A stretch of DNA of 64,000 bases, taken from the IMG/VR virus record IMGVR_UViG_3300009104_001210, positions 124,001 to 188,000 of that record; one strand, 5' to 3'. Each line of letters begins with the position of its first letter. Position 1 is the stretch's first letter. A program made the translations under genes and the position numbers. This document shows, piece after piece, positions 1-64,000 of this stretch. Below the pieces are notes generated by a model. That model was not told the DNA's origin. It worked only from the letters and a program-made list of their open reading frames with translations, and did not search any database.

Positions 1-14
1 TAGTTACTTTTTTA

Positions 15-593
15 TTGGATCATAAGAGAAAAGATGATGAGATAGTTATAACTTATGATTCCAATAATGGTAATGAAGAAGTAGAGGATTATCTTAGATA
101 TAATCATATTAATGCAGGTCCTTGTGAACCTGGCTATGATATTCAATTTGTTTGGGAAGGTTTTGAGTTTAAAGGAAACTTTTCAGATTTAAAAAATCAT
201 ACGAAATCAATGTGTAGTGGAGATTATATATTTCATTTAGACGCAGATGAATATCCACATGAAATATTAATGGAACAATTACCAAGTATAATAGAAATGA
301 ATGATGTAGATTTAATATGGGTGCCAAGAGTAAATACAGTAACAGGTATTAATGATGAATGGATACAAAAGTGGGGTTGGAGAGTTAGTGAAAAAGGTTG
401 GGTAAATTATCCTGATTACCAAGCAAGAGTTTTTATAAATAAAGAGGATATTAAATGGAAAGGAAAAGTACATGAGGTTATAGGTGGATGTAAAACATAT
501 GCACATTTACCACCACATGAAGAGTTATCATTATATCATCCTAAAACAATAGAGAAACAGATAAAACAGAATGAACTTTACCAAAGTTTATGA
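15..593 (+). CDS. Glycosyltransferase family 2-like protein
   Basis: DYIFHLDADE DxD motif, PDYQAR and WKGKVHE segments typical of GT2 beta-glucosyltransferase-like proteins; true start uncertain. Confidence 0.7.
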   Translation: MDHKRKDDEIVITYDSNNGNEEVEDYLRYNHINAGPCEPGYDIQFVWEGFEFKGNFSDLKNHTKSMCSGDYIFHLDADEYPHEILMEQLPSIIEMNDVDLIWVPRVNTVTGINDEWIQKWGWRVSEKGWVNYPDYQARVFINKEDIKWKGKVHEVIGGCKTYAHLPPHEELSLYHPKTIEKQIKQNELYQSL

Positions 594-2121
594 ATTTGAA
601 TCTTTAATCGGAGATACTTATGGTGTTTTCAAATATGAAGATTTAGATTTTAATAGTTACAAACAAGTCAAACATAAAGATAGTCGTTGGGGAGAAGAAA
701 ATCACAATAGAACTATCTATCAGACAGATGAATACTTTGTCAAAGTATGGGATGAAGATTATATCAGAGCAAACACATTACAAAGTGCATTCGCAAGTGG
801 TTTTTATGACAGTACAATTGTACCAAATTTTGTTGGTATAATATATGATGAAAATGATATTTGTAGAGGTTATATAACTAAAGAATCTACACCATCAGAA
901 GAACATTTTGAAGAACTTTTCAAAAGAATAAAATTAAAAACTATAAATACTAATTACTTTACTTACGATTTTTGTAAAAACCACACATATGAATTTGAAG
1001 GAAAGCCAACTCTAATAGATTTAGAAGGAATATATCATATAGACGAGTACACTAATCTAAATAAACATCACTACGAAACTTATCTTTCAGCTGGAAATTT
1101 TATAGAGGATAATACTTATAAAACATTTATTGAAAACTTATTGATTACAGTACCAATCAACTTAGAATATTTTCTGAATATGGAGTTACAACATGGTAGT
1201 GGTGGTAAAGAGATTATACATAATGACAAACAAATCAAAACTGTAAGAGAAGCTTTAGAATATTTTTCGAATAAGAATAATGTAAAAGAAACTGAAAAGA
1301 AAGTTAATAAAGAAAATCATCAATATTGGAATGGTATGTGGGCTGAATTTAGAAATGATGTTCAAGGTCATCACGAAAGAGGTTGGGTGAATATGACTAA
1401 AGAATATTATGATTCTTTAGAACCAATGACTGATGAAGAAATAAAGATAACTTTGATTGATGATCCTGTTAATTTTGATGGTGGATGGATAAAACATAGT
1501 TATCATAGAGCAGTTGCTATGATTGGTAGATTAATTAATGGTAAAAAATATATTCCATTTCATATGCTGAAGCATAAGATTTATGAAACAAAGACAGGTA
1601 ATAAAAATTGTATAGATACGGTAGATTATATAAATTATATTGAAATGATGGATGTAATGGGATTTCCAAGAGAAGAGTATGCAATTTGTAATAGTGCTAT
1701 CTTAGCAGTTATGGGTGTTGATGCAAGAAAAAATAAGAATGGTGATTTAGATTTAGTCTTCAGTAGTAAGTTAAGAAAACAAATTGAAGATGAGAATATA
1801 GAGTTACCAAAAGAGATACATCCATTTGGTAAAGATAGTGATAAGTTTAGATTCTTTGGTTGTAAGGATGATGATGATTTGGTATATAACTATAGTGTAA
1901 ACATTAATGGATATAATTTCGCAGAACCAAGATTCTATTTTAGTAGAATGCATATGTTAAAACCATCAGCACATAGAAGTTTAGAAGAGAATAGAAAGAT
2001 AAAAGAAGAAGGTAAAAAAGGTGTTGAAAAATTTATTGAAATGGAAAGTTACAAAGGTTATCCGTTTAATGAAATAACTGAAGAACAATGGGGATTTGAT
2101 TTGATAAAGGATGTTGGATAA
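571..2121 (+). CDS. Multidomain protein: kinase-like N-terminus, ParB/Srx-like middle, nucleotidyltransferase-like C-terminus
   Basis: YFVKVWD...TLIDLE (kinase-like), HSYHRAVAM (ParB-like), NSAILAVMG..GDLDLV (NTase-like). Confidence 0.4.
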   Translation: MNFTKVYEFESLIGDTYGVFKYEDLDFNSYKQVKHKDSRWGEENHNRTIYQTDEYFVKVWDEDYIRANTLQSAFASGFYDSTIVPNFVGIIYDENDICRGYITKESTPSEEHFEELFKRIKLKTINTNYFTYDFCKNHTYEFEGKPTLIDLEGIYHIDEYTNLNKHHYETYLSAGNFIEDNTYKTFIENLLITVPINLEYFLNMELQHGSGGKEIIHNDKQIKTVREALEYFSNKNNVKETEKKVNKENHQYWNGMWAEFRNDVQGHHERGWVNMTKEYYDSLEPMTDEEIKITLIDDPVNFDGGWIKHSYHRAVAMIGRLINGKKYIPFHMLKHKIYETKTGNKNCIDTVDYINYIEMMDVMGFPREEYAICNSAILAVMGVDARKNKNGDLDLVFSSKLRKQIEDENIELPKEIHPFGKDSDKFRFFGCKDDDDLVYNYSVNINGYNFAEPRFYFSRMHMLKPSAHRSLEENRKIKEEGKKGVEKFIEMESYKGYPFNEITEEQWGFDLIKDVG

Positions 2122-2927
2122 TGTTATATATACTTACAGTACATTTCAATGATAAGTGGATAGATATTCAGAAAAGACAATTAGAAAGATTTATATCAGA
2201 ACCATATAAAGTTTATACAAGATTGGGTGATGGAGTAAAACAAGGTACTACTACAGTAAATTATGAAAAGAATAAACATAAGTTCGACGGTGCTATACCA
2301 GGAGCAGGACACGTGTCTGAATCATTTGGTAAAATTATAGATTATATAACAAAGAATGAAGAAATAAAATCAACTGATAAGATACTATTGTTGGATTCAG
2401 ATGCTTTTCCAATAGTATCCATATCAGATTTTATGAATGAGAAGTTAAAAGAGTATCCATTTATAGCAGTACAAGAACCAATGCACGAGTGGGATAGAAA
2501 CCCATTGTATATAGTACCACACTATTGCTTTATGATGTTTAAAGCTAAACATATTTTAGAGGATAACTTAACTGATCGTCTTAGAGAAATTATTGTAGAT
2601 AAAAATAGTAATTGGTGGTATGGAATTGTACAATGGTTAACAGAACGTGGATATGATTACTACCCATTAACAAGAAGTAATAAAGAAGATTTACATGAAT
2701 TATATTATGGAATTTATAATGATATGGTTTATCATCATTGGGCAGGCTCAAGGAATATGATTACAAGGCCAGATAGAATGAGAGCTCAACATTCGGGAGA
2801 GGATGTTGAAGATATAGCAAAAGAAAACCACGAAGTGTCAAATCAAGTTTTTGAGAGAGTATCAAGTGAAACAGATATAGATAATATGATGGCATATTTG
2901 AAAGGTGAGTATGAAGAGAATAACTAA
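2121..2927 (+). CDS. Putative GT-A fold glycosyltransferase
   Basis: ILLLDSDAF DxD motif; glycan cluster context. Confidence 0.5.
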   Translation: MLYILTVHFNDKWIDIQKRQLERFISEPYKVYTRLGDGVKQGTTTVNYEKNKHKFDGAIPGAGHVSESFGKIIDYITKNEEIKSTDKILLLDSDAFPIVSISDFMNEKLKEYPFIAVQEPMHEWDRNPLYIVPHYCFMMFKAKHILEDNLTDRLREIIVDKNSNWWYGIVQWLTERGYDYYPLTRSNKEDLHELYYGIYNDMVYHHWAGSRNMITRPDRMRAQHSGEDVEDIAKENHEVSNQVFERVSSETDIDNMMAYLKGEYEENN

Positions 2928-3318
2928 TATAGATACGTTATCAGCATACTTCGATAGACTGATAACAGAGAATATTAAGTTGTATTTCTTCAAGAAAGAG
3001 AAAGACTTACAGAAGATACACCATCAAGAGGTAGCAATTGATATGATTAGAGAAAAGATATCACAATTACTACAAGAGACTTTCGATACAGGCGAATATC
3101 AGTACGTTGGTGAGAAGAGAACTTTTGATTCAAGTTCTATCGTTGAAGAGTTAGAAGATTTAGTTACTAATGATATTCATATTGGTGAATCCGACAGAGC
3201 TAGACTTAGAATTACACAGATGGAAGAGAAAAGATTAAGAAAAGCAAATGAGGGTAGAGCTAAGAATAAGAATCAAATAGACATTTTGTTTAAGGATATG
3301 GTTGAGGTAAAAAAATGA
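2911..3318 (+). CDS. Hypothetical helical protein, paralogue of 7506-7916
   Basis: TLSAYFDRLITENIKL resembles TLGELIDRLSIHQLK; ATG at 2911 after GGTGAG. Confidence 0.5.
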   Translation: MKRITNIDTLSAYFDRLITENIKLYFFKKEKDLQKIHHQEVAIDMIREKISQLLQETFDTGEYQYVGEKRTFDSSSIVEELEDLVTNDIHIGESDRARLRITQMEEKRLRKANEGRAKNKNQIDILFKDMVEVKK

Positions 3319-4313
3319 ATATATTAATCACAGGTGTAGCAGGTTTACTTGGTTCAAGATTAGCAGATTGGATACAAAAGAATACAGAACATACTGTTAT
3401 TGGTATTGATGACATGAGTGGTGGTTATAAAGAAAATGTACCAGCAGGTGTTATAATGTATGAATTAAATTTATGTACACAAGAATATGTTGAAAAAGTA
3501 TTCATGGAAGAAGATATTGATATAGTTTATCATTTCGCAGCATATGCAGCAGAAGGTTTAAGTCCATTTATTAGAAATTATAATTATAAAAATAATTTAT
3601 TAGCATCAGCTAATTTAATTACTTGTTCAATAAAGTATGATGTAAAAAGATTTGTTTTTGCAAGTTCTATGTCAGTATATGGTAATATATATGAACCACC
3701 ATTTGATGAAGATATGCCACCTCAACCAATGGATCCATATGGTATTGCAAAGTTTTCAGTCGAACAAGATTTAAGAGTTGCTTATGATCAACACAGGCTA
3801 CCTTACACTATAGTTAGACCACATAACTTTTATGGTAGAAATCAAAACATATGGGACAAGTACAGAAATGTATTAGGTATATGGATGTGGCAAATATTAA
3901 ATGGTTATTCACCAACAATATTTGGTGATGGTTCTCAAGTTAGAGCATTCAGTTATGTAGATGATTCATTAGAACCATTTTGGAAGGCTTCACAAAAAGA
4001 TGAATGTATTGGTGAGATAATTAATCTTGGTGGAATAAATGAATATACAATACAAGAAGCTTGTGATATTTTATTAGAAGTTACAGAAACAGATTTACAG
4101 CCAGACTATTATGAGATGAGACATGAAGCACACTATGCTTATTCTACATATGAAAAGTCAGTTAAGATGTTAGATTTTAGACATTTAACAGATTTGGATA
4201 AAGGATTAGTTAAAATGTGGGAGTGGGCTAAACAACAACCAAATAGAGATAGATTTATTTGGGAGAATTATGAATTAGAAAAAGGAATTTATTCCTATTG
4301 GAAAAATGATTAA
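3315..4313 (+). CDS. NAD-dependent epimerase/dehydratase (extended SDR, GalE-like)
   Basis: GVAGLLG Rossmann motif, YGIAK catalytic YxxxK, RPHNFYG. Confidence 0.9.
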   Translation: MNILITGVAGLLGSRLADWIQKNTEHTVIGIDDMSGGYKENVPAGVIMYELNLCTQEYVEKVFMEEDIDIVYHFAAYAAEGLSPFIRNYNYKNNLLASANLITCSIKYDVKRFVFASSMSVYGNIYEPPFDEDMPPQPMDPYGIAKFSVEQDLRVAYDQHRLPYTIVRPHNFYGRNQNIWDKYRNVLGIWMWQILNGYSPTIFGDGSQVRAFSYVDDSLEPFWKASQKDECIGEIINLGGINEYTIQEACDILLEVTETDLQPDYYEMRHEAHYAYSTYEKSVKMLDFRHLTDLDKGLVKMWEWAKQQPNRDRFIWENYELEKGIYSYWKND

Positions 4314-4830
4314 TAGATATCGTGGTCATTGTTATAGTAAATTAAAATTTAAATCTACTTGTAGAGAAAGATTATTCAGATATGCTACAGAAGTAGATGA
4401 TTGGAGTGCAGATATAGGTGATAAAGGTAAAACATTTTTACAAAAGAGAGTGCCAATTGAACTTATAGAAGATGATTCCGTTGTAGCATATTTAGAAAAA
4501 ACAAGAGAAGATAGATTTAGAGATAGTAAGTTTGGTGCTATACGAATTTATAAGATGGAAGCAAATACATTCTATAGATATCATCGTGATAATAATAGAA
4601 TGTGTTCTGTAAATATGTTATTGAATGAAGATTGTGAAAGTCTTACATTTTTTAATGTTGGTGAGTTTAGAGAGAACCAAACACATATTTTTAATTTAAA
4701 TTATGAGTTAGATACATACTATTTATTGAATATACAAGTTCCTCATGCAGTTGTGAATTTAAATCAAGATAGATATATGTTAACTATTGGACTTGGTCAG
4801 ACATATGAGGAAGTAACAAAAATATTATAA
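4306..4830 (+). CDS. Cupin/2OG-Fe(II) oxygenase-like protein
   Basis: YRYHRD HxD motif and distal PHAVVN His. Confidence 0.55.
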   Translation: MINRYRGHCYSKLKFKSTCRERLFRYATEVDDWSADIGDKGKTFLQKRVPIELIEDDSVVAYLEKTREDRFRDSKFGAIRIYKMEANTFYRYHRDNNRMCSVNMLLNEDCESLTFFNVGEFRENQTHIFNLNYELDTYYLLNIQVPHAVVNLNQDRYMLTIGLGQTYEEVTKIL

Positions 4831-5780
4831 TGAAAAAGATAGTTATAGCACCAATCTTTAACGATACACATCTTGTAAAGTTACAGATACCAAACATAAT
4901 TAAATCAATTAATCCAGATTATATCTTATACAATGAGGGTATGTTCCCAAGTGGTCCAGAAAGTAGTACTTATGTTAATGATCACTTTCTAAGGACTTAT
5001 ACTTTAGATGGTAAGAGAGGATTTGATTATGAAGAACTTCAAGATGTTATTTCAGATGCACAAAAGGAATATAAAGATACAAAGATAATGTTGAATCCTA
5101 TGGATTATATGTCTACAGACGCACCAACTAACTATTATGTAGGTTGTAAGAACTTTAAAGATTTTGGAGTGGAAGTTGAAGAGGGTGATTTAATATTTCC
5201 ATATGAAGGAGATGTATTTCATCATGAAGATGATGCTCAAATGATAGAAGAGGCATGTAATAAGTTAGAACCAAATCAAGGATTGAAAACTATTTGGGTT
5301 GACTTTATAGTAAATCAGTATTATGCAGAAGAGAAGACATTAAAACCATTTTTTAAAGCAGAGGTTGGTAGACAGAGACGATTTGTTATAAAGTATGGTA
5401 CTGCTAGTTTTTATCAAGATGTTTTGTTAAACTTTATGACACAAAAGTATCCTATGTTAGAAGACTTAGAAATGATAACTTATCATTATGCTTGGTTCAG
5501 ACCTGGTAAGTATGCTGAGATGAGAATGCACCAATTGAATAGAGATCATAACTATTGGAGTTTCTTTCAAGAAGCATTAAAACAAATAGCGGCATTTAAT
5601 TATAAAAGGATAAGAATTAGACCAAATCCACCTCTCGACCCAAAGTTAACTCATGCTTGGATAAGGTTTTGTGATTTCGACCATCCTGAGGATATTAAAT
5701 CACATTCAAATTATTGTGAAATATTAGATGAAGAAGTAGTAGATAGAATTATAAAAGAAGAAAAAGAGTTTTATGGCTAA
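4830..5780 (+). CDS. Putative glycosyltransferase-like protein
   Basis: FPYEGDVFH, HYAWFR motifs; cluster context. Confidence 0.4.
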   Translation: MKKIVIAPIFNDTHLVKLQIPNIIKSINPDYILYNEGMFPSGPESSTYVNDHFLRTYTLDGKRGFDYEELQDVISDAQKEYKDTKIMLNPMDYMSTDAPTNYYVGCKNFKDFGVEVEEGDLIFPYEGDVFHHEDDAQMIEEACNKLEPNQGLKTIWVDFIVNQYYAEEKTLKPFFKAEVGRQRRFVIKYGTASFYQDVLLNFMTQKYPMLEDLEMITYHYAWFRPGKYAEMRMHQLNRDHNYWSFFQEALKQIAAFNYKRIRIRPNPPLDPKLTHAWIRFCDFDHPEDIKSHSNYCEILDEEVVDRIIKEEKEFYG

Positions 5781-6531
5781 AAATATTATATTCATTCCAT
5801 GTGTTCCATCCAAACACTTATCAGACGTAGATGATTATAAGGACTATTCACTAAATACTTGGAAACATTATGCACATAGAATTGGTGCAGAGTTGATGAT
5901 AATGGATACGCCATTAAGAGATCCTGATATGATGAAAATATGTTGGCAAAGATGGTATGTTCATGATATATTAGAAAGTAATGATATAGAATATGATAAT
6001 ATCTTTATGGTGGATGTAGATACTATGGTTAGGTGGGATGCACCTGATATATTTGAAAGGTATTCTAATGATAAGTTAAGAGCTTGTGTTGATAATGATA
6101 ATTTAGGTTGGTTGAAGGCAAGTATAGAAGGATACCAACATATGTTTACTGGTGTTGAATTAGATTGGGAAACTTATTTTAATTGTGGTGCAATACTAAT
6201 GAGTAAGAAACATAAGGATTTGTGTAAAGAGATTACTACTTTTTATGAAGAGAATGAATCACACTTATTGGATTTACAACATAATACTTTAAAGAAAGGT
6301 TCAGATCAAACACCTGTAAATTATATATTGAATGGTGATAAATGGAAATATGAACTATTACCAAAGAAGTGGAATTTAACCCACATGAATAGAAAAGAAG
6401 TATTACATGATTTTTTATTTACAGATATTGCTTGGGTGTGGCATTTTAATGGGTTTGATAAAGCATTAAGAAAACAAGTTATGTATTCTTTTTGGGATTA
6501 TTATAGAGGAAATTATGAAATTAAAAAATAA
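5773..6531 (+). CDS. GT8/GT34-like nucleotide-diphospho-sugar transferase
   Basis: MVDVDT DxD, YFNCG, SDQTPVN, WHFNG. Confidence 0.75.
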   Translation: MAKNIIFIPCVPSKHLSDVDDYKDYSLNTWKHYAHRIGAELMIMDTPLRDPDMMKICWQRWYVHDILESNDIEYDNIFMVDVDTMVRWDAPDIFERYSNDKLRACVDNDNLGWLKASIEGYQHMFTGVELDWETYFNCGAILMSKKHKDLCKEITTFYEENESHLLDLQHNTLKKGSDQTPVNYILNGDKWKYELLPKKWNLTHMNRKEVLHDFLFTDIAWVWHFNGFDKALRKQVMYSFWDYYRGNYEIKK

Positions 6532-7516
6532 ATATGTTATTGGAACTCATGTTATGTTCTATGAGATAGATATGATAGAAGAGTTTATAGAAAGTTGTGC
6601 TAATGCACTTGATGGAATAGATAATCCTGAGAATGTTACTTTCGATTTTTGTTTGAATTTATCTCAGTATTTTGAGAAGTTTGATACTGATACAAGAAGA
6701 GTTGAGATAATATCTAAATGGCATGAAATTATAAATACCTTAGATGAAATAGGTGTAGAGGTAGATACAGATTACTATGAGAATGATGATAAACCATATT
6801 GTATTGGTGATTATCGTAGAGATTTAAATAGCAAATATTGCATGGATAATGATTTTGTTATTTGGGGAGAATCAGATTGTTTACTACCAAGAGAGTTATT
6901 TGTATGTTTAGAAGAGGTTAGTAGATATGCAGAATCACAAAACATAAATAAATACATTACAACTTTTGGTGTAAGAAAAATGTGGGATGATAGCTGGGCT
7001 ATGTTACAACATCCTAAGTTTGATGATGCTACATACCATGAAATGCACCATGATACATGGCAAGACGATCCTTCAAGTATTTGGTATACAATGAGTAAGG
7101 AAGAAATGTATGAAATCAACGATGAATCTGAAGATATAGAATTGATTACACTCAACTCACCAAGATTTGATGGAAGTGGATTGGTTATATCTACAGACTT
7201 AATCAAAAATGGTTGTAATGTTCCGCATGGTGTTTGGTCATGTGGGGAAGATACTGCATTTCAGAATATAGTTAAAAGAATTATGGGTAGTGCTTATACT
7301 CAATTTGTGGTTAGAAATATACTTAAAGTTCATAATAGAAATCACCCAAAGAAGAGAGAGTATGTTAAAGGTGAAGAGAATATGAAAACAAACAAAGAAA
7401 AGAGAAAGTCTAATGAAAGGTGGATGAAAAACCATGAGACTTGTCAGTATAATTTAGACAATGTGTTAGGTCAAAATCAGAATAAATTTAGGAAAATAGG
7501 AGAAGATGATGGCTAA
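6515..7516 (+). CDS. GT-A fold glycosyltransferase-like protein
   Basis: IWGESDCL, CGEDTAF motifs. Confidence 0.5.
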   Translation: MKLKNKYVIGTHVMFYEIDMIEEFIESCANALDGIDNPENVTFDFCLNLSQYFEKFDTDTRRVEIISKWHEIINTLDEIGVEVDTDYYENDDKPYCIGDYRRDLNSKYCMDNDFVIWGESDCLLPRELFVCLEEVSRYAESQNINKYITTFGVRKMWDDSWAMLQHPKFDDATYHEMHHDTWQDDPSSIWYTMSKEEMYEINDESEDIELITLNSPRFDGSGLVISTDLIKNGCNVPHGVWSCGEDTAFQNIVKRIMGSAYTQFVVRNILKVHNRNHPKKREYVKGEENMKTNKEKRKSNERWMKNHETCQYNLDNVLGQNQNKFRKIGEDDG

Positions 7517-7916
7517 ACAGAGGAAGTGGCTACCAACATTAGGAGAATTAATAGATAGACTTAGTATACATCAGTTGAAGGAAGTTTTTATACCTGAAAA
7601 TAAAGATAACTATGCAAAAGAGATGAATGATATGGTTCATGATATTGATATGATACTTAAAGAACATAAAGGTGAAATAACAGGAGAAGTTATCAGAGCT
7701 ATAGTTGTATTATCACAAATGAATCTACATATTTGGCATAACGAATCACAAGTTAGACAAGGTAAAAAAGGTACAGATAATCTTATGTTAACTCATGGAT
7801 TAAATGGAATTAGAAATACTGCTATTAATAAGATTATGGAAGTAGTTGGTGGAAGAAAAGATTTCAAGGTTGATTGTATCGCATCTGATTTTAAAGATTG
7901 GGAAGTATCATGGTAA
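7506..7916 (+). CDS. Hypothetical protein (LGELIDRLSI family)
   Basis: Intact coupled ORF; paralogue of 2911-3318. Confidence 0.55.
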   Translation: MMAKQRKWLPTLGELIDRLSIHQLKEVFIPENKDNYAKEMNDMVHDIDMILKEHKGEITGEVIRAIVVLSQMNLHIWHNESQVRQGKKGTDNLMLTHGLNGIRNTAINKIMEVVGGRKDFKVDCIASDFKDWEVSW

Positions 7917-9667
7917 AAGTTTCCATAATAGGAAAAGGTAAGTTTGGTAGTAAGATAGAAAATACTATTAAAGATATGGTTCAGTTTGTAGAACCAAATG
8001 ATGCAGATTGGATTATTATATCTACACCAAATGATTTACACGCTGAACACGTAGAGTATTGGTTAACTCAAAGAAAGAATGTATTCTGTGAAAAACCATT
8101 AGCACTTTCTAAAAGAACTGCTGAAGGATTATTTTCTCTTGCTGATTTCTTTAGTGTTAGACTCTATGTTGATGATGTACTTTATTGGATTAAAGAGTTG
8201 AATATAGATGTAGAAGGTAATACAAGTTGGAATTGGAAGAAGTATGGTTCTTTTAATGCAAATATTATTGATAATTTGGCATATCATGATTTTTATATGT
8301 GGGTCGGTTCAGATGACTTTGAAATAAAAGATGTGAAAGTACCACAATATAGTAGGAATGGTATGTATGTTAACATTACTTTAGAAGATGGTAGAACCGC
8401 TATATTTGAATACGATATATTAAGTGATGATTATTCACATACAGTACATGATGGTTGGAATGAAACTACATTAGAATATTCAGAAGATAGTGCATTAAAA
8501 GATATGTTTGGTTGTGTATTAGTTGATGAAGTGAGATGGCCAGGTGGTGGAGGACCAACTATTAACTATGAAGATAATAGGAAAAGAACTTTAAACGCAA
8601 TTAAACTATGTGAAGCAGTAAAGAAAGAGGCTCTTCCAAAAGTATTAGTAGTGGGTGGTGGAATATTTGGAACGACAGCAAGTGTGGCATTAGCAACATC
8701 AGGTTTCAATGTAACTTTACACGAAGAGTTAAGTGGTATAATGAAATGCGCTTCAGACATAAACCAATACAGGTTACATAGAGGATACCACTATCCAAGA
8801 AGTAAACAGACTGCACAAGAATGTTTAGATGGATTGAAATCGTTTAAGAGAAAGTATGGAGATAGTGTAGTCAACGGAGATGGTGTAAATCATTTTTATG
8901 CTATATCATCTCGTGATTCATTGGTATCAAGTGAAGATTATATAAAGTTTGTAAAAGAAATGGGATTAGATTATAATATATGTGAACCATTTCTTGGAAC
9001 AGATTTAACTATTGAAGTAGATGAAGAATTATTCGATAGTGAGAAACTTAGAGTACAAGTTACACAGAAGATGAAAGGTGCTGGTGTCAATGTAGTTCTC
9101 AACAAACATACTACAAAAGAAGACTTTGATGATTATGATTATGTTGTGATTGCTACATACTCAAAGTTAAATGAGTTGTTGGATGATAAGATACAATATC
9201 AGTATGAAGTGATTGAGAAACCTGTAGTTAAGTTGCCAGAGTGGTATAAAAATAAAAGTGTAGTTGTAATGGATGGTCCCTTTATGTGTTTCGATCCATA
9301 TAAAGATGGATATCATGTTTTGGGTCATGTTGAACACGCAATACATTCTACTAATGTGGGGGATTATCCAATGGTGTTAAATAAACATATTGTTGGGTAT
9401 TTAAACAATGGTATTATTCATAATCCAAAGGTTACTAAGATACAAAAGTTTATAGATGCTGGTATGGAGTATTTCGAAGATTTTGATAAGTTGGAACATA
9501 TTGGTTCTATGTTTACTGTTAGAACTGTATTGGCACATAGAGACCACGATGATGCAAGACCAACTATTGTTACACAAGAGAATGATAAGGTTTATACTAT
9601 ATTTTCAGGTAAGATAGGTACTTGTGTTCAAGCAGCTAATGAGTTAGTGGAAGAGTTAAGAAAATGA
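7910..9667 (+). CDS. Fusion: Gfo/Idh/MocA oxidoreductase + FAD-dependent (DAO-like) oxidoreductase
   Basis: IGKGKFG and FCEKP in N-half; VVGGGIFG FAD-binding motif and RLHRGYHYPRS in C-half. Confidence 0.8.
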   Translation: MVKVSIIGKGKFGSKIENTIKDMVQFVEPNDADWIIISTPNDLHAEHVEYWLTQRKNVFCEKPLALSKRTAEGLFSLADFFSVRLYVDDVLYWIKELNIDVEGNTSWNWKKYGSFNANIIDNLAYHDFYMWVGSDDFEIKDVKVPQYSRNGMYVNITLEDGRTAIFEYDILSDDYSHTVHDGWNETTLEYSEDSALKDMFGCVLVDEVRWPGGGGPTINYEDNRKRTLNAIKLCEAVKKEALPKVLVVGGGIFGTTASVALATSGFNVTLHEELSGIMKCASDINQYRLHRGYHYPRSKQTAQECLDGLKSFKRKYGDSVVNGDGVNHFYAISSRDSLVSSEDYIKFVKEMGLDYNICEPFLGTDLTIEVDEELFDSEKLRVQVTQKMKGAGVNVVLNKHTTKEDFDDYDYVVIATYSKLNELLDDKIQYQYEVIEKPVVKLPEWYKNKSVVVMDGPFMCFDPYKDGYHVLGHVEHAIHSTNVGDYPMVLNKHIVGYLNNGIIHNPKVTKIQKFIDAGMEYFEDFDKLEHIGSMFTVRTVLAHRDHDDARPTIVTQENDKVYTIFSGKIGTCVQAANELVEELRK

Positions 9668-10446
9668 AGAATGTGGTTTTCATACCAAACATTGATTTAG
9701 GAAATGGTAGGTCTACACCTTACCACTATTCAGTAAAGAGTTGGCAGAAGTGGTGTGATAAACACGATGTTGAATTATTAGAGTGGACTGATACAATTAT
9801 GGATCATAATAACTTCCCAATTATCTATCAGAGAGAATGGGTATTTGATATCATAGAACATAACGATATAGATTATGACCAAGTATTGATTATTGATGCA
9901 GATACTATAGTTCATCCTGATTGTCCTAACTTTTTTGAGAGAACTAACCACGAATATACTGCAGTAGTTAACAATGGTTGTTTCGAATGGGTTACACGAA
10001 GTATAAATGCTTGGGGTGAGTTTATGTTTCCTGATGTAGAGAAACCAAAGGTGTGGGAGTATTTTAATACAGGTTTTATTATAGCTAACAAGAAACATAA
10101 ACCATTTTTTAAAACAATACAAGAGTTTTATTTAGAGAATGTAGAACGACTGTATGAGATTAGGAATAACGAGAGGTATGAGAACTTAGCAATACCTGGA
10201 GTTGGTCAAACTTGTGTTAACTTTTTGGTAAAGAAACATAATATTAAAATGACTTATTTACCTGAAAGATTTAATTTAACAGACTTGTATAGAAAAGATA
10301 TGTTACATATCCCAGGTCAGAGTTGGTGGCCAGATAAACTTATTTATGAAGATACAGGTTATATATTTCATTTTAATGCTATACCACAAAACGATAGACA
10401 CGTAGAGTATTGGATGAAAAGAACTTATGAAGAGTGGTATAAATGA
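9664..10446 (+). CDS. GT8/GT34-like glycosyltransferase, paralogue of 5773-6531
   Basis: IIDADT, YFNTG, GQTCVN, FHFNA. Confidence 0.75.
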   Translation: MKNVVFIPNIDLGNGRSTPYHYSVKSWQKWCDKHDVELLEWTDTIMDHNNFPIIYQREWVFDIIEHNDIDYDQVLIIDADTIVHPDCPNFFERTNHEYTAVVNNGCFEWVTRSINAWGEFMFPDVEKPKVWEYFNTGFIIANKKHKPFFKTIQEFYLENVERLYEIRNNERYENLAIPGVGQTCVNFLVKKHNIKMTYLPERFNLTDLYRKDMLHIPGQSWWPDKLIYEDTGYIFHFNAIPQNDRHVEYWMKRTYEEWYK

Positions 10447-11198
10447 AACAATTATTAACTTTTGGGTGTAGTTTTACAGATGGACAAGACGGTGTTGGTT
10501 GGCCAACTCGTTTAGCAGAATTAATGGGGAGAGAACTTACAAATTATGGTAAGGGATCTGCAGGCAATTTTTATATTTCTAGCAAGATAGTAGAAGCGGT
10601 ATCAAAGTTAGAGGAACAGGATGTTTATATAGTTGTAATGTGGTCGGGTATAGATAGAGAGGATTTGGTTGTAAATAAATATGAACATAATTTTACTAAT
10701 GAAGAAGCTATGGAACTTGGTTATACAAGTACAGATATCACAAATGCATCGGGAGATTGGTTTCATAGTGGAGGATTGCCAATACCAAAACCAACCAAAC
10801 ATAGCTTAGGTATTACTGATTATACTAGTGGTTCAAGATTTTTTGAATGGTTTTGGGGGACATTTTTTAAAAACTATCACACTTTCGGGAATTCTTATCT
10901 TAAATCATTAAACAATATGCTGGCTACACAAAATCTATTAAAATTAAAAAATATTCCATATAAATTTGTAACTTTCAAAGACATATTTTCACATTCATTT
11001 GGTAAGTATAAATCAGCAGAACCATTTGAAAACTTAATAGATTGGGATAAATTTCATTTTGAACAGATAGGTAAGAAAAAATTTTGTGGAGAAGCTGAAT
11101 GGGTTAGGTGGAATAAGTTGACAGTTGCGGAAGATAATATACATCCAACTGTAGAATCACATTATAAATACGCAGAGCATCTATATGAAATTCTTTGA
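10443..11198 (+). CDS. SGNH/GDSL hydrolase-like protein
   Basis: FGCSFTDG, NYGKGSAGN, DNIHP. Confidence 0.65.
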   Translation: MKQLLTFGCSFTDGQDGVGWPTRLAELMGRELTNYGKGSAGNFYISSKIVEAVSKLEEQDVYIVVMWSGIDREDLVVNKYEHNFTNEEAMELGYTSTDITNASGDWFHSGGLPIPKPTKHSLGITDYTSGSRFFEWFWGTFFKNYHTFGNSYLKSLNNMLATQNLLKLKNIPYKFVTFKDIFSHSFGKYKSAEPFENLIDWDKFHFEQIGKKKFCGEAEWVRWNKLTVAEDNIHPTVESHYKYAEHLYEIL

Positions 11199-12342
11199 TG
11201 GACAATTTGTAGGAGAAAACAAACAGTATTCTACTTATCAAGAATGGTTTGAATATATGAAACAACATTTTTTATATGACAGTTGGGACATTCTTACAGA
11301 GAATACTATTGTATATCCACATTTAGAATCCATGTATACTTTAGATTTAGAAAGTATTTTTAGAGATGATCTTTTCAAGTTGACATATGAAGAACTTTTA
11401 AAATCAGATAAAAAGTTTATAACAATAGTAGAACCCACAGAATCAATATGGAGATATGAAGAATTTAGGACTGAAGATGGTTTAGAGTGTAATGTTATAA
11501 GATATATTCATTTGATGTGCGAAAGAACTTCAGTACCACAAGATAAGATTTTATTTATAACGAATGATTTGAATTGTAGGGAAGCATATGATGAGTGGTT
11601 TGAATACCATAACTTTGATAGTAAAATAAATTTACTTGGTTATCCAATGTACATTAATATACTATTATCAAATTATAGAAAAAAGGGGTTAAGAGAAGTA
11701 AAACCAAAAAATCCAAATAAAACATTCATTTCATTATTTGGTAGAAGAGATGATTATAGAGAAAGAATGTATGACTATATTGTAAAAAGTGAGTCATTAA
11801 ATAGTAAGAGTTACGTATCTAATATGGCATTAAATAAATTATTACCAAATAGTCATGTAGATATGGATAAATTTCAAAAAGAGGTTGAAAACGGAATAAC
11901 TACAGAGTCAGATTTTGAAACAGATGTTTTAGAACAATATTATAATGATTCATATTTTTCACTTATACCAGAATCCGCTAATTTTTTACCAATGAATAAC
12001 CCTACAGGATTCAAAACACCAACAGTATTTTTATCAGAAAAGTTAACAAGAGCAATTTATCACGGACACCCATTTCTTATATGGAGTTACCCAGGTGTTT
12101 TGAAACAATTAAAAGAATGGGGATTTCATACATTTTCAGAAATATTTGATGAGAGTTATGATGAGATAGAAGATGTAGGTGATAGATGTAATGCTATTTT
12201 GTCAGAACTTAAAAGAGTTAGTCAGTTGGATTGGAAAAATATGGATTTGAAAAGTAAGTTAGAGCACAATTGTAAAATATTATTGGAATTTAAGAAGCCA
12301 ACTGAAATATTTATACAAGAGTTGAAAGGTTTATATTCATAA
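11185..12342 (+). CDS. Putative glycan-modifying protein, paralogue of 24731-25843
   Basis: FLSEKLTRAIYHGHPF...LKEWGFHTFSEIFDESYD conserved C-domain. Confidence 0.45.
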   Translation: MKFFDGQFVGENKQYSTYQEWFEYMKQHFLYDSWDILTENTIVYPHLESMYTLDLESIFRDDLFKLTYEELLKSDKKFITIVEPTESIWRYEEFRTEDGLECNVIRYIHLMCERTSVPQDKILFITNDLNCREAYDEWFEYHNFDSKINLLGYPMYINILLSNYRKKGLREVKPKNPNKTFISLFGRRDDYRERMYDYIVKSESLNSKSYVSNMALNKLLPNSHVDMDKFQKEVENGITTESDFETDVLEQYYNDSYFSLIPESANFLPMNNPTGFKTPTVFLSEKLTRAIYHGHPFLIWSYPGVLKQLKEWGFHTFSEIFDESYDEIEDVGDRCNAILSELKRVSQLDWKNMDLKSKLEHNCKILLEFKKPTEIFIQELKGLYS

Positions 12343-13271
12343 TGAAAGTAGCATTCTTTACAGAAATGGGTTGGGAAGGCAAAGTAGACAGAACAACTCA
12401 TAACAATATGAGAACAGAGTTTGCATGGATGACTACATTAGACGCTGACCATTATAATATTCATGCGCCAACGTTAAAACAAGACTATGACTTGGGTATT
12501 GTTATAGTTCCTAAATCTAATCCAGAAATAAATCTAAAACCCTTAAAACAACATTGTGATAAGATAGCAATACAGCAAGAAGGTCCTCATTGGTATTTTC
12601 AAGATTATCCATTGACACATCAATTTCATTTTCATAATCATTTGATGGAAACGGATTATATTTTCTGTCATAATGAAGTTGATAAAAAATATTATGAGGG
12701 AATAACAAATAAACCTGTATTTGTTAATAGAAGTTTAATGTTACCTGAAGACTTAGTTCCAAGAAGTGAGTGGGGTGATGCAGTTATAATTGGTGGTAAC
12801 TTTGTAAGTTGGTATGGTGGATTTGATTCATATATGGTAGCAAGTATATTTCAGCCAGAAATGCAGATTTATGCACCATCAATGGGTAGAAAACAGAAGA
12901 TGGAAAATCAGATAGAAGATATAAAATATCTACCTTATCAGTTATGGAAAGATTGGATAAATACTTTGTCTCAATTTCATGTGGGAATACATATGATGAG
13001 AACACACGCAGCAGGAACATTTGCTATGAATTGTGCATTTCATGGTATTCCTTGTATTGGTTATAAAGGGTTAGATACACAAGAGATTTTACATCCTTCA
13101 TTAAGTGTTGAGTTAAGTGATATAAAAGAAGCTCGAAGATTAGCAGTTAGGTTGAAAGAGGAAGATGGTTTTTATGATGAGTGTTCTAGAATTTCTCGAA
13201 CAAGATATGAAGATGAATATTCAGAGGAAGAGTGGTTAAAAAGATTTAATGATTTTTGGAGTACAACATGA
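12342..13271 (+). CDS. GT-B fold glycosyltransferase-like protein
   Basis: HAAGTFAMNCAFHGIPCIG resembles the GT-B C-terminal motif. Confidence 0.55.
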   Translation: MKVAFFTEMGWEGKVDRTTHNNMRTEFAWMTTLDADHYNIHAPTLKQDYDLGIVIVPKSNPEINLKPLKQHCDKIAIQQEGPHWYFQDYPLTHQFHFHNHLMETDYIFCHNEVDKKYYEGITNKPVFVNRSLMLPEDLVPRSEWGDAVIIGGNFVSWYGGFDSYMVASIFQPEMQIYAPSMGRKQKMENQIEDIKYLPYQLWKDWINTLSQFHVGIHMMRTHAAGTFAMNCAFHGIPCIGYKGLDTQEILHPSLSVELSDIKEARRLAVRLKEEDGFYDECSRISRTRYEDEYSEEEWLKRFNDFWSTT

Positions 13272-14170
13272 GAGCATTAGTTACAGGTGGTGCCGGCTTT
13301 GTTGGTACTAATTTAATAAAAAGATTGTTAGAAGATGGACATGATGTAGTTTCAGTTGATAACTATTCTACAGGTAAAAAAGAAAACCACCAAGAGGGTT
13401 GTCAGTATTTTGATTATGATATATCAAGTAAACATACACTTGGGATATATGTAGATGTTGCAACATATCCAAGTTGGAGAGATAGTGAATATGATGTAAT
13501 ATTCCATTTGGCAGCACTACCAAGAATACAACCATCGTTTGAAACACCTATAGAATCTTTTCAAAGTAATGTTGTTGGAACTATGAATATTTTAGAGTTG
13601 GCTAGAAAGAATGGAAATATTCCTGTAGTATATGCAGGTTCTTCATCAACACATGGAGATAAATACTCTAACCCATATACATTTACAAAGTGGCAAGGTG
13701 AAGAGTTGTGTAAAATGTATACTAAGATATATGATTTACCCGTTACTATATGTAGATTTTATAATGTTTATGGGCCACATCAACTTACAGAGGGTGAATA
13801 TTGTACAGTTATTGGTATATTTGAAAATTTATATAAAAAGAATAAACTATTCACAATTACAGATGATGGAGAACAACGAAGAGATTTTACTCATGTTGAT
13901 GATATAGTAGATGGGTTGATAAGAGTAAGTAATCGTTTAACTTTATTTAAAGGGGGACATATTACAGGTGAAGAGTTTGAATTTGGTAGAGGTAAAAACT
14001 ATTCTATCAATGAGATAGCTGATGCTTTTGGTGAAGGTTATCCAAGAAAATATATCTCAAAAAGAGATGGTGAGATGAGAGAAACTTTGTGTATTGATAA
14101 AAAAGCTAGAAAAGAATTGGGTTGGAAACCAACAAAGGACGTGATACAATGGATAAAATTAGTTTTATAA
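13268..14170 (+). CDS. NAD-dependent epimerase/dehydratase
   Basis: TGGAGFVG, YTFTK, RFYNVYG, RRDFTHV; ATG at 13268. Confidence 0.9.
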   Translation: MRALVTGGAGFVGTNLIKRLLEDGHDVVSVDNYSTGKKENHQEGCQYFDYDISSKHTLGIYVDVATYPSWRDSEYDVIFHLAALPRIQPSFETPIESFQSNVVGTMNILELARKNGNIPVVYAGSSSTHGDKYSNPYTFTKWQGEELCKMYTKIYDLPVTICRFYNVYGPHQLTEGEYCTVIGIFENLYKKNKLFTITDDGEQRRDFTHVDDIVDGLIRVSNRLTLFKGGHITGEEFEFGRGKNYSINEIADAFGEGYPRKYISKRDGEMRETLCIDKKARKELGWKPTKDVIQWIKLVL

Positions 14171-15342
14171 TACCTTCAAGAGATAATCTAAGATATCTCA
14201 AGTGGGCATATGAAGGATTAAGAAAGAATTGCAGTAAACAACATCAGATTTGTTTGGCTGATGATGCATCAACCGATGGAACTTGGGAGTGGATGGTTGA
14301 AGAAAAAAAGAAGAATAAAAATTTAACAATATATAGAAATGAAGGTCCTAATAGATTAGGTTTAACTGTTTTGTATGATCATTTAGCTGAAGATTTTGCT
14401 ATCAATGATATACTTATGTTTTTCCATGCAGATATGTATCCATCTAAAGGTATGGATAAAAAAATATTGAGAAGATTGGAAAGGGGAACTGTAGTGTGTG
14501 CTACAAGAATTGAACCACCATTACATCCTGATGGACCTGAAAAAGTAATAGATGATTTAGGTTTTGAGCCAGAAGAATTCGATGAAAAAAAATTCAATCA
14601 AACAGTTAGGTTATATAGTAGGGATGATTTTACAGATGGAGTATTTGCGCCTTGGGCAATACATAAAGAAGATTATTTTGATGTTGGTGGACACGATCAA
14701 TTATTCATACCACAATCAAGAGAAGATAGTGATTTATTTAATAGATTTTATTTGAATGGATATCAGTTTAGGCAGATATGGGATGGTATGGTATATCACT
14801 TAACAAGTCGTGGTAGTAGATTTAGAGATGGAGTTGGTAAAGATAGTGAAGAATGGAAATATTCTAATCGTAGAAATGAAAGAAATTTTATTCGCAAGTG
14901 GGGAACTATAGTACATCATTCAGAAATGATGAAACCTGTAGTATTTCCAAAATATGATATAGGTATTGTAGTTAAAAATTGTAATCTTAGTTTATTAGTA
15001 GAGTTAGAACCCTGGTGTAACAATGTTTATACTGATTTAAATGCAGAAGAAATAAGAAAATATATAGAAGCTGAGCAACCACATACTCAATTTGATTTGA
15101 AAAAGAAAATATTATATCATTCTTCACCAATAACAAATGATGTTATTGTACGATTTGATATGAACGAATTGACAGAAGCTAAGGCTATGTTTATATCACA
15201 AATACCAATGACACTTTTTGAACATAAAGATGTAGGAGAGTTTAAGTTTGATATTTTTTCCATAAAAGTTAAGACTTTAGAATATGAAATGAAATCATTA
15301 GTTAAAACTAAACCATTAAAAGAGTACAATTTTAAATTATGA
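14149..15342 (+). CDS. Glycosyltransferase family 2
   Basis: ISFIIPS, ADDASTDGT, FHADM, EDSDL. Confidence 0.85.
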   Translation: MDKISFIIPSRDNLRYLKWAYEGLRKNCSKQHQICLADDASTDGTWEWMVEEKKKNKNLTIYRNEGPNRLGLTVLYDHLAEDFAINDILMFFHADMYPSKGMDKKILRRLERGTVVCATRIEPPLHPDGPEKVIDDLGFEPEEFDEKKFNQTVRLYSRDDFTDGVFAPWAIHKEDYFDVGGHDQLFIPQSREDSDLFNRFYLNGYQFRQIWDGMVYHLTSRGSRFRDGVGKDSEEWKYSNRRNERNFIRKWGTIVHHSEMMKPVVFPKYDIGIVVKNCNLSLLVELEPWCNNVYTDLNAEEIRKYIEAEQPHTQFDLKKKILYHSSPITNDVIVRFDMNELTEAKAMFISQIPMTLFEHKDVGEFKFDIFSIKVKTLEYEMKSLVKTKPLKEYNFKL

Positions 15343-15587
15343 CATACTATTTATTATTGGAAGAAGATACTGAACAAGATGCTTTGTTCAGCAGTAATAT
15401 CTTAGGAGAAGAAAGTTTTGGTAAATTTTGGCCAGATGAAGGGTTAAAAGCGTTGTACACTATGATGAATCAAAAACCACACCTATTATCACAGGTAGTC
15501 GTTAAAAACGAGAAAAATGAAAAACTCACACTCGAAGAGTTTTTAGACGTAATATCCACATTAAAAATTGAAAAAGAAAAGGCTTGA
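15339..15587 (+). CDS. Hypothetical protein
   Basis: Coupled ORF, 82 aa. Confidence 0.55.
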   Translation: MTYYLLLEEDTEQDALFSSNILGEESFGKFWPDEGLKALYTMMNQKPHLLSQVVVKNEKNEKLTLEEFLDVISTLKIEKEKA

Positions 15588-15613
15588 CTTGTATAGTATT
15601 TTAGTATTATCTT
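15577..15613 (+). promoter_or_regulatory. Sigma70-like early promoter (AAAAGGCTTGAC class)
   Basis: TTGACT 15584-89, 18-nt spacer, TATCTT 15608-13, A-tract upstream. Confidence 0.65.
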
Positions 15614-15634
15614 GCAAATTGTATATGGAGAAAT

Positions 15635-15823
15635 GTGATGAATAATGATTATTGGGAATATGAACATTTAGAAGATGAATTACATGAACAAAATATTCGT
15701 GATAAAAAACAAAATAAAATAAAAAAACACACTTTAGAGGAATGGTCTAAAGTGGAAGACAAAATACAAAAAAAAGGACATAAAAAATATGTTAAAAATA
15801 AGCGTAGACAAGCTCGCCGCTAA
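15635..15823 (+). CDS. Hypothetical protein
   Basis: GGAG SD, downstream of promoter. Confidence 0.55.
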   Translation: MMNNDYWEYEHLEDELHEQNIRDKKQNKIKKHTLEEWSKVEDKIQKKGHKKYVKNKRRQARR

Positions 15824-16325
15824 AATAATAGCATTAACTTTACTATTCGTAGTAGGTTGTGAAGATAAGTATGAACCTATTGTTTATGATTTTGAGTTAT
15901 ATACAGAATCATTAACATTAGATGATAATGGATATTTCCATTTTGATTTGGAAGAAGGTATAGCCAATTCATTTACAAGTAGGACACTATTTGTAGCAAA
16001 TCTAAATAATCCAAATATACAGAAAGTTGTATTTAGTGCTTCACACTATTGGTTACTTGGGGACACTTTGGGTTATATAGTACACGATGGATATACAGAA
16101 AACTTAGTTTATGTTAGTTATGATACTACTTATATAACACAATTTAATGGATTTGAAGTACCAATAATTAATAGTGCTAGTTATACAAACACGGATGGTT
16201 TAGCTTTTTCTTGGGCAGCAATTCCATATAGTATGGTAGGTGATACTATTTATATTAAAGCAGAATACTTTGATGAGTATGAATGGCTTGAATATGAAAA
16301 AACGATTGGAGTAGTAGTAGAGTAA
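15789..16325 (+). CDS. Putative lipoprotein
   Basis: Hydrophobic signal ending VVG-C lipobox. Confidence 0.6.
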   Translation: MLKISVDKLAAKIIALTLLFVVGCEDKYEPIVYDFELYTESLTLDDNGYFHFDLEEGIANSFTSRTLFVANLNNPNIQKVVFSASHYWLLGDTLGYIVHDGYTENLVYVSYDTTYITQFNGFEVPIINSASYTNTDGLAFSWAAIPYSMVGDTIYIKAEYFDEYEWLEYEKTIGVVVE

Positions 16326-16549
16326 TGAAATTTAATCTTGTCAATAAACGCACTAAAGAAATTATCTCAACTGTAGATTTGTCGGATGATATTGGTGTTA
16401 GTGGGGCAAGAACATATTTTATAGGAATAAAAAAATTAAGTGATGAAAAATTTGATGAGTTATGGGAAGTAAAGGGAACAACATATAAATATCCCAGGTG
16501 GTGGGAAGAGGAAAAATCAATAATTGATGAGGAAATGAAATTGTTATGA
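16325..16549 (+). CDS. Hypothetical protein
   Basis: TAATG-coupled ORF. Confidence 0.55.
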   Translation: MKFNLVNKRTKEIISTVDLSDDIGVSGARTYFIGIKKLSDEKFDELWEVKGTTYKYPRWWEEEKSIIDEEMKLL

Positions 16550-16737
16550 TAGAAATAATATGTTATATTTTGATAGGCGCTATGTTAGGTGTAATGTCAA
16601 TGGCATTATTAAGTGCTAATAAATACAGCAAATATTGTTCAAGAGTTAGTGAGTTAGAACACGAAATAAAAACATTAAAACAAAGAGGTCGTAAACCTCA
16701 ACCAAAGAAGAAGCCCGTTAGGAGACGTAATGCCTAA
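16546..16737 (+). CDS. Small membrane protein
   Basis: N-terminal TM helix, basic tail. Confidence 0.55.
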   Translation: MIEIICYILIGAMLGVMSMALLSANKYSKYCSRVSELEHEIKTLKQRGRKPQPKKKPVRRRNA

Positions 16738-17368
16738 ACAGGGAGTTGATCCTTTTCGTAAAAAACCCATTCCAAAGGGTAGAATACAATGGGCTATATC
16801 AAATACTAAATCTTTGATGGCAGCTTCTCGGCTGTTACAAGTATCATATAATACATTTAAAAAGTATGCTAAACTGTATGATTTATTTCATCAGAATAAA
16901 AATGCAACAGGTATTGGTATATCTAAGGGACCAAAAGGTTCAAGTCAAGTAAAAATGGATAGAATTTTTAGTGGGCATCATCCCAACTATCCACATTATA
17001 GATTACAGGAAAGATTGTTGAAAGAGGGATACGCATCTCAAGAATGTAGTAATTGTGGGCATGATGAAGTTAGAAAATCAGATATGACTAGTCCATTACT
17101 ACTATGTTTTTTTGATAATGACCCAAAAAATCATAAGCTAGAAAATTTATATTTGTTGTGTTATAATTGTTTTTATTTATTAAAACCAGGTGGTCGTTTA
17201 CTTAACACACCATCTAATGTAGTTAGGTTGAGAAACAAAATGTTAGAAGCGTTAGGTCCTACACCCTTAGAAGAGCAAGAAGAGAGAGTAGCATATACAT
17301 TAGGTGATGTAGTTCAAGAAGAAAAAACAGATTTAATGAATCCATCACGTTCAATTGAAGATAAATAG
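16730..17368 (+). CDS. HTH + degenerate HNH/zinc-finger protein
   Basis: AASRLLQVSYNTFKKYA HTH; CSNC...NHKLENLYLLCYNC HNH-like scaffold. Confidence 0.6.
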   Translation: MPKQGVDPFRKKPIPKGRIQWAISNTKSLMAASRLLQVSYNTFKKYAKLYDLFHQNKNATGIGISKGPKGSSQVKMDRIFSGHHPNYPHYRLQERLLKEGYASQECSNCGHDEVRKSDMTSPLLLCFFDNDPKNHKLENLYLLCYNCFYLLKPGGRLLNTPSNVVRLRNKMLEALGPTPLEEQEERVAYTLGDVVQEEKTDLMNPSRSIEDK

Positions 17369-17432
17369 CCGTTTTTATTTTTAAGCTATATTTATATTAG
17401 TATAGTGGATAACAATTTAACGGAGTCAAACA

Positions 17433-17681
17433 TTGAACGGACAAGATAAAAAAGATTTAAATGTTATTTTGGAACGGTTAGAACAAGCAGATAAAGACCG
17501 TGAAACAATGCATACAGATATTAAGTTCATCAAGGAAAACTTATTCAACCCACACACAGGTTTGTGGGCAGAATCAAAACAGAATTCTCAGTTTAGAAAG
17601 GATACTACAAAGTGGCGCGGTGTAATAGGTGCAGGTTTTGTAGGGTTATTCATGAAACATATTTATGATATGTTTAATTAA
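17433..17681 (+). CDS. Coiled-coil + C-terminal TM protein (holin/XhlA-like architecture)
   Basis: TTG start after GGAG; C-terminal hydrophobic helix. Confidence 0.4.
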   Translation: MNGQDKKDLNVILERLEQADKDRETMHTDIKFIKENLFNPHTGLWAESKQNSQFRKDTTKWRGVIGAGFVGLFMKHIYDMFN

Positions 17682-17703
17682 TTAAAAAATAAAAAGGTTA
17701 CGT

Positions 17704-18480
17704 ATGTCAATAAAATATGTAGTTTCTTGTGGTTGTAGTTGGGCTCTTGGTATGGGTTCAAGAGCAAAAGAAGAAACAAGAGTATCTGCATTATTCTCTA
17801 AAAGATATAACGCAAGAGATATAAACATATCCAGAGAAGGTGGCAGCAATCAAAGAATTCTCAGGAAAATCATAGAGTGGATTTCAAATAATCAAGAAAA
17901 ATTAAACGAAACATTTTTTTTAATAGGATTAACCGAAATGTCCCGTTATGAATATTGGGATGATATAACTTCAGAATGGACTCGATCGTGCGGTTCACCA
18001 TCATCAGAAGCCGTTGAAAGAAGGCAAGATTATGAAAAATTAAGGCTTTCATTTATACAGAATAGAGAAATAGATCATCAAAAAACTGGTAATATAGTAC
18101 TATCTTTATTAGGAATTTTTCAGAAATATAATACTAAGCATTTAATATATGATGCACGAGGTGCATATAATACAGTCTTCCGCTCGGAAAAAATAATGGA
18201 ACAATTTGAAGTACCAGAACCATTTGAACCAAGCAAAAGTTGGGATTTGAATCATCAAGATAAACATTATTATTCAGAACAGGGTTGGGATGAATTTTGT
18301 GGTGGTCTTAATAGTAATAATACTTTGTGGGGTGGGAGTAGTCTAAATTATATATTTAATAAAAGAGAAGATAAAAAAGGAATGTATGCACCTAATGATT
18401 GTGGACATCCTAACGAAGAAGCAAATAGATTATGGTATGAGAAACTTGTAGAGTACGCCGAGAAGCAAAATATTTTGTAA
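17704..18480 (+). CDS. SGNH/GDSL hydrolase-like protein
   Basis: CGCSWALG, GGSNQRI, DCGHPN. Confidence 0.65.
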   Translation: MSIKYVVSCGCSWALGMGSRAKEETRVSALFSKRYNARDINISREGGSNQRILRKIIEWISNNQEKLNETFFLIGLTEMSRYEYWDDITSEWTRSCGSPSSEAVERRQDYEKLRLSFIQNREIDHQKTGNIVLSLLGIFQKYNTKHLIYDARGAYNTVFRSEKIMEQFEVPEPFEPSKSWDLNHQDKHYYSEQGWDEFCGGLNSNNTLWGGSSLNYIFNKREDKKGMYAPNDCGHPNEEANRLWYEKLVEYAEKQNIL

Positions 18481-18566
18481 ATAAAACAATTCGTAGTAAT
18501 AAAATAAAACTATGTTGATATATATTATTGGAGTTAGCAAAAATCTTTTTAACCAGAGAAAAATGA

Positions 18567-18797
18567 TTGAATAAAAAAATAGTTATCGTCGGCTTAATAT
18601 TTTTAATCGCCCCGATATTCACGTATTGGGAATACCGATTCACCCCCGACATACAAGATGTCGAGGGATTCCTACCTATCAACACCCAAAGCGTCTCATC
18701 TCGTAGCGTATCTTTATCTCATATTTCTCACCAAGTCAGACTTGTTTCGATTACTAATAGCGGATCATCACCCGAAATGGTATGGTTAGTACAATGA
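18567..18797 (+). CDS. Hypothetical membrane protein
   Basis: N-terminal TM; GC-richer codon use. Confidence 0.4.
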   Translation: MNKKIVIVGLIFLIAPIFTYWEYRFTPDIQDVEGFLPINTQSVSSRSVSLSHISHQVRLVSITNSGSSPEMVWLVQ

Positions 18798-19114
18798 GCG
18801 TAGCTAAAATTTGGTTAAGATTATGGTGGATTGGTATAGGTTTAATAGTTATCAGAGCTAAACTTATTGTTCAACGTCTTAGATGGACACTTGAAGATGA
18901 GTATAGCACCTATAGAGGTTGGAAGAAGCGTAGACATACAGAACCAGCAAGAGTAGCAGATACTATTGTTATACCAACGCCAAAGCAAACTAAATCAAAC
19001 CATGAAGGACCCGTAGACTATACCTCAGCGCCTTACATAGGTAACGGCTCAAGTGGTAAATTCTACGACTCTTCATTCAACGACGATAGTACCACAAACC
19101 AACACGATATATAG
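18794..19114 (+). CDS. Hypothetical membrane protein
   Basis: ATGA-coupled; N-terminal TM. Confidence 0.45.
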   Translation: MSVAKIWLRLWWIGIGLIVIRAKLIVQRLRWTLEDEYSTYRGWKKRRHTEPARVADTIVIPTPKQTKSNHEGPVDYTSAPYIGNGSSGKFYDSSFNDDSTTNQHDI

Positions 19115-19600
19115 ATATATATACAAGAATACACGAAGATTCTCGCTTCGCTCTAAATTTTAAAGCGCCAATACCCGAACAGTATATAGTAATCAGCGCC
19201 TCACTCTGATAAGCTCACAAAGCACACAAATCATTGAATCCTGAAGGATAAATACACTCGCCACTATTATACTTATGTGATATAATATAGGAAAAAAGCT
19301 ACAGGAGAGTAGAGGATGCGCTCTCTTAATGATACTATAAGCGTCTTACATATCATCCATATCCCACCCTTTTAACCCACCACAACCCACGAATATGATA
19401 GATTCATATGGCCTGGGAGTAAAAAATATAATACCTCACTACTAATTTTGCTTAGCGCGTGTGTGTCGCGCGCCATTTCCTGCCAGTAGGGGGGCTTTTC
19501 TACGCTAATGTAGCACGGTAGCCTATCCAAGCGCTATCGTATGACATTTTGACATACCCAGGCGCTAGGATTATATCACCGCCCGCCAAATTTTTTTGAG

Positions 19601-19637
19601 AAAAGGCTTGACTTATATAGCGTTTCTTTCGTATATT
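19601..19637 (+). promoter_or_regulatory. Sigma70-like early promoter
   Basis: AAAAGGC-TTGACT 19608-13, 18-nt spacer, TATATT 19632-37. Confidence 0.7.
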
Positions 19638-19691
19638 CGTAGTATCATGTAGTATATAGCCCACTTGAAAGGCAGCGCTGTCTAACCTGGT

Positions 19692-19730
19692 AATATACGC
19701 ACCCTGCCTGAGAAAGTCAAGCTTTATTTT
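19692..19730 (-). promoter_or_regulatory. Sigma70-like promoter, minus strand
   Basis: Minus strand AAAATAAAGC-TTGACT, 17-nt spacer, TATATT. Confidence 0.6.
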
Positions 19731-19802
19731 CATTATTTTGGTAAAACCTATACAGGGACCCCCAAATATTCCGCGCGGTACGCTAAAAAGAAAATAGTGA
19801 AG

Positions 19803-19838
19803 AAAAGGCTTGACACGTATTGCTTTATTTTGTATATT
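19803..19838 (+). promoter_or_regulatory. Sigma70-like early promoter
   Basis: AAAAGGC-TTGACA 19810-15, 17-nt spacer, TATATT 19833-38. Confidence 0.75.
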
Positions 19839-20082
19839 CCAGTATGATAATGAGGTTATATACTTGACTTAGATAAAGCCCGCTCCATGAAATAAGGGAA
19901 TAGTACTGAAAAGCGGCAAAGGGCGTAAAGCCGCATGAAAAAAGAATGGTATTTCAACGCTTTAGTTGATACTTATTCTTAGAAGGTTTTCATTACGTCA
20001 GGTTCTTATTCCTTTCTACCTGACATACGGTGGGTGGCTATGAAATACTATACAGCCGCCCACCAAAAAAATTAGAAGGTTT

Positions 20083-20154
20083 GCGGTGGAAGTATCAAGA
20101 GAGATACGCTATTCGTCCAGAGTAGAAGGTGCAGTGCGATTCTGTAACACCGCT
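20083..20154 (+). tRNA. Non-canonical tRNA-like cloverleaf, Gly(TCC)-like
   Basis: Acceptor GCGGTGG/ACACCGC (one mismatch), D stem GTAT/ATAC, anticodon stem CTATT/AGTAG with loop CG-TCC-AG, T stem TGCAG/CTGTA with loop TGCGATT, U73. Confidence 0.55.
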
Positions 20155-20159
20155 CTAAC

Positions 20160-20199
20160 TGAGTAGTATATTACTCACTTGAGTAGTATTTTACTCACT
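20160..20199. repeat. Tandem 20-bp palindromic repeat (operator-like or twin hairpins)
   Basis: TGAGTAGTATATTACTCACT followed by TGAGTAGTATTTTACTCACT. Confidence 0.8.
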
Positions 20200-20247
20200 A
20201 TATTGGAATAGGTAAAAAACGAAAGAAAGGCGGTACGCTAAAAAATA

Positions 20248-20442
20248 ATGAGCGCAAACTTACGAAGTATAATAGACATAGATAAAGAGATACAGCAAGA
20301 AATCGTGCAAGATCTAATAAGTGGTATATTCTATACAGAATGCGACGACGAAACGCTTGAAATTGCTCTGCAAGCGATGTTTGAGTCTCCACAGACAAAA
20401 GCGTATTGGCGCTCAACGGGAGTGATTTTAGGGGACGGGTAG
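20248..20442 (+). CDS. Hypothetical acidic protein
   Basis: 64-aa ORF with AAAGG upstream. Confidence 0.5.
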   Translation: MSANLRSIIDIDKEIQQEIVQDLISGIFYTECDDETLEIALQAMFESPQTKAYWRSTGVILGDG

Positions 20443-20525
20443 GCAATTACTCGTGAATCGCAAAGTATGACAAAATGACACGCTCGCCTTACCTGTACTC
20501 GTATCGAGGAGAAATTTTGAGGAAT

Positions 20526-20717
20526 ATGAAAATGATATATCAAGTCTTATCACAAGTGATAAAAGCCTTACACAATAGCGTCGTAACTGTAGTGAATAAG
20601 TGTATTTCTTTGTTTCACAGTACTCATATGAGAATATTTGAGTTGGCGTTATATAATAATCAGCGTAAGTATTCTAAGAAAGTAAATAATAGTGTATTTA
20701 ACGGCTGGCTACCCTAA
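20526..20717 (+). CDS. Hypothetical protein
   Basis: GAGGA SD before ATG 20526. Confidence 0.35.
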   Translation: MKMIYQVLSQVIKALHNSVVTVVNKCISLFHSTHMRIFELALYNNQRKYSKKVNNSVFNGWLP

Positions 20718-20780
20718 TGTTTGAAGGTATAGTTATATGTTTATTAGCGTACATTGCCTATAAATTAAGTGAGATGAGTG

Positions 20781-20954
20781 ATGATTAGAGGAAAAAGAAA
20801 TAAAGCAAGAGTAATTCAACGTGTACAGGATGCTGCTAAGCGTCGTATAGTATATGAGAAGCTATCTGATAGTGAGAAATTAGAACTTATTAGTAAACGG
20901 CGTGGATCATCTAAAAAAGAAACAGCTCGTATACTGAAACGAATTGATGATTAA
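20781..20954 (+). CDS. Small basic protein (57 aa, not in ORF track)
   Basis: MIRGKRNKARVIQRVQDAAKRR...RIDD. Confidence 0.55.
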   Translation: MIRGKRNKARVIQRVQDAAKRRIVYEKLSDSEKLELISKRRGSSKKETARILKRIDD

Positions 20955-21021
20955 ACAGGTTATAGTATTAGTACTGGCTACTATGTTAGCTACAGTTCTT
21001 ATGTTAGAATTAATATTATGA
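20947..21021 (+). CDS. Micro membrane peptide (24 aa)
   Basis: MIKQVIVLVLATMLATVLMLELIL; overlaps upstream stop. Confidence 0.5.
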   Translation: MIKQVIVLVLATMLATVLMLELIL

Positions 21022-21119
21022 TGCCACGGCTACCAAACAATAAAGATACTAATCAATTAATGATTGCATTTATATTAACCGTACTATTTGTACTATATGC
21101 ATCAGGAGTTATAGGATGA
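21018..21119 (+). CDS. Micro membrane peptide (33 aa)
   Basis: MMPRLPNNKDTNQLMIAFILTVLFVLYASGVIG; ATGA coupling. Confidence 0.5.
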   Translation: MMPRLPNNKDTNQLMIAFILTVLFVLYASGVIG

Positions 21120-21241
21120 AAAATATCAAAATTAAAAAACCGTTTCCAATGAAAGTAGTTCAGATAATGGTAGTATTATTACTATTATCAGCAAATATTT
21201 TATTGTTTAAGATTTTTAATATAGTGAGTGTAGGGTTATGA
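21116..21241 (+). CDS. Micro membrane peptide (41 aa)
   Basis: MKNIKIKKPFPMKVVQIMVVLLLLSANILLFKIFNIVSVGL; ATGA coupling at both ends. Confidence 0.5.
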   Translation: MKNIKIKKPFPMKVVQIMVVLLLLSANILLFKIFNIVSVGL

Positions 21242-21501
21242 ATTTAACTTGGTTTTACTTTCACTGCGTATTGGCTATGGTGATATTAGTTAAAGACTAC
21301 AACGGTACTTTAGAAGCGTCTTTAGATAAGTTCGAAAAGAAGATTGGGTTGTATACACCACCTGATACTACTACTATTGATGCACCACCACCTTATTATA
21401 TACCACCGACAGAACAGGTAGATTCTACTTGGATATTACCACCTAAACTTGAAGAATCTGTTCCAGATTCTAACTTTGCAGAAACATTTTATGATGCTTA
21501 A
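21238..21501 (+). CDS. Hypothetical membrane-anchored Pro-rich protein
   Basis: N-terminal hydrophobic segment, PPPYY tract. Confidence 0.55.
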   Translation: MNLTWFYFHCVLAMVILVKDYNGTLEASLDKFEKKIGLYTPPDTTTIDAPPPYYIPPTEQVDSTWILPPKLEESVPDSNFAETFYDA

Positions 21502-21504
21502 ATT

Positions 21505-21849
21505 ATGAAGAAGTGGTTATTATTAATATTATTATTAACTGCGTGTGGGCCTGGTTATAGATGGGCACCGTTAAATGAATGGGATATATCTAGTATACTT
21601 GATACGACAGTAAAAGATTGGGTTCTTCTATTAGTGTTTATTTTAGTATTGTGGTATAGCCTAAAGCGAACATTTATTGGTAAGTTGATTATTTTTATGA
21701 AAGATGGAATGGGTGATATTGAAGCTCATATGAGTGAAAAAGAAAAAAAAGAATTGGATGAATGGTCAGAAAAACGATCAGAAGAAATAATAGCTAAAGT
21801 TAAAAGTAAACTTAGTTATTGGTGGAAACTGATAAAAGAAAATAAATGA
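21505..21849 (+). CDS. Putative lipoprotein/membrane protein
   Basis: LLTA-C lipobox plus internal TM. Confidence 0.55.
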   Translation: MKKWLLLILLLTACGPGYRWAPLNEWDISSILDTTVKDWVLLLVFILVLWYSLKRTFIGKLIIFMKDGMGDIEAHMSEKEKKELDEWSEKRSEEIIAKVKSKLSYWWKLIKENK

Positions 21850-21850
21850 G

Positions 21851-22117
21851 ATGACGTACTTATCCAACAAAGATTATTATCGAATAGGTGGATGTGATAA
21901 CGTAGTAGATTTACACGGAATGAAACACGAAGAAGTAGAAAGTAAATTAGAGAATTGGTTAATATTACATTATAACATAGGTAACTTTCCTATTAAAGTT
22001 ATTACAGGTAATAGTGAGAGAATGAAAGAGATAGTAAAAGAATCAGCGTATAGAAGAGGATTTAAAACAACTAATCCACTTGACGGAAATACAGGAGTAC
22101 TGATAGTAACTTCATAA
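21851..22117 (+). CDS. Stand-alone Smr domain protein
   Basis: VVDLHG and IKVITGNS motifs. Confidence 0.75.
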   Translation: MTYLSNKDYYRIGGCDNVVDLHGMKHEEVESKLENWLILHYNIGNFPIKVITGNSERMKEIVKESAYRRGFKTTNPLDGNTGVLIVTS

Positions 22118-22119
22118 TT

Positions 22120-22308
22120 ATGTTATATTTATTAGACCTATGGAAAGACCACATACACAAATATCAGAAAAGCCTAAGAAATTTTGCACCATATGCAAGA
22201 GAGAAGTATTTGAAACAGTTCATACTGCCAACTCGTATTGGGCAGATTGGTTTGGAACGCCCGCTAGAGTTATTTGTGTGGATTGTTATAAGGATAAACC
22301 ATGAGTAA
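22120..22308 (+). CDS. Hypothetical protein
   Basis: Short ORF in operon. Confidence 0.4.
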   Translation: MLYLLDLWKDHIHKYQKSLRNFAPYAREKYLKQFILPTRIGQIGLERPLELFVWIVIRINHE

Positions 22309-22489
22309 ATATAGAAATAAAGATGGAATAGAATTAAGTTATGAGGGGCATAGTGATGACATCCACGTAGATTTAGTTAAAGAAGTAATTAGTGAAGCCG
22401 TTAGACTTATATCAACGGGTGGTAATAAAAAAGAAGTAATACAATTCTTAACTGAAAATTTTTCCATTAATGAGCAAACTGATAGATAA
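22301..22489 (+). CDS. Hypothetical protein
   Basis: AAGGA SD. Confidence 0.55.
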   Translation: MSKYRNKDGIELSYEGHSDDIHVDLVKEVISEAVRLISTGGNKKEVIQFLTENFSINEQTDR

Positions 22490-22919
22490 AAAATATATAA
22501 TAGAGAGGTTAGAAATGTTGGTTTCTTTAGTAGAGGAAACGAATACAGATGCGCTCCCTACAAATAAATATTTATTTAATGATCATATAATAACTGCTAA
22601 TGAAATGTTAGAAGAAGTAAAACTTATTATTGAAGATTCTGTAGATTCAAGAACGACGTTAACTAGAATAATGAGACAAGCAAATAAAATATGGCGAATG
22701 ACTAATAGAGTTAAGAATGGTGAAGTTGAATTAATAGATCATATGGAAATGATAGAAGAGATAGAACAGTATATAATGTCTGGTCAAAAGATAAATGCAA
22801 TTAAGTGTTATAGAAATAATATGAATCACAATGATAAAGATACTGTTAGTTTAAGAGAAGCTAAAGACTATGTTGATTCAATACACAGAGATATGATAGC
22901 AAGAGGTTCAACTTCATAA
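22470..22919 (+). CDS. Protein with C-terminal bL12 (L7/L12)-CTD-like motif
   Basis: GQKINAIKCYR...SLREAKDYVD. Confidence 0.5.
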   Translation: MSKLIDKKYIIERLEMLVSLVEETNTDALPTNKYLFNDHIITANEMLEEVKLIIEDSVDSRTTLTRIMRQANKIWRMTNRVKNGEVELIDHMEMIEEIEQYIMSGQKINAIKCYRNNMNHNDKDTVSLREAKDYVDSIHRDMIARGSTS

Positions 22920-22927
22920 TAAAAGAT

Positions 22928-23019
22928 TTAGTAGAGTGGACGACGCCGGCTTGGGTGAGAGCCCTGTTAACATGATCGTGAGCCCGACTTTGGTTGGTAG
23001 CTTTTTGCCACTCTACTAA
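22928..23019 (+). ncRNA. Candidate structured RNA / RNase III-type stem
   Basis: Perfect 12-bp closing stem TTAGTAGAGTGG/CCACTCTACTAA around a GC-rich core with a GGGT-GAGA-GCCC GNRA hairpin. Confidence 0.55.
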
Positions 23020-23029
23020 TAATTAAGAA

Positions 23030-23548
23030 ATGCAAGTAAAAATTATTCAAACATCAGAACCACGTACAGCAAGTACTGTTTTACATAATATATTGTTTGG
23101 TATGATAAGTCCAAATGAACCAGCAGAAGATGCAACAGAAAACGTAGATAAACCTATTGTTATTACACATAAAACAAATATTGATGAGTGGATATCTACA
23201 TATGGTAAGAAATACGATTTATATTTTATATGTTCAGAAAGAGATAAAGTTAGTAAATATCAAGAATATAAGATGGACAAAAAATATCATTCATATAAAA
23301 ATGTTTTGATATTTCAATTTGAAGAATTAGATGATACTGATCAAAGTGAGGAACAGATAGTAGATATAGTACATAAGAAGGTAAGAAAGTTGTTACCAAA
23401 TACTATAGAATTAAATAAAGAGACAGGGTTAAAACGATTAAAAGATATGAATATGAAATATAGTAAGATAAAAGATATGCCATTTCGTAGTTATGTTGAT
23501 CCATTTTATTCATTACATGGACACCATAGAAATAGAGAAGATTCATAA
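23030..23548 (+). CDS. Sulfotransferase-like P-loop protein
   Basis: IIQTSEPRTASTVLHNIL resembles the 5'-PSB loop. Confidence 0.45.
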   Translation: MQVKIIQTSEPRTASTVLHNILFGMISPNEPAEDATENVDKPIVITHKTNIDEWISTYGKKYDLYFICSERDKVSKYQEYKMDKKYHSYKNVLIFQFEELDDTDQSEEQIVDIVHKKVRKLLPNTIELNKETGLKRLKDMNMKYSKIKDMPFRSYVDPFYSLHGHHRNREDS

Positions 23549-23564
23549 TACGTGATATTTATTT

Positions 23565-23978
23565 ATGGATATGATTAAACTACAAAAATTAATGGAACAT
23601 TTTGAAATAGATTCAGAGGATACTGCAGGTATTTGTGTAATCTATGGAAAAAAATTACTTGCGTGTAAACGTACAGAGTCTTATTGGTCAATACCAAAAG
23701 GACATATACATATAAATGAAGAACCATTAGATGGTGCTTTGAGAGAGTTTACAGAAGAGACGCAAGTTATGTTAAATGGTGTACCAGAGTTAGTATCTAC
23801 TACAAATAAAAAAAGTGGTAAATTTTATTTGTATAAATACGAAACTGATAAAAGAATAAACCCACACTTAGATCATGAACATGAAGAGTGGGGATATTTT
23901 GAGGTAGATAAATTACCACAACCCTTTGATGAAAAGGTATTAAATGAGTTACAAAAGGTTATAGGAGATATAAAATGA
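23565..23978 (+). CDS. NUDIX hydrolase
   Basis: KGHIHINEEPLDGALREFTEET Nudix box. Confidence 0.85.
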   Translation: MDMIKLQKLMEHFEIDSEDTAGICVIYGKKLLACKRTESYWSIPKGHIHINEEPLDGALREFTEETQVMLNGVPELVSTTNKKSGKFYLYKYETDKRINPHLDHEHEEWGYFEVDKLPQPFDEKVLNELQKVIGDIK

Positions 23979-24157
23979 GTAGAAGACAGTTTACAGAAGC
24001 TAGTGGAGATTTTTCAATATATGGTGTAATGAGATTTACAGGATATATGATGTCAGCAGTGGCACTATATATGGAAAATTTACAAGTAGCTGCAATAGCA
24101 TTTGGTTTCGGAGCTACACTTGGATTCATTCGTAGATTAGCAAGGATTTGGGAGTAA
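23975..24157 (+). CDS. Small membrane protein (2 TM)
   Basis: Two hydrophobic helices. Confidence 0.55.
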   Translation: MSRRQFTEASGDFSIYGVMRFTGYMMSAVALYMENLQVAAIAFGFGATLGFIRRLARIWE

Positions 24158-24161
24158 TAAA

Positions 24162-24734
24162 ATGAGTAAAACTAAAAGCACTTTAATTAATGTTATATTG
24201 GGAGTTGTTATAGGTGTTAGTGGATTTTATGGTGGCATATATTATGGTATTAAGAAAACCGATGTTTATATAGAAAATCTTATGGGTGAATTTGAGAAAA
24301 TAAGTGATGATGTATCAGCGTTCTCAAAAATTTCAGACCCAAAGACTATTCGTGCATATGTTGATGAGTTAAATAAGATATTGGATGATGTAAAGTTTCT
24401 AAACAAAGTTATAGAGACTGGACAGTTAGCTGATGAAGCATTAGACGATTTCTTTGATGAATCTCAAGGTCAGATTAAAGAAGTTAATGAAAGAATAATA
24501 GCATTACATACAGAACTATTAGGTGTTGTTGAGAAGTTTACAATACAAAGTAATGTACATTATGAGAATGCTGAAAAGAATATGCAATTGATTGATAAGA
24601 GTGGGATGGAAGTTAAAGCAGAAATTGGAAAACTCTATGATAAAATAGATGAGTTATATAAAGAGTTAGAAGAAGTATCTATTATTTTAGACCAAGCTAA
24701 AGAAACATTTTTAGGAAAATATATCATTAAATGA
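24162..24734 (+). CDS. Membrane-anchored coiled-coil protein
   Basis: N-terminal TM then heptad-rich region. Confidence 0.55.
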   Translation: MSKTKSTLINVILGVVIGVSGFYGGIYYGIKKTDVYIENLMGEFEKISDDVSAFSKISDPKTIRAYVDELNKILDDVKFLNKVIETGQLADEALDDFFDESQGQIKEVNERIIALHTELLGVVEKFTIQSNVHYENAEKNMQLIDKSGMEVKAEIGKLYDKIDELYKELEEVSIILDQAKETFLGKYIIK

Positions 24735-25843
24735 GTATAGTTCCAAATAATTGGACAGGTTTTTCAGAAAAAACTGAACGTTTATTGGTAGAAAATAGTT
24801 ATTTATTCGAAAAAAGACCATTTGACTATAAAAAAGATGGTGATCCTGTAAGAGAAAGTGAGTTAAAAGAGGCAGTAGAGTCAACTAATAAGCCTTTTTT
24901 AATGATAAATCTAACTGAATTTTGGGAATGTGATATGTTTAATCACGCTGGTGGTAAACATTTTATAAAATTACATGACTTTTTAGAGACAATTATCCCA
25001 TTAAATAGAGTTATATTGGTTGGAGACGACTGTAATTTAGCTAAATTGTATGATAAATGGTTTGAAACTACCAATTATAAAGAAAAAATGCATGTAATAT
25101 CATACCCAATTCTTTTTGCTGAAAGATCAAGGGAGTATATTCGAGAAGATCAAGGATTTGGTGGTAATAATTTTCATGTAATAGAACGTTATAAAGATAG
25201 AAGAAAGTTACCAAGTAAAAAGTTAATGTGTCTTATGGGAATATACTCAAGACATAGAAACTCTTTACAAAAATTTTTCCACAACAATGATTTATGGGAA
25301 AGTAATTATATTAGTTATATTGGAAATGATAATTATAAAAATCCAATACTATTACCTGATAGTGGCATCATGGAGCGGATCGTAATGAGGTCATCTACAC
25401 CAAGAACTGATTTTGGTTTAGCAAAATATTTCAAAGATTCTTGTTATTCATTTATACCCGAATCAAATAAATGGACTGTGGCACCAAACTCATTATTCTT
25501 AACAGAAAAAACAACTAAAGTATTATATCACGGACACCCATTTATGATCATGTCTAGTGTTGGTGCATTAAAACAATTAAGAGAGTGGGGATTCGAAACC
25601 TTTCCTGAAATGTTTGATGAGACTTATGATGAAATAGAAAATGCTGTTGAGAGAGATAGATTTTTTAAAAATAATATGTTAAGATTACAAAGAATGGAAT
25701 TATCAGAATTGCATAAGTTGTGTGAAAGTGTAGAAGAGAAATGTATACACAATCAAAAAGTTTTATTAGAATCAAAAATAATAGATGATAAATTTTATAA
25801 TGAAATCTCAGGTGTTGTTAATAGTTCGGTGGTGGTTCCCTGA
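24731..25843 (+). CDS. Putative glycan-modifying protein, paralogue of 11185-12342
   Basis: FLTEKTTKVLYHGHPF...LREWGFETFPEMFDETYD. Confidence 0.45.
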   Translation: MSIVPNNWTGFSEKTERLLVENSYLFEKRPFDYKKDGDPVRESELKEAVESTNKPFLMINLTEFWECDMFNHAGGKHFIKLHDFLETIIPLNRVILVGDDCNLAKLYDKWFETTNYKEKMHVISYPILFAERSREYIREDQGFGGNNFHVIERYKDRRKLPSKKLMCLMGIYSRHRNSLQKFFHNNDLWESNYISYIGNDNYKNPILLPDSGIMERIVMRSSTPRTDFGLAKYFKDSCYSFIPESNKWTVAPNSLFLTEKTTKVLYHGHPFMIMSSVGALKQLREWGFETFPEMFDETYDEIENAVERDRFFKNNMLRLQRMELSELHKLCESVEEKCIHNQKVLLESKIIDDKFYNEISGVVNSSVVVP

Positions 25844-25883
25844 ATGGTGTTGACTTACACATTAAATTCAGCTGCGACGTATT

Positions 25884-26330
25884 ATGCAACAGTATTGGAG
25901 AGAACCTTTAATGTGGACAGCACCTGAGATGAATAAACGTTATCCACCTTTAAAAATAATACAATATGAAAGTGAAGATTTACAAGTACATTTTACTTAT
26001 GGTAAGAACAAAGGAGTATTTAGTACTAAAGACTATGAGATAGGTCAATTAGTATATACATTTGAACCATATTATATAGAAGAACCAACACGAACTTCAA
26101 TACAAGTTGAAGATAAACATTTTGAAGACGACACTGGTATGTATTTAAATCATCATTGTGAACCAAATAGTTGTATTGTTTCTGATGAAAGAGGTATACA
26201 TTTATTTGCTATAGATATTATAAAGAAGAAAGATGAAATAACATTCGATTATAATACTACAGAAGATAAAATTACACACCCATTTAAATGTAATTGTCAT
26301 GGAAAATTAATAAAAGGAAAAACACTATGA
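25884..26330 (+). CDS. SET domain methyltransferase with post-SET
   Basis: KGVFS, YLNHHCEPN, EITFDY, FKCNC. Confidence 0.85.
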   Translation: MQQYWREPLMWTAPEMNKRYPPLKIIQYESEDLQVHFTYGKNKGVFSTKDYEIGQLVYTFEPYYIEEPTRTSIQVEDKHFEDDTGMYLNHHCEPNSCIVSDERGIHLFAIDIIKKKDEITFDYNTTEDKITHPFKCNCHGKLIKGKTL

Positions 26331-26548
26331 GACGTAAATGTTATAGTTGTGGTAAAATGGCTACAAATCCATATACATTCGATATTGTACCAACATATAA
26401 TGTGTATGAAAACATACCTATATATTCTAAAAAAGCAAAGAAAACTAAAAGATCTGATTTGAAAGGGGATAGAAAGGTTAGTACATACAATTATTGTAAT
26501 AGAGAATGTTATGAAAACAGAAAACCACAAGAAACATACAAAATCTAA
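26327..26548 (+). CDS. Small zinc-finger protein
   Basis: CYSC and YCNREC. Confidence 0.55.
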   Translation: MRRKCYSCGKMATNPYTFDIVPTYNVYENIPIYSKKAKKTKRSDLKGDRKVSTYNYCNRECYENRKPQETYKI

Positions 26549-26669
26549 GAAAAAAGAAAAACCAAAAAGTAAATATTCTAACGCTGGTAAAGGTGATAAG
26601 AGTAGAGTATCAGATATTAATAAGTACGCTGAGAATTGGGAAAAGATTTTTGGGAAAAATAAAAAATGA
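26511..26669 (+). CDS. Small basic phage protein (52 aa, not in ORF track)
   Basis: AGKGDKSR..KYAENWEKIFGK motif. Confidence 0.55.
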   Translation: MKTENHKKHTKSKKKEKPKSKYSNAGKGDKSRVSDINKYAENWEKIFGKNKK

Positions 26670-26701
26670 AAAAAATATAATAGAGAAGAATATTTATTAA
26701 T

Positions 26702-27916
26702 ATGAAAGAAATATATTTAGATCACGCTGCAACAACTTATGTTAGAGATGAAGTCTTGGGAGTAATGAATAAATATTTCCAAGATGAATATGGAAACCCT
26801 GGTAGTTTCCACACAATAGGATTACGACCTAAACGGGCGATGGCTCAAGCAAGAGAAACCGTTAGAGATATTATTAATGCTAAACGAGTAGAGGAAATTA
26901 TCTTTACGGGTAGTGGAACTGAATCAGTAAATTTGGCAATAAAAGGTTTAGTGGAAAAGTTAGAACCTCATTATGGCCCAGCACATATTATCACTTCTAC
27001 GATTGAACACGAAGCAGTAACTGAAACATTATATTATTTAGAACACGATAGAGGATACCGTATAACAAGAATACCAGTTGATAAATATGGTATGGTTAAT
27101 CCAAAAGATGTTGAAGATGCTATTGAAGAAGATACTATCTTGGTTACTATAATGTATGCTAATAATGAGATAGGAACAATACAACCGATAGAAGAAATCG
27201 GAAAGATATGTAGAGAGAAGAAAGTTTTATTCCATACAGATGCTTGTCAGGCAGGTGGAGTGTTAGATTTAGATGTAGAGAAACTAAATGTAGATATGAT
27301 GACATTGAATGGTAGTAAGATATACGGCCCCAAAGGTATTGGGATGTTGTATAAAAAGAATTCAGTAAAGTTAGTTCCATTGATTCATGGTGGAGGCCAA
27401 GAGTTTGGGTATAGGAGTGGAACACAAAATGTAGCATTCATTATGGGATTTACTGAAGCATTAAGATTAGGTCAGGAAGAAAGAGAGAAAGAAAATAAAA
27501 GATTAATTAAATTAAGAACAATGTTGGAAGAAGGTATATTAAGAAGTATAGATAAAACATTTTTAAATGGTCATCCAACAATGAGATTACCAAACAATGC
27601 TAATATCACTATATCAGATATTGAAGGCGAGGCTATGATGTTGTATTTAAATGAGTATGGGATTTGTACTTCATCTGGAAGTGCTTGTACTTCATTAACA
27701 TTAGAACCAAGTCATGTTATATTGGCAATGGGATTACCATATGAGGTAGCTCACGGAACACTAAGATTTACATTAGGTAGGAAAACTACCAAGAAAGATA
27801 TAGAAAAAATAATAGAGGTTTTACCAGGAATAGTAGAAACACTAAGAAAGATATCTCCAGTAAATGTCAATATGGATAAGTTGGAGATACAGGGAGAAAA
27901 AGTTTATGCCAACTAA
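26702..27916 (+). CDS. iscS: Cysteine desulfurase (IscS/NifS group I)
   Basis: YLDHAAT, HTDACQ, GSKIYGPKG PLP lysine, SSGSACTS catalytic Cys. Confidence 0.93.
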   Translation: MKEIYLDHAATTYVRDEVLGVMNKYFQDEYGNPGSFHTIGLRPKRAMAQARETVRDIINAKRVEEIIFTGSGTESVNLAIKGLVEKLEPHYGPAHIITSTIEHEAVTETLYYLEHDRGYRITRIPVDKYGMVNPKDVEDAIEEDTILVTIMYANNEIGTIQPIEEIGKICREKKVLFHTDACQAGGVLDLDVEKLNVDMMTLNGSKIYGPKGIGMLYKKNSVKLVPLIHGGGQEFGYRSGTQNVAFIMGFTEALRLGQEEREKENKRLIKLRTMLEEGILRSIDKTFLNGHPTMRLPNNANITISDIEGEAMMLYLNEYGICTSSGSACTSLTLEPSHVILAMGLPYEVAHGTLRFTLGRKTTKKDIEKIIEVLPGIVETLRKISPVNVNMDKLEIQGEKVYAN

Positions 27917-28589
27917 AAAGGTAACAATAGAAAAATCAGATGTATCTAACAAGAGCCAAACAGAAGGTTGGTTCTACACCGATACAGTTAAAGACCATTT
28001 CTTTAATCCAAGAAATTTATTCTATTCAGATGAAGATGCTGAAGGTTACGAGTATGATGCAGTAGGAATGGTAGGTTCACCAGCTTGTGGTGATATGATG
28101 AAGATATGGATTAGATGTTCAGAAGAACAAGATTGTATTAAAGAATGTAAGTGGCAAACCTTTGGGTGCGCATCAGCAATTGCAAGTACTTCTATGATGT
28201 CGGAAATGGTAACAGAAGATGATGGTATGAAATTAGATGATGCTATGGCGATGAAACCAAAAGATATTAATGATAGACTTGGTGGATTACCAACAAGGAA
28301 ATATCATTGTTCGGTATTGGGTGATAAAGCATTGAGAATGGCCATCAATAATTATTATGATGAAACAAATCAATCACATAGAAAGATTGAAGAAAAGACA
28401 AGAGTGATTGATAAGAAATCTAACACAACCGACCAAGATATAGAGGAAGCAGTATTAGAGGGTGCAAGAACATTTGAAGAAGTACAGAAGAAAACTAAAG
28501 TAGGAATAGGTAATCCAAAAGTTCAAATGGATGTAGAACAATTACTTAGATTCTATGTAGAGAAATATTTTGGAGAAGATGCTTTATGA
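27906..28589 (+). CDS. iscU: IscU/NifU-N Fe-S scaffold with C-terminal BFD-like domain
   Basis: GSPACGD, TFGCASAIAS, KYHCS; C-terminal EAVLEGARTFEEVQKKTKVG. Confidence 0.88.
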   Translation: MPTKKVTIEKSDVSNKSQTEGWFYTDTVKDHFFNPRNLFYSDEDAEGYEYDAVGMVGSPACGDMMKIWIRCSEEQDCIKECKWQTFGCASAIASTSMMSEMVTEDDGMKLDDAMAMKPKDINDRLGGLPTRKYHCSVLGDKALRMAINNYYDETNQSHRKIEEKTRVIDKKSNTTDQDIEEAVLEGARTFEEVQKKTKVGIGNPKVQMDVEQLLRFYVEKYFGEDAL

Positions 28590-28912
28590 TTACAGAAGCA
28601 CAAGTTATAGAAAAGTTACGAGGAGTTTATGATCCAGAGATTCCAATCAATCTATATGATTTGGGATTGATATATTCTATAGGTGTAGATGAGAATACAG
28701 TAACTATAGATATGTCATTAACTACACCACATTGTGGATTGAAGGATATGATTATAAATCAAGTAGTTATGGCAGTAGAAACAATAGAAGATGCAGAGTG
28801 TGATGTGAGATTAACATTTGATCCTCAATGGACACCAACTATGTTGAGACCAGAAGCAATTGAAGTGTTGGGTGAAAATCATCCGTTAGCACAAATGGCA
28901 ATAGGAGTTTAA
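28586..28912 (+). CDS. DUF59/SufT Fe-S assembly protein
   Basis: VYDPEIPINLYDLGLIY, LTTPHC, FDPQWTP. Confidence 0.88.
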   Translation: MITEAQVIEKLRGVYDPEIPINLYDLGLIYSIGVDENTVTIDMSLTTPHCGLKDMIINQVVMAVETIEDAECDVRLTFDPQWTPTMLRPEAIEVLGENHPLAQMAIGV

Positions 28913-28913
28913 A

Positions 28914-28997
28914 ATGAGTGGTTGGTTACAAATAATAGCTGCATTATCAATAGTTGTAGCACTTGGTTATTGGTTATTTTGGGGAGAGGATTTTTAA
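28914..28997 (+). CDS. Micro membrane peptide (27 aa)
   Basis: AGGAG SD; MSGWLQIIAALSIVVALGYWLFWGEDF. Confidence 0.55.
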   Translation: MSGWLQIIAALSIVVALGYWLFWGEDF

Positions 28998-29153
28998 ATG
29001 AATGAATTTTTACATTTTATAAAACATTTAATTGGTTTGTGTGGTGAAACTTCACATCCAAGTTTACTAATAAGTGGTGGAGCATTTCTTACCACAATAG
29101 GATTGTATTGGAAAAAATTAATAAGTTATATGAAAAATTTGGAGGGATTTTAA
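28998..29153 (+). CDS. Small membrane protein (51 aa)
   Basis: GGAGAGG SD; HLIGLCGETSHP then TM. Confidence 0.55.
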   Translation: MNEFLHFIKHLIGLCGETSHPSLLISGGAFLTTIGLYWKKLISYMKNLEGF

Positions 29154-29360
29154 ATGGATATTAGAATAGAATATTGTGTTCAATGAAATTACAAACCAAG
29201 AGCTCGTAGTTTACGACAAGAATTAAGTGATACATTTGGTTATTGGGCTGAATTAAAACCTGGAGAAAGAGGAGCATTTGAAGTGTATGTAAATGGTAAT
29301 CTAATTTTTTCAAAATTAAAGGAAGATAGATTTCCAAATGAAGGAGAAATAGTATTATGA
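29154..29360 (+). CDS. Rdx/SelW-family selenoprotein (CxxU), UGA at 29184-86 read as Sec
   Basis: GGAGG SD; MDIRIEYCVQ-U-NYKPRARSL...GAFEVYVNGNLIFSKLKEDRFPNEGEI; family-like sequence continues 57 codons past the in-frame TGA. Confidence 0.88.
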
Positions 29361-29449
29361 ATCAAAAATTTGGTGATATGTTTGGGAAGTTCCTTATTCT
29401 ATTTGGGATGTGGACTTTTATAGCATTTATGTTTGGAATAGGATACTAA
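29357..29449 (+). CDS. Micro membrane peptide (30 aa)
   Basis: ATGA overlap; MNQKFGDMFGKFLILFGMWTFIAFMFGIGY. Confidence 0.5.
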   Translation: MNQKFGDMFGKFLILFGMWTFIAFMFGIGY

Positions 29450-29468
29450 AATATAAGGAGTTATTATA

Positions 29469-30476
29469 ATGAGTCATAAGTTAGAATATATTTGGCTGGA
29501 TGGTGTAGAACCAACAGCGCAGTTAAGAAGTAAAACTAAAATAGTATCAAAGTTTGGTATAGAGGGTGGTGTAACAGCAACACAAGCACCAATATGGGGA
29601 TTTGATGGTTCGTCAACACAACAAGCAGAAGGTGGGAGTTCTGATTGTGTGTTGAAACCTGTAAGATTATATCGAAATCCATTGGAAGAAGGTACATTGG
29701 TATTATGTGAAGTATGGAATGTAGATGATACACCACATAAATCTAATACAAGACATGGTTTAGATAATACATTACAGAGTTTAGATCATGATCCAGAAGA
29801 GTGGGTTGGATTTGAGCAAGAGTATACATTATATGAAGGTGGAATACCTTATGGTTGGCCACCCGATTTAAGTGATCCATTACCACAAGGCGATTATTAT
29901 TGTGGTAGAAATGCTGGAGAACATATAATGAAAGAACATACTGATGCTTGTATAGAAGCAGGTATTAGTATTTGTGGAACTAACGCAGAAGTAATGTTAG
30001 GACAATGGGAATATCAGATTGGTGCAGGTTCTTCATTAGAAATGAGTGATGATTTATGGGTTGCTCGTTGGTTAATGGAAAAGATTTGTGCTGAATATGA
30101 TGTGGAAGTTGTTTTAGATCCAAAGCCAGTTAAGGGTGATTGGAATGGTGCAGGTTGTCATACTAATTTCTCTACTAAAGATATGAGAGGACATGGTGGA
30201 GATGAACTTATATTTAAGGCGTGTATGGATTTAGAGAAGGTACATAAAGAACATATGGCAGAATATGGTGAAGGAAACGAAAGACGACTTACGGGACTTC
30301 ATGAGACTCAGGCTATAGATACATTTAGTTGGGGAGTTTCAGACAGAGGTGCTTCCATTCGTATTCCCTGGCAAGTAGATAAAGATGGTAAAGGATATCT
30401 TGAAGATAGAAGACCATCAGCGAATTGCGATCCATATAGAGTTTGTAAAAAGTTAATTGAGACAATTATTATATGA
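29469..30476 (+). CDS. glnII: Glutamine synthetase type II
   Basis: LEYIWLDG, WGFDGSST, EQEY, NAEVMLGQWEYQ, WNGAGCHTN, YLEDRRPSANCDPY. Confidence 0.92.
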   Translation: MSHKLEYIWLDGVEPTAQLRSKTKIVSKFGIEGGVTATQAPIWGFDGSSTQQAEGGSSDCVLKPVRLYRNPLEEGTLVLCEVWNVDDTPHKSNTRHGLDNTLQSLDHDPEEWVGFEQEYTLYEGGIPYGWPPDLSDPLPQGDYYCGRNAGEHIMKEHTDACIEAGISICGTNAEVMLGQWEYQIGAGSSLEMSDDLWVARWLMEKICAEYDVEVVLDPKPVKGDWNGAGCHTNFSTKDMRGHGGDELIFKACMDLEKVHKEHMAEYGEGNERRLTGLHETQAIDTFSWGVSDRGASIRIPWQVDKDGKGYLEDRRPSANCDPYRVCKKLIETIII

Positions 30477-31342
30477 CGACAATGATTTGGAGTGGGTGTT
30501 CCATGACATTTGGGAGTGGAATACTTTGTGATAAATCACAAAAGAAAAATGATAAACCAGAATGGCATCATCCTAAGCTTAAAGAAATGTTTTCTGATAT
30601 TAAAACAGTTGGTGAGGCTAGGGAAGTTATAAAACAAATTAGTTATCCAATGCAATTAGGTAAAAGATTGGGTATGGATACTTATAATTTATCAGTTCAG
30701 GGTTATGGTATAGAATCACAATTTAGAACAGTATCTTCATTTTTAATCAAAAATAAAGATAAAATTGATTATACTAAAACTATGTTTTGTTATCAGATTC
30801 CAGAGTTAAGTAGAGTTGAATTGTTAATGTGGGGGCCAGGCGAAAAAGGCTGGAAACGTTCAGATCCGAATCGTGAGCCAGAAATATTTTCGTTCAATGC
30901 TAATGAGTTACCAAAAGGATTTTTAACACAACATTTTAATATTGATTATTATATAGCAAAATATTTAATGACGATGTTAGAATATAAAGGATTTTTAGAA
31001 TCAAAAGGTATTAAAGTTTTTTATTTTGATCAACAGAATCAACTATATCCACTAATGATAACTAAGAATTATAGAAAGAAAAGTGATAAGTTTATGATGA
31101 AGAATATGCTATTTTTTAATGAGTGGAATCATGAACCTGTAGGATTTCCAAGTAAACAAACTATTTTAAAAGAGTTAGACATACAAGAACTAGATATGAA
31201 GAATCCGAATTCACCAACTGGTAGGGAAATTGCAATTGAAACTTTATATGCAGGTGGTTTTCATGAGGATGGCCACTATTCACCTAAAGGACATACACAA
31301 TTAGCTGAAGTATATGAGAGATTTTTTTTAAAAATATTATGA
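30473..31342 (+). CDS. SGNH/GDSL hydrolase-like protein
   Basis: SGCSMTFG, NLSVQGYG, DGHYS. Confidence 0.6.
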   Translation: MTTMIWSGCSMTFGSGILCDKSQKKNDKPEWHHPKLKEMFSDIKTVGEAREVIKQISYPMQLGKRLGMDTYNLSVQGYGIESQFRTVSSFLIKNKDKIDYTKTMFCYQIPELSRVELLMWGPGEKGWKRSDPNREPEIFSFNANELPKGFLTQHFNIDYYIAKYLMTMLEYKGFLESKGIKVFYFDQQNQLYPLMITKNYRKKSDKFMMKNMLFFNEWNHEPVGFPSKQTILKELDIQELDMKNPNSPTGREIAIETLYAGGFHEDGHYSPKGHTQLAEVYERFFLKIL

Positions 31343-31419
31343 TAGAAAATTTATTGAATGTTATATAATATCATACTATTTATTAATGATTATGAGTATT
31401 ATTATAGGGAGTAAAAAAA

Positions 31420-31743
31420 ATGGATTTAACAATAGAATATAATAAAAAATATAAAAAACATGCTTTAGAATTAGAAGAATTGTTAGAAGATGTTGATGCG
31501 TGGGATCCACACAGGTCAACTATTTCACCTGAAGGTCAATTGAATGTGGAATTGATATTATCTGATAACGATATTTTTGAGGTGCAACACGCAGACTCAG
31601 AGATACTTTATGACAATACAGATGTAGTTTGTGCTGATGTGATTGAAGCTTTGTTGTTAGAAGGTACTGATATGGAATCTATACCAGAAGATGACGGCAC
31701 ACCCGTACCTCTTCGACCTTCAAGTGAAAAATCTGAGGAATAA
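31420..31743 (+). CDS. Degenerate Rdx-fold protein lacking CxxC/U
   Basis: MDLTIEY..KYKKHALEL...DIFEV aligns with 29154-29360. Confidence 0.5.
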   Translation: MDLTIEYNKKYKKHALELEELLEDVDAWDPHRSTISPEGQLNVELILSDNDIFEVQHADSEILYDNTDVVCADVIEALLLEGTDMESIPEDDGTPVPLRPSSEKSEE

Positions 31744-31745
31744 TT

Positions 31746-32117
31746 GTGCTATTTGAAATTGTATATAAAAGTGATTATCAAACTCAAGCAGATGCAATAA
31801 AATCAACTTTACAAGAATATTCAGGTTCATTATGGGATCCAGATAGTATATTACATTCGACGGGTAGTTATATTGAAGTTGAATTAACATCTACTGATGA
31901 TGACGATCTTAGTGTACATAATTTAGAAATATTACATGAAGATGGATATACTTATCCATCGGGTTCTGCACATCCATCAGCAACATCAGAAAATTTAATA
32001 TGGAGTAAATCAACTAAGGTTATTAAACGAACAGGAGACGATTGGCCAGATGAAGGAGAAATAGAAGATGCGATATGGGGAACACACAGACCACATCAAG
32101 CAGAAGGGGAAGATTAA
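31746..32117 (+). CDS. Degenerate Rdx-fold protein lacking CxxC/U
   Basis: FEIVY..DYQTQA; LIWSK...WPDEGEI matches LIFSK...FPNEGEI. Confidence 0.55.
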   Translation: MLFEIVYKSDYQTQADAIKSTLQEYSGSLWDPDSILHSTGSYIEVELTSTDDDDLSVHNLEILHEDGYTYPSGSAHPSATSENLIWSKSTKVIKRTGDDWPDEGEIEDAIWGTHRPHQAEGED

Positions 32118-32118
32118 A

Positions 32119-32331
32119 ATGAATAATGGATATAGGTTTATATTATTCTTTATATTAGGATTTTTCATGGCAACTACAATTGGTTGTATAAGTATACAAC
32201 CTACTTCAGAAGATACAGGTTGGCCAGGAGAGTTTACACCACAATGTTGTAAAGGACAAGAAACACATACTTGTGGTATGCCAGGAATGACAGGTAAACC
32301 ATTACCATTACCGAAAGGAAGAGAAAAATGA
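32119..32331 (+). CDS. Small Cys-containing secreted/lipoprotein
   Basis: Signal-like TM ending TIG-C; CC and C residues. Confidence 0.5.
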   Translation: MNNGYRFILFFILGFFMATTIGCISIQPTSEDTGWPGEFTPQCCKGQETHTCGMPGMTGKPLPLPKGREK

Positions 32332-32519
32332 GAAATTGGGTATATTATATGCAAGAAGGATTAAAGTCTATGTGGAAAAGTAAAGAAGTACCAGATTATA
32401 GAGAAAAAGAATATCCATACAATATAGAATTTGGTGATGGTAGAACAAAAAAAGAAATGGATAAGATGCAAAAAGAATTAATGGAATGTGGTTGTTTACC
32501 TGATTGTGGATGCAAATAA
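32328..32519 (+). CDS. Hypothetical protein with C-terminal CGCxxxCGC
   Basis: Coupled ORF. Confidence 0.5.
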   Translation: MRNWVYYMQEGLKSMWKSKEVPDYREKEYPYNIEFGDGRTKKEMDKMQKELMECGCLPDCGCK

Positions 32520-32533
32520 TGATATAGTTTTTA

Positions 32534-33004
32534 ATGAGTTATAAAATAGAGAGTTATACAAGAGAAGAATTAGAGTTATTTCCGAATGATGAATATGGAT
32601 ATGTTAAACAGAGAGTATGGTCTACTGGACAACTTAGTACACTTGAATACTTTGATAGAAATTTTGTAAAAATTTATTTAATAAGAGATGAAAATTTAAA
32701 AATAATAGCCTTTTCTTGTGAAAAAATACCAAGATATGAAGGCTTTGATTTTGAATGGGGATACTCATATGTTGAACCAACATATAGAGGAACTCGATGT
32801 TACTTTAAATTATGTAAATATAAAAGAGATGAGGCTCGACAACAAGGTTTGATTGGTTATACAATATGTTTAAAATCTCAACCCGCTACTGTAAAGTGTG
32901 GTAAAATCCTTTGTGATATTAAAATAGATAATCCATTACATCTTGGAGAAACAGAATCATCTTTTGATAACGAAAATTTAGAATTTTGGGGAATGATGTT
33001 ATGA
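32534..33004 (+). CDS. GNAT-like acetyltransferase
   Basis: YSYVEPTYRGTRC resembles motif A V.P.YRG.G. Confidence 0.45.
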   Translation: MSYKIESYTREELELFPNDEYGYVKQRVWSTGQLSTLEYFDRNFVKIYLIRDENLKIIAFSCEKIPRYEGFDFEWGYSYVEPTYRGTRCYFKLCKYKRDEARQQGLIGYTICLKSQPATVKCGKILCDIKIDNPLHLGETESSFDNENLEFWGMML

Positions 33005-34266
33005 ATGTAGCAATAAAATATATTTGGCAGCCAGATCCAGATATAGTTAAATTTGAAGAACTGTATCTAAAACAAGAAACAGATACATATAAAATAAAAC
33101 TAACCGATTTACCAATTAAAAATAGTAAAGAATTGACGAAACGTGAACTACAAACGATTGATTCTGATATAGTGAAACGTGGTTTTATTTTAAAACCAAT
33201 AGGAATTTGGTCAGATCCTTTAGAAGATGATACTCCTGATAAAGCACATTATTTAGTATTATGTGAAGATGGTGTATCTAAAGACTCATACCGTGATAAG
33301 TTAAAAAAATTATTAGAAAAAACAAATTTCTATAATCCCTGGGTTGGAATAGAACAAGAGTATTATCTTTTTCCAAATGAAGATACTACTTCCCCATCAG
33401 AACAAGAATTATTTAATATACAAACATCTGAAGGAGTATGTCAAACTGTTCAAAAACTTCTTGATAACTCAACTCGAAAAAATAATAGAAGATTACTTGA
33501 ACACTTATGTGTTTATTCTAAAAACGAATTATCATCATTGGATACACAAGATGATATAGTTTTTGCTTGTGCTAAAATGGGTTTAAAAGTTAATAGGGTA
33601 CAGGCAGTTAAAGAACAAGGTCCTGGACATTGGGAAGTACAGTTTGGTCCTACAGAACCATTACAAACTTTAGATGAAACAATGATTGGTCGTTATATTA
33701 TATGGAAAATAGGTAATGAAGAATTAACTGTTTCATTTGAACCAAAACCAAAAGGTTGGTCTGTAGAATATGATCTTTGGGCAGGTTCTGGATTACATTT
33801 TAATTATTCTAATGATAAAACAAGAGCAGAAAGTGTTGAAGATTATTTAGATATTAAAAAAGCTGAAGATAATCCATCATCAATAATTGAAATGGATAAA
33901 GAAGAGAGAATAAATCTTATTAAAAAAGCACCATATACTAAAGCATTATTAAAACAATTAGCTAAAAATCATAGAAAACACGTAACTGAATATGGTATAG
34001 GAAATGAAAAAAGACAAGATGGTGATCACGGAACTACTACTGGTAATGTATTTGTTTTATCAAAAGAAATAGATAATAAAAATGTTTCTGTTAGAATAGT
34101 AACTATGGGTTTGAATAAAAGATTATTATCCGACGAAGATTATTATGGATTATATCTTGAAGATAGAAGACCAAGTGCAAATGCTAATCCATATAGAGTT
34201 GCTTTAAGATATTTCGAAACAGTTGCAGAAATGCAAAAGAATAATGAAGGTAAAAAAACTAAATAG
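33001..34266 (+). CDS. Divergent glutamine synthetase-family protein
   Basis: GIEQEY, GPGHWEVQ, GSGLHFNYS, YLEDRRPSANANPY; FDGSS motif absent. Confidence 0.75.
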   Translation: MNVAIKYIWQPDPDIVKFEELYLKQETDTYKIKLTDLPIKNSKELTKRELQTIDSDIVKRGFILKPIGIWSDPLEDDTPDKAHYLVLCEDGVSKDSYRDKLKKLLEKTNFYNPWVGIEQEYYLFPNEDTTSPSEQELFNIQTSEGVCQTVQKLLDNSTRKNNRRLLEHLCVYSKNELSSLDTQDDIVFACAKMGLKVNRVQAVKEQGPGHWEVQFGPTEPLQTLDETMIGRYIIWKIGNEELTVSFEPKPKGWSVEYDLWAGSGLHFNYSNDKTRAESVEDYLDIKKAEDNPSSIIEMDKEERINLIKKAPYTKALLKQLAKNHRKHVTEYGIGNEKRQDGDHGTTTGNVFVLSKEIDNKNVSVRIVTMGLNKRLLSDEDYYGLYLEDRRPSANANPYRVALRYFETVAEMQKNNEGKKTK

Positions 34267-34912
34267 TTATAAAGAATTAAGTTCAACTGTAGCAGATATA
34301 GTTGAGGAACAGCTTGTAGAAAAAGTTTTTCAACAACTAGTCCTTCCTACAGGTAGTACACCAATCGGATTATATAAAGAACTTGCTAAAAGAAATTTAA
34401 ATTGGTCTTATGTTAGAACATTTAATCTTGATGTTTATATTATGAATCCAAATCATTCACAAAGTTATCAAACATTTATGAAGGAAAATTTATTTAATAG
34501 AATTAATATCTATCCTGATAATTGTCATTTCCCATTTAGACCTACTTTAGCATATGAAGATAAAATAAATTATTTTGGTGGAGTTGATTTGTGTATATTG
34601 GGTATAGGTAGTAATGGTCATATAGCATTTAACGAACCTGGTTCTTCATTTAAGTCAAGAACAAGAGTAGTAGATTTAGACGAACAAACTATACAAGACA
34701 ATTCAAGATTTTTTGATTCAGTAGATGATGTACCTAAACAAGCAATAACTATGGGAATAGGAACTATAATGGAATCAAAGAAAATAATATTAATGGCAAG
34801 TGGAGATCATAAAAAAGACATTTTAGAAAAAGCATTAAATGGTAAAGTAACTGAAGATGTACCAGCATCAGTATTACAAACACATAAAAATGTAGAAGTG
34901 TATTATCATTGA
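34244..34912 (+). CDS. nagB: Glucosamine-6-phosphate deaminase
   Basis: LPTGSTP, TFNLD, GIGSNGHIAFNEPG, TMGIGTI, PASVLQTH. Confidence 0.9.
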   Translation: MKVKKLNSYKELSSTVADIVEEQLVEKVFQQLVLPTGSTPIGLYKELAKRNLNWSYVRTFNLDVYIMNPNHSQSYQTFMKENLFNRINIYPDNCHFPFRPTLAYEDKINYFGGVDLCILGIGSNGHIAFNEPGSSFKSRTRVVDLDEQTIQDNSRFFDSVDDVPKQAITMGIGTIMESKKIILMASGDHKKDILEKALNGKVTEDVPASVLQTHKNVEVYYH

Positions 34913-35712
34913 AGTATAAAAGACTTATAGTTAATGGTTGTAGTTTCACTGCGTGTGATGGAGATGGTGTTACACCTGAAATAAATGGGTGGCCAGCAGT
35001 ATTAGGAGAAAAATTAGGAGCTGAAGTAACAAATATTAGAATTGATGAAAAAAAATTTAGTAAATTTTTACCTGGTCCAAGTACTGCAGGTGGATCTAAT
35101 GATAGAATAATTAGAACTACTTTAGATTGGGTATCACAATTGTGGCCATGGAAAGAACAGGAACTTAAAAAACAAATTATTACTAAAAATTTTAAAGACA
35201 GTTTGTTTATTATTGGTTGGACAGAATTTACAAGATTTGAAATGTTTAGTAATTTAACTAAACAATATTTGAGATCAAGTAAAATACGTCATAGAGAATG
35301 GAAAAAAGAGTTTTTAAACGAAAGTGATCAATTTAGAAAATATTTAGAACAAATAATTTTTTTACAATCTTGGTTTGAAGCACATGAAATATCATATTTA
35401 TTTTTTGATGCATTAGAAAATTTATTAAGTCCACTTTGTAAAGAATATAGAAAGAATAATAGTAATTTATTTCAGTTGGTTAATTTAGATAATTGGGTTC
35501 ATAGTAAAGGACATTATTGGTCTTGTAAAAGTTACTTAGAAACCCTTTGTGATTCTAAAGATATATTATCGGGACTCACAATATCAGATCGTCCATTAAG
35601 AGAAGAAATTATAGAAGGCCAATTTGGATTGTTAAGAGGTCATCCAAATGTTCTTGGGAATGAGAAATGGGCTGAAGTTTTGTATGAAAACATACGAACA
35701 AAAAAAATATAG
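34909..35712 (+). CDS. SGNH/GDSL hydrolase-like protein
   Basis: NGCSFTA, GGSNDRI, GHPN. Confidence 0.65.
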   Translation: MKYKRLIVNGCSFTACDGDGVTPEINGWPAVLGEKLGAEVTNIRIDEKKFSKFLPGPSTAGGSNDRIIRTTLDWVSQLWPWKEQELKKQIITKNFKDSLFIIGWTEFTRFEMFSNLTKQYLRSSKIRHREWKKEFLNESDQFRKYLEQIIFLQSWFEAHEISYLFFDALENLLSPLCKEYRKNNSNLFQLVNLDNWVHSKGHYWSCKSYLETLCDSKDILSGLTISDRPLREEIIEGQFGLLRGHPNVLGNEKWAEVLYENIRTKKI

Positions 35713-35872
35713 AAGGAAAGAGACGTTAGGTGAATATTTATCTAGGAGACTTAATAAAAATATAGATCCTGACGAATTAGATTTCTATATTCAACAATAT
35801 AAGATAAAGGAAGGTCATTCAGAATGGTCAGAACGGTTTCAAAGAAATTTTTGGGTAGAAGATGAAGACTAA
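35684..35872 (+). CDS. Hypothetical protein
   Basis: Coupled ORF. Confidence 0.5.
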   Translation: MKTYEQKKYRRKETLGEYLSRRLNKNIDPDELDFYIQQYKIKEGHSEWSERFQRNFWVEDED

Positions 35873-36185
35873 ATGTTTATTATGTACTGCTTTAACTGAG
35901 CCGGGTCAAGGATTCTATGACCATTTAGAAGATGTTCATATGATGCCTATTAGGCGGAAGAGAATTGTACAACCTGAGAATTGGATTCATGGTATGTCTT
36001 TAGAGAAAAAGGATATGATGAGAGAAGAAACACACGATGAATGTATGGAAAGATTTAAATTTAATCATCCTGAATATGGTACTGAACAATGTTGGTGTCC
36101 TGATTGTCTTGGTGGAGAAACATTAGAAATGGTAAATAAAATTTGTTCTAAACATGGACAACTTTATATAAAGGGTAAACATTGA
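35862..36185 (+). CDS. Zinc-finger-like hypothetical protein
   Basis: CLLC..HLEDVH and CWCPDC. Confidence 0.55.
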   Translation: MKTKCLLCTALTEPGQGFYDHLEDVHMMPIRRKRIVQPENWIHGMSLEKKDMMREETHDECMERFKFNHPEYGTEQCWCPDCLGGETLEMVNKICSKHGQLYIKGKH

Positions 36186-36186
36186 A

Positions 36187-37626
36187 GTGTGTGGCATAGC
36201 AGGTATTTATAGTCATAGGTCTGTAGCACCAGAATTGTATGAGTGTATAGTTCATTTACAACATAGGGGACAAGATGCCGCAGGGATGATGACATATGAT
36301 GAACGTATGCACAAACATAAAGGATTGGGATTAGCTAGAGACGTATTTACAAAAAATAATATATCTTTACTTAAAGGTAATGTTGGTATTTCACATAATA
36401 GATATCCTACACATGGAGAGTTTGGTCATGGTGAGATACAACCCGTATGGACTTCCGTACCATATGGAATAGCAATAGCACATAATGGACAGATAACAAA
36501 CTATGATGAATTAGTAGAAGAAGTTACACAAAAGGAAAAGAGATATCTTAATACCACAAGTGATACTGAAGTTTTATTACATATATTAGCAAATGAATTA
36601 GATAAGAATGGAATACCAAAAACTTCAGAAGAGTTTTTTAATCATTTATGTGAGGCAGTTAGTACTATATTTACAAAAGTTAAAGGGGCTTATTCTGTTA
36701 CAGGTATTATTGTTGGAAAAGGATTAATTGTTTTTAGAGATCCACGAGGTATTAGACCATTAGTTAAAGGTGAAAGAGATGATAACGGTAAAAAGGAGTA
36801 TATCTTTTCATCAGAAAATACTATGTTTTATTCATTAGGTTATGAACCAAAGGGTAATGTATTACCTGGAGAACTTATTTACATAGATGAAAGTGGTAAG
36901 TATTTTAGCAAACGATTAGTTAAGGAAGAATTTAATCCTTGTATATTTGAGTATGTATATTTTTCACGACCAGATGCAGTACTGAATGATGTAGGTGTGT
37001 ATCGTTCAAGATTGAGAATGGGTCAGAATTTAGCATATGCATGGATGAAGAAGTATCCATATATAGTACCTGATATAGTTATACCTGCACCGAGTACGGC
37101 AAATACCGCCGCATTATCATTTGCTCATGAAATAGATGTTAGATATTCAGAAGGATTGTATAAGAATCCGTTTGTTGGTAGAACATTTATTATGCCAGGA
37201 CAAGAAGAACGTAAAAGTTCTGTTAAACATAAACTCGTACCACAAGATACAGAGATACGAGATAAGAAAGTATTAATAGTAGATGATAGCATTGTTCGTG
37301 GTAATACAAGTAAAGAGATAGTAAGAATGGTAAAAGATTTTGGAGCAAAAGAAGTGTATTTTGTTAGTGCTTGTCCACCAATAAAACACCCTTGTTATTA
37401 TGGTGTTGATATGCCAACTAAAGAGGAATTAATTGCTGGAATTAATAAAATAGATACTATTAAAAAAGATTTAGGAGTTGATATTTTACTATATCAAGAG
37501 ATAGATGATTTAGTTGAAGCAGTAACACGAAGAGGTGATCATCATATAGAGAATCCATGTATGGCTTGTCTTGATGGACACTATGTAGTTAATGGAAGAA
37601 AAGTTCATGAATTGGTACTTAATTAA
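36187..37626 (+). CDS. purF: Amidophosphoribosyltransferase (Fe-S type)
   Basis: N-terminal C1 GIAG, HRGQDAAG, IVDDSIVRG PRPP motif, CIFE/CYYG/CMAC Cys ligands. Confidence 0.95.
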   Translation: MCGIAGIYSHRSVAPELYECIVHLQHRGQDAAGMMTYDERMHKHKGLGLARDVFTKNNISLLKGNVGISHNRYPTHGEFGHGEIQPVWTSVPYGIAIAHNGQITNYDELVEEVTQKEKRYLNTTSDTEVLLHILANELDKNGIPKTSEEFFNHLCEAVSTIFTKVKGAYSVTGIIVGKGLIVFRDPRGIRPLVKGERDDNGKKEYIFSSENTMFYSLGYEPKGNVLPGELIYIDESGKYFSKRLVKEEFNPCIFEYVYFSRPDAVLNDVGVYRSRLRMGQNLAYAWMKKYPYIVPDIVIPAPSTANTAALSFAHEIDVRYSEGLYKNPFVGRTFIMPGQEERKSSVKHKLVPQDTEIRDKKVLIVDDSIVRGNTSKEIVRMVKDFGAKEVYFVSACPPIKHPCYYGVDMPTKEELIAGINKIDTIKKDLGVDILLYQEIDDLVEAVTRRGDHHIENPCMACLDGHYVVNGRKVHELVLN

Positions 37627-38126
37627 TGATTAATAAGATAATGATTGTAGCGCACCCTGATGATGAAGCACTATTTGGTGGCGCTGAATTATTATCACAC
37701 CCAAAAGAATATAAAGTTGTAGTAGTAGATGAATATCACAATGATGTTAGACAAAAAGAGTTTAAGGATTCCATGCAATTTATAGGAATTACAGATTTTG
37801 AACATTGGACAGGTTATAAAGGTGGAGAAGATTATCATAGAGAAAAACTTATTTATGAGTTATTGAGAGTATTGAGAGAAAAAAAATGGGAAAAGATTGT
37901 AACTCATAATAGAGCAGGTGAATATGGTCACCCAAGACATAGAGCATTGCATGATATATTAAATCATTTAAGACCTGAAATACTATGGCAGTTTGATAAA
38001 GGTAAAGAAAGATTACCACAAGATTTATTAATTAAGAAAAGAGATTTATTAAAAGTATATGGAAGCCAAAGAGATGTTTTAGATTGGTTTAGTCCCTGGT
38101 ACGAGAAAATAACGAAGGTAAATTGA
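37626..38126 (+). CDS. PIG-L/LmbE family deacetylase
   Basis: AHPDDE and GHPRH motifs. Confidence 0.8.
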   Translation: MINKIMIVAHPDDEALFGGAELLSHPKEYKVVVVDEYHNDVRQKEFKDSMQFIGITDFEHWTGYKGGEDYHREKLIYELLRVLREKKWEKIVTHNRAGEYGHPRHRALHDILNHLRPEILWQFDKGKERLPQDLLIKKRDLLKVYGSQRDVLDWFSPWYEKITKVN

Positions 38127-39163
38127 TGAGAAGAGCATTAGCATATGATGACATAAATATTACACCTAAATATTCAGATGTGGAACATAGAGACGACATA
38201 AATATTACTACAAGATTTACTAAGAAAACTTTATTAGATATACCAATTGTATCTTCACCTATGGATACTATTACTGGATTTGATATGGCTTTTGCTATGA
38301 TGGTGTTGGGTGGAGTTGGTGTTGTACATAGATTTAATACTATTGAAGAACAATCATTGATAATGAATCAGTTACATACTGAAAAGTATGATCATTGTGA
38401 ATTACCATTATCTGCAGCTATTGGAGTTACAGGGGATTATTTAGAAAGGGCACAAGAATTAATTAAGAACGGATGTAATGTTCTACTTATAGATGTAGCG
38501 CATGGACATCATAAATTAGTAGGAGAAGCAATTGAAGAGGTCAAAACCAAGTTATCAGGAGTTGAAATCATTGCGGGATCAGTTGCGACAGGAGAAGCGT
38601 GTGAATACTTATGTGAAAAAGGAGCGGACTCGATTAGAGTCGGAATTGGAAATGGAAGTTTATGTGAAACGAGAATTAGAACGGGTGTCGGAATCCCTCA
38701 AGTGTCTGCTCTCATTGATTGCGTCGCCGTTGCTGATAGGTTTGATGTTCCTATTATTGGTGATGGTGGGATCCGTAATGTTGGTGATGTGTGTAAAGGA
38801 CTTGCTTGTGGGGCTGACTCGATTATGTTGGGCTCCCTGTTATCAGGTACTAAAGAAACTCCAGGCACGATTGAAAAAATAGGCCAATGGCCGAATGAAA
38901 TGTTACATAAAAAATATAGAGGTTCAGCATCATTGGACTCTAAAAAATCAAGAGGGGATAATAAAAATGTCGAAGGTAATCACAAAGTTATACCATACAA
39001 AGGGAAGGTCAAAAGAATTATACAAGATATACAAGAGGGAATTCGTAGTTCTTTCAGCTATGTTGGTGCTAACAATTTTCCTGAGTTTTATTCTAAAGTA
39101 GAGTTAATAGAAGTTACAAGAGCAGGAAATATTGAAGGTATGCCACACCTTCTTAATACTTAA
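38123..39163 (+). CDS. IMP dehydrogenase/GMP reductase family protein (no CBS domains)
   Basis: SSPMDT, IDVAHGH, GIGNGSLCETR, DGGIRN; YRGSAS/NVEG looks closer to GuaC-type. Confidence 0.9.
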   Translation: MMRRALAYDDINITPKYSDVEHRDDINITTRFTKKTLLDIPIVSSPMDTITGFDMAFAMMVLGGVGVVHRFNTIEEQSLIMNQLHTEKYDHCELPLSAAIGVTGDYLERAQELIKNGCNVLLIDVAHGHHKLVGEAIEEVKTKLSGVEIIAGSVATGEACEYLCEKGADSIRVGIGNGSLCETRIRTGVGIPQVSALIDCVAVADRFDVPIIGDGGIRNVGDVCKGLACGADSIMLGSLLSGTKETPGTIEKIGQWPNEMLHKKYRGSASLDSKKSRGDNKNVEGNHKVIPYKGKVKRIIQDIQEGIRSSFSYVGANNFPEFYSKVELIEVTRAGNIEGMPHLLNT

Positions 39164-39169
39164 TAATAT

Positions 39170-39604
39170 GGGGCTGAATGGTTTCGACAGATGCTATTTG
39201 ATAATATAGTGCAACGGAGTTTGAGTAAGACTTGCTATAAAAGACTCACAAACCCAAAATGGCGATAAATCGCTACAAGGGTTGGAAATTGATTGGCATT
39301 TAGCCAATACCGAACAGATGTTTGACACTTATGTTGAACCTGCAAGGGCTTCCCAACCAACTTACGCATACGCATAAGTTACTGAGTTACCTAACACTCG
39401 GTCATAAAATGAGTTAGGTGGTAGGATGGTTGGTATATGTCTTTGAGTAGGAATTAGACGATAAAGAAACCTATCAGTTAAACTCATCTGAGTAAATGAG
39501 GTATGGTGGGTTGTTAGTTGACTACCGATTTGGAAACTAACTAAGTTGTAAATGACTATTTATTAAAAGTAGACTGGACGCGGGTTCGAATCCCGCCAGC
39601 TCCA
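39170..39604 (+). ncRNA. ssrA: tmRNA (one-piece)
   Basis: 5' GGGGCTGAATGGTTTCGAC, 3' T-arm GCGGG-TTCGAAT-CCCGC, acceptor CAGCTCC-A with G3:U70; internal ORF ending TAA 39375-77. Confidence 0.93.
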
Positions 39605-39624
39605 CTAAAATTGAGGAGAATATT

Positions 39625-39867
39625 ATGAGAGGGAGAACCGATCTAATAGACGCATTAACAAAATACTTTGAAGGCTGTATTGCTAAGCACAAAGTTAATA
39701 TTGATAACTTGTTAGATAATCATGTAGCTTTAGCAGAACATCCTGATATTATTGACACACTTGATAAAGAAGTTGATATAATGTCTAACTACGAAGATAA
39801 GTTGAGTGTTTTACAAAAATATTTTGTTGTTGAAGAAACGAATAAAAAAGAACTATTAAAGGATTAA
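39625..39867 (+). CDS. Hypothetical phage protein
   Basis: GAGGAG SD; EHPDIIDTLDKEV. Confidence 0.6.
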   Translation: MRGRTDLIDALTKYFEGCIAKHKVNIDNLLDNHVALAEHPDIIDTLDKEVDIMSNYEDKLSVLQKYFVVEETNKKELLKD

Positions 39868-39868
39868 T

Positions 39869-40093
39869 ATGAAGCATATTATTGCAAAGAGAGTTCCACC
39901 TGGAGATAGATGGTCTATCGAAGGAGATGAAGTTGTTCACTCAACACTTACAGATTGTCTTAATTCTATTTTTATGGTAAATGGTTCTACACGATTTGAT
40001 ATAGATGCTAAGGCTGGAGAAATTTATACAGACGATGGTGTAGTTAAACCTGAACCAATCAAGAAGTATAGTTTGTATGGTGAAGAGATGTAA
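39869..40093 (+). CDS. Hypothetical protein
   Basis: AAGGA SD; RVPPGDRW. Confidence 0.6.
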   Translation: MKHIIAKRVPPGDRWSIEGDEVVHSTLTDCLNSIFMVNGSTRFDIDAKAGEIYTDDGVVKPEPIKKYSLYGEEM

Positions 40094-40097
40094 TCTT

Positions 40098-40331
40098 ATG
40101 AAAGAAAATACAGTATATAATCATTGGGATAATCTTGTAATGGTTAGAACTAATGAAAATTTTATAAATGTTATATGTCATAAAGAAGATCAAGTTCAAC
40201 CAGTATTAGATAGAATGTCTACTGATTGTTGTATTCTATCTGAATATGAAGAGTGGGATGAAGGTGAAGATGTGAAATGGATATTAACGTTTAGATTATT
40301 GGAAGAACACGAAACAATTCATAGTAACTAA
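40098..40331 (+). CDS. Hypothetical protein
   Basis: ORF in operon. Confidence 0.55.
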   Translation: MKENTVYNHWDNLVMVRTNENFINVICHKEDQVQPVLDRMSTDCCILSEYEEWDEGEDVKWILTFRLLEEHETIHSN

Positions 40332-41075
40332 ATGATAAATCATAAACATAAGTTTATTTTTGTACATATACCACATACTGCAGGAACAAGTATAGAAGAG
40401 GCTTTTGGTTGGTATATACCAAATGAATCAAAGGAAATTACTAATGAAGAGTTTGCATTAATTAAAGATAGACATTTAACAGGCGCACAGAGTAAAAGAA
40501 AATATAAAAAATATTGGGATGATTATTTTGTATTTACAATTATAAGGAATCCATTTGATTATTTAGTTTCTAGTTGGGCAAGTTCTTCTGATTATATAGA
40601 TGTTAAGAATAGGTATGCTAGTTATGGTAAATATTTGGGTGATGAAATAATATATAAAAGACGTGAACGACGATTTAGTTCAAGTTCTGATAGAGACTTA
40701 TTGGAAAGAATGGGGCTTAGTATAGATAAAATTTATTTTAAAGATTATGTAAATGCTTGTATAGATTATAAAAGAAATTTGAATCAAACAAATATGTTAG
40801 GTGATTTAGGTAGATATGATTTTATTGGTAAGTTTGAAGATATAGAAAATAGTTGGCAATATATTTGTAAAGAACTTGGAGTAGAAATAATATTAGGAAA
40901 CTCTAATCCAACATTTAATTTGAAGAAAAAGCATTATAGTCATTGGTATACAAAAGATATAGAGTTAATAGATAAAAGTATTCCAATACTTGATGATGAA
41001 TTAATAGATAGAGTTGCAGATTATTGTTCAAGAGATTTAGAAACATTTGATTATAAGTTCGATTATGGATTATGA
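40332..41075 (+). CDS. Sulfotransferase family 2 protein
   Basis: FIFVHIPHTAGTSI, FTIIRNPFD, FIGKFE. Confidence 0.85.
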   Translation: MINHKHKFIFVHIPHTAGTSIEEAFGWYIPNESKEITNEEFALIKDRHLTGAQSKRKYKKYWDDYFVFTIIRNPFDYLVSSWASSSDYIDVKNRYASYGKYLGDEIIYKRRERRFSSSSDRDLLERMGLSIDKIYFKDYVNACIDYKRNLNQTNMLGDLGRYDFIGKFEDIENSWQYICKELGVEIILGNSNPTFNLKKKHYSHWYTKDIELIDKSIPILDDELIDRVADYCSRDLETFDYKFDYGL

Positions 41076-41539
41076 AGAGTACGCCAAGCAATAAAGAAAT
41101 TGGTTTTTTTAAACAGTTATATTCAGAAGAACCACATAGTTGGGTTAATCCAATGTTCATTTCACGAAGCGATTGGCCACCACCTCAAGATTGGTTAGAT
41201 GAAGCGCCACATTTAAATCATAAAATGATACATAAAAGAGCTTCAGTTTGTTTATGTGTTTGGGAAAGATTTGGTGAAGTAACAAATCGTGCACTTATAG
41301 ATTACTTTAAATTAATAATACCACACGTTCATTTACCATTAGACTTAGATGGTTTTATGAAAATAGTAGATGGTAGACATAGATTAATAGCATATAAAGA
41401 ATTAGATATAATGTGTCCTGTTTATATAGGTAGAAAAAGAGTGAGATATGGTACTTGTTGGCAAAAAGGACTTGCTTATAATGATGGAACAGTTGATAAG
41501 AATGTAAGACATAGAAGTGGATATTATGATCTTAAATAA
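41072..41539 (+). CDS. ParB/sulfiredoxin-like domain protein
   Basis: IVDGRHRLIAY. Confidence 0.6.
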   Translation: MKSTPSNKEIGFFKQLYSEEPHSWVNPMFISRSDWPPPQDWLDEAPHLNHKMIHKRASVCLCVWERFGEVTNRALIDYFKLIIPHVHLPLDLDGFMKIVDGRHRLIAYKELDIMCPVYIGRKRVRYGTCWQKGLAYNDGTVDKNVRHRSGYYDLK

Positions 41540-42242
41540 TGAATATAAATTTATTTTTATACATATCCCAAAAAATGCTGGCACTTCTTTGAGAAGTAAT
41601 TTGTGTAGATTAAGTGGTATGAAACAACCGTACACTTTTGAAGAAAAAGCGTTTGCACGTTTATGTACACATACTAAACCATGTGATTGTAAAAAGGATG
41701 GCGTCTTATCAGGTAGACATATTAGGGCTATTACATTACGAGATGAAAAAGAAATAGATAATTGGAATGATTTGTATAAGTTTGCATTTGTAAGAAATCC
41801 ATATGATAGAATGGTATCATTCTGGGCATTCTATAGAAACATAGGAACATCTATGACAAATGTTAGAAGGTCAGCAGAAATGATGTCTTTTGATGATTGG
41901 GTTAAATATTTAAGAAAGAAATCATTTGCCAAAATGGGAGAGCATCCTGAATCACTTGTTCCACCTTGGCGGTGGCCACAAGTATCTTGGATTGAAAAGG
42001 ATGGTAAACAGATAATAGATTTTGTAGGTAGATACGAAAATTTACAGGAAGATTTTGAATACATATGTAAACATATTGGTTTAGATAAAGATAGTTCTTT
42101 GTGGAAAGGACATGAACAATTAGAAGAATTTAATAAATCAGGTAGATTAAAAGATTATAGACAATACTATACGGAAGAATCAAAGAAGATAGTTGGTTGG
42201 TGGTTTAAAAGAGATTTGGAATTATTTGATTATTCCTTTTAA
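41526..42242 (+). CDS. Sulfotransferase family 2 protein
   Basis: FIFIHIPKNAGTSL, FAFVRNPYDRMVS, FVGRYE. Confidence 0.88.
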   Translation: MILNNEYKFIFIHIPKNAGTSLRSNLCRLSGMKQPYTFEEKAFARLCTHTKPCDCKKDGVLSGRHIRAITLRDEKEIDNWNDLYKFAFVRNPYDRMVSFWAFYRNIGTSMTNVRRSAEMMSFDDWVKYLRKKSFAKMGEHPESLVPPWRWPQVSWIEKDGKQIIDFVGRYENLQEDFEYICKHIGLDKDSSLWKGHEQLEEFNKSGRLKDYRQYYTEESKKIVGWWFKRDLELFDYSF

Positions 42243-42245
42243 TAT

Positions 42246-42317
42246 GGCCCCATCGTCTAATGGTGAGGACGTCGCCCTTTCAAGGCGGAGATATGGGTTC
42301 GACTCCCGTTGGGGCTA
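42246..42317 (+). tRNA. tRNA-Glu(TTC)
   Basis: Full cloverleaf; loop CT-TTC-AA; no encoded CCA. Confidence 0.92.
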
Positions 42318-42318
42318 C

Positions 42319-42401
42319 GGGCAGGTAGCAAAGCGGTTAAATGCACCAAACCGTAAGTTTGGCGTCGTGAGACTACGGTGGTTCGAATCCATCCCTGCCC
42401 T
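42319..42401 (+). tRNA. tRNA-Tyr(GTA), atypical C33/G38/U73
   Basis: GGGCAGG/CCTGCCC acceptor, long variable arm, loop CC-GTA-AG. Confidence 0.8.
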
Positions 42402-42402
42402 C

Positions 42403-42475
42403 GGGGCTGTAGCTCATTTGGGAGAGCGCTTCCCTTGCACGGAAGAGGCAGCAGGTTCGATTCCTGTCAGCTCCA
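42403..42475 (+). tRNA. tRNA-Ala(TGC)
   Basis: G3:U70, loop CT-TGC-AC. Confidence 0.93.
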
Positions 42476-42476
42476 C

Positions 42477-43070
42477 ATGAAAAATCTATCTAGATCTGAA
42501 ATAAGAGAAATAAAGAATAACCAATCAGAGTTGTATATGGAAAATGATAACTTTAAAGTTATTATACCATATACACATGATGCAGTTAAGATATATGGTA
42601 AAGGTACTAGTTGGTGTGTTTCTTGGGCAAAAGACGAAGACTATCAGTTTTATAATAAAACAGGTAAAATTCTTTTAATACTTAAAAAGAATGTTCATAT
42701 TAAAGATAATACTGAAATAGATGATGTGTGTTATAAAGTATCTATGTGGATGCCATATCAAAAATATTTGCCACTATATAGAAATTTTGGAAAAGGTGGT
42801 ATAGAAGATATAGCTAAAAGATATGAGTCCGATAAAGAGTTATATAAAAGCGTATTAAATGGTTATGTAAATTCGGTTGATGGTATTACTATTCATAAAA
42901 TAACAGCAGATTTTGAATATTATGATGCTGATGATGCGCATTGTTTTATGCCTGTAAAGTATATAGAAGGAGATAAAGTAGTTTGCATAGATAGAGATTG
43001 GGAATTAGATTGGGAAATATTTGATAGTATAAGATATAAGTATGAATATGAGTGGCAATTTGAAGGATAA
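42477..43070 (+). CDS. Hypothetical protein (GTSWC motif)
   Basis: ATG one base after the tRNA-Ala discriminator; upstream track start lies inside tRNAs. Confidence 0.6.
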   Translation: MKNLSRSEIREIKNNQSELYMENDNFKVIIPYTHDAVKIYGKGTSWCVSWAKDEDYQFYNKTGKILLILKKNVHIKDNTEIDDVCYKVSMWMPYQKYLPLYRNFGKGGIEDIAKRYESDKELYKSVLNGYVNSVDGITIHKITADFEYYDADDAHCFMPVKYIEGDKVVCIDRDWELDWEIFDSIRYKYEYEWQFEG

Positions 43071-43074
43071 TAAT

Positions 43075-43148
43075 GTGCTGGTGCCGGAGTGGTCTAACGG
43101 GGTGGGTTGCAAACCCATTATTCACAGGTTCGAATCCTGTTCAGCACT
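43075..43148 (+). tRNA. tRNA-Cys(GCA)
   Basis: Loop TT-GCA-AA, U73. Confidence 0.9.
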
Positions 43149-43301
43149 CATAACTAAGGAGAAATACCAATGTAATATACAACACTAAATATAAGATTAG
43201 GGTTTAGCAGTACCAATATATAAACTGTCGGTGTTTAAAGTACACCACAAAATTTAGTGTACGGATGGTATCTAAAGAGGGACGGAGGCGGGAAAAAATT
43301 A

Positions 43302-43374
43302 GCCACTTTAGCTCAGTTGGTAGAGCAGCTCACTTGTAATGAGCAGGTCCTCAGTTCGAGTCTGAGAAGTGGCT
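43302..43374 (+). tRNA. tRNA-Thr(TGT)
   Basis: GCCACTT/AAGTGGC acceptor, loop CT-TGT-AA. Confidence 0.93.
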
Positions 43375-43385
43375 CAAAAATAATT

Positions 43386-43425
43386 AAAAAAAGGCTTGAC
43401 TCGCATGGTCCAAAATGCCTATATT
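43386..43425 (+). promoter_or_regulatory. Sigma70-like early promoter
   Basis: A-tract-GGC-TTGACT 43396-401, 18-nt spacer, TATATT 43420-25. Confidence 0.75.
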
Positions 43426-43450
43426 TAGGTATAAATGAGAGGATATAAAA

Positions 43451-43834
43451 ATGGCACATGAAACAGTAAGAGATTTTGTAAATTGGGAAGATGTCGCTGA
43501 ATGTGATGATATAGTTGGTGCAGGAAAAGATTTTGATACCGCTGTGTCAAATCTTTTAGAAAATATTGAAGAAAAATTTGTTAAATCATTTCCTAATCAT
43601 AGGGATATGATATTATCACTTGTGGCTGGTAGGAAATTTGTTAAAGTAGTACACGATAATAGTGTTTGGGGATTTGTTGCTAAAGTAAATGGTTTACATA
43701 AAGGTGAACCATATGAAGTTGGTGATGTATTTAAAGCCGCTAGTTGGAAATCACCAGCTAAGTATGTACGGGGTAGTATTTTTGATAGTAATACTGATTG
43801 GTATCATTGGACAGGTCCTAATTATTTGAAATGA
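43451..43834 (+). CDS. Conserved hypothetical phage protein
   Basis: GRKFVKV...GDVFKAASWKSPAKYVRGSIF. Confidence 0.65.
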   Translation: MAHETVRDFVNWEDVAECDDIVGAGKDFDTAVSNLLENIEEKFVKSFPNHRDMILSLVAGRKFVKVVHDNSVWGFVAKVNGLHKGEPYEVGDVFKAASWKSPAKYVRGSIFDSNTDWYHWTGPNYLK

Positions 43835-44340
43835 ACTATAGTATAGGAGCAAATAAACCCAAACCCGAATGGGTTAAAAAAAATAAGTCTATGTATGGTA
43901 AGAGGATAAAACAACTTGAACATATAATTAAAGATGACTCATATATTCCAAAAGGAAGTACCAATGGTTATCATGATTTTATATTTAGTATGCATCGGGC
44001 ATTGGTAACTGGTAGAAAAATAACACCAAAGATGGAATCATCTATTACCAATATTGTTAAGAAATATACAGAACATTTTAATAAAGAAAAAGATCCTGAA
44101 TATAGAAATGAAAAATTAAGGTATATTAATACTACTTTAGAAAAATTAACAGTTATTAAAAACAATTTAAAAGAAGCTAAATACTCAAGATCTTATACAA
44201 GTAATAGTTTATACTTCTTAAATTCTATCGAAACACAAGTAAAATCACGTGGTAAATTGACTATAAAACAGAGAAAAGCCCTTAATTCGATGAATTTACA
44301 GTTCAAAAAAAGAATTAAAAATAATGAAAAAAAGGCTTGA
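43831..44340 (+). CDS. Hypothetical protein
   Basis: Coupled basic ORF. Confidence 0.55.
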   Translation: MNYSIGANKPKPEWVKKNKSMYGKRIKQLEHIIKDDSYIPKGSTNGYHDFIFSMHRALVTGRKITPKMESSITNIVKKYTEHFNKEKDPEYRNEKLRYINTTLEKLTVIKNNLKEAKYSRSYTSNSLYFLNSIETQVKSRGKLTIKQRKALNSMNLQFKKRIKNNEKKA

Positions 44341-44366
44341 CTCGTATGGTCCTTTATGCGTATGAT
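44327..44366 (+). promoter_or_regulatory. Sigma70-like early promoter
   Basis: TTGACT 44337-42, 18-nt spacer, TATGAT 44361-66. Confidence 0.75.
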
Positions 44367-44412
44367 CAGGTGTAATGAGAGTTAAGTCAATTAAAAAAGA
44401 AAAGGATAATAA

Positions 44413-45579
44413 ATGAATAAAGTTGTAGTCAAAATCGAAATGTCGGGAAACCGATATAACGCTTTTGATTCTGATGGTAATAAATACACATCAGAAATTG
44501 GTACTGGAACACGTAAAAGAGCATTTGAACAAGGTATGGCTCTTGAACGTCGTGAAGGTAAAACTGGTAAAACCTATTGGTGGAAAGTTCCAATGAGTGA
44601 ATTTGAAGTATCATCAGTTCCTGAGTTTGATGTTTCTTCGGTAGAAGTACCTGAAGAACATGGTGAGATGTTGAATTTCATTCATAGTTCATATAAACTG
44701 AAACCTAAAGGTTTGGTTATGAAGGAACTGAAGTGGAAATATTTAGTTCGTTCAGGTGTTAGAGGTAAGAACATTCTAATGACAGGTCCTGCCGGATGTG
44801 GTAAAACATTGGCAGCTAAGTCGTTAGTTAACGCACTTGATCGTCCTGATTTTTACTTTAATTTGGGTGCGACTCAAGACCCTCGTTCCTCTCTAATTGG
44901 TAATACTCACTTTGATAAGTCAAAGGGTACTTACTTTTCAGAATCACTTTTTGTGAAGGCGATTTCGACGCCTAACTCAGTTATTCTGTTAGATGAGTTA
45001 AGTAGGGCTCACCCTGACGCTTGGAATATTTTGATGACAGTTCTTGATGAAGGTCAGAGATATCTAAGGTTGGATGAGGCTGACGGGCAGGCGACGATTA
45101 AAGTTGCAAGTGGTGTTACTTTTGTAGCGACAGCGAACATTGGTAATGAATACACTTCTACAAGAGTTATGGATAAAGCCTTAATGGATAGATTCATTAT
45201 TGTAGAAATGGATGTTCTAAACTCTGATGAGGAATATGGATTGTTACAATATATGTTTCCTCATGTGGATCCTGAGTTATTGAAAGCAGTTGCTGAGATA
45301 GCTCACGCATCAAGGTCAGAATCAAAATCAGAAGCAGGTAGGATTTCAAGTGGAATTTCGACAAGAACTTCAGTTGAAATGTCTGGTCTTCTGTATGATG
45401 GTTTTGGATTAGATGAAGCGTCTGAAGTTAGTATCTATCCTCAGTATTCTGAAGATGGTGGAATGGAATCTGAAAGAACTTACATTAGACAGTTAGTACA
45501 GAAGTTCGTTTCTGATGGTAGTTCTGAAGACCTCTTTAATGAAGACGAAATAGAATCTACAGAAGATTCTGATTCTTAA
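44413..45579 (+). CDS. AAA+ ATPase, MoxR/CbbQ/NorQ-like
   Basis: GPAGCGKT Walker A, ILLDELSR Walker B, ATAN, ALMDRF. Confidence 0.88.
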   Translation: MNKVVVKIEMSGNRYNAFDSDGNKYTSEIGTGTRKRAFEQGMALERREGKTGKTYWWKVPMSEFEVSSVPEFDVSSVEVPEEHGEMLNFIHSSYKLKPKGLVMKELKWKYLVRSGVRGKNILMTGPAGCGKTLAAKSLVNALDRPDFYFNLGATQDPRSSLIGNTHFDKSKGTYFSESLFVKAISTPNSVILLDELSRAHPDAWNILMTVLDEGQRYLRLDEADGQATIKVASGVTFVATANIGNEYTSTRVMDKALMDRFIIVEMDVLNSDEEYGLLQYMFPHVDPELLKAVAEIAHASRSESKSEAGRISSGISTRTSVEMSGLLYDGFGLDEASEVSIYPQYSEDGGMESERTYIRQLVQKFVSDGSSEDLFNEDEIESTEDSDS

Positions 45580-45596
45580 TAATTGACTGACTACTA

Positions 45597-45640
45597 AAAA
45601 ACAGCGCCCGAAATAAAATACATTTTCGGGCGTTTGTTTT
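45597..45640. terminator. Bidirectional intrinsic terminator
   Basis: AAAA-GCGCCCGAAA/TTTCGGGCGT-TTGTTTT. Confidence 0.8.
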
Positions 45641-45718
45641 ATATTTATAGGAGACAAAGATATAAGGTAATTATAAATTAAATTAAAATATAGAATGATT
45701 TTACTCTCTCATTCCAAC

Positions 45719-45755
45719 GAGCCCGTTCCTCTTATAGAAGTTCGGGCTTTTTTTT
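45719..45755 (+). terminator. Intrinsic terminator
   Basis: GAGCCCG/CGGGCTT stem followed by a T run. Confidence 0.8.
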
Positions 45756-45773
45756 AATATAAAGAGGTTTTTT

Positions 45774-46613
45774 ATGAAACAATTAATAAAAGATGTATTA
45801 GAGACTCAAGCAGCTAATCAAGTAAATCTATCATCAGATGCTGCACGTGAACAAATAGCTAATGCTATCTTAGCAAAGATAAAGAATAATAATACAGGTT
45901 GGACTTTGGATCTTAGTACTTTAGACGGCAAAGCAAAGTTAACACCCGAAGAAATAGAAGAGCAGAATTATAAAGAATTTTGGACCTGTGCAATTTGTGG
46001 TGAAGATACTTCAAAAGTAGATTATGATTATATAGGCTCAGGGACTAATCATTTAGGCTGTGAACTAAAAACAGAGCAAGAGATAGAAGAGTTTGTTGAA
46101 GATATAGATGAGCAAGCATACGCACAGGGACGTAAAAGTAGTTATGATGGAGATTCACTTCAACAAAAAGAAGATTTTGAGAAAAGATCAACCAAAGATA
46201 GACGAAAAGGTGATAGACGAGAAAAGAATTGGGCTCAAAAGAAACATGAAGAAAAAGTTTTTGGTATTGAAGCTGAAGCATCAGCTCGTAGAACATCAAA
46301 ATCATTTGAAAAAGGTGATGCGTCTTCAATAGCAACAAAAGCTTATGTAGAAATGACTGCTGATGGATTACCTCCTGGTGGAGACGCACAAGCTGTATTA
46401 GAATCGCATAAGTTAGCAGAGGAAATAGTAGATAACCAAGAAGGTAAATGGATTTATGAATCTCCTGATGGTGGTAAAACAGTTTTTCGAAGACCATTTG
46501 GTGATTATGATATGAAGAATAAAGAAGAAATAAATTGGGAAACGAAACAACCTACAGGTAGAATGTTTACTCAATTTCCATTTCCCTCAGATGAGATAGT
46601 GAAAGAGGTGTAA
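45774..46613 (+). CDS. Hypothetical protein
   Basis: GAGG SD; CAIC motif; WIYESPDGGKTVFRRPFG C-terminal motif. Confidence 0.6.
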   Translation: MKQLIKDVLETQAANQVNLSSDAAREQIANAILAKIKNNNTGWTLDLSTLDGKAKLTPEEIEEQNYKEFWTCAICGEDTSKVDYDYIGSGTNHLGCELKTEQEIEEFVEDIDEQAYAQGRKSSYDGDSLQQKEDFEKRSTKDRRKGDRREKNWAQKKHEEKVFGIEAEASARRTSKSFEKGDASSIATKAYVEMTADGLPPGGDAQAVLESHKLAEEIVDNQEGKWIYESPDGGKTVFRRPFGDYDMKNKEEINWETKQPTGRMFTQFPFPSDEIVKEV

Positions 46614-46614
46614 A

Positions 46615-46926
46615 TTGATGGAAAGAAAATATTGGTCTGATTATGATGTGTATATTGAGATGGCACATTCCCATACAAATAGATTAGAAGTAAGTTATTC
46701 GGGTTTTATAAGATTTAAAAAAGTAAAAGAAGTAATAAGTTCTATAGCAAATACAAACCCAGACTCTAAACATTTTTTATATGAAGGAGAAATAGTGCCA
46801 AAAAAAATTAGTCAAACAGAAGCACTATCTATACTTGATAATATTTATAAAGGTAAGTGGGATAAAACCACTGCGAAATGTATAAGAGTTGCGAATCAAG
46901 TAGGAATTGATTTAAGAAAAGAATAA
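46615..46926 (+). CDS. Hypothetical protein
   Basis: GAGGTG SD. Confidence 0.55.
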   Translation: MMERKYWSDYDVYIEMAHSHTNRLEVSYSGFIRFKKVKEVISSIANTNPDSKHFLYEGEIVPKKISQTEALSILDNIYKGKWDKTTAKCIRVANQVGIDLRKE

Positions 46927-46962
46927 GCCGAAGACTTTTCTTCGGTTAAACGGAGAAGAGTT

Positions 46963-47460
46963 ATGGCTAAAAAAGTAGATGTTAAAGAATATCAATGTAA
47001 GTTAATTAAGGTTTTAGATGGAGATACTATAGATTGTTTTATTGATTTAGGTTTCAATCTGAAAACTAAAAAACGTATACGATATATGGGAATAGATACT
47101 TGGGAATCAAGAACAAGAGATTTAGAAGAAAAGGCAAAAGGTTTAAAAGCTAAAGCTCGTAATAAAGAATTATTAGAAGGTGGAGTTTTTAAACTTAAAT
47201 CATTTGGTACAGGTAAGTTCGGTAGAGTGTTAGGTGAAGTGTTTGTGGATCCTGATATTGTAGGAGAACATATTCAAGAGTGCATAGTAAATGATGATAG
47301 TGATATTGATTTAGACCATGATGGTTGGGTAAGTGTTAATGATATCTTAATCGAAGAAGGACACGCTTACGAATATCATGGTGGTAAGAAAAAAGATTTC
47401 AAAAAAGAAATCAAAGAAGAAAAAGCTAACGCTAAATTAGTTAAAGGTAATGAAGTATGA
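46963..47460 (+). CDS. Thermonuclease (SNase-like) family protein
   Basis: VLDGDTI, IRYMGIDTWE, KFGRVLG. Confidence 0.8.
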   Translation: MAKKVDVKEYQCKLIKVLDGDTIDCFIDLGFNLKTKKRIRYMGIDTWESRTRDLEEKAKGLKAKARNKELLEGGVFKLKSFGTGKFGRVLGEVFVDPDIVGEHIQECIVNDDSDIDLDHDGWVSVNDILIEEGHAYEYHGGKKKDFKKEIKEEKANAKLVKGNEV

Positions 47461-47702
47461 AAACATTAAAATATTTTTCAGCAACTTGGTGTGGTCCTTG
47501 TAAGGCGTTTAAACCTGTTATGAATGAAATTGCATCAGAAGGGCATTTAGTAGAATTTATTGATATAGATAGATCACAGGATGTAGCATCAAAATATGGA
47601 ATTAGATCTGTACCTACTGTAATAATAGAACAAGGTGGACAAGAAGTTGACAGATTTTCAGGTGCTTTGCCAAAACAATTAGTATTGGAGAAAATAACCT
47701 AA
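47457..47702 (+). CDS. trxA: Thioredoxin
   Basis: WCGPC, IRSVPT. Confidence 0.9.
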   Translation: MKTLKYFSATWCGPCKAFKPVMNEIASEGHLVEFIDIDRSQDVASKYGIRSVPTVIIEQGGQEVDRFSGALPKQLVLEKIT

Positions 47703-47864
47703 ATGCCTAGAATTTTTGGTAATGAAGAACCTTCGAAAACAGGTAAGAGTACAAGACAAGGAATGGGTAGAGGAACTAAGTGGGGAACTAAACCTGCTGG
47801 TAAAGGTAATAAGAAAGCATTAACCCGTTATAAGAAAAAATATCGTGGCCAAGGAAAGAGATAA
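47703..47864 (+). CDS. Small basic phage protein (53 aa, not in ORF track)
   Basis: KSTRQGMG...KKYRGQGKR. Confidence 0.6.
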   Translation: MPRIFGNEEPSKTGKSTRQGMGRGTKWGTKPAGKGNKKALTRYKKKYRGQGKR

Positions 47865-48573
47865 AGTCGCAAATAGTTTATGGATAGGTAAGAAATTATT
47901 ACCACAAAATATAATATCTATAAAATCTTTTTTACAAAATGGATTTGATTATAACTTATATGTTTATGATGAAGTAAAAGATATTCCATCAGGAGTAAAT
48001 GTTCTTGATGGTAATGATATATTACCTGATTCTGCTATATGGTACTACGGCAAAGGATTTAATAAAGGATCACCTTCAGGTTTTTCAAATGAATTTAGAT
48101 TTACTTTCCTATATGATATTGGTGGATTATGGACTGATACTGATATAGTTTTATTGAAAGAATTCAATTTAGAACAACCTTTAATTTTTATAAGTCAAGA
48201 AAATCCTGATCAAAGTATAATGGCAACTACTTCTTTAATATATTCAAAACATCCAAAATTAGAAATTTTTAAAGATGCTTTAAATGAAATAACTTTTAGA
48301 AATAAAGAAAGAATTAAACATGGAGAAACTGGTCCAGATTTACTTGATTATTTAGTAAAGAAATATCAATTAGAAGAATTTGTTTTAGGTTATAATGCGT
48401 TTTGTTCAATAGGTTGGCATGAAATAGATAAGTTAATTAATGGAACTAAACTTTCAGAAGAAGCTATAGGATTACATTTGTTTAATGCTAGATGGGAAGC
48501 TGATGGAATTGATATTGATAATTATAGTACATCTAAATCTATTCTTACTGAATTGAAGAAAAAGTATTTATGA
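47845..48573 (+). CDS. GT32-like (alpha-1,4) glycosyltransferase
   Basis: SLWIG, FSNEFRF..LYDIGGLWTDTD, TGPDL. Confidence 0.8.
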   Translation: MAKERDKVANSLWIGKKLLPQNIISIKSFLQNGFDYNLYVYDEVKDIPSGVNVLDGNDILPDSAIWYYGKGFNKGSPSGFSNEFRFTFLYDIGGLWTDTDIVLLKEFNLEQPLIFISQENPDQSIMATTSLIYSKHPKLEIFKDALNEITFRNKERIKHGETGPDLLDYLVKKYQLEEFVLGYNAFCSIGWHEIDKLINGTKLSEEAIGLHLFNARWEADGIDIDNYSTSKSILTELKKKYL

Positions 48574-49523
48574 AATTAAGTAGAGAGAAAAGAAGAGAAG
48601 TAGCATTATATCAAAGTGTTTATTTTTATGATAGGAATACAAGATTTAATACTGATATTCATCCAGATGATTTTTTTCATACAACTAAATTTAGATCTTA
48701 TTTTGATGATGATAATAGAATTAACGGTATTGTTCCTATAAATAAAATAGAGCAATCTATTTTTTTTAAAGATAAATATTATTATCCTAAAACTTATATT
48801 AAAAATCCAAAGTTAGAAGGAATTTGGTTTATTAAACCAACGGATGGGTCTTTGGGTAATGATATTGAAATAACTGATGATTTAAGTTCAGTAAAAAATA
48901 ATAAAAAAGCTATTTATCAACAATCAATTGATAATCCTTTATTACATAAAAATAAAAAAATAGATTTTAGAACTTTTTTATTATTACAAACATTTGAGGG
49001 AAAATTTAGAGCATATTTTTATAAAGATTCTATGTTAAGATGGACAACACTTGATTATAAAAAAGATGATTTTACATTGGAACGCCAAATAACAAATTAT
49101 CTTGCAAAAAGAGATGGTAAATTTTTTGGTAATACTATGGTTAGGGCATATTCTAAACACACATATCATTATTATAAAGAGTTACATGAAACTATGAAAA
49201 ATATTATTGTAGATATTTCAAAAAGTATTTTTGATAGAGTGAATAATAAAACACAAAGAAATATATTTCAATTGTTTGGTGTAGATTTTATTCCTGATGA
49301 AGATAAGAATGTTTGGTTATTAGAAATGAATGGTAATCCAGGTCCTTATTTACATTTAGATAGACCATTAACAAAACAATTAAAGAATTGGACTTTAGAT
49401 ATAGTTGAAGATATATTTGATTTAACAGTATATCCAATGTATTATGGAAGAAAAAAAAAGTTAGGTGAATTTGAATTAGTATTTGAAAAAGATTTACAAT
49501 TTGAAAAATGGATAGAAGTATGA
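48570..49523 (+). CDS. Tubulin-tyrosine ligase/polyglutamylase (TTL) family ATP-grasp
   Basis: WFIKP...G.G, QQSIDNPLL, KIDFR, FQLFGVDF, WLLEMNGNP. Confidence 0.85.
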   Translation: MKLSREKRREVALYQSVYFYDRNTRFNTDIHPDDFFHTTKFRSYFDDDNRINGIVPINKIEQSIFFKDKYYYPKTYIKNPKLEGIWFIKPTDGSLGNDIEITDDLSSVKNNKKAIYQQSIDNPLLHKNKKIDFRTFLLLQTFEGKFRAYFYKDSMLRWTTLDYKKDDFTLERQITNYLAKRDGKFFGNTMVRAYSKHTYHYYKELHETMKNIIVDISKSIFDRVNNKTQRNIFQLFGVDFIPDEDKNVWLLEMNGNPGPYLHLDRPLTKQLKNWTLDIVEDIFDLTVYPMYYGRKKKLGEFELVFEKDLQFEKWIEV

Positions 49524-49987
49524 ATATTAACAGAAAAAGAGATAGACATATAGTAGATTATTTAAATAATCATTTTTATTGTAAATTAGGTATATCAAAA
49601 GTTCATGGTATAGGAGTTTTTGCATTAAGAGATATACCTGCTGGTATTGATCCGTTTGTTTTACCTAAAAAAGATAGGTTGGTTACAGTATATAAAGCAA
49701 GTTTGAAAAATTTAGATGAGAATATTAAAGAATGGTTAGCTGAAAAATTTATAAATGATGATAAAGTTCAAACAATTTTACTTACTGATACTTTACAAAA
49801 ACAGTTTAAATACTATTTTAATCATAATGAAAAACCAAATTTAGAGTGGAATACACCAAAACATCGCCATCCATGTATGCCACCTTGTCCAAAATGTGGC
49901 GGACAAAATTTTATTACATTACAAGATATAAAAAAAGATGAAGAAATTTTTGTTAATTATGCTATTGACACTAATATTTATAATTGA
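49520..49987 (+). CDS. SET domain methyltransferase
   Basis: SKVHGIGVFA, YFNHNEKPN, DIKKDEEIFVNY. Confidence 0.8.
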   Translation: MNINRKRDRHIVDYLNNHFYCKLGISKVHGIGVFALRDIPAGIDPFVLPKKDRLVTVYKASLKNLDENIKEWLAEKFINDDKVQTILLTDTLQKQFKYYFNHNEKPNLEWNTPKHRHPCMPPCPKCGGQNFITLQDIKKDEEIFVNYAIDTNIYN

Positions 49988-50019
49988 CATATTTATACTT
50001 AGGAATATGGAGTTAATTA

Positions 50020-51354
50020 ATGACATGGATTAATACTAAAACGGTATTCACTTGGAATACTAAGGACAAAAAGTACGAAGAAACTCTTAATGAGGGTTAT
50101 GATTATACTGGTCCTACTGCTGAATGTTTTGGTTGTTTTATAGCAGGAACAGCTGTACCTACCTCAGATGTAACATATGAGTTGATAGAAAATTTAAAAG
50201 TTGGTGATACAGTACTTACAGTTAATACAAATACAAAACCATTCACATTAGAAGAAAATAAAATACTTGAAATAGCTACACCTGTTCATGAGAATATGGT
50301 TGAGATAAAATTTGATGCTAAAATGTTCAAAGATGGTATGCCAACATATAAGTATAGTTTAGATGAAGCAAAACCATCTCCCTCTAAGATAGCAGTTGGT
50401 CCGAAGAAATTTCCAGAGTTCTGGCTTGAAGTTTCAGAACTAGATAAACTTTCTGATGATGAGAAAGAAGCAGAGTTTAATAAATATATTGACGCCACTT
50501 GGAAGGATTTAGTAAATACAAATACATTTGATCACCCATATTTGGTAAAAAATAAAGGTTGGTGTTCATATAAACCAAGTTTAACTAAAGAAACATATAG
50601 TATGGATGTTGGTCAGCTTGAAGTTGGTGATATTTGTTATGTGCTCAATCCTGTAAGGGGAAGAAGTCCTTTTACTGAGGTAAAGATTGTTAGTATTGAA
50701 GAAAAAAATGAAGAAACCCAAACATATAACTTAGCTAGTGTTGAAAATAATCATAATTATTTAGCTAATGGTGTATTAGTTCACAATAAAGAAAGTTTGG
50801 GTGGTGAAGATGTAACTATTTTAAGTAGTTCTGTTGACCACGCTGATGGAGAAGTACATGCTTCTATGTCAATTGATGATAAAGTTTTAGCAGCTAGTAT
50901 TTCAGGTTTACCTGATACAGATGTAGCATCAGAATTTTTATTGTGGGAATATACGGGCAGTGATATTGCTTCTCAAATTACATTAGTTACTGCTTCAGTT
51001 GATTATATTATGTCTTCTTCTCGTAACAATTGGTTAAATATTGATTGTAAAAATGGTAGATCTGATACTTTTAGAATTACACCTGGACACCCATTATTAG
51101 TTAAGAGTGAAAGTTATGGTGAGGGATATGGGCTTCCTGGTTCTACAGGATCAGCAGCACTTACAGGATCTGTTTGGTATTTTGATTATGCAGGAGACAT
51201 TAATACAAATTATAAACTTTTAAGTTCTTCATTGGAAGAGGTAGACATTGAATCAATTACACCATATAGTGCGTCTGAATCGTCTAGCTTTTTTAGATTT
51301 GATATAGAACCACAGGATACATATTTCGTAGATCACATATTAATACATAATTAG
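50020..51354 (+). CDS. 38-aa peptide fused to two tandem Hint (intein/BIL-like) domains
   Basis: Hint1 C39 CFIAGT, TFDHP, VHN256; Hint2 S259 SLGGED, TPGHP, terminal IHN444. Confidence 0.8.
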   Translation: MTWINTKTVFTWNTKDKKYEETLNEGYDYTGPTAECFGCFIAGTAVPTSDVTYELIENLKVGDTVLTVNTNTKPFTLEENKILEIATPVHENMVEIKFDAKMFKDGMPTYKYSLDEAKPSPSKIAVGPKKFPEFWLEVSELDKLSDDEKEAEFNKYIDATWKDLVNTNTFDHPYLVKNKGWCSYKPSLTKETYSMDVGQLEVGDICYVLNPVRGRSPFTEVKIVSIEEKNEETQTYNLASVENNHNYLANGVLVHNKESLGGEDVTILSSSVDHADGEVHASMSIDDKVLAASISGLPDTDVASEFLLWEYTGSDIASQITLVTASVDYIMSSSRNNWLNIDCKNGRSDTFRITPGHPLLVKSESYGEGYGLPGSTGSAALTGSVWYFDYAGDINTNYKLLSSSLEEVDIESITPYSASESSSFFRFDIEPQDTYFVDHILIHN

Positions 51355-51361
51355 AGGTTAC

Positions 51362-52276
51362 ATGATATTAACTACTTCTTATACAAGTCCACCTGGATTT
51401 GGTCATAGAATTTTTGTTTGGGAATATCTTTATTTAATTAATCAATATAATGATTTCAAATTTGATTTAGTTTTATCCGATAGTGTTTATGAGGAAACTA
51501 AATATTTAGATTTTCCAAAAACAAAAATAGTGTCGGATGATAGATATACTACTAAGAAATTTAGAGCGAAAAAAATCGTAGCTGAGATATTAGATAAACA
51601 ATTAACTTCACACGACCATATGCTCAAAGATTGGGATTGTTGTTATTACCATAACGAAAATATTTTTATACCTGATATAGATACTCTTAGACCAATTCAA
51701 GAAATTCAAATGAAAGACAAAAAACTATTACAGAAAATAAAAGATACTGTTAAAGATTGTATTGGAATTCATGTGAGACGGGGAGATTTAAAAGATGATG
51801 GTAGTGAGAATTATAAAAAATGGTTAAATAGAGATAATAACAATTGGAGATATGCATACTTAGAAGATAATTATTATCTTACAAGATTAGAAAATCATCC
51901 AAATAAAAAATTCTATTTAAGTTCAGATGCTACATTAGAAGAATTAAAATTTATTACAGATAACTATGATGTTATTATGAGTGATGATATTTTAGGAGAA
52001 AAAAAAGAAAGAATTAAATGGGGATTTAATGACAACTATTATATGCATGGTGGTCCTAAAATAGATTTACATTCAATAGTAGATTTGATGGCACTAACAT
52101 ATTCTAAAAAATTTATTGCAAGTAATTCTATGTGGAGTGAATTTATTTCAAATTATAAACAAGATAGTTGGAATAATACAGATACTATTTATCCAACAAG
52201 ATGTTATAAAGTTGCACCAAGAGAAGGATTATATTATTTGGATTACGGATTTCCGTCATCTATGTTACACTCATGA
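51362..52276 (+). CDS. GT11/GT23-like fucosyltransferase
   Basis: PGFGHRIF, IGIHVRRGD, YLSSD, IASNSMWS. Confidence 0.75.
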   Translation: MILTTSYTSPPGFGHRIFVWEYLYLINQYNDFKFDLVLSDSVYEETKYLDFPKTKIVSDDRYTTKKFRAKKIVAEILDKQLTSHDHMLKDWDCCYYHNENIFIPDIDTLRPIQEIQMKDKKLLQKIKDTVKDCIGIHVRRGDLKDDGSENYKKWLNRDNNNWRYAYLEDNYYLTRLENHPNKKFYLSSDATLEELKFITDNYDVIMSDDILGEKKERIKWGFNDNYYMHGGPKIDLHSIVDLMALTYSKKFIASNSMWSEFISNYKQDSWNNTDTIYPTRCYKVAPREGLYYLDYGFPSSMLHS

Positions 52277-53001
52277 GTTTATATAAACATCCAATAAAAT
52301 TCGATCTAGATAAATTATTAAAAGAAAAAGACTATGCTGAATCAGTAGTTACATATGATTCAGGATTTAGAAATCATTGTATATCTTTGTTAGGTAGAAA
52401 AGAAGAAGAAATGGAAGGTTGGAATCTTTATTTAGCAGAAATGAATAGGCATAGAATATGGAAAGATTATAATAGACAAGTGAATGTATTATATGATACA
52501 GAAATCTTACAAGATATTCCTTTTGATAGAAAACATTTACCTTATATGAATAGTGTATTTGATATATTTAATGAAGGAACTGAAGTTTTAGTTGCTAGAT
52601 TAATTCGAAGAGAATCACATTCTTCATACGGCATACATAGAGATTATGGAAAAGGTATGGAAGAACTTGAAGATTCTAAGAAGATGATGTGGAGATTTCA
52701 GATTCCACTTATATCAAATAAAGACTGCTACTTAATTATTTTTAAAGATCATGTAGTTGACAAATGGAAAGAGTTATATGGTGAATATCAATTAGAAGAT
52801 TTTTTAGATAAACCATCTGATGATTTTCAGGTTCATCATTTAGAGGATGGTTATTTATATCACTTTAAAGTTTGGAAGTATGCACACACGGTATGGAATA
52901 TGGGGGAAACAGATAGATATACATTAGTAGTTGATACAATACCAAATGAGTGGATAGAAAATTGGGCAAAGGAAAATTTAAATGAAGTTTTACCTTCATA
53001 A
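52273..53001 (+). CDS. Asp/Asn beta-hydroxylase-like 2OG-Fe(II) oxygenase
   Basis: GIHRD, RFQIPL, AHTVWN, RYTLVVD. Confidence 0.7.
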   Translation: MSLYKHPIKFDLDKLLKEKDYAESVVTYDSGFRNHCISLLGRKEEEMEGWNLYLAEMNRHRIWKDYNRQVNVLYDTEILQDIPFDRKHLPYMNSVFDIFNEGTEVLVARLIRRESHSSYGIHRDYGKGMEELEDSKKMMWRFQIPLISNKDCYLIIFKDHVVDKWKELYGEYQLEDFLDKPSDDFQVHHLEDGYLYHFKVWKYAHTVWNMGETDRYTLVVDTIPNEWIENWAKENLNEVLPS

Positions 53002-53950
53002 AGATATTTTATATGAAGATCAAGCGTGGAAAACTGTTAAGTTTTTATTAGATGTAAAAAAAATATCTAATGAGGTTGTAGATATGCACAATATAGAATC
53101 TATAAAGCAATTAAATGTTTCAAGTGATGATATATGTTTTGCTAGATTTGGTCATCATTTTGATGATAAGATAGCAACTAATAAAGCATATGATGTATTA
53201 ACTCAAAAATTTAATAAAATATATCCTTCAAAAGACGCATATTATTATTATGATGATAAATTAAAGCAATATGAATTTATGTTAGAAAATGATATACCTT
53301 GTTTGAAAACATATTATGTAGGTAGTAAAGAAGAGATAGAAAAATTAAATATAAAATTTCCTATAGTTACTAAAAAAACTTGGGGGGCTGGAACTGAACA
53401 AGTTAATAAGTGGGATGATTATGAATCTATTGTTGATAATAAAGATACTCGAAGTTGGACAGGGGGATCTATATTTCCATGTTTAGTTCAAGAATATAAA
53501 GATGTAGATTATGATATTAGAGTTAGAATTTTAAACTCTAAAGTTTTCTTTACTAAAAGAATGCACGAATTTAAAACAAAAAATAAAGATAATTTTCCAT
53601 ATGGTACAAAAGAGATTCTTAAAAAAGATAGAATAAAATATCATTTACCACCATATGAAGTTCCTGTAGCATTACCAATAAATGATTTAGCAGAAGTAGA
53701 AGATATTATACCTATAGTAGAAAAATTACATAAGATTCAAAATGAAAAATTGAATAGTAATTTTGTGGTGTGGGATATTCTTAGAACAAATGAAGGAATA
53801 AAAATTCTTGAATTTAGTCATGTTACAGTATATAAAAGTTTTCCACAAATTTATTATGATATAGAATATAAAGAAGCAAATAAATTAACAATAAAAAATC
53901 GTGAACATTTTTTTTATTTGTATAACGAAATATTAAAAGGATTAATATGA
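52982..53950 (+). CDS. RimK-like ATP-grasp ligase
   Basis: DDKLKQY, IPCLKT, FPIVTK, LVQEY, DIRV, WDIL, ILEF. Confidence 0.7.
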   Translation: MKFYLHKDILYEDQAWKTVKFLLDVKKISNEVVDMHNIESIKQLNVSSDDICFARFGHHFDDKIATNKAYDVLTQKFNKIYPSKDAYYYYDDKLKQYEFMLENDIPCLKTYYVGSKEEIEKLNIKFPIVTKKTWGAGTEQVNKWDDYESIVDNKDTRSWTGGSIFPCLVQEYKDVDYDIRVRILNSKVFFTKRMHEFKTKNKDNFPYGTKEILKKDRIKYHLPPYEVPVALPINDLAEVEDIIPIVEKLHKIQNEKLNSNFVVWDILRTNEGIKILEFSHVTVYKSFPQIYYDIEYKEANKLTIKNREHFFYLYNEILKGLI

Positions 53951-55512
53951 AGAAAGTTATTATAGTTGGTGGTGGATTTGCAGGTTACTTAACAGCGTTG
54001 TTTTTAAATAAAAAATTTCCTAAATTAAAAATTGATATAATAAAATCATCAGATAAAGAACAAATTTCTGCTGGAGAACAAACAGGCAAAGAACAACTAC
54101 AATTGTTTTTTGAATCATTAGGAATTGAAGAAACTGAATGGTTTAGTAGAACAAAATCTTTTTTAAAAATAGGTAATTCTTTTGTTGGGTGGGGAAACCG
54201 TGAAAATTTTGATCCTCGAGTTGGTGGACCAGATGTAGTTAATCATAGTTTTGTAATGGAAAATAAATTATTACCTTTACTTAGGAATGGTGGTGGTATG
54301 AAATCCGTAAAGGATTCTATGAAATATAATGATAAGTTACATACTGAATTATATCAAAATAGTTTTTTAGAAACACCCATAGATAATACGGATGATTATA
54401 TAGATAGTTTTAAAAAACACTTTAAAAATAGTTTTTTTAATAGAAAGAATAATAGAGCCATAGCTCATATGCATGATTGGTTAGAGATAGGTAAATTTAT
54501 AGAAACTAAGTTTGATGATAATGTTAAAATAATTACTGATCATATAACTGATGTGGTTGTAGATAAAAAAAATAATACTATAGAATATCTTGTTAATAAA
54601 GATAAAGAAAAGATTAAAGCAGATCACTACGTAGATTGTACAGGTATTAGTAGAATTTTGATTTCTAAACTTAGTAAAGTTGTAGATATTAGTGATGAAT
54701 ATCCTGTAAATAGTGCCGTATTTGGTCCAGTAGAATATATAGATAGAACTAAAGAGATGGTGCCAACCTTATATACTACTGCTTTTAAAAATGGTTATTC
54801 ATTTAAAACACCATTACAACATAGGATAGGAACAGGATATGTCTATTCAGATAAGTATATTAGTAAAGATGAAGCAATAGATGAGATAAATGATTATTGG
54901 GATGGTAGATTTAAGTCAGATCAAGTTAATCATTTAAAATGGACTCCATCTTATGTAGTTAAACCTTTTCAGAAAAATTGTAGCGCTGTAGGATTAGCAG
55001 GACAATTTGATTGTCCAATGGAATCTACAGTATTTACTCAGATATCAACTGCTCTTCAACAATTAGGAAATTATTTAAATAGAGATAATAAATTATTATA
55101 CATGAATCGTTCTGATATAAGAGATGAAGATATGTTAAATTATTGTAATACTTGGACTGAATATACTTTTCATAATACAAGACATTTTAAACAAATGATG
55201 TTTTATACTACAAATAGAGATGATAGCGAATTTTGGAAGAATATTAAAACACTTAATTATTCTGATATTTTTTATAAAAAATTAAGTTTCTTTTTAGACA
55301 ATTCATTTGATTATATAATAGAAAATAGAAATAAGTTTCCTGATTATACTCCACCAACAAATTTTAATATTAATGAAGATAGATTTTGGAGAGTATATCA
55401 AAAAGGATTTAAAGGATATTTTGATTATATGGGAATAAGGGGTGTAGGACATAGTATGATATTAGATGTTCATAATTGGTTAATGATTCTTGCGTATAAA
55501 AAATACATTTAA
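53947..55512 (+). CDS. Tryptophan halogenase-like flavoprotein
   Basis: IVGGGFAG, AGEQT, VDCTG, PLQHRIGTGYVYS, PMESTV. Confidence 0.8.
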   Translation: MKKVIIVGGGFAGYLTALFLNKKFPKLKIDIIKSSDKEQISAGEQTGKEQLQLFFESLGIEETEWFSRTKSFLKIGNSFVGWGNRENFDPRVGGPDVVNHSFVMENKLLPLLRNGGGMKSVKDSMKYNDKLHTELYQNSFLETPIDNTDDYIDSFKKHFKNSFFNRKNNRAIAHMHDWLEIGKFIETKFDDNVKIITDHITDVVVDKKNNTIEYLVNKDKEKIKADHYVDCTGISRILISKLSKVVDISDEYPVNSAVFGPVEYIDRTKEMVPTLYTTAFKNGYSFKTPLQHRIGTGYVYSDKYISKDEAIDEINDYWDGRFKSDQVNHLKWTPSYVVKPFQKNCSAVGLAGQFDCPMESTVFTQISTALQQLGNYLNRDNKLLYMNRSDIRDEDMLNYCNTWTEYTFHNTRHFKQMMFYTTNRDDSEFWKNIKTLNYSDIFYKKLSFFLDNSFDYIIENRNKFPDYTPPTNFNINEDRFWRVYQKGFKGYFDYMGIRGVGHSMILDVHNWLMILAYKKYI

Positions 55513-55542
55513 CCTTATCTAATTAGAAGAGTCTAATATAGT

Positions 55543-55686
55543 ATGATAGATACAGAAAAATTTATAAAAAACCTACATAAAGAAATAAAACGTAGAAAAG
55601 AACGTAAACAACGTGTATTCAATACTATTTATTTAGTAGGAGTGTTTATCTTTGATTTTATAATAGACACAGGAGAATGGATATGA
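55543..55686 (+). CDS. Small membrane protein (47 aa)
   Basis: Basic N-terminus, TM; ATGA overlap with next gene. Confidence 0.45.
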   Translation: MIDTEKFIKNLHKEIKRRKERKQRVFNTIYLVGVFIFDFIIDTGEWI

Positions 55687-56018
55687 AAAAATATTTATTA
55701 ATGTTTGCTTTTATTTTACCATTAATGGCTCAAGAAGTTGAAGTTAAAGAAACAGATGGTAAGACAGAAGTTACCGTTAAGAAACAACACGATAAGAAAA
55801 AATGGGATCGTGGCAGTATGAAGCGCGGTATGGACAGACGTGATAAACGAATGATGATGGCTAAACGAAAAAAGATGCAAAGGAAGAGATTCTGGCGCTC
55901 AGCAGTTCGTGTAGTTGTTATTGGTGGAGTAGCTTATTATGTTGGATATACTCAAGGCCAAAAGCATGAACATAAACGTGGTTGGAATAAAAAACCATAT
56001 ATGGGTGATAGAAAATAA
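55683..56018 (+). CDS. Secreted/membrane basic protein
   Basis: Signal peptide MKKYLLMFAFILPLMA-Q. Confidence 0.6.
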   Translation: MKKYLLMFAFILPLMAQEVEVKETDGKTEVTVKKQHDKKKWDRGSMKRGMDRRDKRMMMAKRKKMQRKRFWRSAVRVVVIGGVAYYVGYTQGQKHEHKRGWNKKPYMGDRK

Positions 56019-56602
56019 TGAAACTTAAAAAAATATTAATGAGTTGTGTATTACTTTTTGGGAGCTTGTCTCTATCGGGATGTTATACGCAACTCTCTAT
56101 GTTTTATCCTGAACCAGAAATCGAAAATGATGATAGTGAACAGTTCTACGAAACTTATTCAAGAGCAGTTCCAAGACCTCTTAACGTAGGTATTTACGCA
56201 CAAGACGGAGCAGGAACACCATTGAGTTTAGCTTATAGTTCAATGTATAATAGATTTCAACCATACTATGGATTTGGTTATGGTTATGGTAGAAGTGGTT
56301 ACTATAATAGTTACGGAACTTATTATGGATATGATTCATATCTAATAGGTGGATATACAATGTATGTTCCAGTTAATACAGGTGAAAGAAAACCAAGAAC
56401 ATTTTCTACAAGTAGAGATAGTGATGGTTCACCTGGAACAAATTTAAATGTTACAAGAACAAGAAGTTCCAACACTTCACAATCAAGTAATAGTGGTTAT
56501 AGTAATAGTTCGAATGTATCAAGTACAAGAAGTTCTTCAGGGCGCTCGTCAAGTTCTTCCTCAAGTTCTAATTCAGGAAGAAGAGTAACCAAGAGGAATT
56601 AA
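56018..56602 (+). CDS. Lipoprotein with Tyr/Gly-rich and Ser-rich tail
   Basis: LSG-C lipobox. Confidence 0.65.
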   Translation: MKLKKILMSCVLLFGSLSLSGCYTQLSMFYPEPEIENDDSEQFYETYSRAVPRPLNVGIYAQDGAGTPLSLAYSSMYNRFQPYYGFGYGYGRSGYYNSYGTYYGYDSYLIGGYTMYVPVNTGERKPRTFSTSRDSDGSPGTNLNVTRTRSSNTSQSSNSGYSNSSNVSSTRSSSGRSSSSSSSSNSGRRVTKRN

Positions 56603-56603
56603 T

Positions 56604-56894
56604 ATGATATTAGAATTATTATTTAGCTTTGTACTCTTTATTACTGGTGGACATTTAATAGATACTAAATTTAAAGTACATCATTATAGTGATGAGGATT
56701 ATAAGGAAATTTTCTTTCTACAAGCTAAAAAGGAAATTTCTAAGGAATGTATAAAACACTCTGTAGTGGAAACTATTACTTATAAAAATAGTTATCGTGA
56801 AGGTAAGCAACAGAGGGATTATACAATATCTAATCCATATCCAATACAAGATACACCACAACAAGATACTTTTAATAGTCAAAGGAGAAATTAG
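56604..56894 (+). CDS. Hypothetical membrane protein
   Basis: N-terminal TM. Confidence 0.55.
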   Translation: MILELLFSFVLFITGGHLIDTKFKVHHYSDEDYKEIFFLQAKKEISKECIKHSVVETITYKNSYREGKQQRDYTISNPYPIQDTPQQDTFNSQRRN

Positions 56895-56896
56895 TT

Positions 56897-57148
56897 ATGA
56901 GTAGTTTAGCAAAAATAATTGGAGCTATTTTAGCTGCATTAGGGTTAAGTTCTTTAGTATCAGGAAAGAAAAAAGCTGCAGTTAAGAAGATAGATGCCAA
57001 GAAAAAAGTTGTAAAGAAAAAAGTTAAAAAAATTGATAAGGAACTAAAACAGGTTAAGAAAGCACAAACAAAAGCTAAAAAACCTACTAAGAGAAAAAAA
57101 GTAAAAGACTCTGATAAGTTTCTGAAAGATTTTGCAAAGAAAAAATGA
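56897..57148 (+). CDS. Lys-rich membrane-anchored protein
   Basis: N-terminal TM then basic coiled coil. Confidence 0.55.
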   Translation: MSSLAKIIGAILAALGLSSLVSGKKKAAVKKIDAKKKVVKKKVKKIDKELKQVKKAQTKAKKPTKRKKVKDSDKFLKDFAKKK

Positions 57149-57513
57149 AGAAAACAAAAATGATTAGTTGGGTTGTTGGTTTCATGTTATTTTGTGGATG
57201 GGCCGATTTAGTATGGGGTCAAACAACTTTAACTAAAGAACAAGCAGACAATCTTGCAAATAATATACAAGAGTTACAAATCAAAGCGGATTCTCTATCT
57301 ACTTCAGATAGCTTAAAGACTATTGAAATAGATTTACTTAATGAGAAAATTGATTCGTTAGAAGAAGATTTAACTCTTACAGAAAAGAAAGCTAAGTTAG
57401 TTAAGCCAAGTTGGTATGAGAATAAGTGGTTATATTTCGGATATGGTTCAGTACTAACATATGCAGTACTTACACTTGTTGAACAAGCTGGTCACGCTAT
57501 AAATATTTTTTAA
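57145..57513 (+). CDS. Secreted coiled-coil protein with C-terminal TM
   Basis: Signal-like N-terminus, heptads, KPSWYE then TM. Confidence 0.55.
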   Translation: MKKTKMISWVVGFMLFCGWADLVWGQTTLTKEQADNLANNIQELQIKADSLSTSDSLKTIEIDLLNEKIDSLEEDLTLTEKKAKLVKPSWYENKWLYFGYGSVLTYAVLTLVEQAGHAINIF

Positions 57514-57783
57514 ATATTTCTTTCCCTTTAATATAATATTTTTCATATACACTTAAAATCTTTTCAGGAAGATTGTGTTTTAAGCAAGCATATAAAGTTA
57601 AAACAACAATTAACTTTTTTATATGAGGATTTGGTGGCAAAGACATTTCTACTGCCATAATTATACAGATTAGGATCATCAATGTCCAACGTATTTGCTC
57701 TTTTAGTATGTGAAAATTCAATTTTTTTCCTTTTTTTTTAAATAAAATGTATTTTAGACTTTTATGTTTATATATATACATAT

Positions 57784-58210
57784 AAAGTTTTTTGAAAATT
57801 TGAAATGGGAACGCATCAGCAGGCATGTTGATGTGGGGTTGACTGAATAACAGGTTGTGTTAAAGGCTTGTAATGTATCCTAATCCCTCTTGTGGTAGAG
57901 GAGTATTCACCTAAATGTTGGTAATACTGAAAGACATTTCGTGCGGGAGTTTGAGTCAATATAATTAGAAAAAGAAGCCTACTTTTTCACTTCATTGGGA
58001 GTACCCGAAAGGAAATCTCCCTGTAAACTGACCGAATAAACTTTTCTTTGAGAGTTAAGGTAGTTGTTTAGAAGTTGTATTCGCCTCAACGGTGTTAATA
58101 GCATTGAGAGAGAATCGAAGTAACTTTCGGAAATAACGTGTGAAGCTATAAAATCAGAGTGATTCAATGCGAAATGGCATTTTCGCACCCCCAAAATTTC
58201 AAAACTTTTT
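57784..58210 (+). ncRNA. Large structured ncRNA candidate (GOLLD/ROOL-class size and style; family unverified)
   Basis: ORF-poor ~430 nt with a long closing helix and at least 6 internal hairpins, several GNRA-capped. Confidence 0.65.
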
Positions 58211-58407
58211 TACGAGGAAGCCTCTTTATTCTCACTTTTATTATTTTAAATTATACTATCGAATATATGCTTCCTCAAACTTTTAATATGAGGCTCGAAA
58301 ATTTTTAGTTTCCACTTGAAATAAACAACTTAAAAATGAGGGCCTCATATTTTTTAAAAAAAAATGTATTTTTATGAAAAAACATTATATTTATAAGTAA
58401 TAAAGGT

Positions 58408-58434
58408 TTGATATCGCTCAATTGAGGATATCAA
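58408..58434. promoter_or_regulatory. Inverted repeat upstream of hsp20 (operator or 5' RNA hairpin)
   Basis: TTGATATC-G-CTC-AATT-GAG-GATATCAA. Confidence 0.6.
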
Positions 58435-58470
58435 TGTTTGACTAAATAGTAAACAAAACAGGAGAAAACA

Positions 58471-58947
58471 ATGACTAAAATCGCATTTCGTACAAACATC
58501 CCTTACTTCGATAGGGATTCTTTTTTGACCCCGTTTGATAAAATATTCGATCAAATGGTTGAAACTCATTATCCAGAAATAACAAAATCCGTTGGTGTAA
58601 AACCATATGGTAATACTGCATATCCAAAAGTTAACGTATATGAATACGACGACAAAGTGGGTATTGTAGCAGAGATTCCTGGATTAAACAAGAAACAACT
58701 CAAAGTAGATGTTGAAGATGGAACTCTTACAATATCTGGAGATAAACACGGTTCTTTAATGAAAGATCAAGGTGCTAGAGTTATCCGTAAGGAATTAAAG
58801 CAATCTTCATTTAAAAGACAATTTGAATTGGGTGAGTTGTTAGATGGTGAGAACATTTCAGCCAATTTTAAGGATGGAATTTTATCTGTCTCAATTCCTA
58901 AGATGGAGCAGGAACAACCGAAGAAGACTACTGTAAAAATATCCTAA
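58471..58947 (+). CDS. Small heat-shock protein Hsp20
   Basis: YPKVNV, AEIPG, DGTLTISG, FKRQF, ANFKDGILSV. Confidence 0.92.
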   Translation: MTKIAFRTNIPYFDRDSFLTPFDKIFDQMVETHYPEITKSVGVKPYGNTAYPKVNVYEYDDKVGIVAEIPGLNKKQLKVDVEDGTLTISGDKHGSLMKDQGARVIRKELKQSSFKRQFELGELLDGENISANFKDGILSVSIPKMEQEQPKKTTVKIS

Positions 58948-59148
58948 ATGAAGGAAATGATACGCATCGGAGATGATGTGTATGTTCTACTTGGAACTGT
59001 ATCGGTAAGTTCTGGTTACACAATTGATGAACTAAAAAATATGTATTCACTTGCGGATACAGTTCTGAGAAAGAATGATTTGTGGTATATTACCCATAAA
59101 ACCATAGTTGCTGAATTTGAAGATATTATAGATAAAAAAGACAGTTAA
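58948..59148 (+). CDS. Hypothetical protein
   Basis: TAAATG-coupled. Confidence 0.55.
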   Translation: MKEMIRIGDDVYVLLGTVSVSSGYTIDELKNMYSLADTVLRKNDLWYITHKTIVAEFEDIIDKKDS

Positions 59149-59205
59149 GTAAATATATATTCTATTTATAATTGTATTAATAAACAGATATTAAAGGAGA
59201 ATTTT

Positions 59206-59391
59206 GTGGATGATTTTTTTGATAAATTATTTCAAAAAATAGCAGAATTTCATGAAAGAGAAATTCATATGAGTCAATCTTTAGCAGAGAATGATGAAGA
59301 CATACCAATGTATGTTTTAGAGAAGGCAAGACAAGATTTTCATCTTAAAGAATATTTGTGGTTTAATAGAGATAAGATACCTAGTGCATAA
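59206..59391 (+). CDS. Hypothetical protein
   Basis: AAGGAG SD, GTG start. Confidence 0.55.
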   Translation: MDDFFDKLFQKIAEFHEREIHMSQSLAENDEDIPMYVLEKARQDFHLKEYLWFNRDKIPSA

Positions 59392-59408
59392 TAACATTAA
59401 GGAGTTAC

Positions 59409-59588
59409 ATGAAATATCAACGTACTGTAGAAGAAAGACTTGATCAATTATTACAAGTTATTGAAAGACTCATTGAAAGAGTAACAGATAATACTATTGA
59501 TAGAGATGATCTTTCTAATCAATTAAGTAATTTACATGAAAGATTAGAACAAGTACATGGGTTAGTAGAATTGGAAGATGAAGATTAG
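59409..59588 (+). CDS. Small coiled-coil protein (59 aa, not in ORF track)
   Basis: AAGGAG SD, heptad pattern. Confidence 0.55.
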   Translation: MKYQRTVEERLDQLLQVIERLIERVTDNTIDRDDLSNQLSNLHERLEQVHGLVELEDED

Positions 59589-59603
59589 AGAACTAAATAT
59601 TAT

Positions 59604-60437
59604 ATGCTTGAACGATTTAAAAACTTTAAATTATTAATCGGTATATCTGCTTTAACAGTAGCAGGGTCAGCAGCGTTCTTTTCAGTATTTGGTTTATCAA
59701 AGTTATTTTCAGGAGCACAAACTTCAGTAATTATAATGGCAGGTTCATTAGAGTTTACTAAACTTGTAGCCGCTTCATTTTTATATCAGTATTGGTATAG
59801 AGCCAGTAAGATATTAAAAACTTATTTGGGTATTGGTGTGGTTACTTTAGTGTTAATAACTTCAGCAGGTATATTCGGATATCTATCAAATGCCTATCAA
59901 GGCGCAACAATTAATTTCGAAAAACAATCCACAACTTTATTATATAAAGAAGATAGATTAGAACAATTAGAAGATGATAAAACTTATCTAAAAGAAGAGT
60001 TAGAACAATCTATTGCTTCTTTACCAGAAAATTATATTACAGCAAAAAGAAAACTTCGTGAAGATTATAATCCAAAAGTATTAGCAGTCAATGATGAGAT
60101 ATTAAAAATTAAACAAGAGATTGGTGATTTAAAAGTTGAATTAATAGAAACTGGGGTGGATGTGGGTCCCGCAATTTATTTGGCAAGAGTATTTGGAACT
60201 GATGTAGATACAGTTGTAAAGTTCTTTATATTCATTTTAATTTTTGTATTCGATCCAATGGCATTAGCTATGGTATTAGCATGGAATACTGCACTTGGTA
60301 GAAGAAGTTTTGAAGTATATGAAGAGGGTGATAAAAAGGAAAAAGAAAAGGGTGATAAAAATAAAAAAGAAAGAAAAGTCCTAACAGGCCCCGAATTTGA
60401 TGATAGACCACGAAAGGGAAGTGTAAAAATTGTATAA
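59604..60437 (+). CDS. Conserved phage membrane protein (TM-coiled coil-TM)
   Basis: AFFSVFGLSKLFSGA, GIFGYLS, VGPAIYLA, IFVFDPMA. Confidence 0.65.
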   Translation: MLERFKNFKLLIGISALTVAGSAAFFSVFGLSKLFSGAQTSVIIMAGSLEFTKLVAASFLYQYWYRASKILKTYLGIGVVTLVLITSAGIFGYLSNAYQGATINFEKQSTTLLYKEDRLEQLEDDKTYLKEELEQSIASLPENYITAKRKLREDYNPKVLAVNDEILKIKQEIGDLKVELIETGVDVGPAIYLARVFGTDVDTVVKFFIFILIFVFDPMALAMVLAWNTALGRRSFEVYEEGDKKEKEKGDKNKKERKVLTGPEFDDRPRKGSVKIV

Positions 60438-60459
60438 TAAAAATTTCACATACCGCGGG

Positions 60460-60510
60460 GGTGATAACCGAAAACAGGCAGTTGACGCACCTGTAGAAAA
60501 ATGCGTCTTA
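60460..60510 (+). promoter_or_regulatory. Candidate cis-regulatory H-type pseudoknot in the TBDR leader
   Basis: S1 ACAGG 60474-78/CCTGT 60490-94; S2 GACGCA 60484-89/TGCGTC 60502-07. Confidence 0.55.
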
Positions 60511-60537
60511 CACTAAAAAAAAACGAGGAGACGTTTC

Positions 60538-63330
60538 ATGAAAAACAAACGTAATCTAATCTCATTGGTAATAACATTTCTAATGCCTATGTTCATTTAT
60601 GGACAAAGTGTTAGTGGTACGGTTGCTGATGAGGCAGGGAATCCTTTGGCTGGAGCTAATGTAGTTGTACAAGGAACTGATTTGGGTGCCGCTTCTTTGG
60701 AAGATGGTACTTATTCGATTAAAATCGGAGAAGGTTCACATACACTAATAGCTTCTGTTATCGGGTATGAATCATCTTCACAAACAGTAGATGTTAGTGG
60801 AGATATTAGTCTCGACTTTAGCTTAGCGGTTTCCGCAGTCGAGATGTCAGCATTGGAAGTTTTGGCTTCCCGTGCAGGCGAAAAAACACCTGTTGCTTAT
60901 ACTACGGTAGAAAAAGCAGATATGGAATTCCGTCTTGGTAGTCAAGACCTTCCAATGGCGCTTAATCTAACACCATCAGTATATGCTACGCAACAAGGTG
61001 GTGGTGCGGGTGATGCTCGTATCAATGTTCGAGGTTTTAATCAACGGAATGTAGCAGTAATGATTAATGGAGTACCACAAAATGATATGGAAAACGGTTG
61101 GGTTTATTGGTCCAATTGGGATGGTGTAGCAGATGCTGCACATTCTATCCAGATGCAACGTGGTTTAAGTGCTGTTAATTTAGCTACACCTTCCATTGGT
61201 GGAACTATGAACATAATTACAGACCCTACCTCTCACATAAAGGGTGGTAAGGTAAAACAAGAAGTTGGTGCTGGTGATTTTCTTAAAACTACAGTAAACT
61301 ATAATACTGGCTTGATAGGTGATAAATTTGCCTTGAGTGGTACAGTAGTACGTAAAACTGGTGGTGGAATCATTGACAAAACGTGGACAGATGCTTGGGC
61401 ATATTACTTTGGTGCAAGTTACGCACTAAATGCTGATAACCGATTTGAATTATACGCAATCGGTGCGCCACAGCGACACGCACACAATCTATATAAACAG
61501 AATATTGGTGCATATGATGCTGATTTTGCTGCAAGTATAGATGGATATGATACTGAAGCACTTGGTGAAGATGGTAAGTTCAAGGATGTTGGACGTACAT
61601 TTAATCAAAATTGGTCTCCAGTAGACCCATCATATACAGGTAAACAATACTATTATATGTATGGTGCTAAAACAGTAGCAAGACACGATCCCAACTTTAT
61701 TAACGAAAGAGAAAATTTCTTTCACAAGCCTTTAGTAAACCTAAATCATTTTCTAACTATTAATGACAAAACAATGTTAAGTTCAGTATTGTATTGGAGT
61801 GGTGGTTCAGGTGGTGGTACAGGTACTTATGGTAGGATTCCTACTATGGATGCTGATGGTAATCTTGGTGATGATGACTATAAATTTTATTATGGTCGTT
61901 CTCCCTGGACACGTGATTGGAATGCTCTTATCGCTATGAATAGTGGTGATTCTGATACAGTTTATGTAGACAAAAGAGTAATCACACGCACACATGGTAT
62001 TGATAATAATCAATCTGTAGGTATTTTGAGAAATAGCATTAATCGTCAGAATACATATGGCCTTATTTCTAAACTTAATTATGATGTAAGTGATGAACTT
62101 CAATTACAATTAGGTATAGATTGGAGAACTGCTGGTATAGAACACGCACGTGAAGTACGTGATCTAATGGGTGGTGATTATTATGTGGATTATGCTGATG
62201 ATAATGTACCTGATGGTAAAAGAGTTGGATTAGGTGATATAATCGCTTATCATAACTCAACCACAGTTGATTGGTTAGGTGGATTCTTACAAGGAGCTTA
62301 TGCTTCAGGTCCACTTTCAGCCTATGGTATGGTAGGATTATCACAGATTGGATATTCATATCAAGACCATTTTACTGTAGCCGATGAGAAGATTGTAGCA
62401 GATCCTATTTCCACTTTACAATGGAAAGGTGGGGCAATGTATGATGTTACTGATAACGTTTCAGTTTTTGGTAATTTTGGTATTGTTGAAAAGCCACCAA
62501 TTATGGATAATGTAATCTATTATGATGGTACGGTTGCTTCAGATCCTGCAAATGAAAGATTTGTAAGTTCAGAAGCTGGTGCTCACTACGCGACGGATAA
62601 AGTAGCAGTTAAAGTGTCTGCATATAATACAGATTGGAAAGACAGAAACCTTACCAAATCTGTAACAAGCGGACAAGGTTCAAGCGGTGATACTGATGTG
62701 ATTTTCCTTTCGGGGATAAATCAGAATCATAAAGGTGTTGAAGTTGAAGCTTCTACACAAGTACTTGATGTACTTAACTTACAAGCTATAGTAAGTCTTG
62801 GTACTTGGAAGTTTGTAGGTGATGCAGCAGGTAACTATCAAGAAGATGAGTTTAACGAAGAAGGTCAAGTTATCGGACAGACAACTACACCTTATTCTTA
62901 CGCACTTGATGGTTTGTTTGTTGGTGATATGCCTCAAACATCTTACGCACTTGTTGGAACGCTTACACCAATTAAAGGTCTAAAAATGCAAGCAGTATAC
63001 AAACAGTATGATAATAATTATGCTGATTGGAGTCCTGACGCTCGTGAGTATGATGGCTCAGATGCTGGTGCAGATAGAGAACAAGTATGGATGGCACCTG
63101 GATATTCCAGAGTTGACTTACATGCTTCATATGCTCTACCTTCAATTGGTGGTATGGATTTTACCGCATTTGCTCATGTATTTAATGCAACAGATGCAAC
63201 ATACATTCAAGATGCAGTAGATCATAGTCAGTATAATAGCTACGGAGATAAAACTCACGCAGCACACAACGCTGAAGTTTTTCTTGGAACACCAAGATAC
63301 TTTAACGCAGGAATTTCTGTAAATTTCTAA
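60538..63330 (+). CDS. TonB-dependent outer-membrane receptor with N-terminal CarboxypepD_reg-like domain
   Basis: Signal peptide, VSGTV..GNPLAGANVVV, plug (INVRGFNQRNVAVMINGVP), beta-barrel ending in Phe. Confidence 0.92.
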   Translation: MKNKRNLISLVITFLMPMFIYGQSVSGTVADEAGNPLAGANVVVQGTDLGAASLEDGTYSIKIGEGSHTLIASVIGYESSSQTVDVSGDISLDFSLAVSAVEMSALEVLASRAGEKTPVAYTTVEKADMEFRLGSQDLPMALNLTPSVYATQQGGGAGDARINVRGFNQRNVAVMINGVPQNDMENGWVYWSNWDGVADAAHSIQMQRGLSAVNLATPSIGGTMNIITDPTSHIKGGKVKQEVGAGDFLKTTVNYNTGLIGDKFALSGTVVRKTGGGIIDKTWTDAWAYYFGASYALNADNRFELYAIGAPQRHAHNLYKQNIGAYDADFAASIDGYDTEALGEDGKFKDVGRTFNQNWSPVDPSYTGKQYYYMYGAKTVARHDPNFINERENFFHKPLVNLNHFLTINDKTMLSSVLYWSGGSGGGTGTYGRIPTMDADGNLGDDDYKFYYGRSPWTRDWNALIAMNSGDSDTVYVDKRVITRTHGIDNNQSVGILRNSINRQNTYGLISKLNYDVSDELQLQLGIDWRTAGIEHAREVRDLMGGDYYVDYADDNVPDGKRVGLGDIIAYHNSTTVDWLGGFLQGAYASGPLSAYGMVGLSQIGYSYQDHFTVADEKIVADPISTLQWKGGAMYDVTDNVSVFGNFGIVEKPPIMDNVIYYDGTVASDPANERFVSSEAGAHYATDKVAVKVSAYNTDWKDRNLTKSVTSGQGSSGDTDVIFLSGINQNHKGVEVEASTQVLDVLNLQAIVSLGTWKFVGDAAGNYQEDEFNEEGQVIGQTTTPYSYALDGLFVGDMPQTSYALVGTLTPIKGLKMQAVYKQYDNNYADWSPDAREYDGSDAGADREQVWMAPGYSRVDLHASYALPSIGGMDFTAFAHVFNATDATYIQDAVDHSQYNSYGDKTHAAHNAEVFLGTPRYFNAGISVNF

Positions 63331-63345
63331 AATAGTATAATATGT

Positions 63346-63374
63346 GGGGGCTGGGGAAACTGGCCCCCCTATTT
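63346..63374 (+). terminator. Probable intrinsic terminator
   Basis: GGGGGCTGG/CTGGCCCCC stem, weak U tract. Confidence 0.55.
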
Positions 63375-63377
63375 ACT

Positions 63378-63563
63378 ATGTTAAAACAGAAAGATATACC
63401 AAATAAAGATTTTGATTGTAATCCAAAAGGTGATTGTTGGTGTAGAAAAAAACCATTTCCACAATTACCATATTCAGGATCTATTACTTTTATAGGTGAT
63501 GCACCCGACATATGTTATTCACCAAAAGAGCTAGAATTAATCATTAAAGAGCAAAAAAAATAA
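63378..63563 (+). CDS. Cys-rich CWC-family small protein
   Basis: DCNPKGDCWC...CYSP. Confidence 0.55.
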   Translation: MLKQKDIPNKDFDCNPKGDCWCRKKPFPQLPYSGSITFIGDAPDICYSPKELELIIKEQKK

Positions 63564-63565
63564 TT

Positions 63566-63605
63566 AAAAAAAGGCTTGACTCGTATTGCATTTTATCCTT
63601 ATGAT
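63566..63605 (+). promoter_or_regulatory. Sigma70-like early promoter
   Basis: TTGACT 63576-81, 18-nt spacer, TATGAT 63600-05. Confidence 0.75.
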
Positions 63606-63623
63606 CAGGATGAAAGGGAAATT

Positions 63624-63983
63624 ATGAGAATATACGACAAATATGATGCAGTGAAAAAAGCGGCATCTTCTTTACGATCAGAAATGAATCGTATTCTAAA
63701 ACCCAAAGGGTTTAAATTAAACATAAAAACAAATGCAAATTATTACTATAAATATGAGTTAATTGCTACGATTTGTTCACCAAATTGGTTCGATGATTAT
63801 ACTGATCCTAATGACCGATGGTCAGTAACGCCTAAATTAGAAAGCCTCAGGGATTCCATTACAAAGCGTTTTATACACATATTACACGATATAGTTAAGG
63901 ATATGGATGAAATTACAGATTGGGTTGAAGAAGATGATGTTAGTGCTGATATTAGGTTTAGTTACAACGTAGGTAGTTGGTAA
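63624..63983 (+). CDS. Hypothetical early protein
   Basis: AAAGGG SD; ATG downstream of promoter. Confidence 0.55.
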   Translation: MRIYDKYDAVKKAASSLRSEMNRILKPKGFKLNIKTNANYYYKYELIATICSPNWFDDYTDPNDRWSVTPKLESLRDSITKRFIHILHDIVKDMDEITDWVEEDDVSADIRFSYNVGSW

Positions 63984-64000
63984 TGGCTGATTTAAGATTA

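What the first reader, a model, noticed from the sequence alone, without database searches (positions are those of the whole stretch)
19114..20250. GC/CpG-rich 1.1-kb non-coding hub with convergent and divergent promoters
Seen: the only long ORF-poor stretch with sharply raised CG/GCGC content. It holds a + promoter (19601-37) facing a - promoter (19692-730), a second + promoter (19803-38), a 15-bp direct repeat GCGGTACGCTAAAAA (19775, 20230), three CCCAC repeats (19363-91) and hairpins at 19455-73, 19998-20024 and 20029-64. Gene content switches here from enzymes to tiny early-type ORFs. Inference: genome terminus/pac site, first-injected region or transcription-primed origin.
Basis: partly seen in the sequence, partly recalled or inferred. 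Interest (0 to 1): 0.65.

Follow-up and report, generated by a model that had tools for sequence, protein, structure and literature searches.

The report
Phage early-promoter and structured-RNA locus
The GC-rich gap in this marine T4-like jumbo phage is most likely not a genome end: it holds host-type early promoters and a non-coding RNA unit carrying a conserved RNA motif absent from Rfam and a tRNA-Gly-like element.

Summary
Window 19115-20474 is the longest ORF-free gap of the whole 216-kb phage genome. GC is 0.40 against 0.31, CpG o/e 1.07 against 0.52, and it is the only place where GC skew falls to zero. The three promoters, the 15-mer repeat, the CCCAC cluster and the hairpins are all there.

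The terminus/pac reading gets no support, and the origin reading stays untested. Positive evidence points elsewhere:
- **RNA unit.** Promoter P3 heads a roughly 310-nt non-coding unit. It starts with a 74-nt two-hairpin RNA motif (19872-19945), found in about 70 marine metagenome loci with strong covariation and no Rfam match.
- **tRNA-like end.** The unit ends in a cloverleaf derived from tRNA-Gly(UCC) (20083-20155). The helices covary, but the window's copy fails tRNA detectors.
- **Facing promoters.** The P1/P2 pair recurs in 21 distinct relatives, always with 50-54 nt between the -10 boxes and with unrelated spacer sequence.
- **Short DNA motifs.** CCCAC repeats, TGWCA dyads and tandem 18-bp palindromes keep a conserved order around these parts.

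In a 93%-identical relative, the hub is more conserved than the flanking genes.

Best reading: an early-transcription control region plus a stable-RNA operon, loosely like T4's tRNA/stable-RNA region. No transcript was observed. The functions of the RNA motif and of the facing promoters are unknown.

The parts
19133..19151 (.). Hairpin at the left border, just after the stop of the upstream ORF. It scores as terminator-like on the minus strand and is followed by a weaker T-run on the plus strand.
   Evidence: sequence
19258..19286 (+). P0: promoter-like site with an extended -10 (TG-n-TATAAT).
   Evidence: 10 of 12 matches, TG present. 19233-19298 is 84% conserved in the distant relative L138.
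19363..19390 (.). Three CCCAC repeats, the only such cluster in the genome. Relatives carry the equivalent block at the same place in the motif order.
19455..19471 (.). GC-only 5-bp hairpin (GCGCG / CGCGC) with a 7-nt loop.
19524..19578 (.). Dyad element: the TGWCA-N4-TGWCA pair (19542-19554) flanked by inverted ATCCAAGCGC / GCGCTAGGAT arms. The central A/T of each TGWCA flips freely among relatives, which suggests a protein-binding DNA site rather than an RNA helix.
   Evidence: Only 3 such pairs exist in the genome, and 2 of them flank the hub.
19597..19637 (+). P1: early-promoter cassette (A-rich upstream part, AAAGGCTTGAC, 18-nt spacer, TATATT).
19692..19731 (-). P2: the same promoter type on the minus strand, facing P1. 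The -10 boxes are 54 nt apart, so predicted starts lie about 40 bp apart.
   Evidence: 21 distinct relatives have the pair with 50-54 nt spacing.
19775..19789 (+). Copy 1 of the 15-mer GCGGTACGCTAAAAA, just upstream of P3.
19799..19838 (+). P3: the best host-type promoter of the region (11 of 12 matches). It lies about 100 nt upstream of the RNA motif in most related loci.
19845..20155 (+). Predicted non-coding transcript from P3, running from the inferred start to the 3' end of the tRNA-like element. No transcript was observed.
   Evidence: Fold energy z = -3.15, 0 of 100 shuffles as stable. No conserved ORF. 19847-20047 is identical in L147, which differs from the window at about 7% overall.
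19872..19945 (+). Conserved RNA motif: AGCCCG, hairpin P1, a conserved purine-rich junction, 5-bp hairpin P2 with an invariant 12-nt loop, then CAUGAA. A pseudoknot between GCCC (19879-81 region) and GGGC (19921-24) is possible.
19942..20064 (+). Three hairpins of the variable middle part: 19942-80, 19997-20024 and 20029-64. The second keeps its loop and changes its stem in L138. The third takes a 24-nt insertion in its loop in L147.
20083..20155 (+). Cloverleaf derived from tRNA-Gly(UCC). It keeps the UCC anticodon, but has G at position 33, G at position 55 and no GG in the D loop.
   Evidence: Not called by ARAGORN or the Rfam tRNA model.
20160..20199 (.). Two tandem 18-bp palindromes with a 20-bp period. 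This is the only copy pair in the genome.
   Evidence: The same tandem pair occurs in other phage contigs in unrelated contexts.
20230..20244 (+). Copy 2 of the 15-mer, 3 nt before the start codon of the first gene. In relatives the element follows the tRNA-like element and sits in a hairpin followed by a T-run.
20248..20442 (+). First protein gene after the hub (64 aa, no family match). It keeps this position after the RNA unit in relatives.
   Evidence: tblastn 33-46% identity in 9 related loci. No Pfam, PHROG or cultured-phage match.
20443..20508 (.). Second TGWCA-N4-TGWCA element (20468-20480) with a conserved flank. In many relatives it lies about 50 nt before the start of the next conserved gene.

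Best explanation
The hub is an early-transcription control region joined to a stable-RNA operon of a marine T4-like jumbo phage.

RNA unit. Host RNA polymerase with its main sigma factor would start at P3. It would make a non-coding RNA of about 310 nt, with this layout:
- a short leader like that of the phage's other early transcripts;
- a conserved two-hairpin, probably pseudoknotted motif;
- a variable set of hairpins;
- a tRNA-Gly-derived cloverleaf at the 3' end.
The cloverleaf most likely serves as a handle for tRNA-processing enzymes (RNase P, RNase Z) that release the upstream RNA, or still acts as an odd tRNA. The motif's invariant unpaired bases suggest that it binds a ligand, protein or RNA.

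Facing promoters. Upstream, P1 and P2 face each other at a fixed distance, so two polymerases would sit or collide head to head and make about 40 nt of complementary RNA. The likeliest role is a gate or insulator between the upstream enzyme genes and the early block.

DNA sites. The CCCAC repeats, the TGWCA dyads and the tandem palindromes are probably protein-binding sites that regulate these promoters.

Shown here: the sequence features, their conservation and the covariation. Inferred only: transcription starts and ends, RNA processing, protein binding, and every function.
For: Promoters.
- The extended cassette with AAAGGCTTGAC occurs exactly 7 times in 216 kb, always on the + strand, and twice in the hub. 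P2 is a close variant on the other strand.
- Strict TTGAC-N16-18-TAYAWT sites number only 5 in the whole genome, and 2 are in the hub.

RNA motif.
- 70 metagenome loci matched the search pattern. 39 distinct sequences were aligned.
- 97.6% of cells pair and 10 pairs show changes on both sides. No shuffle of 500 reached the observed pairing or covariation score, and slid controls pair at 22-62%.
- The stem positions were left free in the search pattern, so this covariation is not built in.
- The covariance model finds one copy per locus at 71-89 bits, against 18.8 bits for a chance hit.
- A promoter lies about 100 nt upstream in most loci.

tRNA-like element.
- Homologues in L068 and L069 are called tRNA-Gly(UCC) by ARAGORN and by Rfam at 38.2 bits.
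- Across 8 distinct sequences, 95.8% of cells pair and 10 of 21 pairs have compensatory changes; no shuffle of 500 reached these values.
- The thermodynamic fold of the window's copy is a cloverleaf.

Selection on the hub.
- Against L147, positions 19213-19742 are 98.7% identical and 19847-20047 are 100% identical. The coding stretch 18900-19114 is about 89% identical.
- In run X8, 19411-19746 shows 3 differences in 336 nt, against 37 in 1132 nt for the upstream gene.

Facing promoters. 21 distinct pairs have 50-54 nt between the -10 boxes, although 30-90 nt was allowed. Their spacers are dissimilar.

Other support.
- The minus-strand ORFs in the hub have no protein-level conservation.
- Other ORF-free gaps of the window also hold RNA genes: a tmRNA and a manA-like RNA.
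Against: - No transcript was seen. The one RNA run available holds a single contig, at 18779-18957, outside the hub.
- The window's cloverleaf fails both tRNA detectors and lacks three near-universal tRNA bases, so its activity is unknown.
- The pseudoknot cannot be tested, because both strands are invariant in every member found.
- No clear intrinsic terminator follows the RNA unit in the window. The RNA could therefore instead be a long leader of the 64-aa gene.
- The left half (19115-19600) has only modest fold support (z -2.5 on the plus strand, -1.6 on the minus strand) and no covariation data. Its single-copy repeat cluster would suit an origin as well as a regulatory region.
Confidence: 0.58

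Rival explanations
1. Long regulatory leader. The P3 RNA is not a free-standing RNA but a 400-nt 5' leader of the 64-aa gene and the early block behind it. The conserved motif would then act as a riboswitch-like sensor that sets read-through or translation.
For: - The 64-aa gene, or a small ORF in its place, follows the motif within about 280-490 nt in many relatives.
- No convincing terminator lies between the RNA and the gene in the window.
- The motif has the look of an aptamer: many invariant unpaired bases set between covarying helices.
- The loop of hairpin 19997-20024 is complementary to the purine tract before the gene, in both the window and L138 (direct reading).
Against: - In several relatives the conserved GCGGTACGC element forms a hairpin with a T-run right after the tRNA-like element and before the gene. 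That looks like the end of an RNA-only unit.
- A tRNA-like element inside a leader would be unusual.
- The middle part between the motif and the gene is freely exchanged among relatives.
- The motif was not found in 185,579 prokaryote genomes, so no host gene context hints at a ligand.
Confidence: 0.2
2. Replication origin. Transcription from the facing and diverging promoters opens the DNA or primes synthesis, as at T4 oriF/oriG or the T7 primary origin. The CCCAC repeats and TGWCA dyads would be the sites for an initiator protein.
For: - The CCCAC cluster is single-copy, and two of the genome's three TGWCA pairs flank the hub. Both keep their order in distant relatives.
- A minus-strand promoter has no gene to serve, since every gene runs the other way.
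- The fixed P1/P2 spacing suggests that the act of transcription matters more than the RNA sequence.
Against: - GC and AT skew show no step at the hub. The best change-point lies near genome position 60-66 kb.
- No replication gene adjoins the hub; the DNA polymerase lies about 31 kb upstream.
- T4-type phages use several origins and then recombination-driven replication (background knowledge).
- Most of the conserved sequence in the right half is accounted for by RNA structure.
Confidence: 0.12
3. Recombination debris. The hub is a hot spot where mobile promoter cassettes and a decaying tRNA gene have piled up, with no function of its own.
For: - The modules are shuffled among relatives. The palindrome pair, the tRNA-like element and the promoter copies change order and number.
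- Two parts of the hub look like a duplication (19743-66 and 20043-66, 71% identical).
- T4-type phages are known to shuffle ORFs through conserved promoter cassettes (PMC2839356, PMC4122927).
- The tRNA-like copy has lost conserved bases.
Against: - The hub is more conserved than the neighbouring genes.
- Helices of the motif and of the cloverleaf keep pairing through compensatory changes.
- The P1/P2 spacing is held within 5 nt across 21 distinct sequences.
Confidence: 0.07
4. Physical genome end or pac site, where packaging starts and which enters the cell first.
For: - It is the longest non-coding stretch of the genome, with repeats and hairpins.
- Gene content changes at this point.
Against: - Three independent assemblies run through it without a break or rearrangement.
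- The terminase and portal genes are 86 kb away. In well-studied pac phages the site lies in or next to the terminase genes (background knowledge).
- The contig has no terminal overlap that would place a collapsed repeat here.
- Contig breaks in run X4 fall at internal repeats such as the palindrome pair.
Confidence: 0.03

Closest known systems
Phage T4 tRNA and stable-RNA region (eight tRNAs plus the small RNAs C and D, transcribed early and cut out by host tRNA-processing enzymes). From background knowledge.
   Same: - T4-like myovirus.
- A non-coding island among small early genes, headed by host-type promoters.
- It combines a tRNA-type cloverleaf with other structured RNA in one predicted transcript.
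   Different: - The leading RNA is a separate conserved pseudoknot-type motif with no Rfam match.
- The only cloverleaf is a divergent tRNA-Gly derivative. The phage's regular tRNAs lie 22 kb away.
- Processing is inferred, not shown.
PeSL cassettes of T4-type phages: a conserved early promoter plus a stem-loop that mediate modular shuffling (PMC2839356, PMC4122927).
   Same: - A near-consensus sigma-70 promoter is kept as a long conserved cassette.
- It is repeated in front of small variable ORFs (6 copies in 3 kb in L013).
- Modules are exchanged among relatives.
   Different: - No consistent stem-loop accompanies the cassettes here.
- Two cassettes are arranged head to head at a fixed distance, which those papers are not known to describe. 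I read only part of one of them.
Face-to-face promoter switches of temperate phages P2 (Pe/Pc) and 186 (pR/pL). From background knowledge.
   Same: Two sigma-70 promoters point at each other with starts a few tens of bp apart. Polymerases would therefore interfere, and the 5' ends of the RNAs are complementary.
   Different: - The host phage looks lytic and T4-like.
- No repressor genes flank the pair.
- The leftward promoter serves no gene.
- The spacing is conserved while the sequence between is not.
T4 oriF/oriG and the T7 primary origin: promoter-dependent origins. From background knowledge.
   Same: Promoters sit next to AT-rich DNA and repeated short motifs in a non-coding stretch.
   Different: - No evidence of initiation here.
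- No skew step.
- Much of the stretch is taken up by RNA structure.
Large or ornate phage-associated RNAs that sit beside tRNAs (GOLLD, ROOL) and the marine manA RNA. All are in Rfam.
   Same: - A phage-borne structured RNA next to a tRNA-type element.
- Marine metagenome distribution.
- A manA-like RNA lies right after the unit in relatives L068/L069 and elsewhere in this window.
   Different: - No Rfam model matches the hub, even at E up to 10.
- The conserved core is small (74 nt), with exchangeable modules behind it.

Membership tests
tRNA (Rfam RF00005 / ARAGORN) | Four-helix cloverleaf kept by base pairing | tested here: met
   95.8% of cells pair and 10 of 21 pairs have compensatory changes across 8 distinct homologues. 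The thermodynamic fold of the window's copy is a cloverleaf.
tRNA (Rfam RF00005 / ARAGORN) | Score above threshold with tRNA detectors | tested here: not met
   ARAGORN calls nothing at 20083-20155. The Rfam tRNA model gives no hit at E up to 10 in a 371-nt search. Homologues in L068 and L069 do pass, at 38.2 bits against a cut-off of 29.
tRNA (Rfam RF00005 / ARAGORN) | Near-universal bases U33, G18-G19 and U55 | tested here: not met
   The window's copy has G33, no GG in the D loop and G55. L068 and L127 keep the usual bases (alignment).
Any Rfam 15 family, for the motif at 19872-19945 | Covariance-model match | tested here: not met
   No hit at E up to 1 over 6 kb. Over 371 nt at E up to 10, only chance-level hits appeared elsewhere in the stretch, such as preQ1-II at 21.3 bits against a cut-off of 47. 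None was found in relatives either.
Riboswitch-type cis-regulator | Conserved aptamer-like core with covarying helices and invariant junction bases | tested here: met
Riboswitch-type cis-regulator | An expression platform (terminator or start-site hairpin) coupled to the core, and a ligand | tested here: inconclusive
   No terminator lies directly after the motif. The sequence after it is variable among relatives. The ligand cannot be tested with these tools.
PeSL mobile regulatory cassette (T4-type phages) | Near-consensus early promoter kept as a repeated conserved cassette | tested here: met
   7 exact copies of the core plus variants, all with a -10 box at 17-18 nt. Many copies occur in relatives.
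PeSL mobile regulatory cassette (T4-type phages) | Stem-loop joined to the promoter | tested here: not met
   Folding the 74 nt upstream of the 8 cassettes gives no shared hairpin.
Packaging site or physical terminus | Read starts or ends pile up, or depth steps, at the site | not testable with these tools
   All runs laid were assembled contigs. No such places were reported, and contigs cannot show them.
Packaging site or physical terminus | Assemblies break or permute at the site; the site lies near the terminase genes | tested here: not met
   Contigs from three sources run through the site. The large terminase lies at genome 57149-58726, and the hub at about 143-144 kb.
Promoter-dependent replication origin (T4 oriF/oriG, T7 type) | Compositional step or depth peak at the site; initiation shown | tested here: inconclusive
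   No GC or AT skew step at the hub. Skew here tracks gene direction, so the test is weak. Depth gradients are not available.
Face-to-face promoter switch (P2 / 186 type) | Two sigma-70 promoters converging, with starts a few tens of bp apart | tested here: met
   By sequence only: 54 nt between the -10 boxes here, and 50-54 nt in 21 distinct relatives.
Face-to-face promoter switch (P2 / 186 type) | Repressor genes read from the two promoters | tested here: not met
   No conserved ORF lies leftward of P2. The first rightward gene has no family match.

The most novel reading that the evidence does not exclude
The 74-nt motif may be a new class of phage-only functional RNA, such as a ligand sensor, a ribozyme or a mimic of a host RNA. 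It would be made at the very start of infection and trimmed through a tRNA-shaped handle.

One weak lead: its invariant loop matches E. coli 16S rRNA positions 566-576. That much identity arises by chance in about 3% of shuffles.

The head-to-head promoter pair at fixed spacing may be a new kind of transcriptional gate, or an origin-opening device, in lytic T4-like phages.
Probability: 0.3. Interest if true: 0.8.

Novelty: new variant of a known kind. Interest (0 to 1): 0.62.

Why it matters
- **A new RNA family candidate.** Marine T4-like phages are abundant, but their early regulation is barely known. The locus offers a testable structured-RNA family candidate: about 70 loci, strong covariation, no Rfam match, and not found in 185,579 prokaryote genomes.
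- **A tRNA turned into something else.** The tRNA-Gly gene changes step by step among relatives into a cloverleaf that keeps its helices but loses tRNA hallmarks. That is a natural series for asking what phage tRNA-like elements are for.
- **An unexplained promoter design.** The pair of facing early promoters has spacing held within 5 nt while its sequence drifts. This needs an explanation in a genome where every gene runs one way.
- **A practical rule.** In this AT-rich phage, the ORF-free gaps examined here hold RNA genes, not genome ends. The hub and the tmRNA gap are also GC-raised.

Tried and rejected
- **Cultured-phage matches.** blastn of the hub and tblastn of the 64-aa gene found nothing. 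The closest cultured relative by polymerase, Microcystis phage Mel-JY01 (47.7% identity), has no match to the motif model.
- **Rfam.** No family matches the hub.
- **Prokaryote genomes.** A scan of 185,579 genomes for the motif pattern gave only 4 hits, in Trichodesmium-type cyanobacteria. They lack both helices and the AGCCCG box, so they are unrelated.
- **Pseudoknot test.** A loop-free search pattern found two more members, but with the same loop and the same box, so there was no variation to test.
- **16S rRNA mimicry.** The 11-nt identity is real, but about 3% of shuffled motifs share as long a word with 16S. I kept it only as a lead.
- **15-mer as a general promoter.** It has only two copies in the genome. 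The words enriched before ORFs are a Shine-Dalgarno type and ATATTTAT instead.
- **Minus-strand ORFs of 77 and 52 aa.** Rejected as genes. No protein-level conservation exists beyond the near-identical L147.
- **DnaA-box reading of the CCCAC block.** Compared by eye only, it matches 5-7 of 9 positions. Not pursued.
- **Terminal redundancy.** The contig ends share no overlap.
- **RNA evidence.** The one RNA run holds a single 179-nt contig outside the hub, so expression of the hub is undecided.
- **Literature.** A search for Mel-JY01 found nothing.
Full report
**Setting.** The window is positions 124001-188000 of a single 216,422-bp virus contig with 31% GC. Every long ORF but one lies on the + strand. 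The phage has a tail sheath, tail fibres, a family-B DNA polymerase, a large terminase, a portal and a major head protein of the T4 type. Its polymerase is 47.7% identical to that of Microcystis phage Mel-JY01 and about 33% to marine cyanomyoviruses. The DNA is found in marine and seawater metagenomes of 12 studies. It is therefore an uncultured marine jumbo myovirus distantly related to T4.

**Checking the observation.** The finding is accurate.
- Window 19115-20474 is the longest stretch of the whole genome without a + strand ORF of 70 aa or more.
- For 19114-20250, GC is 0.397 against 0.310. There are 48 CpG against a mean of 13.2 per window of equal size (o/e 1.07 against 0.52), and 9 of the genome's 77 GCGC.
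- It is the only region where GC skew falls to zero or below.
- The three promoters are the best sigma-70-type sites of the region. Only five strict TTGAC-N16-18-TAYAWT sites exist in the genome, and two are here.
- The 15-mer repeat, the CCCAC cluster and the hairpins are as described.
- The one overstatement is "only": the window has five other gaps of 461-957 nt.

**Promoters.** P1 and P3 belong to an extended cassette: an A-rich stretch, AAAGGCTTGAC, a 17-18-nt spacer and TATATT or TATGAT. Its core occurs exactly seven times in the genome, always on the + strand. Five of these copies lie elsewhere, in front of genes or next to the tRNA cluster. This looks like the phage's early-promoter class, read by the host polymerase. 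P2 is a close variant on the opposite strand. A fourth candidate, P0 at 19258-86, has an extended -10 box and is conserved in a distant relative.

**The RNA headed by P3.** A distant relative, L013, carries the same sequence downstream of a P3-like promoter, with two compensatory changes in a 5-bp stem.
- I searched the metagenome collection with a pattern that fixed the loop and flanks but left the stem free. It returned 70 loci, of which 68 carry an AGCCCG box at the right distance.
- In 39 distinct sequences, both hairpins pair in 97.6% of cells. Ten pairs show changes on both sides.
- No shuffle of 500 reached the observed pairing or covariation score, and slid registers pair at only 22-62%.
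- A covariance model finds exactly one copy in this genome (85.6 bits) and one per related locus (71-89 bits). A chance hit scores 18.8 bits.
- The GCCC of the 5' box can pair with the GGGC of the invariant loop to form a pseudoknot. Both are invariant in every member, including two found with a loop-free pattern, so this cannot be tested.
- No Rfam 15 family matches.
- The pattern found no true member in 185,579 prokaryote genomes, and the model found none in Mel-JY01.
- A promoter lies about 100 nt upstream of the motif in most loci.

**The tRNA-like end.** In relatives L068 and L069, the stretch homologous to window 20083-20155 is a plain tRNA-Gly(UCC).
- The window's copy keeps the UCC anticodon and all four helices. 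It has G at position 33, G at position 55 and no GG in the D loop. ARAGORN and the Rfam model both miss it.
- Other relatives have still odder T loops.
- Yet across 8 distinct sequences, 95.8% of cells pair and 10 of 21 pairs carry compensatory changes, including in the acceptor stem.
- The cloverleaf shape is thus under selection even where tRNA hallmarks are gone.
- I read it as a tRNA-derived element whose shape is what matters, most simply as a cutting signal for RNase P and RNase Z. This is inference.

**Between motif and cloverleaf.** Here lie three hairpins.
- One (19997-20024) keeps its loop and changes its stem in L138.
- Another (20029-64) accepts a 24-nt insertion in its loop in L147.
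- The whole predicted 318-nt RNA folds better than all 100 shuffles (z = -3.15).

**Conservation.**
- Against L147, a Tara contig about 93% identical overall, 19213-19742 is 98.7% identical and 19847-20047 is 100% identical. The upstream coding stretch 18900-19114 is about 89% identical.
- The differences in the hub are a 72-nt insertion between P2 and P3, changes in the P3 spacer that spare both hexamers, and the loop insertion.
- A third sample shows the same pattern.
- The 64-aa ORF at 20248 is a real gene, kept after the RNA unit in nine relatives. The minus-strand ORFs of the hub are not conserved.

**The facing promoters.** P1 and P2 recur as a pair in 21 distinct sequences from related loci. 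The gap between the two -10 boxes is always 50-54 nt, although 30-90 nt was allowed. The sequence between them is barely alike. With starts about 7 nt after each box, the two RNAs would overlap by roughly 40 nt, and two polymerases would meet head on. The transcribed start of P2 is not conserved, whereas that of P1 resembles the other early leaders. This points to the act of transcription, or to the short duplex, as what is selected. An insulator or gate at the entry to the early block is my preferred reading. An origin-opening role cannot be excluded.

**Short DNA motifs.** Relatives keep one order: CCCAC block, TGWCA-N4-TGWCA, P1 facing P2, P3, the motif, then a second TGWCA pair about 50 nt before the next conserved gene.
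- The central A/T of each TGWCA flips freely. This breaks any RNA pairing but leaves a palindromic 5-mer, as expected of a protein-binding DNA site.
- Inverted ATCCAA / TTGGAT-type arms flank the upstream pair.
- The tandem 18-bp palindromes, with a 20-bp period, occur as the same pair in other phage contigs in unrelated contexts.
- The 15-mer belongs to a conserved GCGGTACGC element. In relatives it follows the cloverleaf, forms a hairpin with a T-run, and precedes the small gene.
- None of these has an assigned protein.

- Terminus or pac site: three independent assemblies cross the hub. The terminase genes are 86 kb away, and the contig has no end overlap. Read-start evidence was not obtainable, because all runs were contigs.
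- Origin: skew shows no step at the hub, and the best change-point is near 60-66 kb. This test is weak here.
- First-injected region: not testable.
- The early-region part of the idea fits the promoter evidence.

**Comparison with known systems.**
- The nearest analogue is T4's tRNA and stable-RNA region (background knowledge).
- The repeated promoter cassettes resemble the PeSL elements that shuffle ORFs in T4-type phages (PMC2839356, PMC4122927). The stem-loop part is missing here.
- Facing promoters are known from the P2 and 186 switches, but there they serve repressor genes.
- The motif is not in Rfam. Whether it has been described elsewhere I could not establish.

**Verdict.** A real and unusual feature, wrongly interpreted as a genome end. 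Its best-supported identity is an early promoter cluster plus a non-coding RNA operon that contains a candidate new RNA family and a tRNA-like element. Function is unproven, because no expression data were available.

Noticed in passing
window 39170-39607 (+): A phage-encoded tmRNA (Rfam RF00023, 77.5 bits against a cut-off of 47) fills another ORF-free gap. ARAGORN did not call it.
   Followed up: partly
window 57997-58193 (+): A manA-like RNA (44.7 bits, E 1e-9, below the curated cut-off of 55.2) lies in the 957-nt gap. In relatives L068/L069 a manA-like match lies right after the tRNA-Gly of the hub unit, so these RNA modules move relative to each other.
   Followed up: partly
window 42246-43375 (+): A cluster of five regular tRNAs (Glu, Tyr, Ala, Cys, Thr). 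Early-promoter cassettes follow it at 43387 and 44328.
   Followed up: no
window 15575, 43387, 44328, 63567; genome 110298 and 188118: Further copies of the extended early-promoter cassette, all on the + strand. One variant lies just before the DNA polymerase gene.
   Followed up: partly
window 7898-15342 (+): A run of sugar-modifying enzymes upstream of the hub: an oxidoreductase, an NAD-dependent epimerase/dehydratase and a family-2 glycosyltransferase. This may reflect DNA or surface-sugar modification.
   Followed up: no
window 16730-17368 (+): An ORF with an HNH endonuclease match (PHROG, E 5e-10).
   Followed up: no
window 18779-18957: The only contig of the one RNA library that matches the laid stretch lies here, in the 110-aa ORF just left of the hub. 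That ORF is C-rich, lies in the negative-skew zone, and has no homologue beyond the near-identical L147. Its coding status is uncertain.
   Followed up: partly
window 25485-25801 and genome 10266-10582: A 320-nt stretch inside the 370-aa ORF is 78% identical to a stretch near the tail-fibre region, 139 kb away. This is a dispersed repeat or a shared domain.
   Followed up: no
whole genome, 60 nt upstream of ORFs: Besides a Shine-Dalgarno-type word (TAGGAGA), ATATTTAT/TATTTAT is enriched about fourfold before ORF starts. It may be another promoter class of this phage.
   Followed up: no
window 21851-22117 and 23565-23978 (+): Among the small ORFs after the hub, one has an Smr domain and one a NUDIX domain. 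The rest have no family match.
   Followed up: no
window 19921-19931: The invariant loop of the motif plus its closing base (GGGCGUAAAGC) is identical to E. coli 16S rRNA 566-576. About 3% of shuffled motifs share an equally long word with 16S, so this may be chance.
   Followed up: yes

Follow-up and report, generated by a model that had tools for sequence, protein, structure and literature searches.

A conserved tRNA-Gly-like RNA in marine T4-like phages

Some marine T4-like phages encode a conserved, tRNA-shaped RNA element of 75 bases that keeps the glycine identity nucleotides, with the exception of position 45, but lacks several of the features needed for decoding. The element is located at positions 20083-20157 (+) of the window, which is the whole 64,000-nt stretch of DNA that was analysed, i.e., bases 124001-188000 of a 216-kb IMG/VR virus record (IMGVR_UViG_3300009104_001210) with 31% G+C. 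It was first noticed in an initial annotation made from the sequence alone, which described a tRNA-Gly-like cloverleaf; that description holds up. The annotation's interpretation, that the RNA is either a glycine donor for non-ribosomal chemistry or a decoy, is only partly supported. As described below, we read the element as a non-decoding mimic of tRNA-Gly that is possibly a ligand or substrate of glycyl-tRNA synthetase (GlyRS).

The cloverleaf and its genomic setting

The phage has a gp23-type major capsid protein, and its nearest cultured relatives are Microcystis phage Mel-JY01 and Flavobacterium phage immuto, at 52-56% capsid identity, so it is a distant T4-like myovirus. Near-identical contigs occur in many marine metagenomes, Tara Oceans among them. 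The element lies in a 1.1-kb stretch (19115-20247) that has no convincing ORFs and a raised G+C content. The neighbouring genes are uninformative; Pfam and PHROG searches identified an HNH endonuclease, Smr and NUDIX domains, and proteins without matches.

The 75 nucleotides fold into a cloverleaf with tRNA geometry (7/4-5/5/5 arms and 2/1/4-5/0 linkers). The acceptor (20083-20088 with 20148-20153) is 6 bp plus a G7/A65 mismatch. The D arm (20092-20107) has a 5-bp stem and the loop AAGAGA, and the anticodon-like arm (20109-20125) has a stem of 5-6 bp and the loop C-G-TCC-A-G, with G at position 33 and TCC at 20116-20118. The variable region is AAGG, and the T arm (20130-20146) has a 5-bp stem and the loop TGCGATT. 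U73 is at 20154, followed by C-T-A. This cloverleaf is the minimum-free-energy structure of the 75 nt (-24.3 kcal/mol, 74% of the ensemble, z = -2.46), and it persists when the whole presumed 403-nt transcript is folded (z = -4.99).

The fold is more than one would expect by chance. A local-fold scan of both strands of the 216-kb genome gave 93 cloverleaf-shaped optima, of which only three had tRNA arm and linker geometry: tRNA-Glu, tRNA-Thr and this element, which is the third most stable. Eight block-shuffled genome strands (1.7 Mb) gave one such fold, at -11.8 kcal/mol. However, the element is not a tRNA by sequence criteria. ARAGORN at default settings and Rfam find the five real tRNAs and a tmRNA in this phage but not this element, and none of the 4227 Rfam covariance models matches it. 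The Rfam tRNA model (RF00005) gives no match even at E<=10 on a 1.1-kb or an 85-nt slice. ARAGORN reports the element only at a relaxed threshold (-ps70), where it also reports 561 'tRNAs' in this genome. By sequence criteria, then, the element is no better than noise, while by geometry and stability it is exceptional. The tmRNA, at 39170-39607 (+), scores 77.5 bits against Rfam and matches the full 374-position model over 438 nt, although ARAGORN does not report it.

The initial annotation stated that nearly every tRNA invariant is lost, and two corrections are needed here. First, it counted the 3' CTA as a lost invariant. However, none of the phage's five real tRNA genes (Glu, Tyr, Ala, Cys and Thr, at 42246-43375) encodes CCA, and all have only C74; the Glu, Tyr and Ala genes abut each other without spacers. 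Second, G19, C56, G53-C61, G26/A44 and G46 are retained.

The likely start of the transcript that contains the cloverleaf is a sigma-70-type promoter at 19810-19838 (+), consisting of TTGACA, a 17-nt spacer and TATATT (11 of 12 consensus matches) with an A-rich upstream element; transcription would start near 19846. The annotation's proposal that the element is transcribed from this promoter is plausible. The promoter belongs to a family of 7-8 strong AAAAGGCTTGAC-N17-TATATT promoters with A-rich upstream elements, found at window positions 15581, 19605, 19716 (-), 19807, 43393, 44334 and 63573 and at genome position 188121. Three of them, one on the minus strand, crowd into 19600-19840 and face noncoding sequence. 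In relatives the promoter spacer is replaced, but identity resumes just downstream of the -10 box. All of the more distant of the close relatives (contigs L016-L031) also carry an extra block of ~70 nt with a 12-bp hairpin (AGCGGTTGATAA ... TTATCAACCGCT), inserted at 19743-19745 between the minus-strand promoter and the cloverleaf's promoter.

The region from 19846 to 20247 (+) would be a noncoding leader or ncRNA of about 400 nt made of structured modules, one of which is the cloverleaf. It contains no conserved ORF, and close relatives differ by 1-2% substitutions and by module-sized insertions and deletions. Related leaders exist in distant relatives. The first module is a hairpin at 19997-20024 (+) with a pyrimidine-rich loop, TTATTCCTTTCTAC. 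The loop is conserved and the stem covaries in four contigs from distant relatives (L114:1740-1790, L120:150-195, L123:590-640 and L130:600-640), and the hairpin is present even in leaders that lack the cloverleaf. The loop is complementary to purine-rich AGAAAGG-type stretches near the ORF start.

An 11-bp hairpin at 20029-20064 (+) lies immediately 5' of the cloverleaf. Some close relatives (L016:2290-2330, L017, L019, L020 and L032:692-751) carry a 24-nt insert in its loop (20040-20053), after position 20048, of the form TCGG + N8 + TCGA + the reverse complement of N8. There are four alleles (CTATTTCT, AATCTAGT, CAAGAAAT and CTTCCAGT) in contigs that otherwise differ by less than 1%. Each allele is a perfect 20-nt palindrome, and one looks like an inverted duplication of the adjacent GAAATA. 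Template switching within a quasi-palindrome could keep the arms of this rapidly changing, hypervariable hairpin identical.

Downstream of the cloverleaf are two tandem 18-nt palindromes, TGAGTAGTATWTTACTCA, at 20160-20197 (+). They are deleted as a block in L029 and carry two structure-compatible changes in L026; they may be an operator or an optional hairpin module. A related GTAGTATAT motif follows the promoter at 19608-19637. An exact 15-nt direct repeat, GCGGTACGCTAAAAA, at 19775-19789 and 20230-20244 (+), brackets the promoter-plus-leader unit. Its second copy corresponds to a motif (CGGTAnGCT, an A-rich run, then AGCG) that is conserved just before the small ORF in most of the distant relatives examined.

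That ORF, at 20248-20442 (+), is a predicted early gene encoding 64 amino acids, with no Pfam or PHROG match. Three of four substitutions among close relatives fall at third codon positions. Residues 18-47 of the protein match 6-10 tandem repeats in two large metagenomic proteins, P0018 (906 aa) and P0019 (676 aa). A small ORF within the element itself was also considered, since a 26-codon GTG ORF starts at 20086 behind an AGAAGG motif. It was rejected because the start codon is absent in L114, L118 and L121 (the last two also being contigs with homologues, see below) and because A-run length and in-loop insertions vary upstream.

Homologues, covariation and identity nucleotides

Nucleotide searches of reference phages with the region and with the 75 nt found nothing relevant. 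Pattern scans of IMG/VR with the cloverleaf, with a loops-only pattern and with the neighbouring hairpin returned only the same phage, and the metagenome pattern scan, which used the neighbouring hairpin, returned one close relative. A second match within the genome, at 50699-50737, lies in coding sequence and is chance. IMG/VR relatives identified by their major capsid protein are fragments that do not reach this region, and a covariance model of the family (see below) found nothing in 42 of them. Contigs at 97-99.9% identity, obtained through identical or near-identical copies of the 64-aa protein, were too similar for a covariation test; the only change in the cloverleaf is G to A at 20122, which turns a U-G pair into U-A.

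The downstream gene was more informative. A profile-free HMMER search with the 64-aa protein gave 18 library matches at E<=0.001, most of them 60-127 aa at 40-55% identity. Several of the contigs that carry these genes (L114-116, L118, L120 and L128) have a homologous cloverleaf upstream of the gene. A scan with the invariant D-arm 19-mer added L121 from IMG/VR, where the cloverleaf precedes an Hsp20-like gene; in GTDB genomes the same scan found one match inside a coding region of an Anaerolineales MAG, which was rejected as chance. Other leaders of the same gene family lack the cloverleaf (L123, L129 and L130) or carry a different multi-branched domain in its place (L125-127). The cloverleaf is therefore a portable module and not an obligatory part of one leader. 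Some related leaders contain hairpins with canonical T-loop sequences (GGTTCGAATCC in L128:100-230 and GTTCGAATC in L130:505-550), most of them preceded by a D-loop-like AGTGGTG. ARAGORN and Rfam call no tRNA there, and these leaders look like arrays of tRNA-derived modules.

Seven distinct sequences align without gaps. All 154 pair cells are standard pairs, and 9 of the 22 pairs have changes on both sides, in 20 cells. None of 500 column shuffles reaches the covariation score, sliding the 3' partners gives only 29-60% paired, and RNAalifold predicts the same structure. The compensatory changes occur in the acceptor, anticodon and T helices, whereas the D arm never varies. However, the seven sequences come from only about five lineages, and one of them (L121) was found with the D-arm sequence itself as the search pattern; the others were found independently of the RNA sequence. 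Conservation starts exactly at G1 and ends at about position 76, and the flanks are unrelated except for a U-rich run ending at -1, where U is present in 6 of 7 sequences. The 3' tail is U73-C74-(A/U)-A. This is the signature of a discrete functional RNA the size of a tRNA, and these results refute for practical purposes the view that the element is a chance fold or a decaying tRNA pseudogene. That view could appeal only to the failure of tRNA finders and to the hundreds of hits at ARAGORN's relaxed threshold. A minus-strand reading was also rejected, because the invariant G-U pair at columns 49-63, and other G-U pairs, would become A-C.

A covariance model built from this alignment scores 99-103 bits on family members, and its next-best matches are real tRNAs aligned end to end. 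These include T5 tRNA-Val (28.6 bits), T4 tRNA-Gly(UCC) (28.1 bits), T4 tRNA-Thr (26.5 bits) and the phage's own tRNA-Ala (22.9 bits). The architecture is that of a class I tRNA. Overall sequence similarity is not specific for Gly, as T5 tRNA-Gly scores only 14.0 bits and is tenth in the list.

Rather, the Gly signal lies in the identity nucleotides. G1-C72, C2-G71, G3-C70, G4-C69, U73, C35, C36, A37 and G10-C25 are invariant, while acceptor pairs 5-68 and 6-67 and four anticodon-stem pairs covary. The elements listed in the initial annotation (G1-C72, C2-G71, G3-C70, U73, C35 and C36) are all among the invariant ones, and they match the published bacterial Gly identity set (PMC9976931). Position 45, for which G accompanies G10-Y25 in that set, is A in five sequences and G in two. 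Position 34 varies freely (U, G or A), and the 32-38 pair is always Watson-Crick (A-U or C-G) and covaries. All sequences have A8, C14, A18 and G55 instead of U8, A14, G18 and U55. Two features stressed in the initial annotation belong to the window's lineage only, namely U54 of the 'GUGC' T loop and G33; the other five sequences in the alignment have GGCAGTT or GGCGGTT T loops and U33. A58 is likewise present only in the window's lineage.

These patterns make it very unlikely that the element is a genuine, if odd, decoding tRNA-Gly(UCC). Such a tRNA would fit the cloverleaf geometry, the Gly anticodon, the identity elements, A37 and the U33 of the relatives. However, free variation at the wobble position includes ACC, an anticodon that bacterial tRNA-Gly is not known to use, the window's copy has G33, and no tRNA finder or model that was tried accepts any of the homologues. 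The absence of U8, A14, G18 and U55 points the same way, as does the constant 32-38 pair.

Possible roles of the element

We suggest that the element is a discrete, selected tRNA mimic, derived from or converged on tRNA-Gly, that does not decode. In this view, which we hold with no more than moderate confidence, it is transcribed early from the host-type promoter at 19810-19838 as part of the ~400-nt leader. Its tRNA geometry, U-rich 5' flank and U73-C74 end would let host tRNA-maturation enzymes cut it out. RNase P, which prefers U at -1, would act at the 5' side, followed by 3' trimming and CCA addition, as for the phage's own CCA-less tRNA genes. The released RNA of ~75 nt, which keeps the GlyRS determinants noted above, would most likely be bound by host GlyRS and probably glycylated. 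The unusual D/T loops (A18, G55), the anticodon loop closed by the 32-38 pair and the unconstrained position 34 argue that it does not enter ribosomal decoding.

The analysis itself establishes the structure, its selection, its boundaries, its modularity and the invariance of the identity nucleotides; release of a discrete small RNA, its processing, recognition and charging by GlyRS, and everything downstream of that are inferences. Since U8, A14, G18 and, in most sequences, U54 and A58 are absent, along with U55, folding into an L shape and recognition by RNase P or GlyRS are not assured, and the invariant loop trinucleotide CCA and the invariant D arm could instead be contacts for another partner. 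No RNA run was listed as containing the stretch, and two metatranscriptomes compared with it gave no contig on it. Pairing between the loop (U)NCCA and UGGAA motifs in neighbouring hairpins was also considered, but there is no covariation with position 34 and no partner exists in L121 or L128.

The main rival is a pure processing or stability module like mascRNA of MALAT1. The cloverleaf would then serve only as an RNase P/RNase Z cutting signal that separates the upstream hairpin RNA from the downstream mRNA and sets their ends, and the released RNA would never be aminoacylated and would have no role. The tRNA geometry, the U at -1, the sharp conservation boundaries, the position between other modules of a transcript and the optional, portable nature of the element are all consistent with this possibility, and tRNA-like 3'-end processing signals are known elsewhere (PMC8457004). 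However, a structure-only signal does not explain the complete sequence invariance of the D arm, of acceptor pairs 1-4, and of U73, C35, C36 and A37, given that other pairs covary freely. We therefore consider it possible, but less likely than a GlyRS-related role.

A decoy or sponge, as the initial annotation proposed in one of its alternatives, appears unlikely. It would bind, without being used as a substrate, a host factor that recognizes tRNA-Gly or tRNAs in general, such as an anticodon nuclease or another tRNA-targeting defence, a T-box leader or GlyRS itself. Presumed early expression from a strong promoter and a tRNA shape with a Gly-type anticodon arm free of decoding constraint at position 34 would fit. 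However, no tRNA-Gly-specific defence nuclease is known to us, and no linked anti-defence gene was recognized in the Pfam and PHROG searches. In addition, the anticodon loop is closed by the 32-38 pair, and in four sequences by 33-37 as well, which makes a poor mimic of an open 7-nt loop.

A cis-regulatory domain, i.e., a protein- or ligand-binding operator that controls the 64-aa gene, is also improbable. The cloverleaf does lie in the 5' leader of that gene in five of six lineages, and the leader has other conserved motifs near the start codon. However, as noted above, homologous genes have leaders without the cloverleaf or with another domain in its place, in L121 it precedes an Hsp20-like gene, and no Rfam riboswitch matches.

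The boldest possibility, which we regard as unlikely but not excluded, is that marine T4-like phages encode a dedicated non-proteogenic tRNA-Gly, a minimal mimic that host GlyRS charges and that stays out of translation. The phage would use it either as a glycine donor for an unrecognized non-ribosomal reaction or to manipulate host sensing of tRNA-Gly charging (GlyRS titration, T-box control or the stringent response). No FemAB, Fem-like GNAT or MprF-type transferase (PF02388, PF13480, PF09924), class IIb synthetase or CCA-adding enzyme was found in the phage genome.

tRNA mimics that keep one amino-acid identity but do not decode are known from plant RNA viruses and, as real tRNAs, from staphylococci, but we found no covariation-supported family of this kind described for dsDNA phages. 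This one is invisible to tRNA finders, absent from Rfam and conserved in abundant marine T4-like phages, where it behaves as a portable module in leaders that are presumably transcribed early. It makes testable the question of whether phages use host GlyRS and tRNA-maturation enzymes for something other than translation. It also shows that relaxed geometric and thermodynamic scans can recover functional tRNA-like RNAs that profile methods discard.

Comparison with other tRNA-like RNAs

The element is not a member of any of the following systems. The closest functional analogues are the non-proteogenic tRNA-Gly isoacceptors of Staphylococcus (NP1-NP3), which donate glycine to FmhB/FemA/FemB (PMC7826273), a parallel correctly drawn in the initial annotation. 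Gly identity is retained in both, the G18G19 doublet is missing, and G replaces U at position 55. The staphylococcal genes have TGC or TGT instead of TTC in the T loop, while the phage sequences have TGC in the window's lineage and GGC in the relatives. Staphylococcal anticodon stems can also be drawn with 6-7 bp, including a 32-38 pair, and loops of 5 or 3 nt. Unsuitability for decoding is shown for the staphylococcal tRNAs and inferred here. However, those molecules are otherwise ordinary tRNAs of one bacterial lineage that are called by tRNA finders and have partner Fem transferases, whereas the phage element also lacks U8, A14 and mostly U54/A58, and no Fem-like enzyme was found in the phage. 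The analogy is functional only and does not imply shared descent.

Among phages, the closest analogues are the small stable RNAs of T4 (rnaC and rnaD) and T5 (RNA1, RNA2 and RNA3), which are phage-encoded, non-decoding, annotated as tRNA-like in T5 and of unknown function. Those lie inside the tRNA gene clusters, whereas this element lies 22 kb from the tRNA cluster in a presumed early leader, and the family model does not match rnaC, rnaD or T5 RNA1-3.

By its inferred mode of biogenesis the element most resembles the mascRNA/MEN-beta tRNA-like elements of mammalian lncRNAs (PMC8457004), with an internal cloverleaf in a longer non-tRNA transcript, a non-canonical anticodon loop, and expected release by RNase P and CCA tailing. 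That system is eukaryotic, unrelated in sequence and has no aminoacylation identity set. The bacterial Y RNA (YrlA) tRNA-like domain (PMC4201824) is a non-decoding tRNA mimic that is also found in phages. However, YrlA works with Ro60/Rsr, and here no TROVE protein is encoded by the phage, there is no Rfam match and all four arms are present.

The closest viral analogues by identity mimicry are the aminoacylatable tRNA-like structures of plant RNA viruses (TYMV Val, BMV Tyr and TMV His; reviewed in PMC5723415), in which a viral RNA also mimics one specific tRNA identity without decoding. Those structures sit at the genomic 3' end with an acceptor pseudoknot, whereas this one is a plain internal cloverleaf in a presumed transcript of a dsDNA phage.

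What the first reader, a model, noticed from the sequence alone, without database searches (positions are those of the whole stretch)
39261..39377. tmRNA with a 38-residue tag ending YAYA
Seen: open frame from the putative resume codon GGC (after CAAAAT) reading (A)GDKSLQGLEIDWHLANTEQMFDTYVEPARASQPTYAYA-stop. Established: most tags are about 10 aa and end in AA for ClpXP; the long tags of Mollicutes end in YAFA-like motifs and go to Lon. Inference: the phage redirects rescued proteins to another protease or stabilises them. The resume codon is inferred.
Basis: partly seen in the sequence, partly recalled or inferred. Interest (0 to 1): 0.65.

Follow-up and report, generated by a model that had tools for sequence, protein, structure and literature searches.

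The report
Phage tmRNA with long conserved tag
A 216-kb uncultured marine phage carries an intact ribosome-rescue RNA (tmRNA) whose tag is about four times the usual length; the tag is conserved across a clade of related phages, but which protease reads it is unknown.

Summary
Window 39170-39604 (+) is a complete one-piece tmRNA (Rfam RF00023, 77.5 bits). It has a G3:U70 acceptor stem, T arm, helix 2, PK1, helix 5 and PK2. Rfam's alignment, the A(-4)A(-3) upstream rule and Bacteroidota tmRNAs all place the resume codon at GGC 39261. The frame then runs 38 codons to TAA 39375-77, which lies in helix 5.

Fifty-six marine viral or metagenome contigs carry close relatives. Their 27 distinct tags are 35-42 codons long and always in frame. 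dN/dS is 0.31, against 1.4 and 1.1 in the shifted frames, with 0 in-frame stops against 63 and 112. The tags share SLxGLxIDWHLA near the start and QP[T/S]YA[Y/F]A(A) at the end, so the long tag is under selection as a peptide.

The phage has no SmpB, ClpP or Lon. The host is unknown. The bacteria with the closest tRNA-like domain are Bacteroidota, with 9-11-residue tags ending YALAA. A tag profile found nothing convincing in about 1,200 bacterial genomes.

The C-terminus (YAYA, or YAYAA in some relatives) is close to the canonical degron. This is a new variant of a known kind, of moderate interest.

The parts
39170..39604 (+). Mature one-piece tmRNA gene, 435 nt to the discriminator A. The gene continues C-U-A, so CCA is not encoded.
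   Evidence: Rfam RF00023 at 77.5 bits over the full model. There are 35 distinct full-length relatives of 399-449 nt.
39170..39176 (+). Acceptor stem, 5' strand GGGGCUG, with G3 of the G3:U70 alanine identity pair
   Evidence: It pairs with 39597-39603. G3:U70 is kept in 35 of 35 relatives, and positions 5 and 6 covary (CG/AU and UA/GC/CG).
39188..39216 (+). Helix 2, 5' strand
   Evidence: RNAalifold pairs it with 39547-39576, and several pairs changed on both sides.
39217..39247 (+). Pseudoknot 1 (S1 39217-22/39228-33; S2 39223-26/39244-47)
   Evidence: All pairs are possible in 35 of 35 relatives, but the sequence is nearly invariant, so there is no covariation test. Rfam PK1 aligns here.
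39248..39260 (+). Single-stranded A-rich leader before the resume codon (A at -4 and -3)
   Evidence: Relatives read UAAUU|GGC or UAAAU|AGC, matching the Rfam consensus UAAuU|GCa. Bacteroidota tmRNAs read ..AUAAUU|GGC GAA.
39261..39263 (+). Resume codon GGC (Gly); AGC (Ser) in about half of the relatives
   Evidence: Gly and Ser resume codons are both on record (PMC1168896).
39261..39374 (+). Tag reading frame of 38 codons: a conserved N-terminal block (SLxGLxIDWHLA), a variable acidic middle, and a conserved end (QPTYAYA)
   Evidence: Frame kept in 27 of 27 distinct variants. dN/dS is 0.31 against 1.38 and 1.11 in the shifted frames; stops are 0 against 63 and 112.
39375..39377 (+). Stop codon UAA, in the 3' strand of helix 5
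   Evidence: In L064, UAG covaries with ACC on the other strand.
39359..39380 (+). Helix 5 (39359-67 pairs with 39372-80), which holds the last tag codons and the stop
   Evidence: Pair 39359-39380 is A-U in 17 and G-C in 18 relatives, so the third base of the Pro codon covaries with the base after the stop.
39382..39419 (+). Pseudoknot 2 (S1 39382-87/39396-401; S2 39389-95/39413-19)
   Evidence: Compensatory changes occur in both stems (CG26/UA9, AU26/GC9; GC30/AU2/GU3 and others).
39420..39546 (+). Region of pseudoknots 3 and 4; helices not resolved
   Evidence: Rfam aligns it with low posterior. The MAFFT columns are too uncertain for pair counts, and only PK4 S2 is partly supported.
39547..39576 (+). 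Helix 2, 3' strand
39580..39596 (+). T arm (stem 39580-84/39592-96, loop UUCGAAU)
   Evidence: Four of the five stem pairs changed on both sides among relatives.
39597..39604 (+). Acceptor stem 3' strand CAGCUCC plus discriminator A
38123..39163 (+). IMPDH/GMP-reductase-family gene ending 6 nt before the tmRNA; a conserved upstream neighbour and the probable source of transcription
   Evidence: Pfam PF00478, E 4e-100. It lies just upstream of the tmRNA in 38 of 50 related loci. No convincing promoter lies between the two genes.

Best explanation
This is a functional phage-encoded one-piece tmRNA. It is probably transcribed together with the upstream GMP-reductase-like gene and cut out by host tRNA-processing enzymes. 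Host enzymes would add CCA, and host AlaRS would charge it with alanine through the G3:U70 pair. Host SmpB and EF-Tu would deliver it to ribosomes stalled on broken messages during infection. Translation resumes at GGC 39261 and stops at UAA 39375 in helix 5. The released protein therefore carries Ala plus 38 residues: an acidic, largely disordered tail. The tail has a conserved block near its start (SLxGLxIDWHLA) and a non-polar end (QPTYAYA). Most likely the tail is still a proteolysis tag read by host AAA+ proteases through its C-terminus, which is a close variant of the Bacteroidota-type YALAA ending. The long, conserved upstream part most likely adds a second recognition element or an unstructured handle. 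Precedents are the SspB-binding part of the E. coli tag and the multipartite Lon tag of Mycoplasma. Shown here: the RNA architecture, the resume site, the reading frame and purifying selection on the peptide. Inferred: expression, processing, charging, use of host SmpB, and everything about which protease or adaptor reads the tag.
For: Full-model Rfam hit. Covariation in the acceptor stem, T stem, helix 2, helix 5 and PK2 across 35 distinct relatives. G3:U70 is invariant. Three lines fix the resume site: the Rfam alignment, the U/A(-5)A(-4)A(-3) context in all relatives, and positional homology with Bacteroidota GGC GAA resume sites. For the reading frame, 27 distinct tags of 35-42 codons have indels only in multiples of three and no in-frame stop. 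Median dN/dS is 0.31 against 1.38 and 1.11 in the shifted frames, and pN/pS is 0.12 over the last 7 codons. Synonymous codons vary at invariant residues: L5, I10, P38, A41 and A43. The tags are acidic (6-9 D/E against 0-2 K/R) and AlphaFold finds no stable fold (mean pLDDT 57, one short helix). No SmpB, ClpP, Lon_C or CCA-adding enzyme is found in the phage genome, which CheckV rates 100% complete. The C-terminus is Y-A-Y-A(-A), against Y-A-L/M-A-A in the bacteria with the closest tRNA-like domain.
Against: The host is not identified, so the host tag and host protease set are unknown. Synonymous sites in the N-terminal block are also constrained (pS 0.27 against 0.66 in the middle). That block can form RNA helices: GCGA/UCGC around the resume codon, UGGC/GCCA, and a long-range GGUUGG/CCAACC pairing. 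Part of its conservation may therefore act at the RNA level rather than the peptide level. One sub-lineage (L018, L023, L047) has CAA in place of the stop and ends ..SNTRT, so a non-polar end is not kept everywhere. A tag four times the usual length slows each rescue event, which argues against a pure ribosome-recycling role but does not say what the extra length does.
Confidence: 0.6

Rival explanations
1. The long tag ending YAYA is a specificity switch like that of Mycoplasma: tagged proteins go to Lon or another protease instead of ClpXP, or are stabilised.
For: The tag is long and ends in an aromatic-Ala-aromatic-Ala motif. Two variants (4 contigs) end YAFA, as in Mycoplasma. The Mycoplasma tag is long, ends AFA and is degraded by Lon (PMC3985003, PMC8403727). 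The read-through lineage without a non-polar end would fit a tag that need not be a ClpX degron.
Against: No protease was tested. Seven of the 27 variants end YAYAA, restoring terminal Ala-Ala. The ending differs from the YALAA and YAMAA of the closest bacterial tRNA-like domains by one substitution. The tag profile found nothing in 201 Bacillota genomes, the GTDB phylum that includes the mollicutes. The phage carries no Lon.
Confidence: 0.2
2. The resume codon is the next triplet, GAU 39264. It is invariant as GAN in all relatives, whereas 39261 varies between GGC and AGC. The tag would be 37 codons in the same frame.
For: The second codon is GAT, GAA or GAG in 27 of 27 variants, and the first is AGC in 12. 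Resume codons usually start with G, and Asp and Glu resume codons are known (PMC1168896).
Against: The conserved A would then sit at -7 and -6 rather than -4 and -3. The Rfam alignment and the Bacteroidota tmRNAs both put the resume at GGC. A Ser resume codon has a precedent.
Confidence: 0.1
3. The true frame is +1 (GCG 39262), giving a short tag of 13 residues in the window and 8 in most relatives. The long frame would be a by-product of RNA structure.
For: GCG is the commonest type of resume codon and is conserved. In most relatives this frame stops after 8 codons at UGG UAA.
Against: In this frame dN/dS is 1.38 and its end varies between W-stop and ..LIGI-stop. It has no Ala-rich end. The long frame shows peptide-level selection and only in-frame indels.
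Confidence: 0.03
4. The RNA is not used for tagging at all. It would be a decoy that soaks up host SmpB or AlaRS, or a decaying copy captured from a host.
For: tRNA-like-domain-only tmRNA-like genes exist in phages. Examples are DS6A (PMC4131195) and the 84-nt gene seen here in L006. The phage has no SmpB.
Against: A decoy needs no reading frame, yet the frame, helix 5, PK1 and PK2 are all under selection across 35 distinct relatives.
Confidence: 0.04

Closest known systems
Canonical one-piece bacterial tmRNA (Rfam RF00023), especially the Bacteroidota type
   Same: The layout is the same: tRNA-like domain with G3:U70, helix 2, PK1, A-rich leader, GGC resume codon followed by an acidic codon, stop codon in helix 5, then PK2. 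The 5' 21 nt are identical to two Bacteroidota MAGs (one Schleiferiaceae), and the 3' tRNA-like domain is 90-94% identical to Flavobacteriales and Cytophagales. The tag ends in aromatic-Ala-X-Ala.
   Different: The tag is 38 codons instead of 9-11. It has a conserved N-terminal block with no bacterial counterpart in about 1,200 genomes sampled. The ending is YAYA(A) rather than YALAA. The RNA is 435 nt against about 400. The gene lies in a phage, and only the two ends resemble any bacterial tmRNA retrieved.
[quoted passage not shown]
   Same: Both are unusually long tags ending in aromatic-Ala-aromatic-Ala. Both are precedents for a tag with several recognition elements.
   Different: There is no detectable sequence relationship. 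The tRNA-like domain is not mollicute-like. Some relatives end in Ala-Ala. It is unknown whether the host lacks ClpXP, and no protease was tested.
Known phage-encoded tmRNAs: cluster C mycobacteriophages (Bxz1 and others), Bacillus phage G, huge phages, and the two-piece tmRNAs of Melnitz and pelagimyophages (PMC4131195, PMC7162821, PMC9004378)
   Same: All are tmRNA genes carried by large lytic phages next to tRNA genes. Use of host SmpB is proposed, and the function in infection is unknown.
   Different: This clade is one-piece and marine. In the ARAGORN-based survey of PMC9004378, only 2.5% of one-piece phage tmRNAs were marine. ARAGORN misses every member tested here. No record in the phage collection resembles it. 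None of those papers, as read here, describes a tag of this length with conserved motifs.
Longest catalogued mRNA-like domain: Odontella sinensis chloroplast, 126 nt (PMC1168896)
   Same: It shows that the tmRNA architecture tolerates reading frames of this size.
   Different: It is an organelle tmRNA unrelated in sequence. Here the frame with its stop is 117 nt, and the distance from the end of PK1 to the end of helix 5 is 133 nt.

Membership tests
tmRNA (RF00023, one-piece) | Scores above the curated covariance-model threshold over the whole model | tested here: met
   77.5 bits against 47, model positions 1-374. Relatives score 57-72 bits.
tmRNA (RF00023, one-piece) | tRNA-like domain: 7-bp acceptor stem with G3:U70, and a T arm with a GUUCGAAUC-type loop | tested here: met
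   G3:U70 is present in 35 of 35 relatives. Acceptor and T stems show compensatory changes.
tmRNA (RF00023, one-piece) | 3' CCA end | tested here: inconclusive
   The window encodes C-U-A after the discriminator. Some relatives (L016, L017, L063, L066) encode CCA. CCA would have to be added by the host, as no CCA-adding enzyme is found in the phage.
tmRNA (RF00023, one-piece) | Long helix 2 joining the tRNA-like domain to the pseudoknot ring | tested here: met
   39188-39216 pairs with 39547-39576, with covariation.
tmRNA (RF00023, one-piece) | PK1 about 11-13 nt upstream of the resume codon | tested here: met
   Both stems can form in 35 of 35 relatives, 13 nt before GGC. The sequence is invariant, so there is no covariation evidence.
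tmRNA (RF00023, one-piece) | Resume codon preceded by conserved A at -4 and a purine at -3 | tested here: met
   A(-4) is present in all 53 contigs. Position -3 is A in 51 of them, G in one and C in one.
tmRNA (RF00023, one-piece) | Short reading frame ending at a stop codon within helix 5, encoding a tag with a non-polar, Ala-rich C-terminus | tested here: met
   The stop lies in the 3' strand of a covarying helix 5 and the end is Y-A-Y-A. The frame is not short (38 codons), which is the feature that departs from the norm.
tmRNA (RF00023, one-piece) | Pseudoknots 2-4 downstream of the frame | tested here: inconclusive
   PK2 is well supported. PK3 and PK4 are not resolved in the alignment.
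tmRNA (RF00023, one-piece) | Alanylation, SmpB binding and tagging of non-stop products | not testable with these tools
   The phage has no SmpB, and no read data could be obtained.
Mycoplasma-type extended Lon tag | Tag of about 25 residues or more ending in [Y/F]-A-F-A | tested here: inconclusive
   The length criterion is met. The ending is YAYA in most variants, YAFA in 2 of 27 and YAYAA in 7 of 27.
Mycoplasma-type extended Lon tag | Sequence relationship to mollicute tags or tmRNAs | tested here: not met
   The tag profile found no match in 201 Bacillota genomes. Tags of uncultured Bacilli and Tenericutes MAGs retrieved here (21 residues ending AFA) share only the last residues with it.
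Mycoplasma-type extended Lon tag | Host lacks ClpXP, and Lon degrades the tag | not testable with these tools
   The host is unknown.

The most novel reading that the evidence does not exclude
The conserved N-terminal block of the tag (SLxGLxIDWHLA) is a phage-specific address. It would be read by a phage or host factor other than the usual degron receptors. The phage tmRNA would then mark the products of broken host messages for a fate of the phage's choosing, distinct from host quality control. Examples are accelerated recycling into amino acids, or sequestration. This would be the first tmRNA tag with a function designed by a virus.
Probability: 0.15. Interest if true: 0.8.

Novelty: new variant of a known kind. 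Interest (0 to 1): 0.55.

Why it matters
Phage tmRNAs are known but their purpose is not. This clade offers a handle on that question. Its tag is four times the usual length, under clear selection as a peptide, unlike any bacterial tag sampled, and found in marine viral and metagenome contigs from many samples. If the conserved upstream block has its own reader, it would show how a virus re-addresses the host's ribosome-rescue products. It would also supply a new orthogonal degradation tag for synthetic biology, as the Mesoplasma tag did. On the practical side, the standard annotator ARAGORN misses the whole clade. Surveys reporting that marine phages rarely carry one-piece tmRNAs (PMC9004378) may therefore undercount them.

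Tried and rejected
- ARAGORN on the window and on related loci gave no call for any member of the clade.
- I suspected ARAGORN's limit on tag length. Removing up to 11 codons in silico, purely as a software control, did not restore the call. Length alone is therefore not the reason, and I make no claim about the cause.
- blastn of the tmRNA region against 50,697 phage records gave only a 36-nt tRNA-like-domain match to a Xanthomonas phage.
- tblastn of three phage proteins found no close cultured relative and gave no host clue.
- Pfam and PHROGs searches with the tag peptide found nothing.
- AlphaFold on the tag alignment gave a low-confidence, mostly disordered model. No fold search was run on it.
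- The promoter and terminator scan gave fewer promoter-like sites than shuffled controls, and nothing convincing before the gene.
- The long-range pairing GGUUGG 39280-85 with CCAACC 39353-58 is conserved but shows no double changes, so it is left open.
- Pair counts for PK3 and PK4 failed because the alignment there is unreliable.
- The +1 frame and a decoy role were considered and rejected (see rivals).
- The single weak profile hit in a cyanobacterial genome (23 bits, inside a 297-residue frame) is taken as chance.
- The large protein searches were not used. tmRNA tags are not in protein databases, so a blank result would mean little.

Full report
**What the window is.** The window is bases 124001-188000 of a 216,422-bp IMG/VR virus record that CheckV rates complete. 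The genome is 31% G+C, and every frame of 350 codons or more lies on the + strand. Several large proteins match T4-type baseplate-wedge and tail-fibre families. No cultured phage is close. It is therefore an uncultured marine jumbo myovirus-like phage with no known host.

**The observation.** Rfam's tmRNA model (RF00023) matches 39170-39607 on the + strand over its full length, at 77.5 bits against a threshold of 47. The frame from there is open for 38 codons to UAA 39375-39377 and ends T-Y-A-Y-A. ARAGORN does not report the gene.

**Relatives.**
- A 20-nt word from pseudoknot 1 retrieved 15 IMG/VR contigs and 41 metagenome contigs, which by their record names appear to be marine.
- Of these, 53 have a complete tag region, giving 27 distinct tags. 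51 have a complete gene, giving 35 distinct tmRNAs of 399-449 nt.
- An IMPDH/GMP-reductase-family gene (window 38123-39163) lies directly upstream in 38 of 50 loci. Downstream genes differ between loci.
- In the window, 6 nt separate that gene's stop from the first G of the tmRNA. No convincing promoter lies between them. Co-transcription followed by RNase P processing is therefore the likely route, but this is inferred.

**RNA anatomy.**
- The acceptor stem (39170-76 with 39597-603) keeps G3:U70 in all 35 sequences and shows compensatory changes at positions 5 and 6.
- The T stem (39580-84 with 39592-96) changes on both sides at four of its five pairs.
- Helix 2 (39188-216 with 39547-76) also covaries.
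- Pseudoknot 1 (39217-47) can form in all sequences but is invariant, so it cannot be tested.
- Helix 5 (39359-67 with 39372-80) contains the last codons and the stop. Its outer pair is A-U in 17 sequences and G-C in 18. The third base of the proline codon therefore covaries with the base after the stop. In L064 the change from ACU to ACC is matched by UAA to UAG.
- Pseudoknot 2 (39382-419) follows at once and covaries in both stems.
- The region of pseudoknots 3 and 4 (39420-546) is not resolved.
- The gene encodes C-U-A rather than CCA after the discriminator. A few relatives encode CCA.

**The resume codon.** Three lines of evidence agree on 39261.
1. The Rfam alignment places it there.
2. 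The five bases before it read UAAUU or UAAAU in most relatives and AAAAU in the window. A is at -4 in all 53 contigs. Position -3 is A in 51 of them, G in one and C in one. This is the pattern of the Rfam consensus (UAAuU before GCa).
3. Bacteroidota tmRNAs that share the 5' end of this RNA read ..AAUU GGC GAA.. at the same place.

The codon is GGC in 15 of the 27 distinct tags and AGC in 12. Both glycine and serine resume codons are on record (PMC1168896). A start at the next codon, GAU, cannot be excluded. It would shorten the tag by one residue.

**The frame is translated.**
- The 27 distinct tags are 35-42 codons long. One lineage in which the stop has become CAA reaches 49 codons.
- All length differences are multiples of three.
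- There is no in-frame stop in any tag, against 63 and 112 stops in the two other frames.
- Median pairwise dN/dS is 0.31, against 1.38 and 1.11 in the shifted frames.
- Over the last seven codons pN/pS is 0.12.
- Invariant residues use several codons: Leu5 CTA/CTT/CTC, Ile10 ATA/ATT/ATC, Pro38, Ala41 and Ala43.
- The consensus is [G/S][D/E]xSLxGLxIDW[H/Q][L/F]A, then a variable acidic stretch, then QP[T/S]YA[Y/F]A, with an extra A in seven variants.
- The peptides carry 6-9 acidic and 0-2 basic residues. AlphaFold predicts no stable fold.

One caution applies to the N-terminal block. Its synonymous sites are also constrained (pS 0.27 against 0.66 in the middle). The block can form small helices and a possible long-range pairing. 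Its conservation may therefore be partly at the RNA level.

**Phage against host.**
- The phage genome has no match to SmpB, ClpP, the Lon protease domain or the CCA-adding enzyme family. The RNA must therefore rely on host factors.
- A scan of one genome per species for the 5' 21-mer, with two positions left free, returned 41 loci, mostly Bacteroidota. The exact 21-mer occurs in a Schleiferiaceae MAG, another Bacteroidota MAG and one actinobacterial MAG. The 3' tRNA-like domain is 90-94% identical to many Flavobacteriales and Cytophagales.
- The Bacteroidota tmRNAs among these carry tags of 9-11 residues ending YALAA, FALAA or YAMAA.
- Only the two ends of the RNA resemble these bacterial tmRNAs, so this is a weak host clue at best.
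- A profile of 26 phage tags finds its own locus at 83 bits. It finds nothing in 401 Bacteroidota, 401 Pseudomonadota or 201 Bacillota genomes, and only a 23-bit chance-level hit in 201 Cyanobacteriota.
The real host remains unknown.

**Function.** Rescue of stalled ribosomes during infection is the established activity of the family and the reasonable default.
This rests on the analogy with Mycoplasma, whose long tag ends AFA and is degraded by Lon (PMC3985003, PMC8403727). Nothing here tests it.
- *Points against a clean switch.* The ending is one substitution and one residue away from the Bacteroidota-type degron. Seven variants restore Ala-Ala. There is no sequence relationship to mollicute tags.
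- *My preferred reading (confidence 0.6 overall; lower for the tag's role, which is not shown).* The C-terminus is still a degron for host AAA+ proteases. The long acidic, disordered upstream part, with its conserved block, supplies either a second recognition element or an unstructured handle.
- *An exception.* The read-through lineage (L018, L023, L047) ends ..SNTRT, so the non-polar end is not indispensable in every member.

**Novelty.** Phage tmRNAs are known from cluster C mycobacteriophages, Bacillus phage G, huge phages, and two-piece forms in Melnitz and pelagimyophages (PMC4131195, PMC7162821, PMC9004378). Long mRNA-like domains up to 126 nt are catalogued (PMC1168896). Five phrases for phage- or virus-encoded tmRNA matched only five papers in the library, and none of the phage tmRNA papers read here describes this clade or a phage tag with these properties. 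ARAGORN, the tool used in the published phage surveys, misses all members tested. Shortening the tag in silico does not rescue the call, so the cause is not simply length. I rate this a new variant of a known kind, with interest 0.55.

**Limits.** There are no expression data, no host and no biochemical test. The large protein searches and read mapping were not used. No alternative genetic code was needed.

Noticed in passing
window 38123-39163 and 39170: An IMPDH/GMP-reductase-family gene ends 6 nt before the tmRNA. It is the conserved upstream neighbour in 38 of 50 related loci, whereas downstream genes differ. The reason for this fixed pairing is unknown.
   Followed up: partly
window 42246-42476 and 43075-43375: Five tRNA genes are present. 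Glu, Tyr and Ala abut one another with no spacer (42246-42318, 42319-42402, 42403-42476). The tRNA-Ala has the same acceptor stem as the tmRNA (GGGGCUG/CAGCUCC) and gives a weak sub-threshold tmRNA hit (25.6 bits).
   Followed up: no
L018:5155-5581, L023, L047: In one sub-lineage, seen in three contigs, the tag stop codon is CAA instead of UAA. The frame runs 10 codons further into PK2 and ends ..SNTRT, without a non-polar terminus. The same change breaks one helix 5 pair.
   Followed up: partly
L053:2283-2681: This relative has a 22-nt deletion in the conserved N-terminal part of the tag, which breaks the frame and leaves 6 codons. The flanks resemble two different sub-lineages, so it may be an assembly chimera.
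   Followed up: no
L005:5910-6281 (-): A G+C-rich viral contig has a tmRNA (72 bits) with the same 5' 21-mer as the window. It has another long frame of about 28-31 codons ending F-V-F-A, and ARAGORN misses it too. Long tags with aromatic-Ala endings may recur in unrelated phage tmRNAs.
   Followed up: partly
L006:5315-5398 (-): This is an 84-nt gene in a viral contig consisting only of the tRNA-like domain: acceptor stem, short helix, T arm and an encoded CCA, with no reading frame. It resembles the one reported for mycobacteriophage DS6A.
   Followed up: partly
window 26702-27916, 36187-38126, 40332-42242, 44413-45579, 53947-55512: This stretch is rich in auxiliary metabolic genes. They include a cysteine-desulfurase-like protein, a PurF-like amidophosphoribosyltransferase, a PIG-L deacetylase, two sulfotransferases, a MoxR/CbbQ-type AAA+ ATPase and a tryptophan-halogenase-like protein.
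   Followed up: no
whole record G000 (216,422 bp): Every open frame of 350 codons or more lies on the + strand. The genome is 31% G+C, while the tmRNA is 40%.
   Followed up: no
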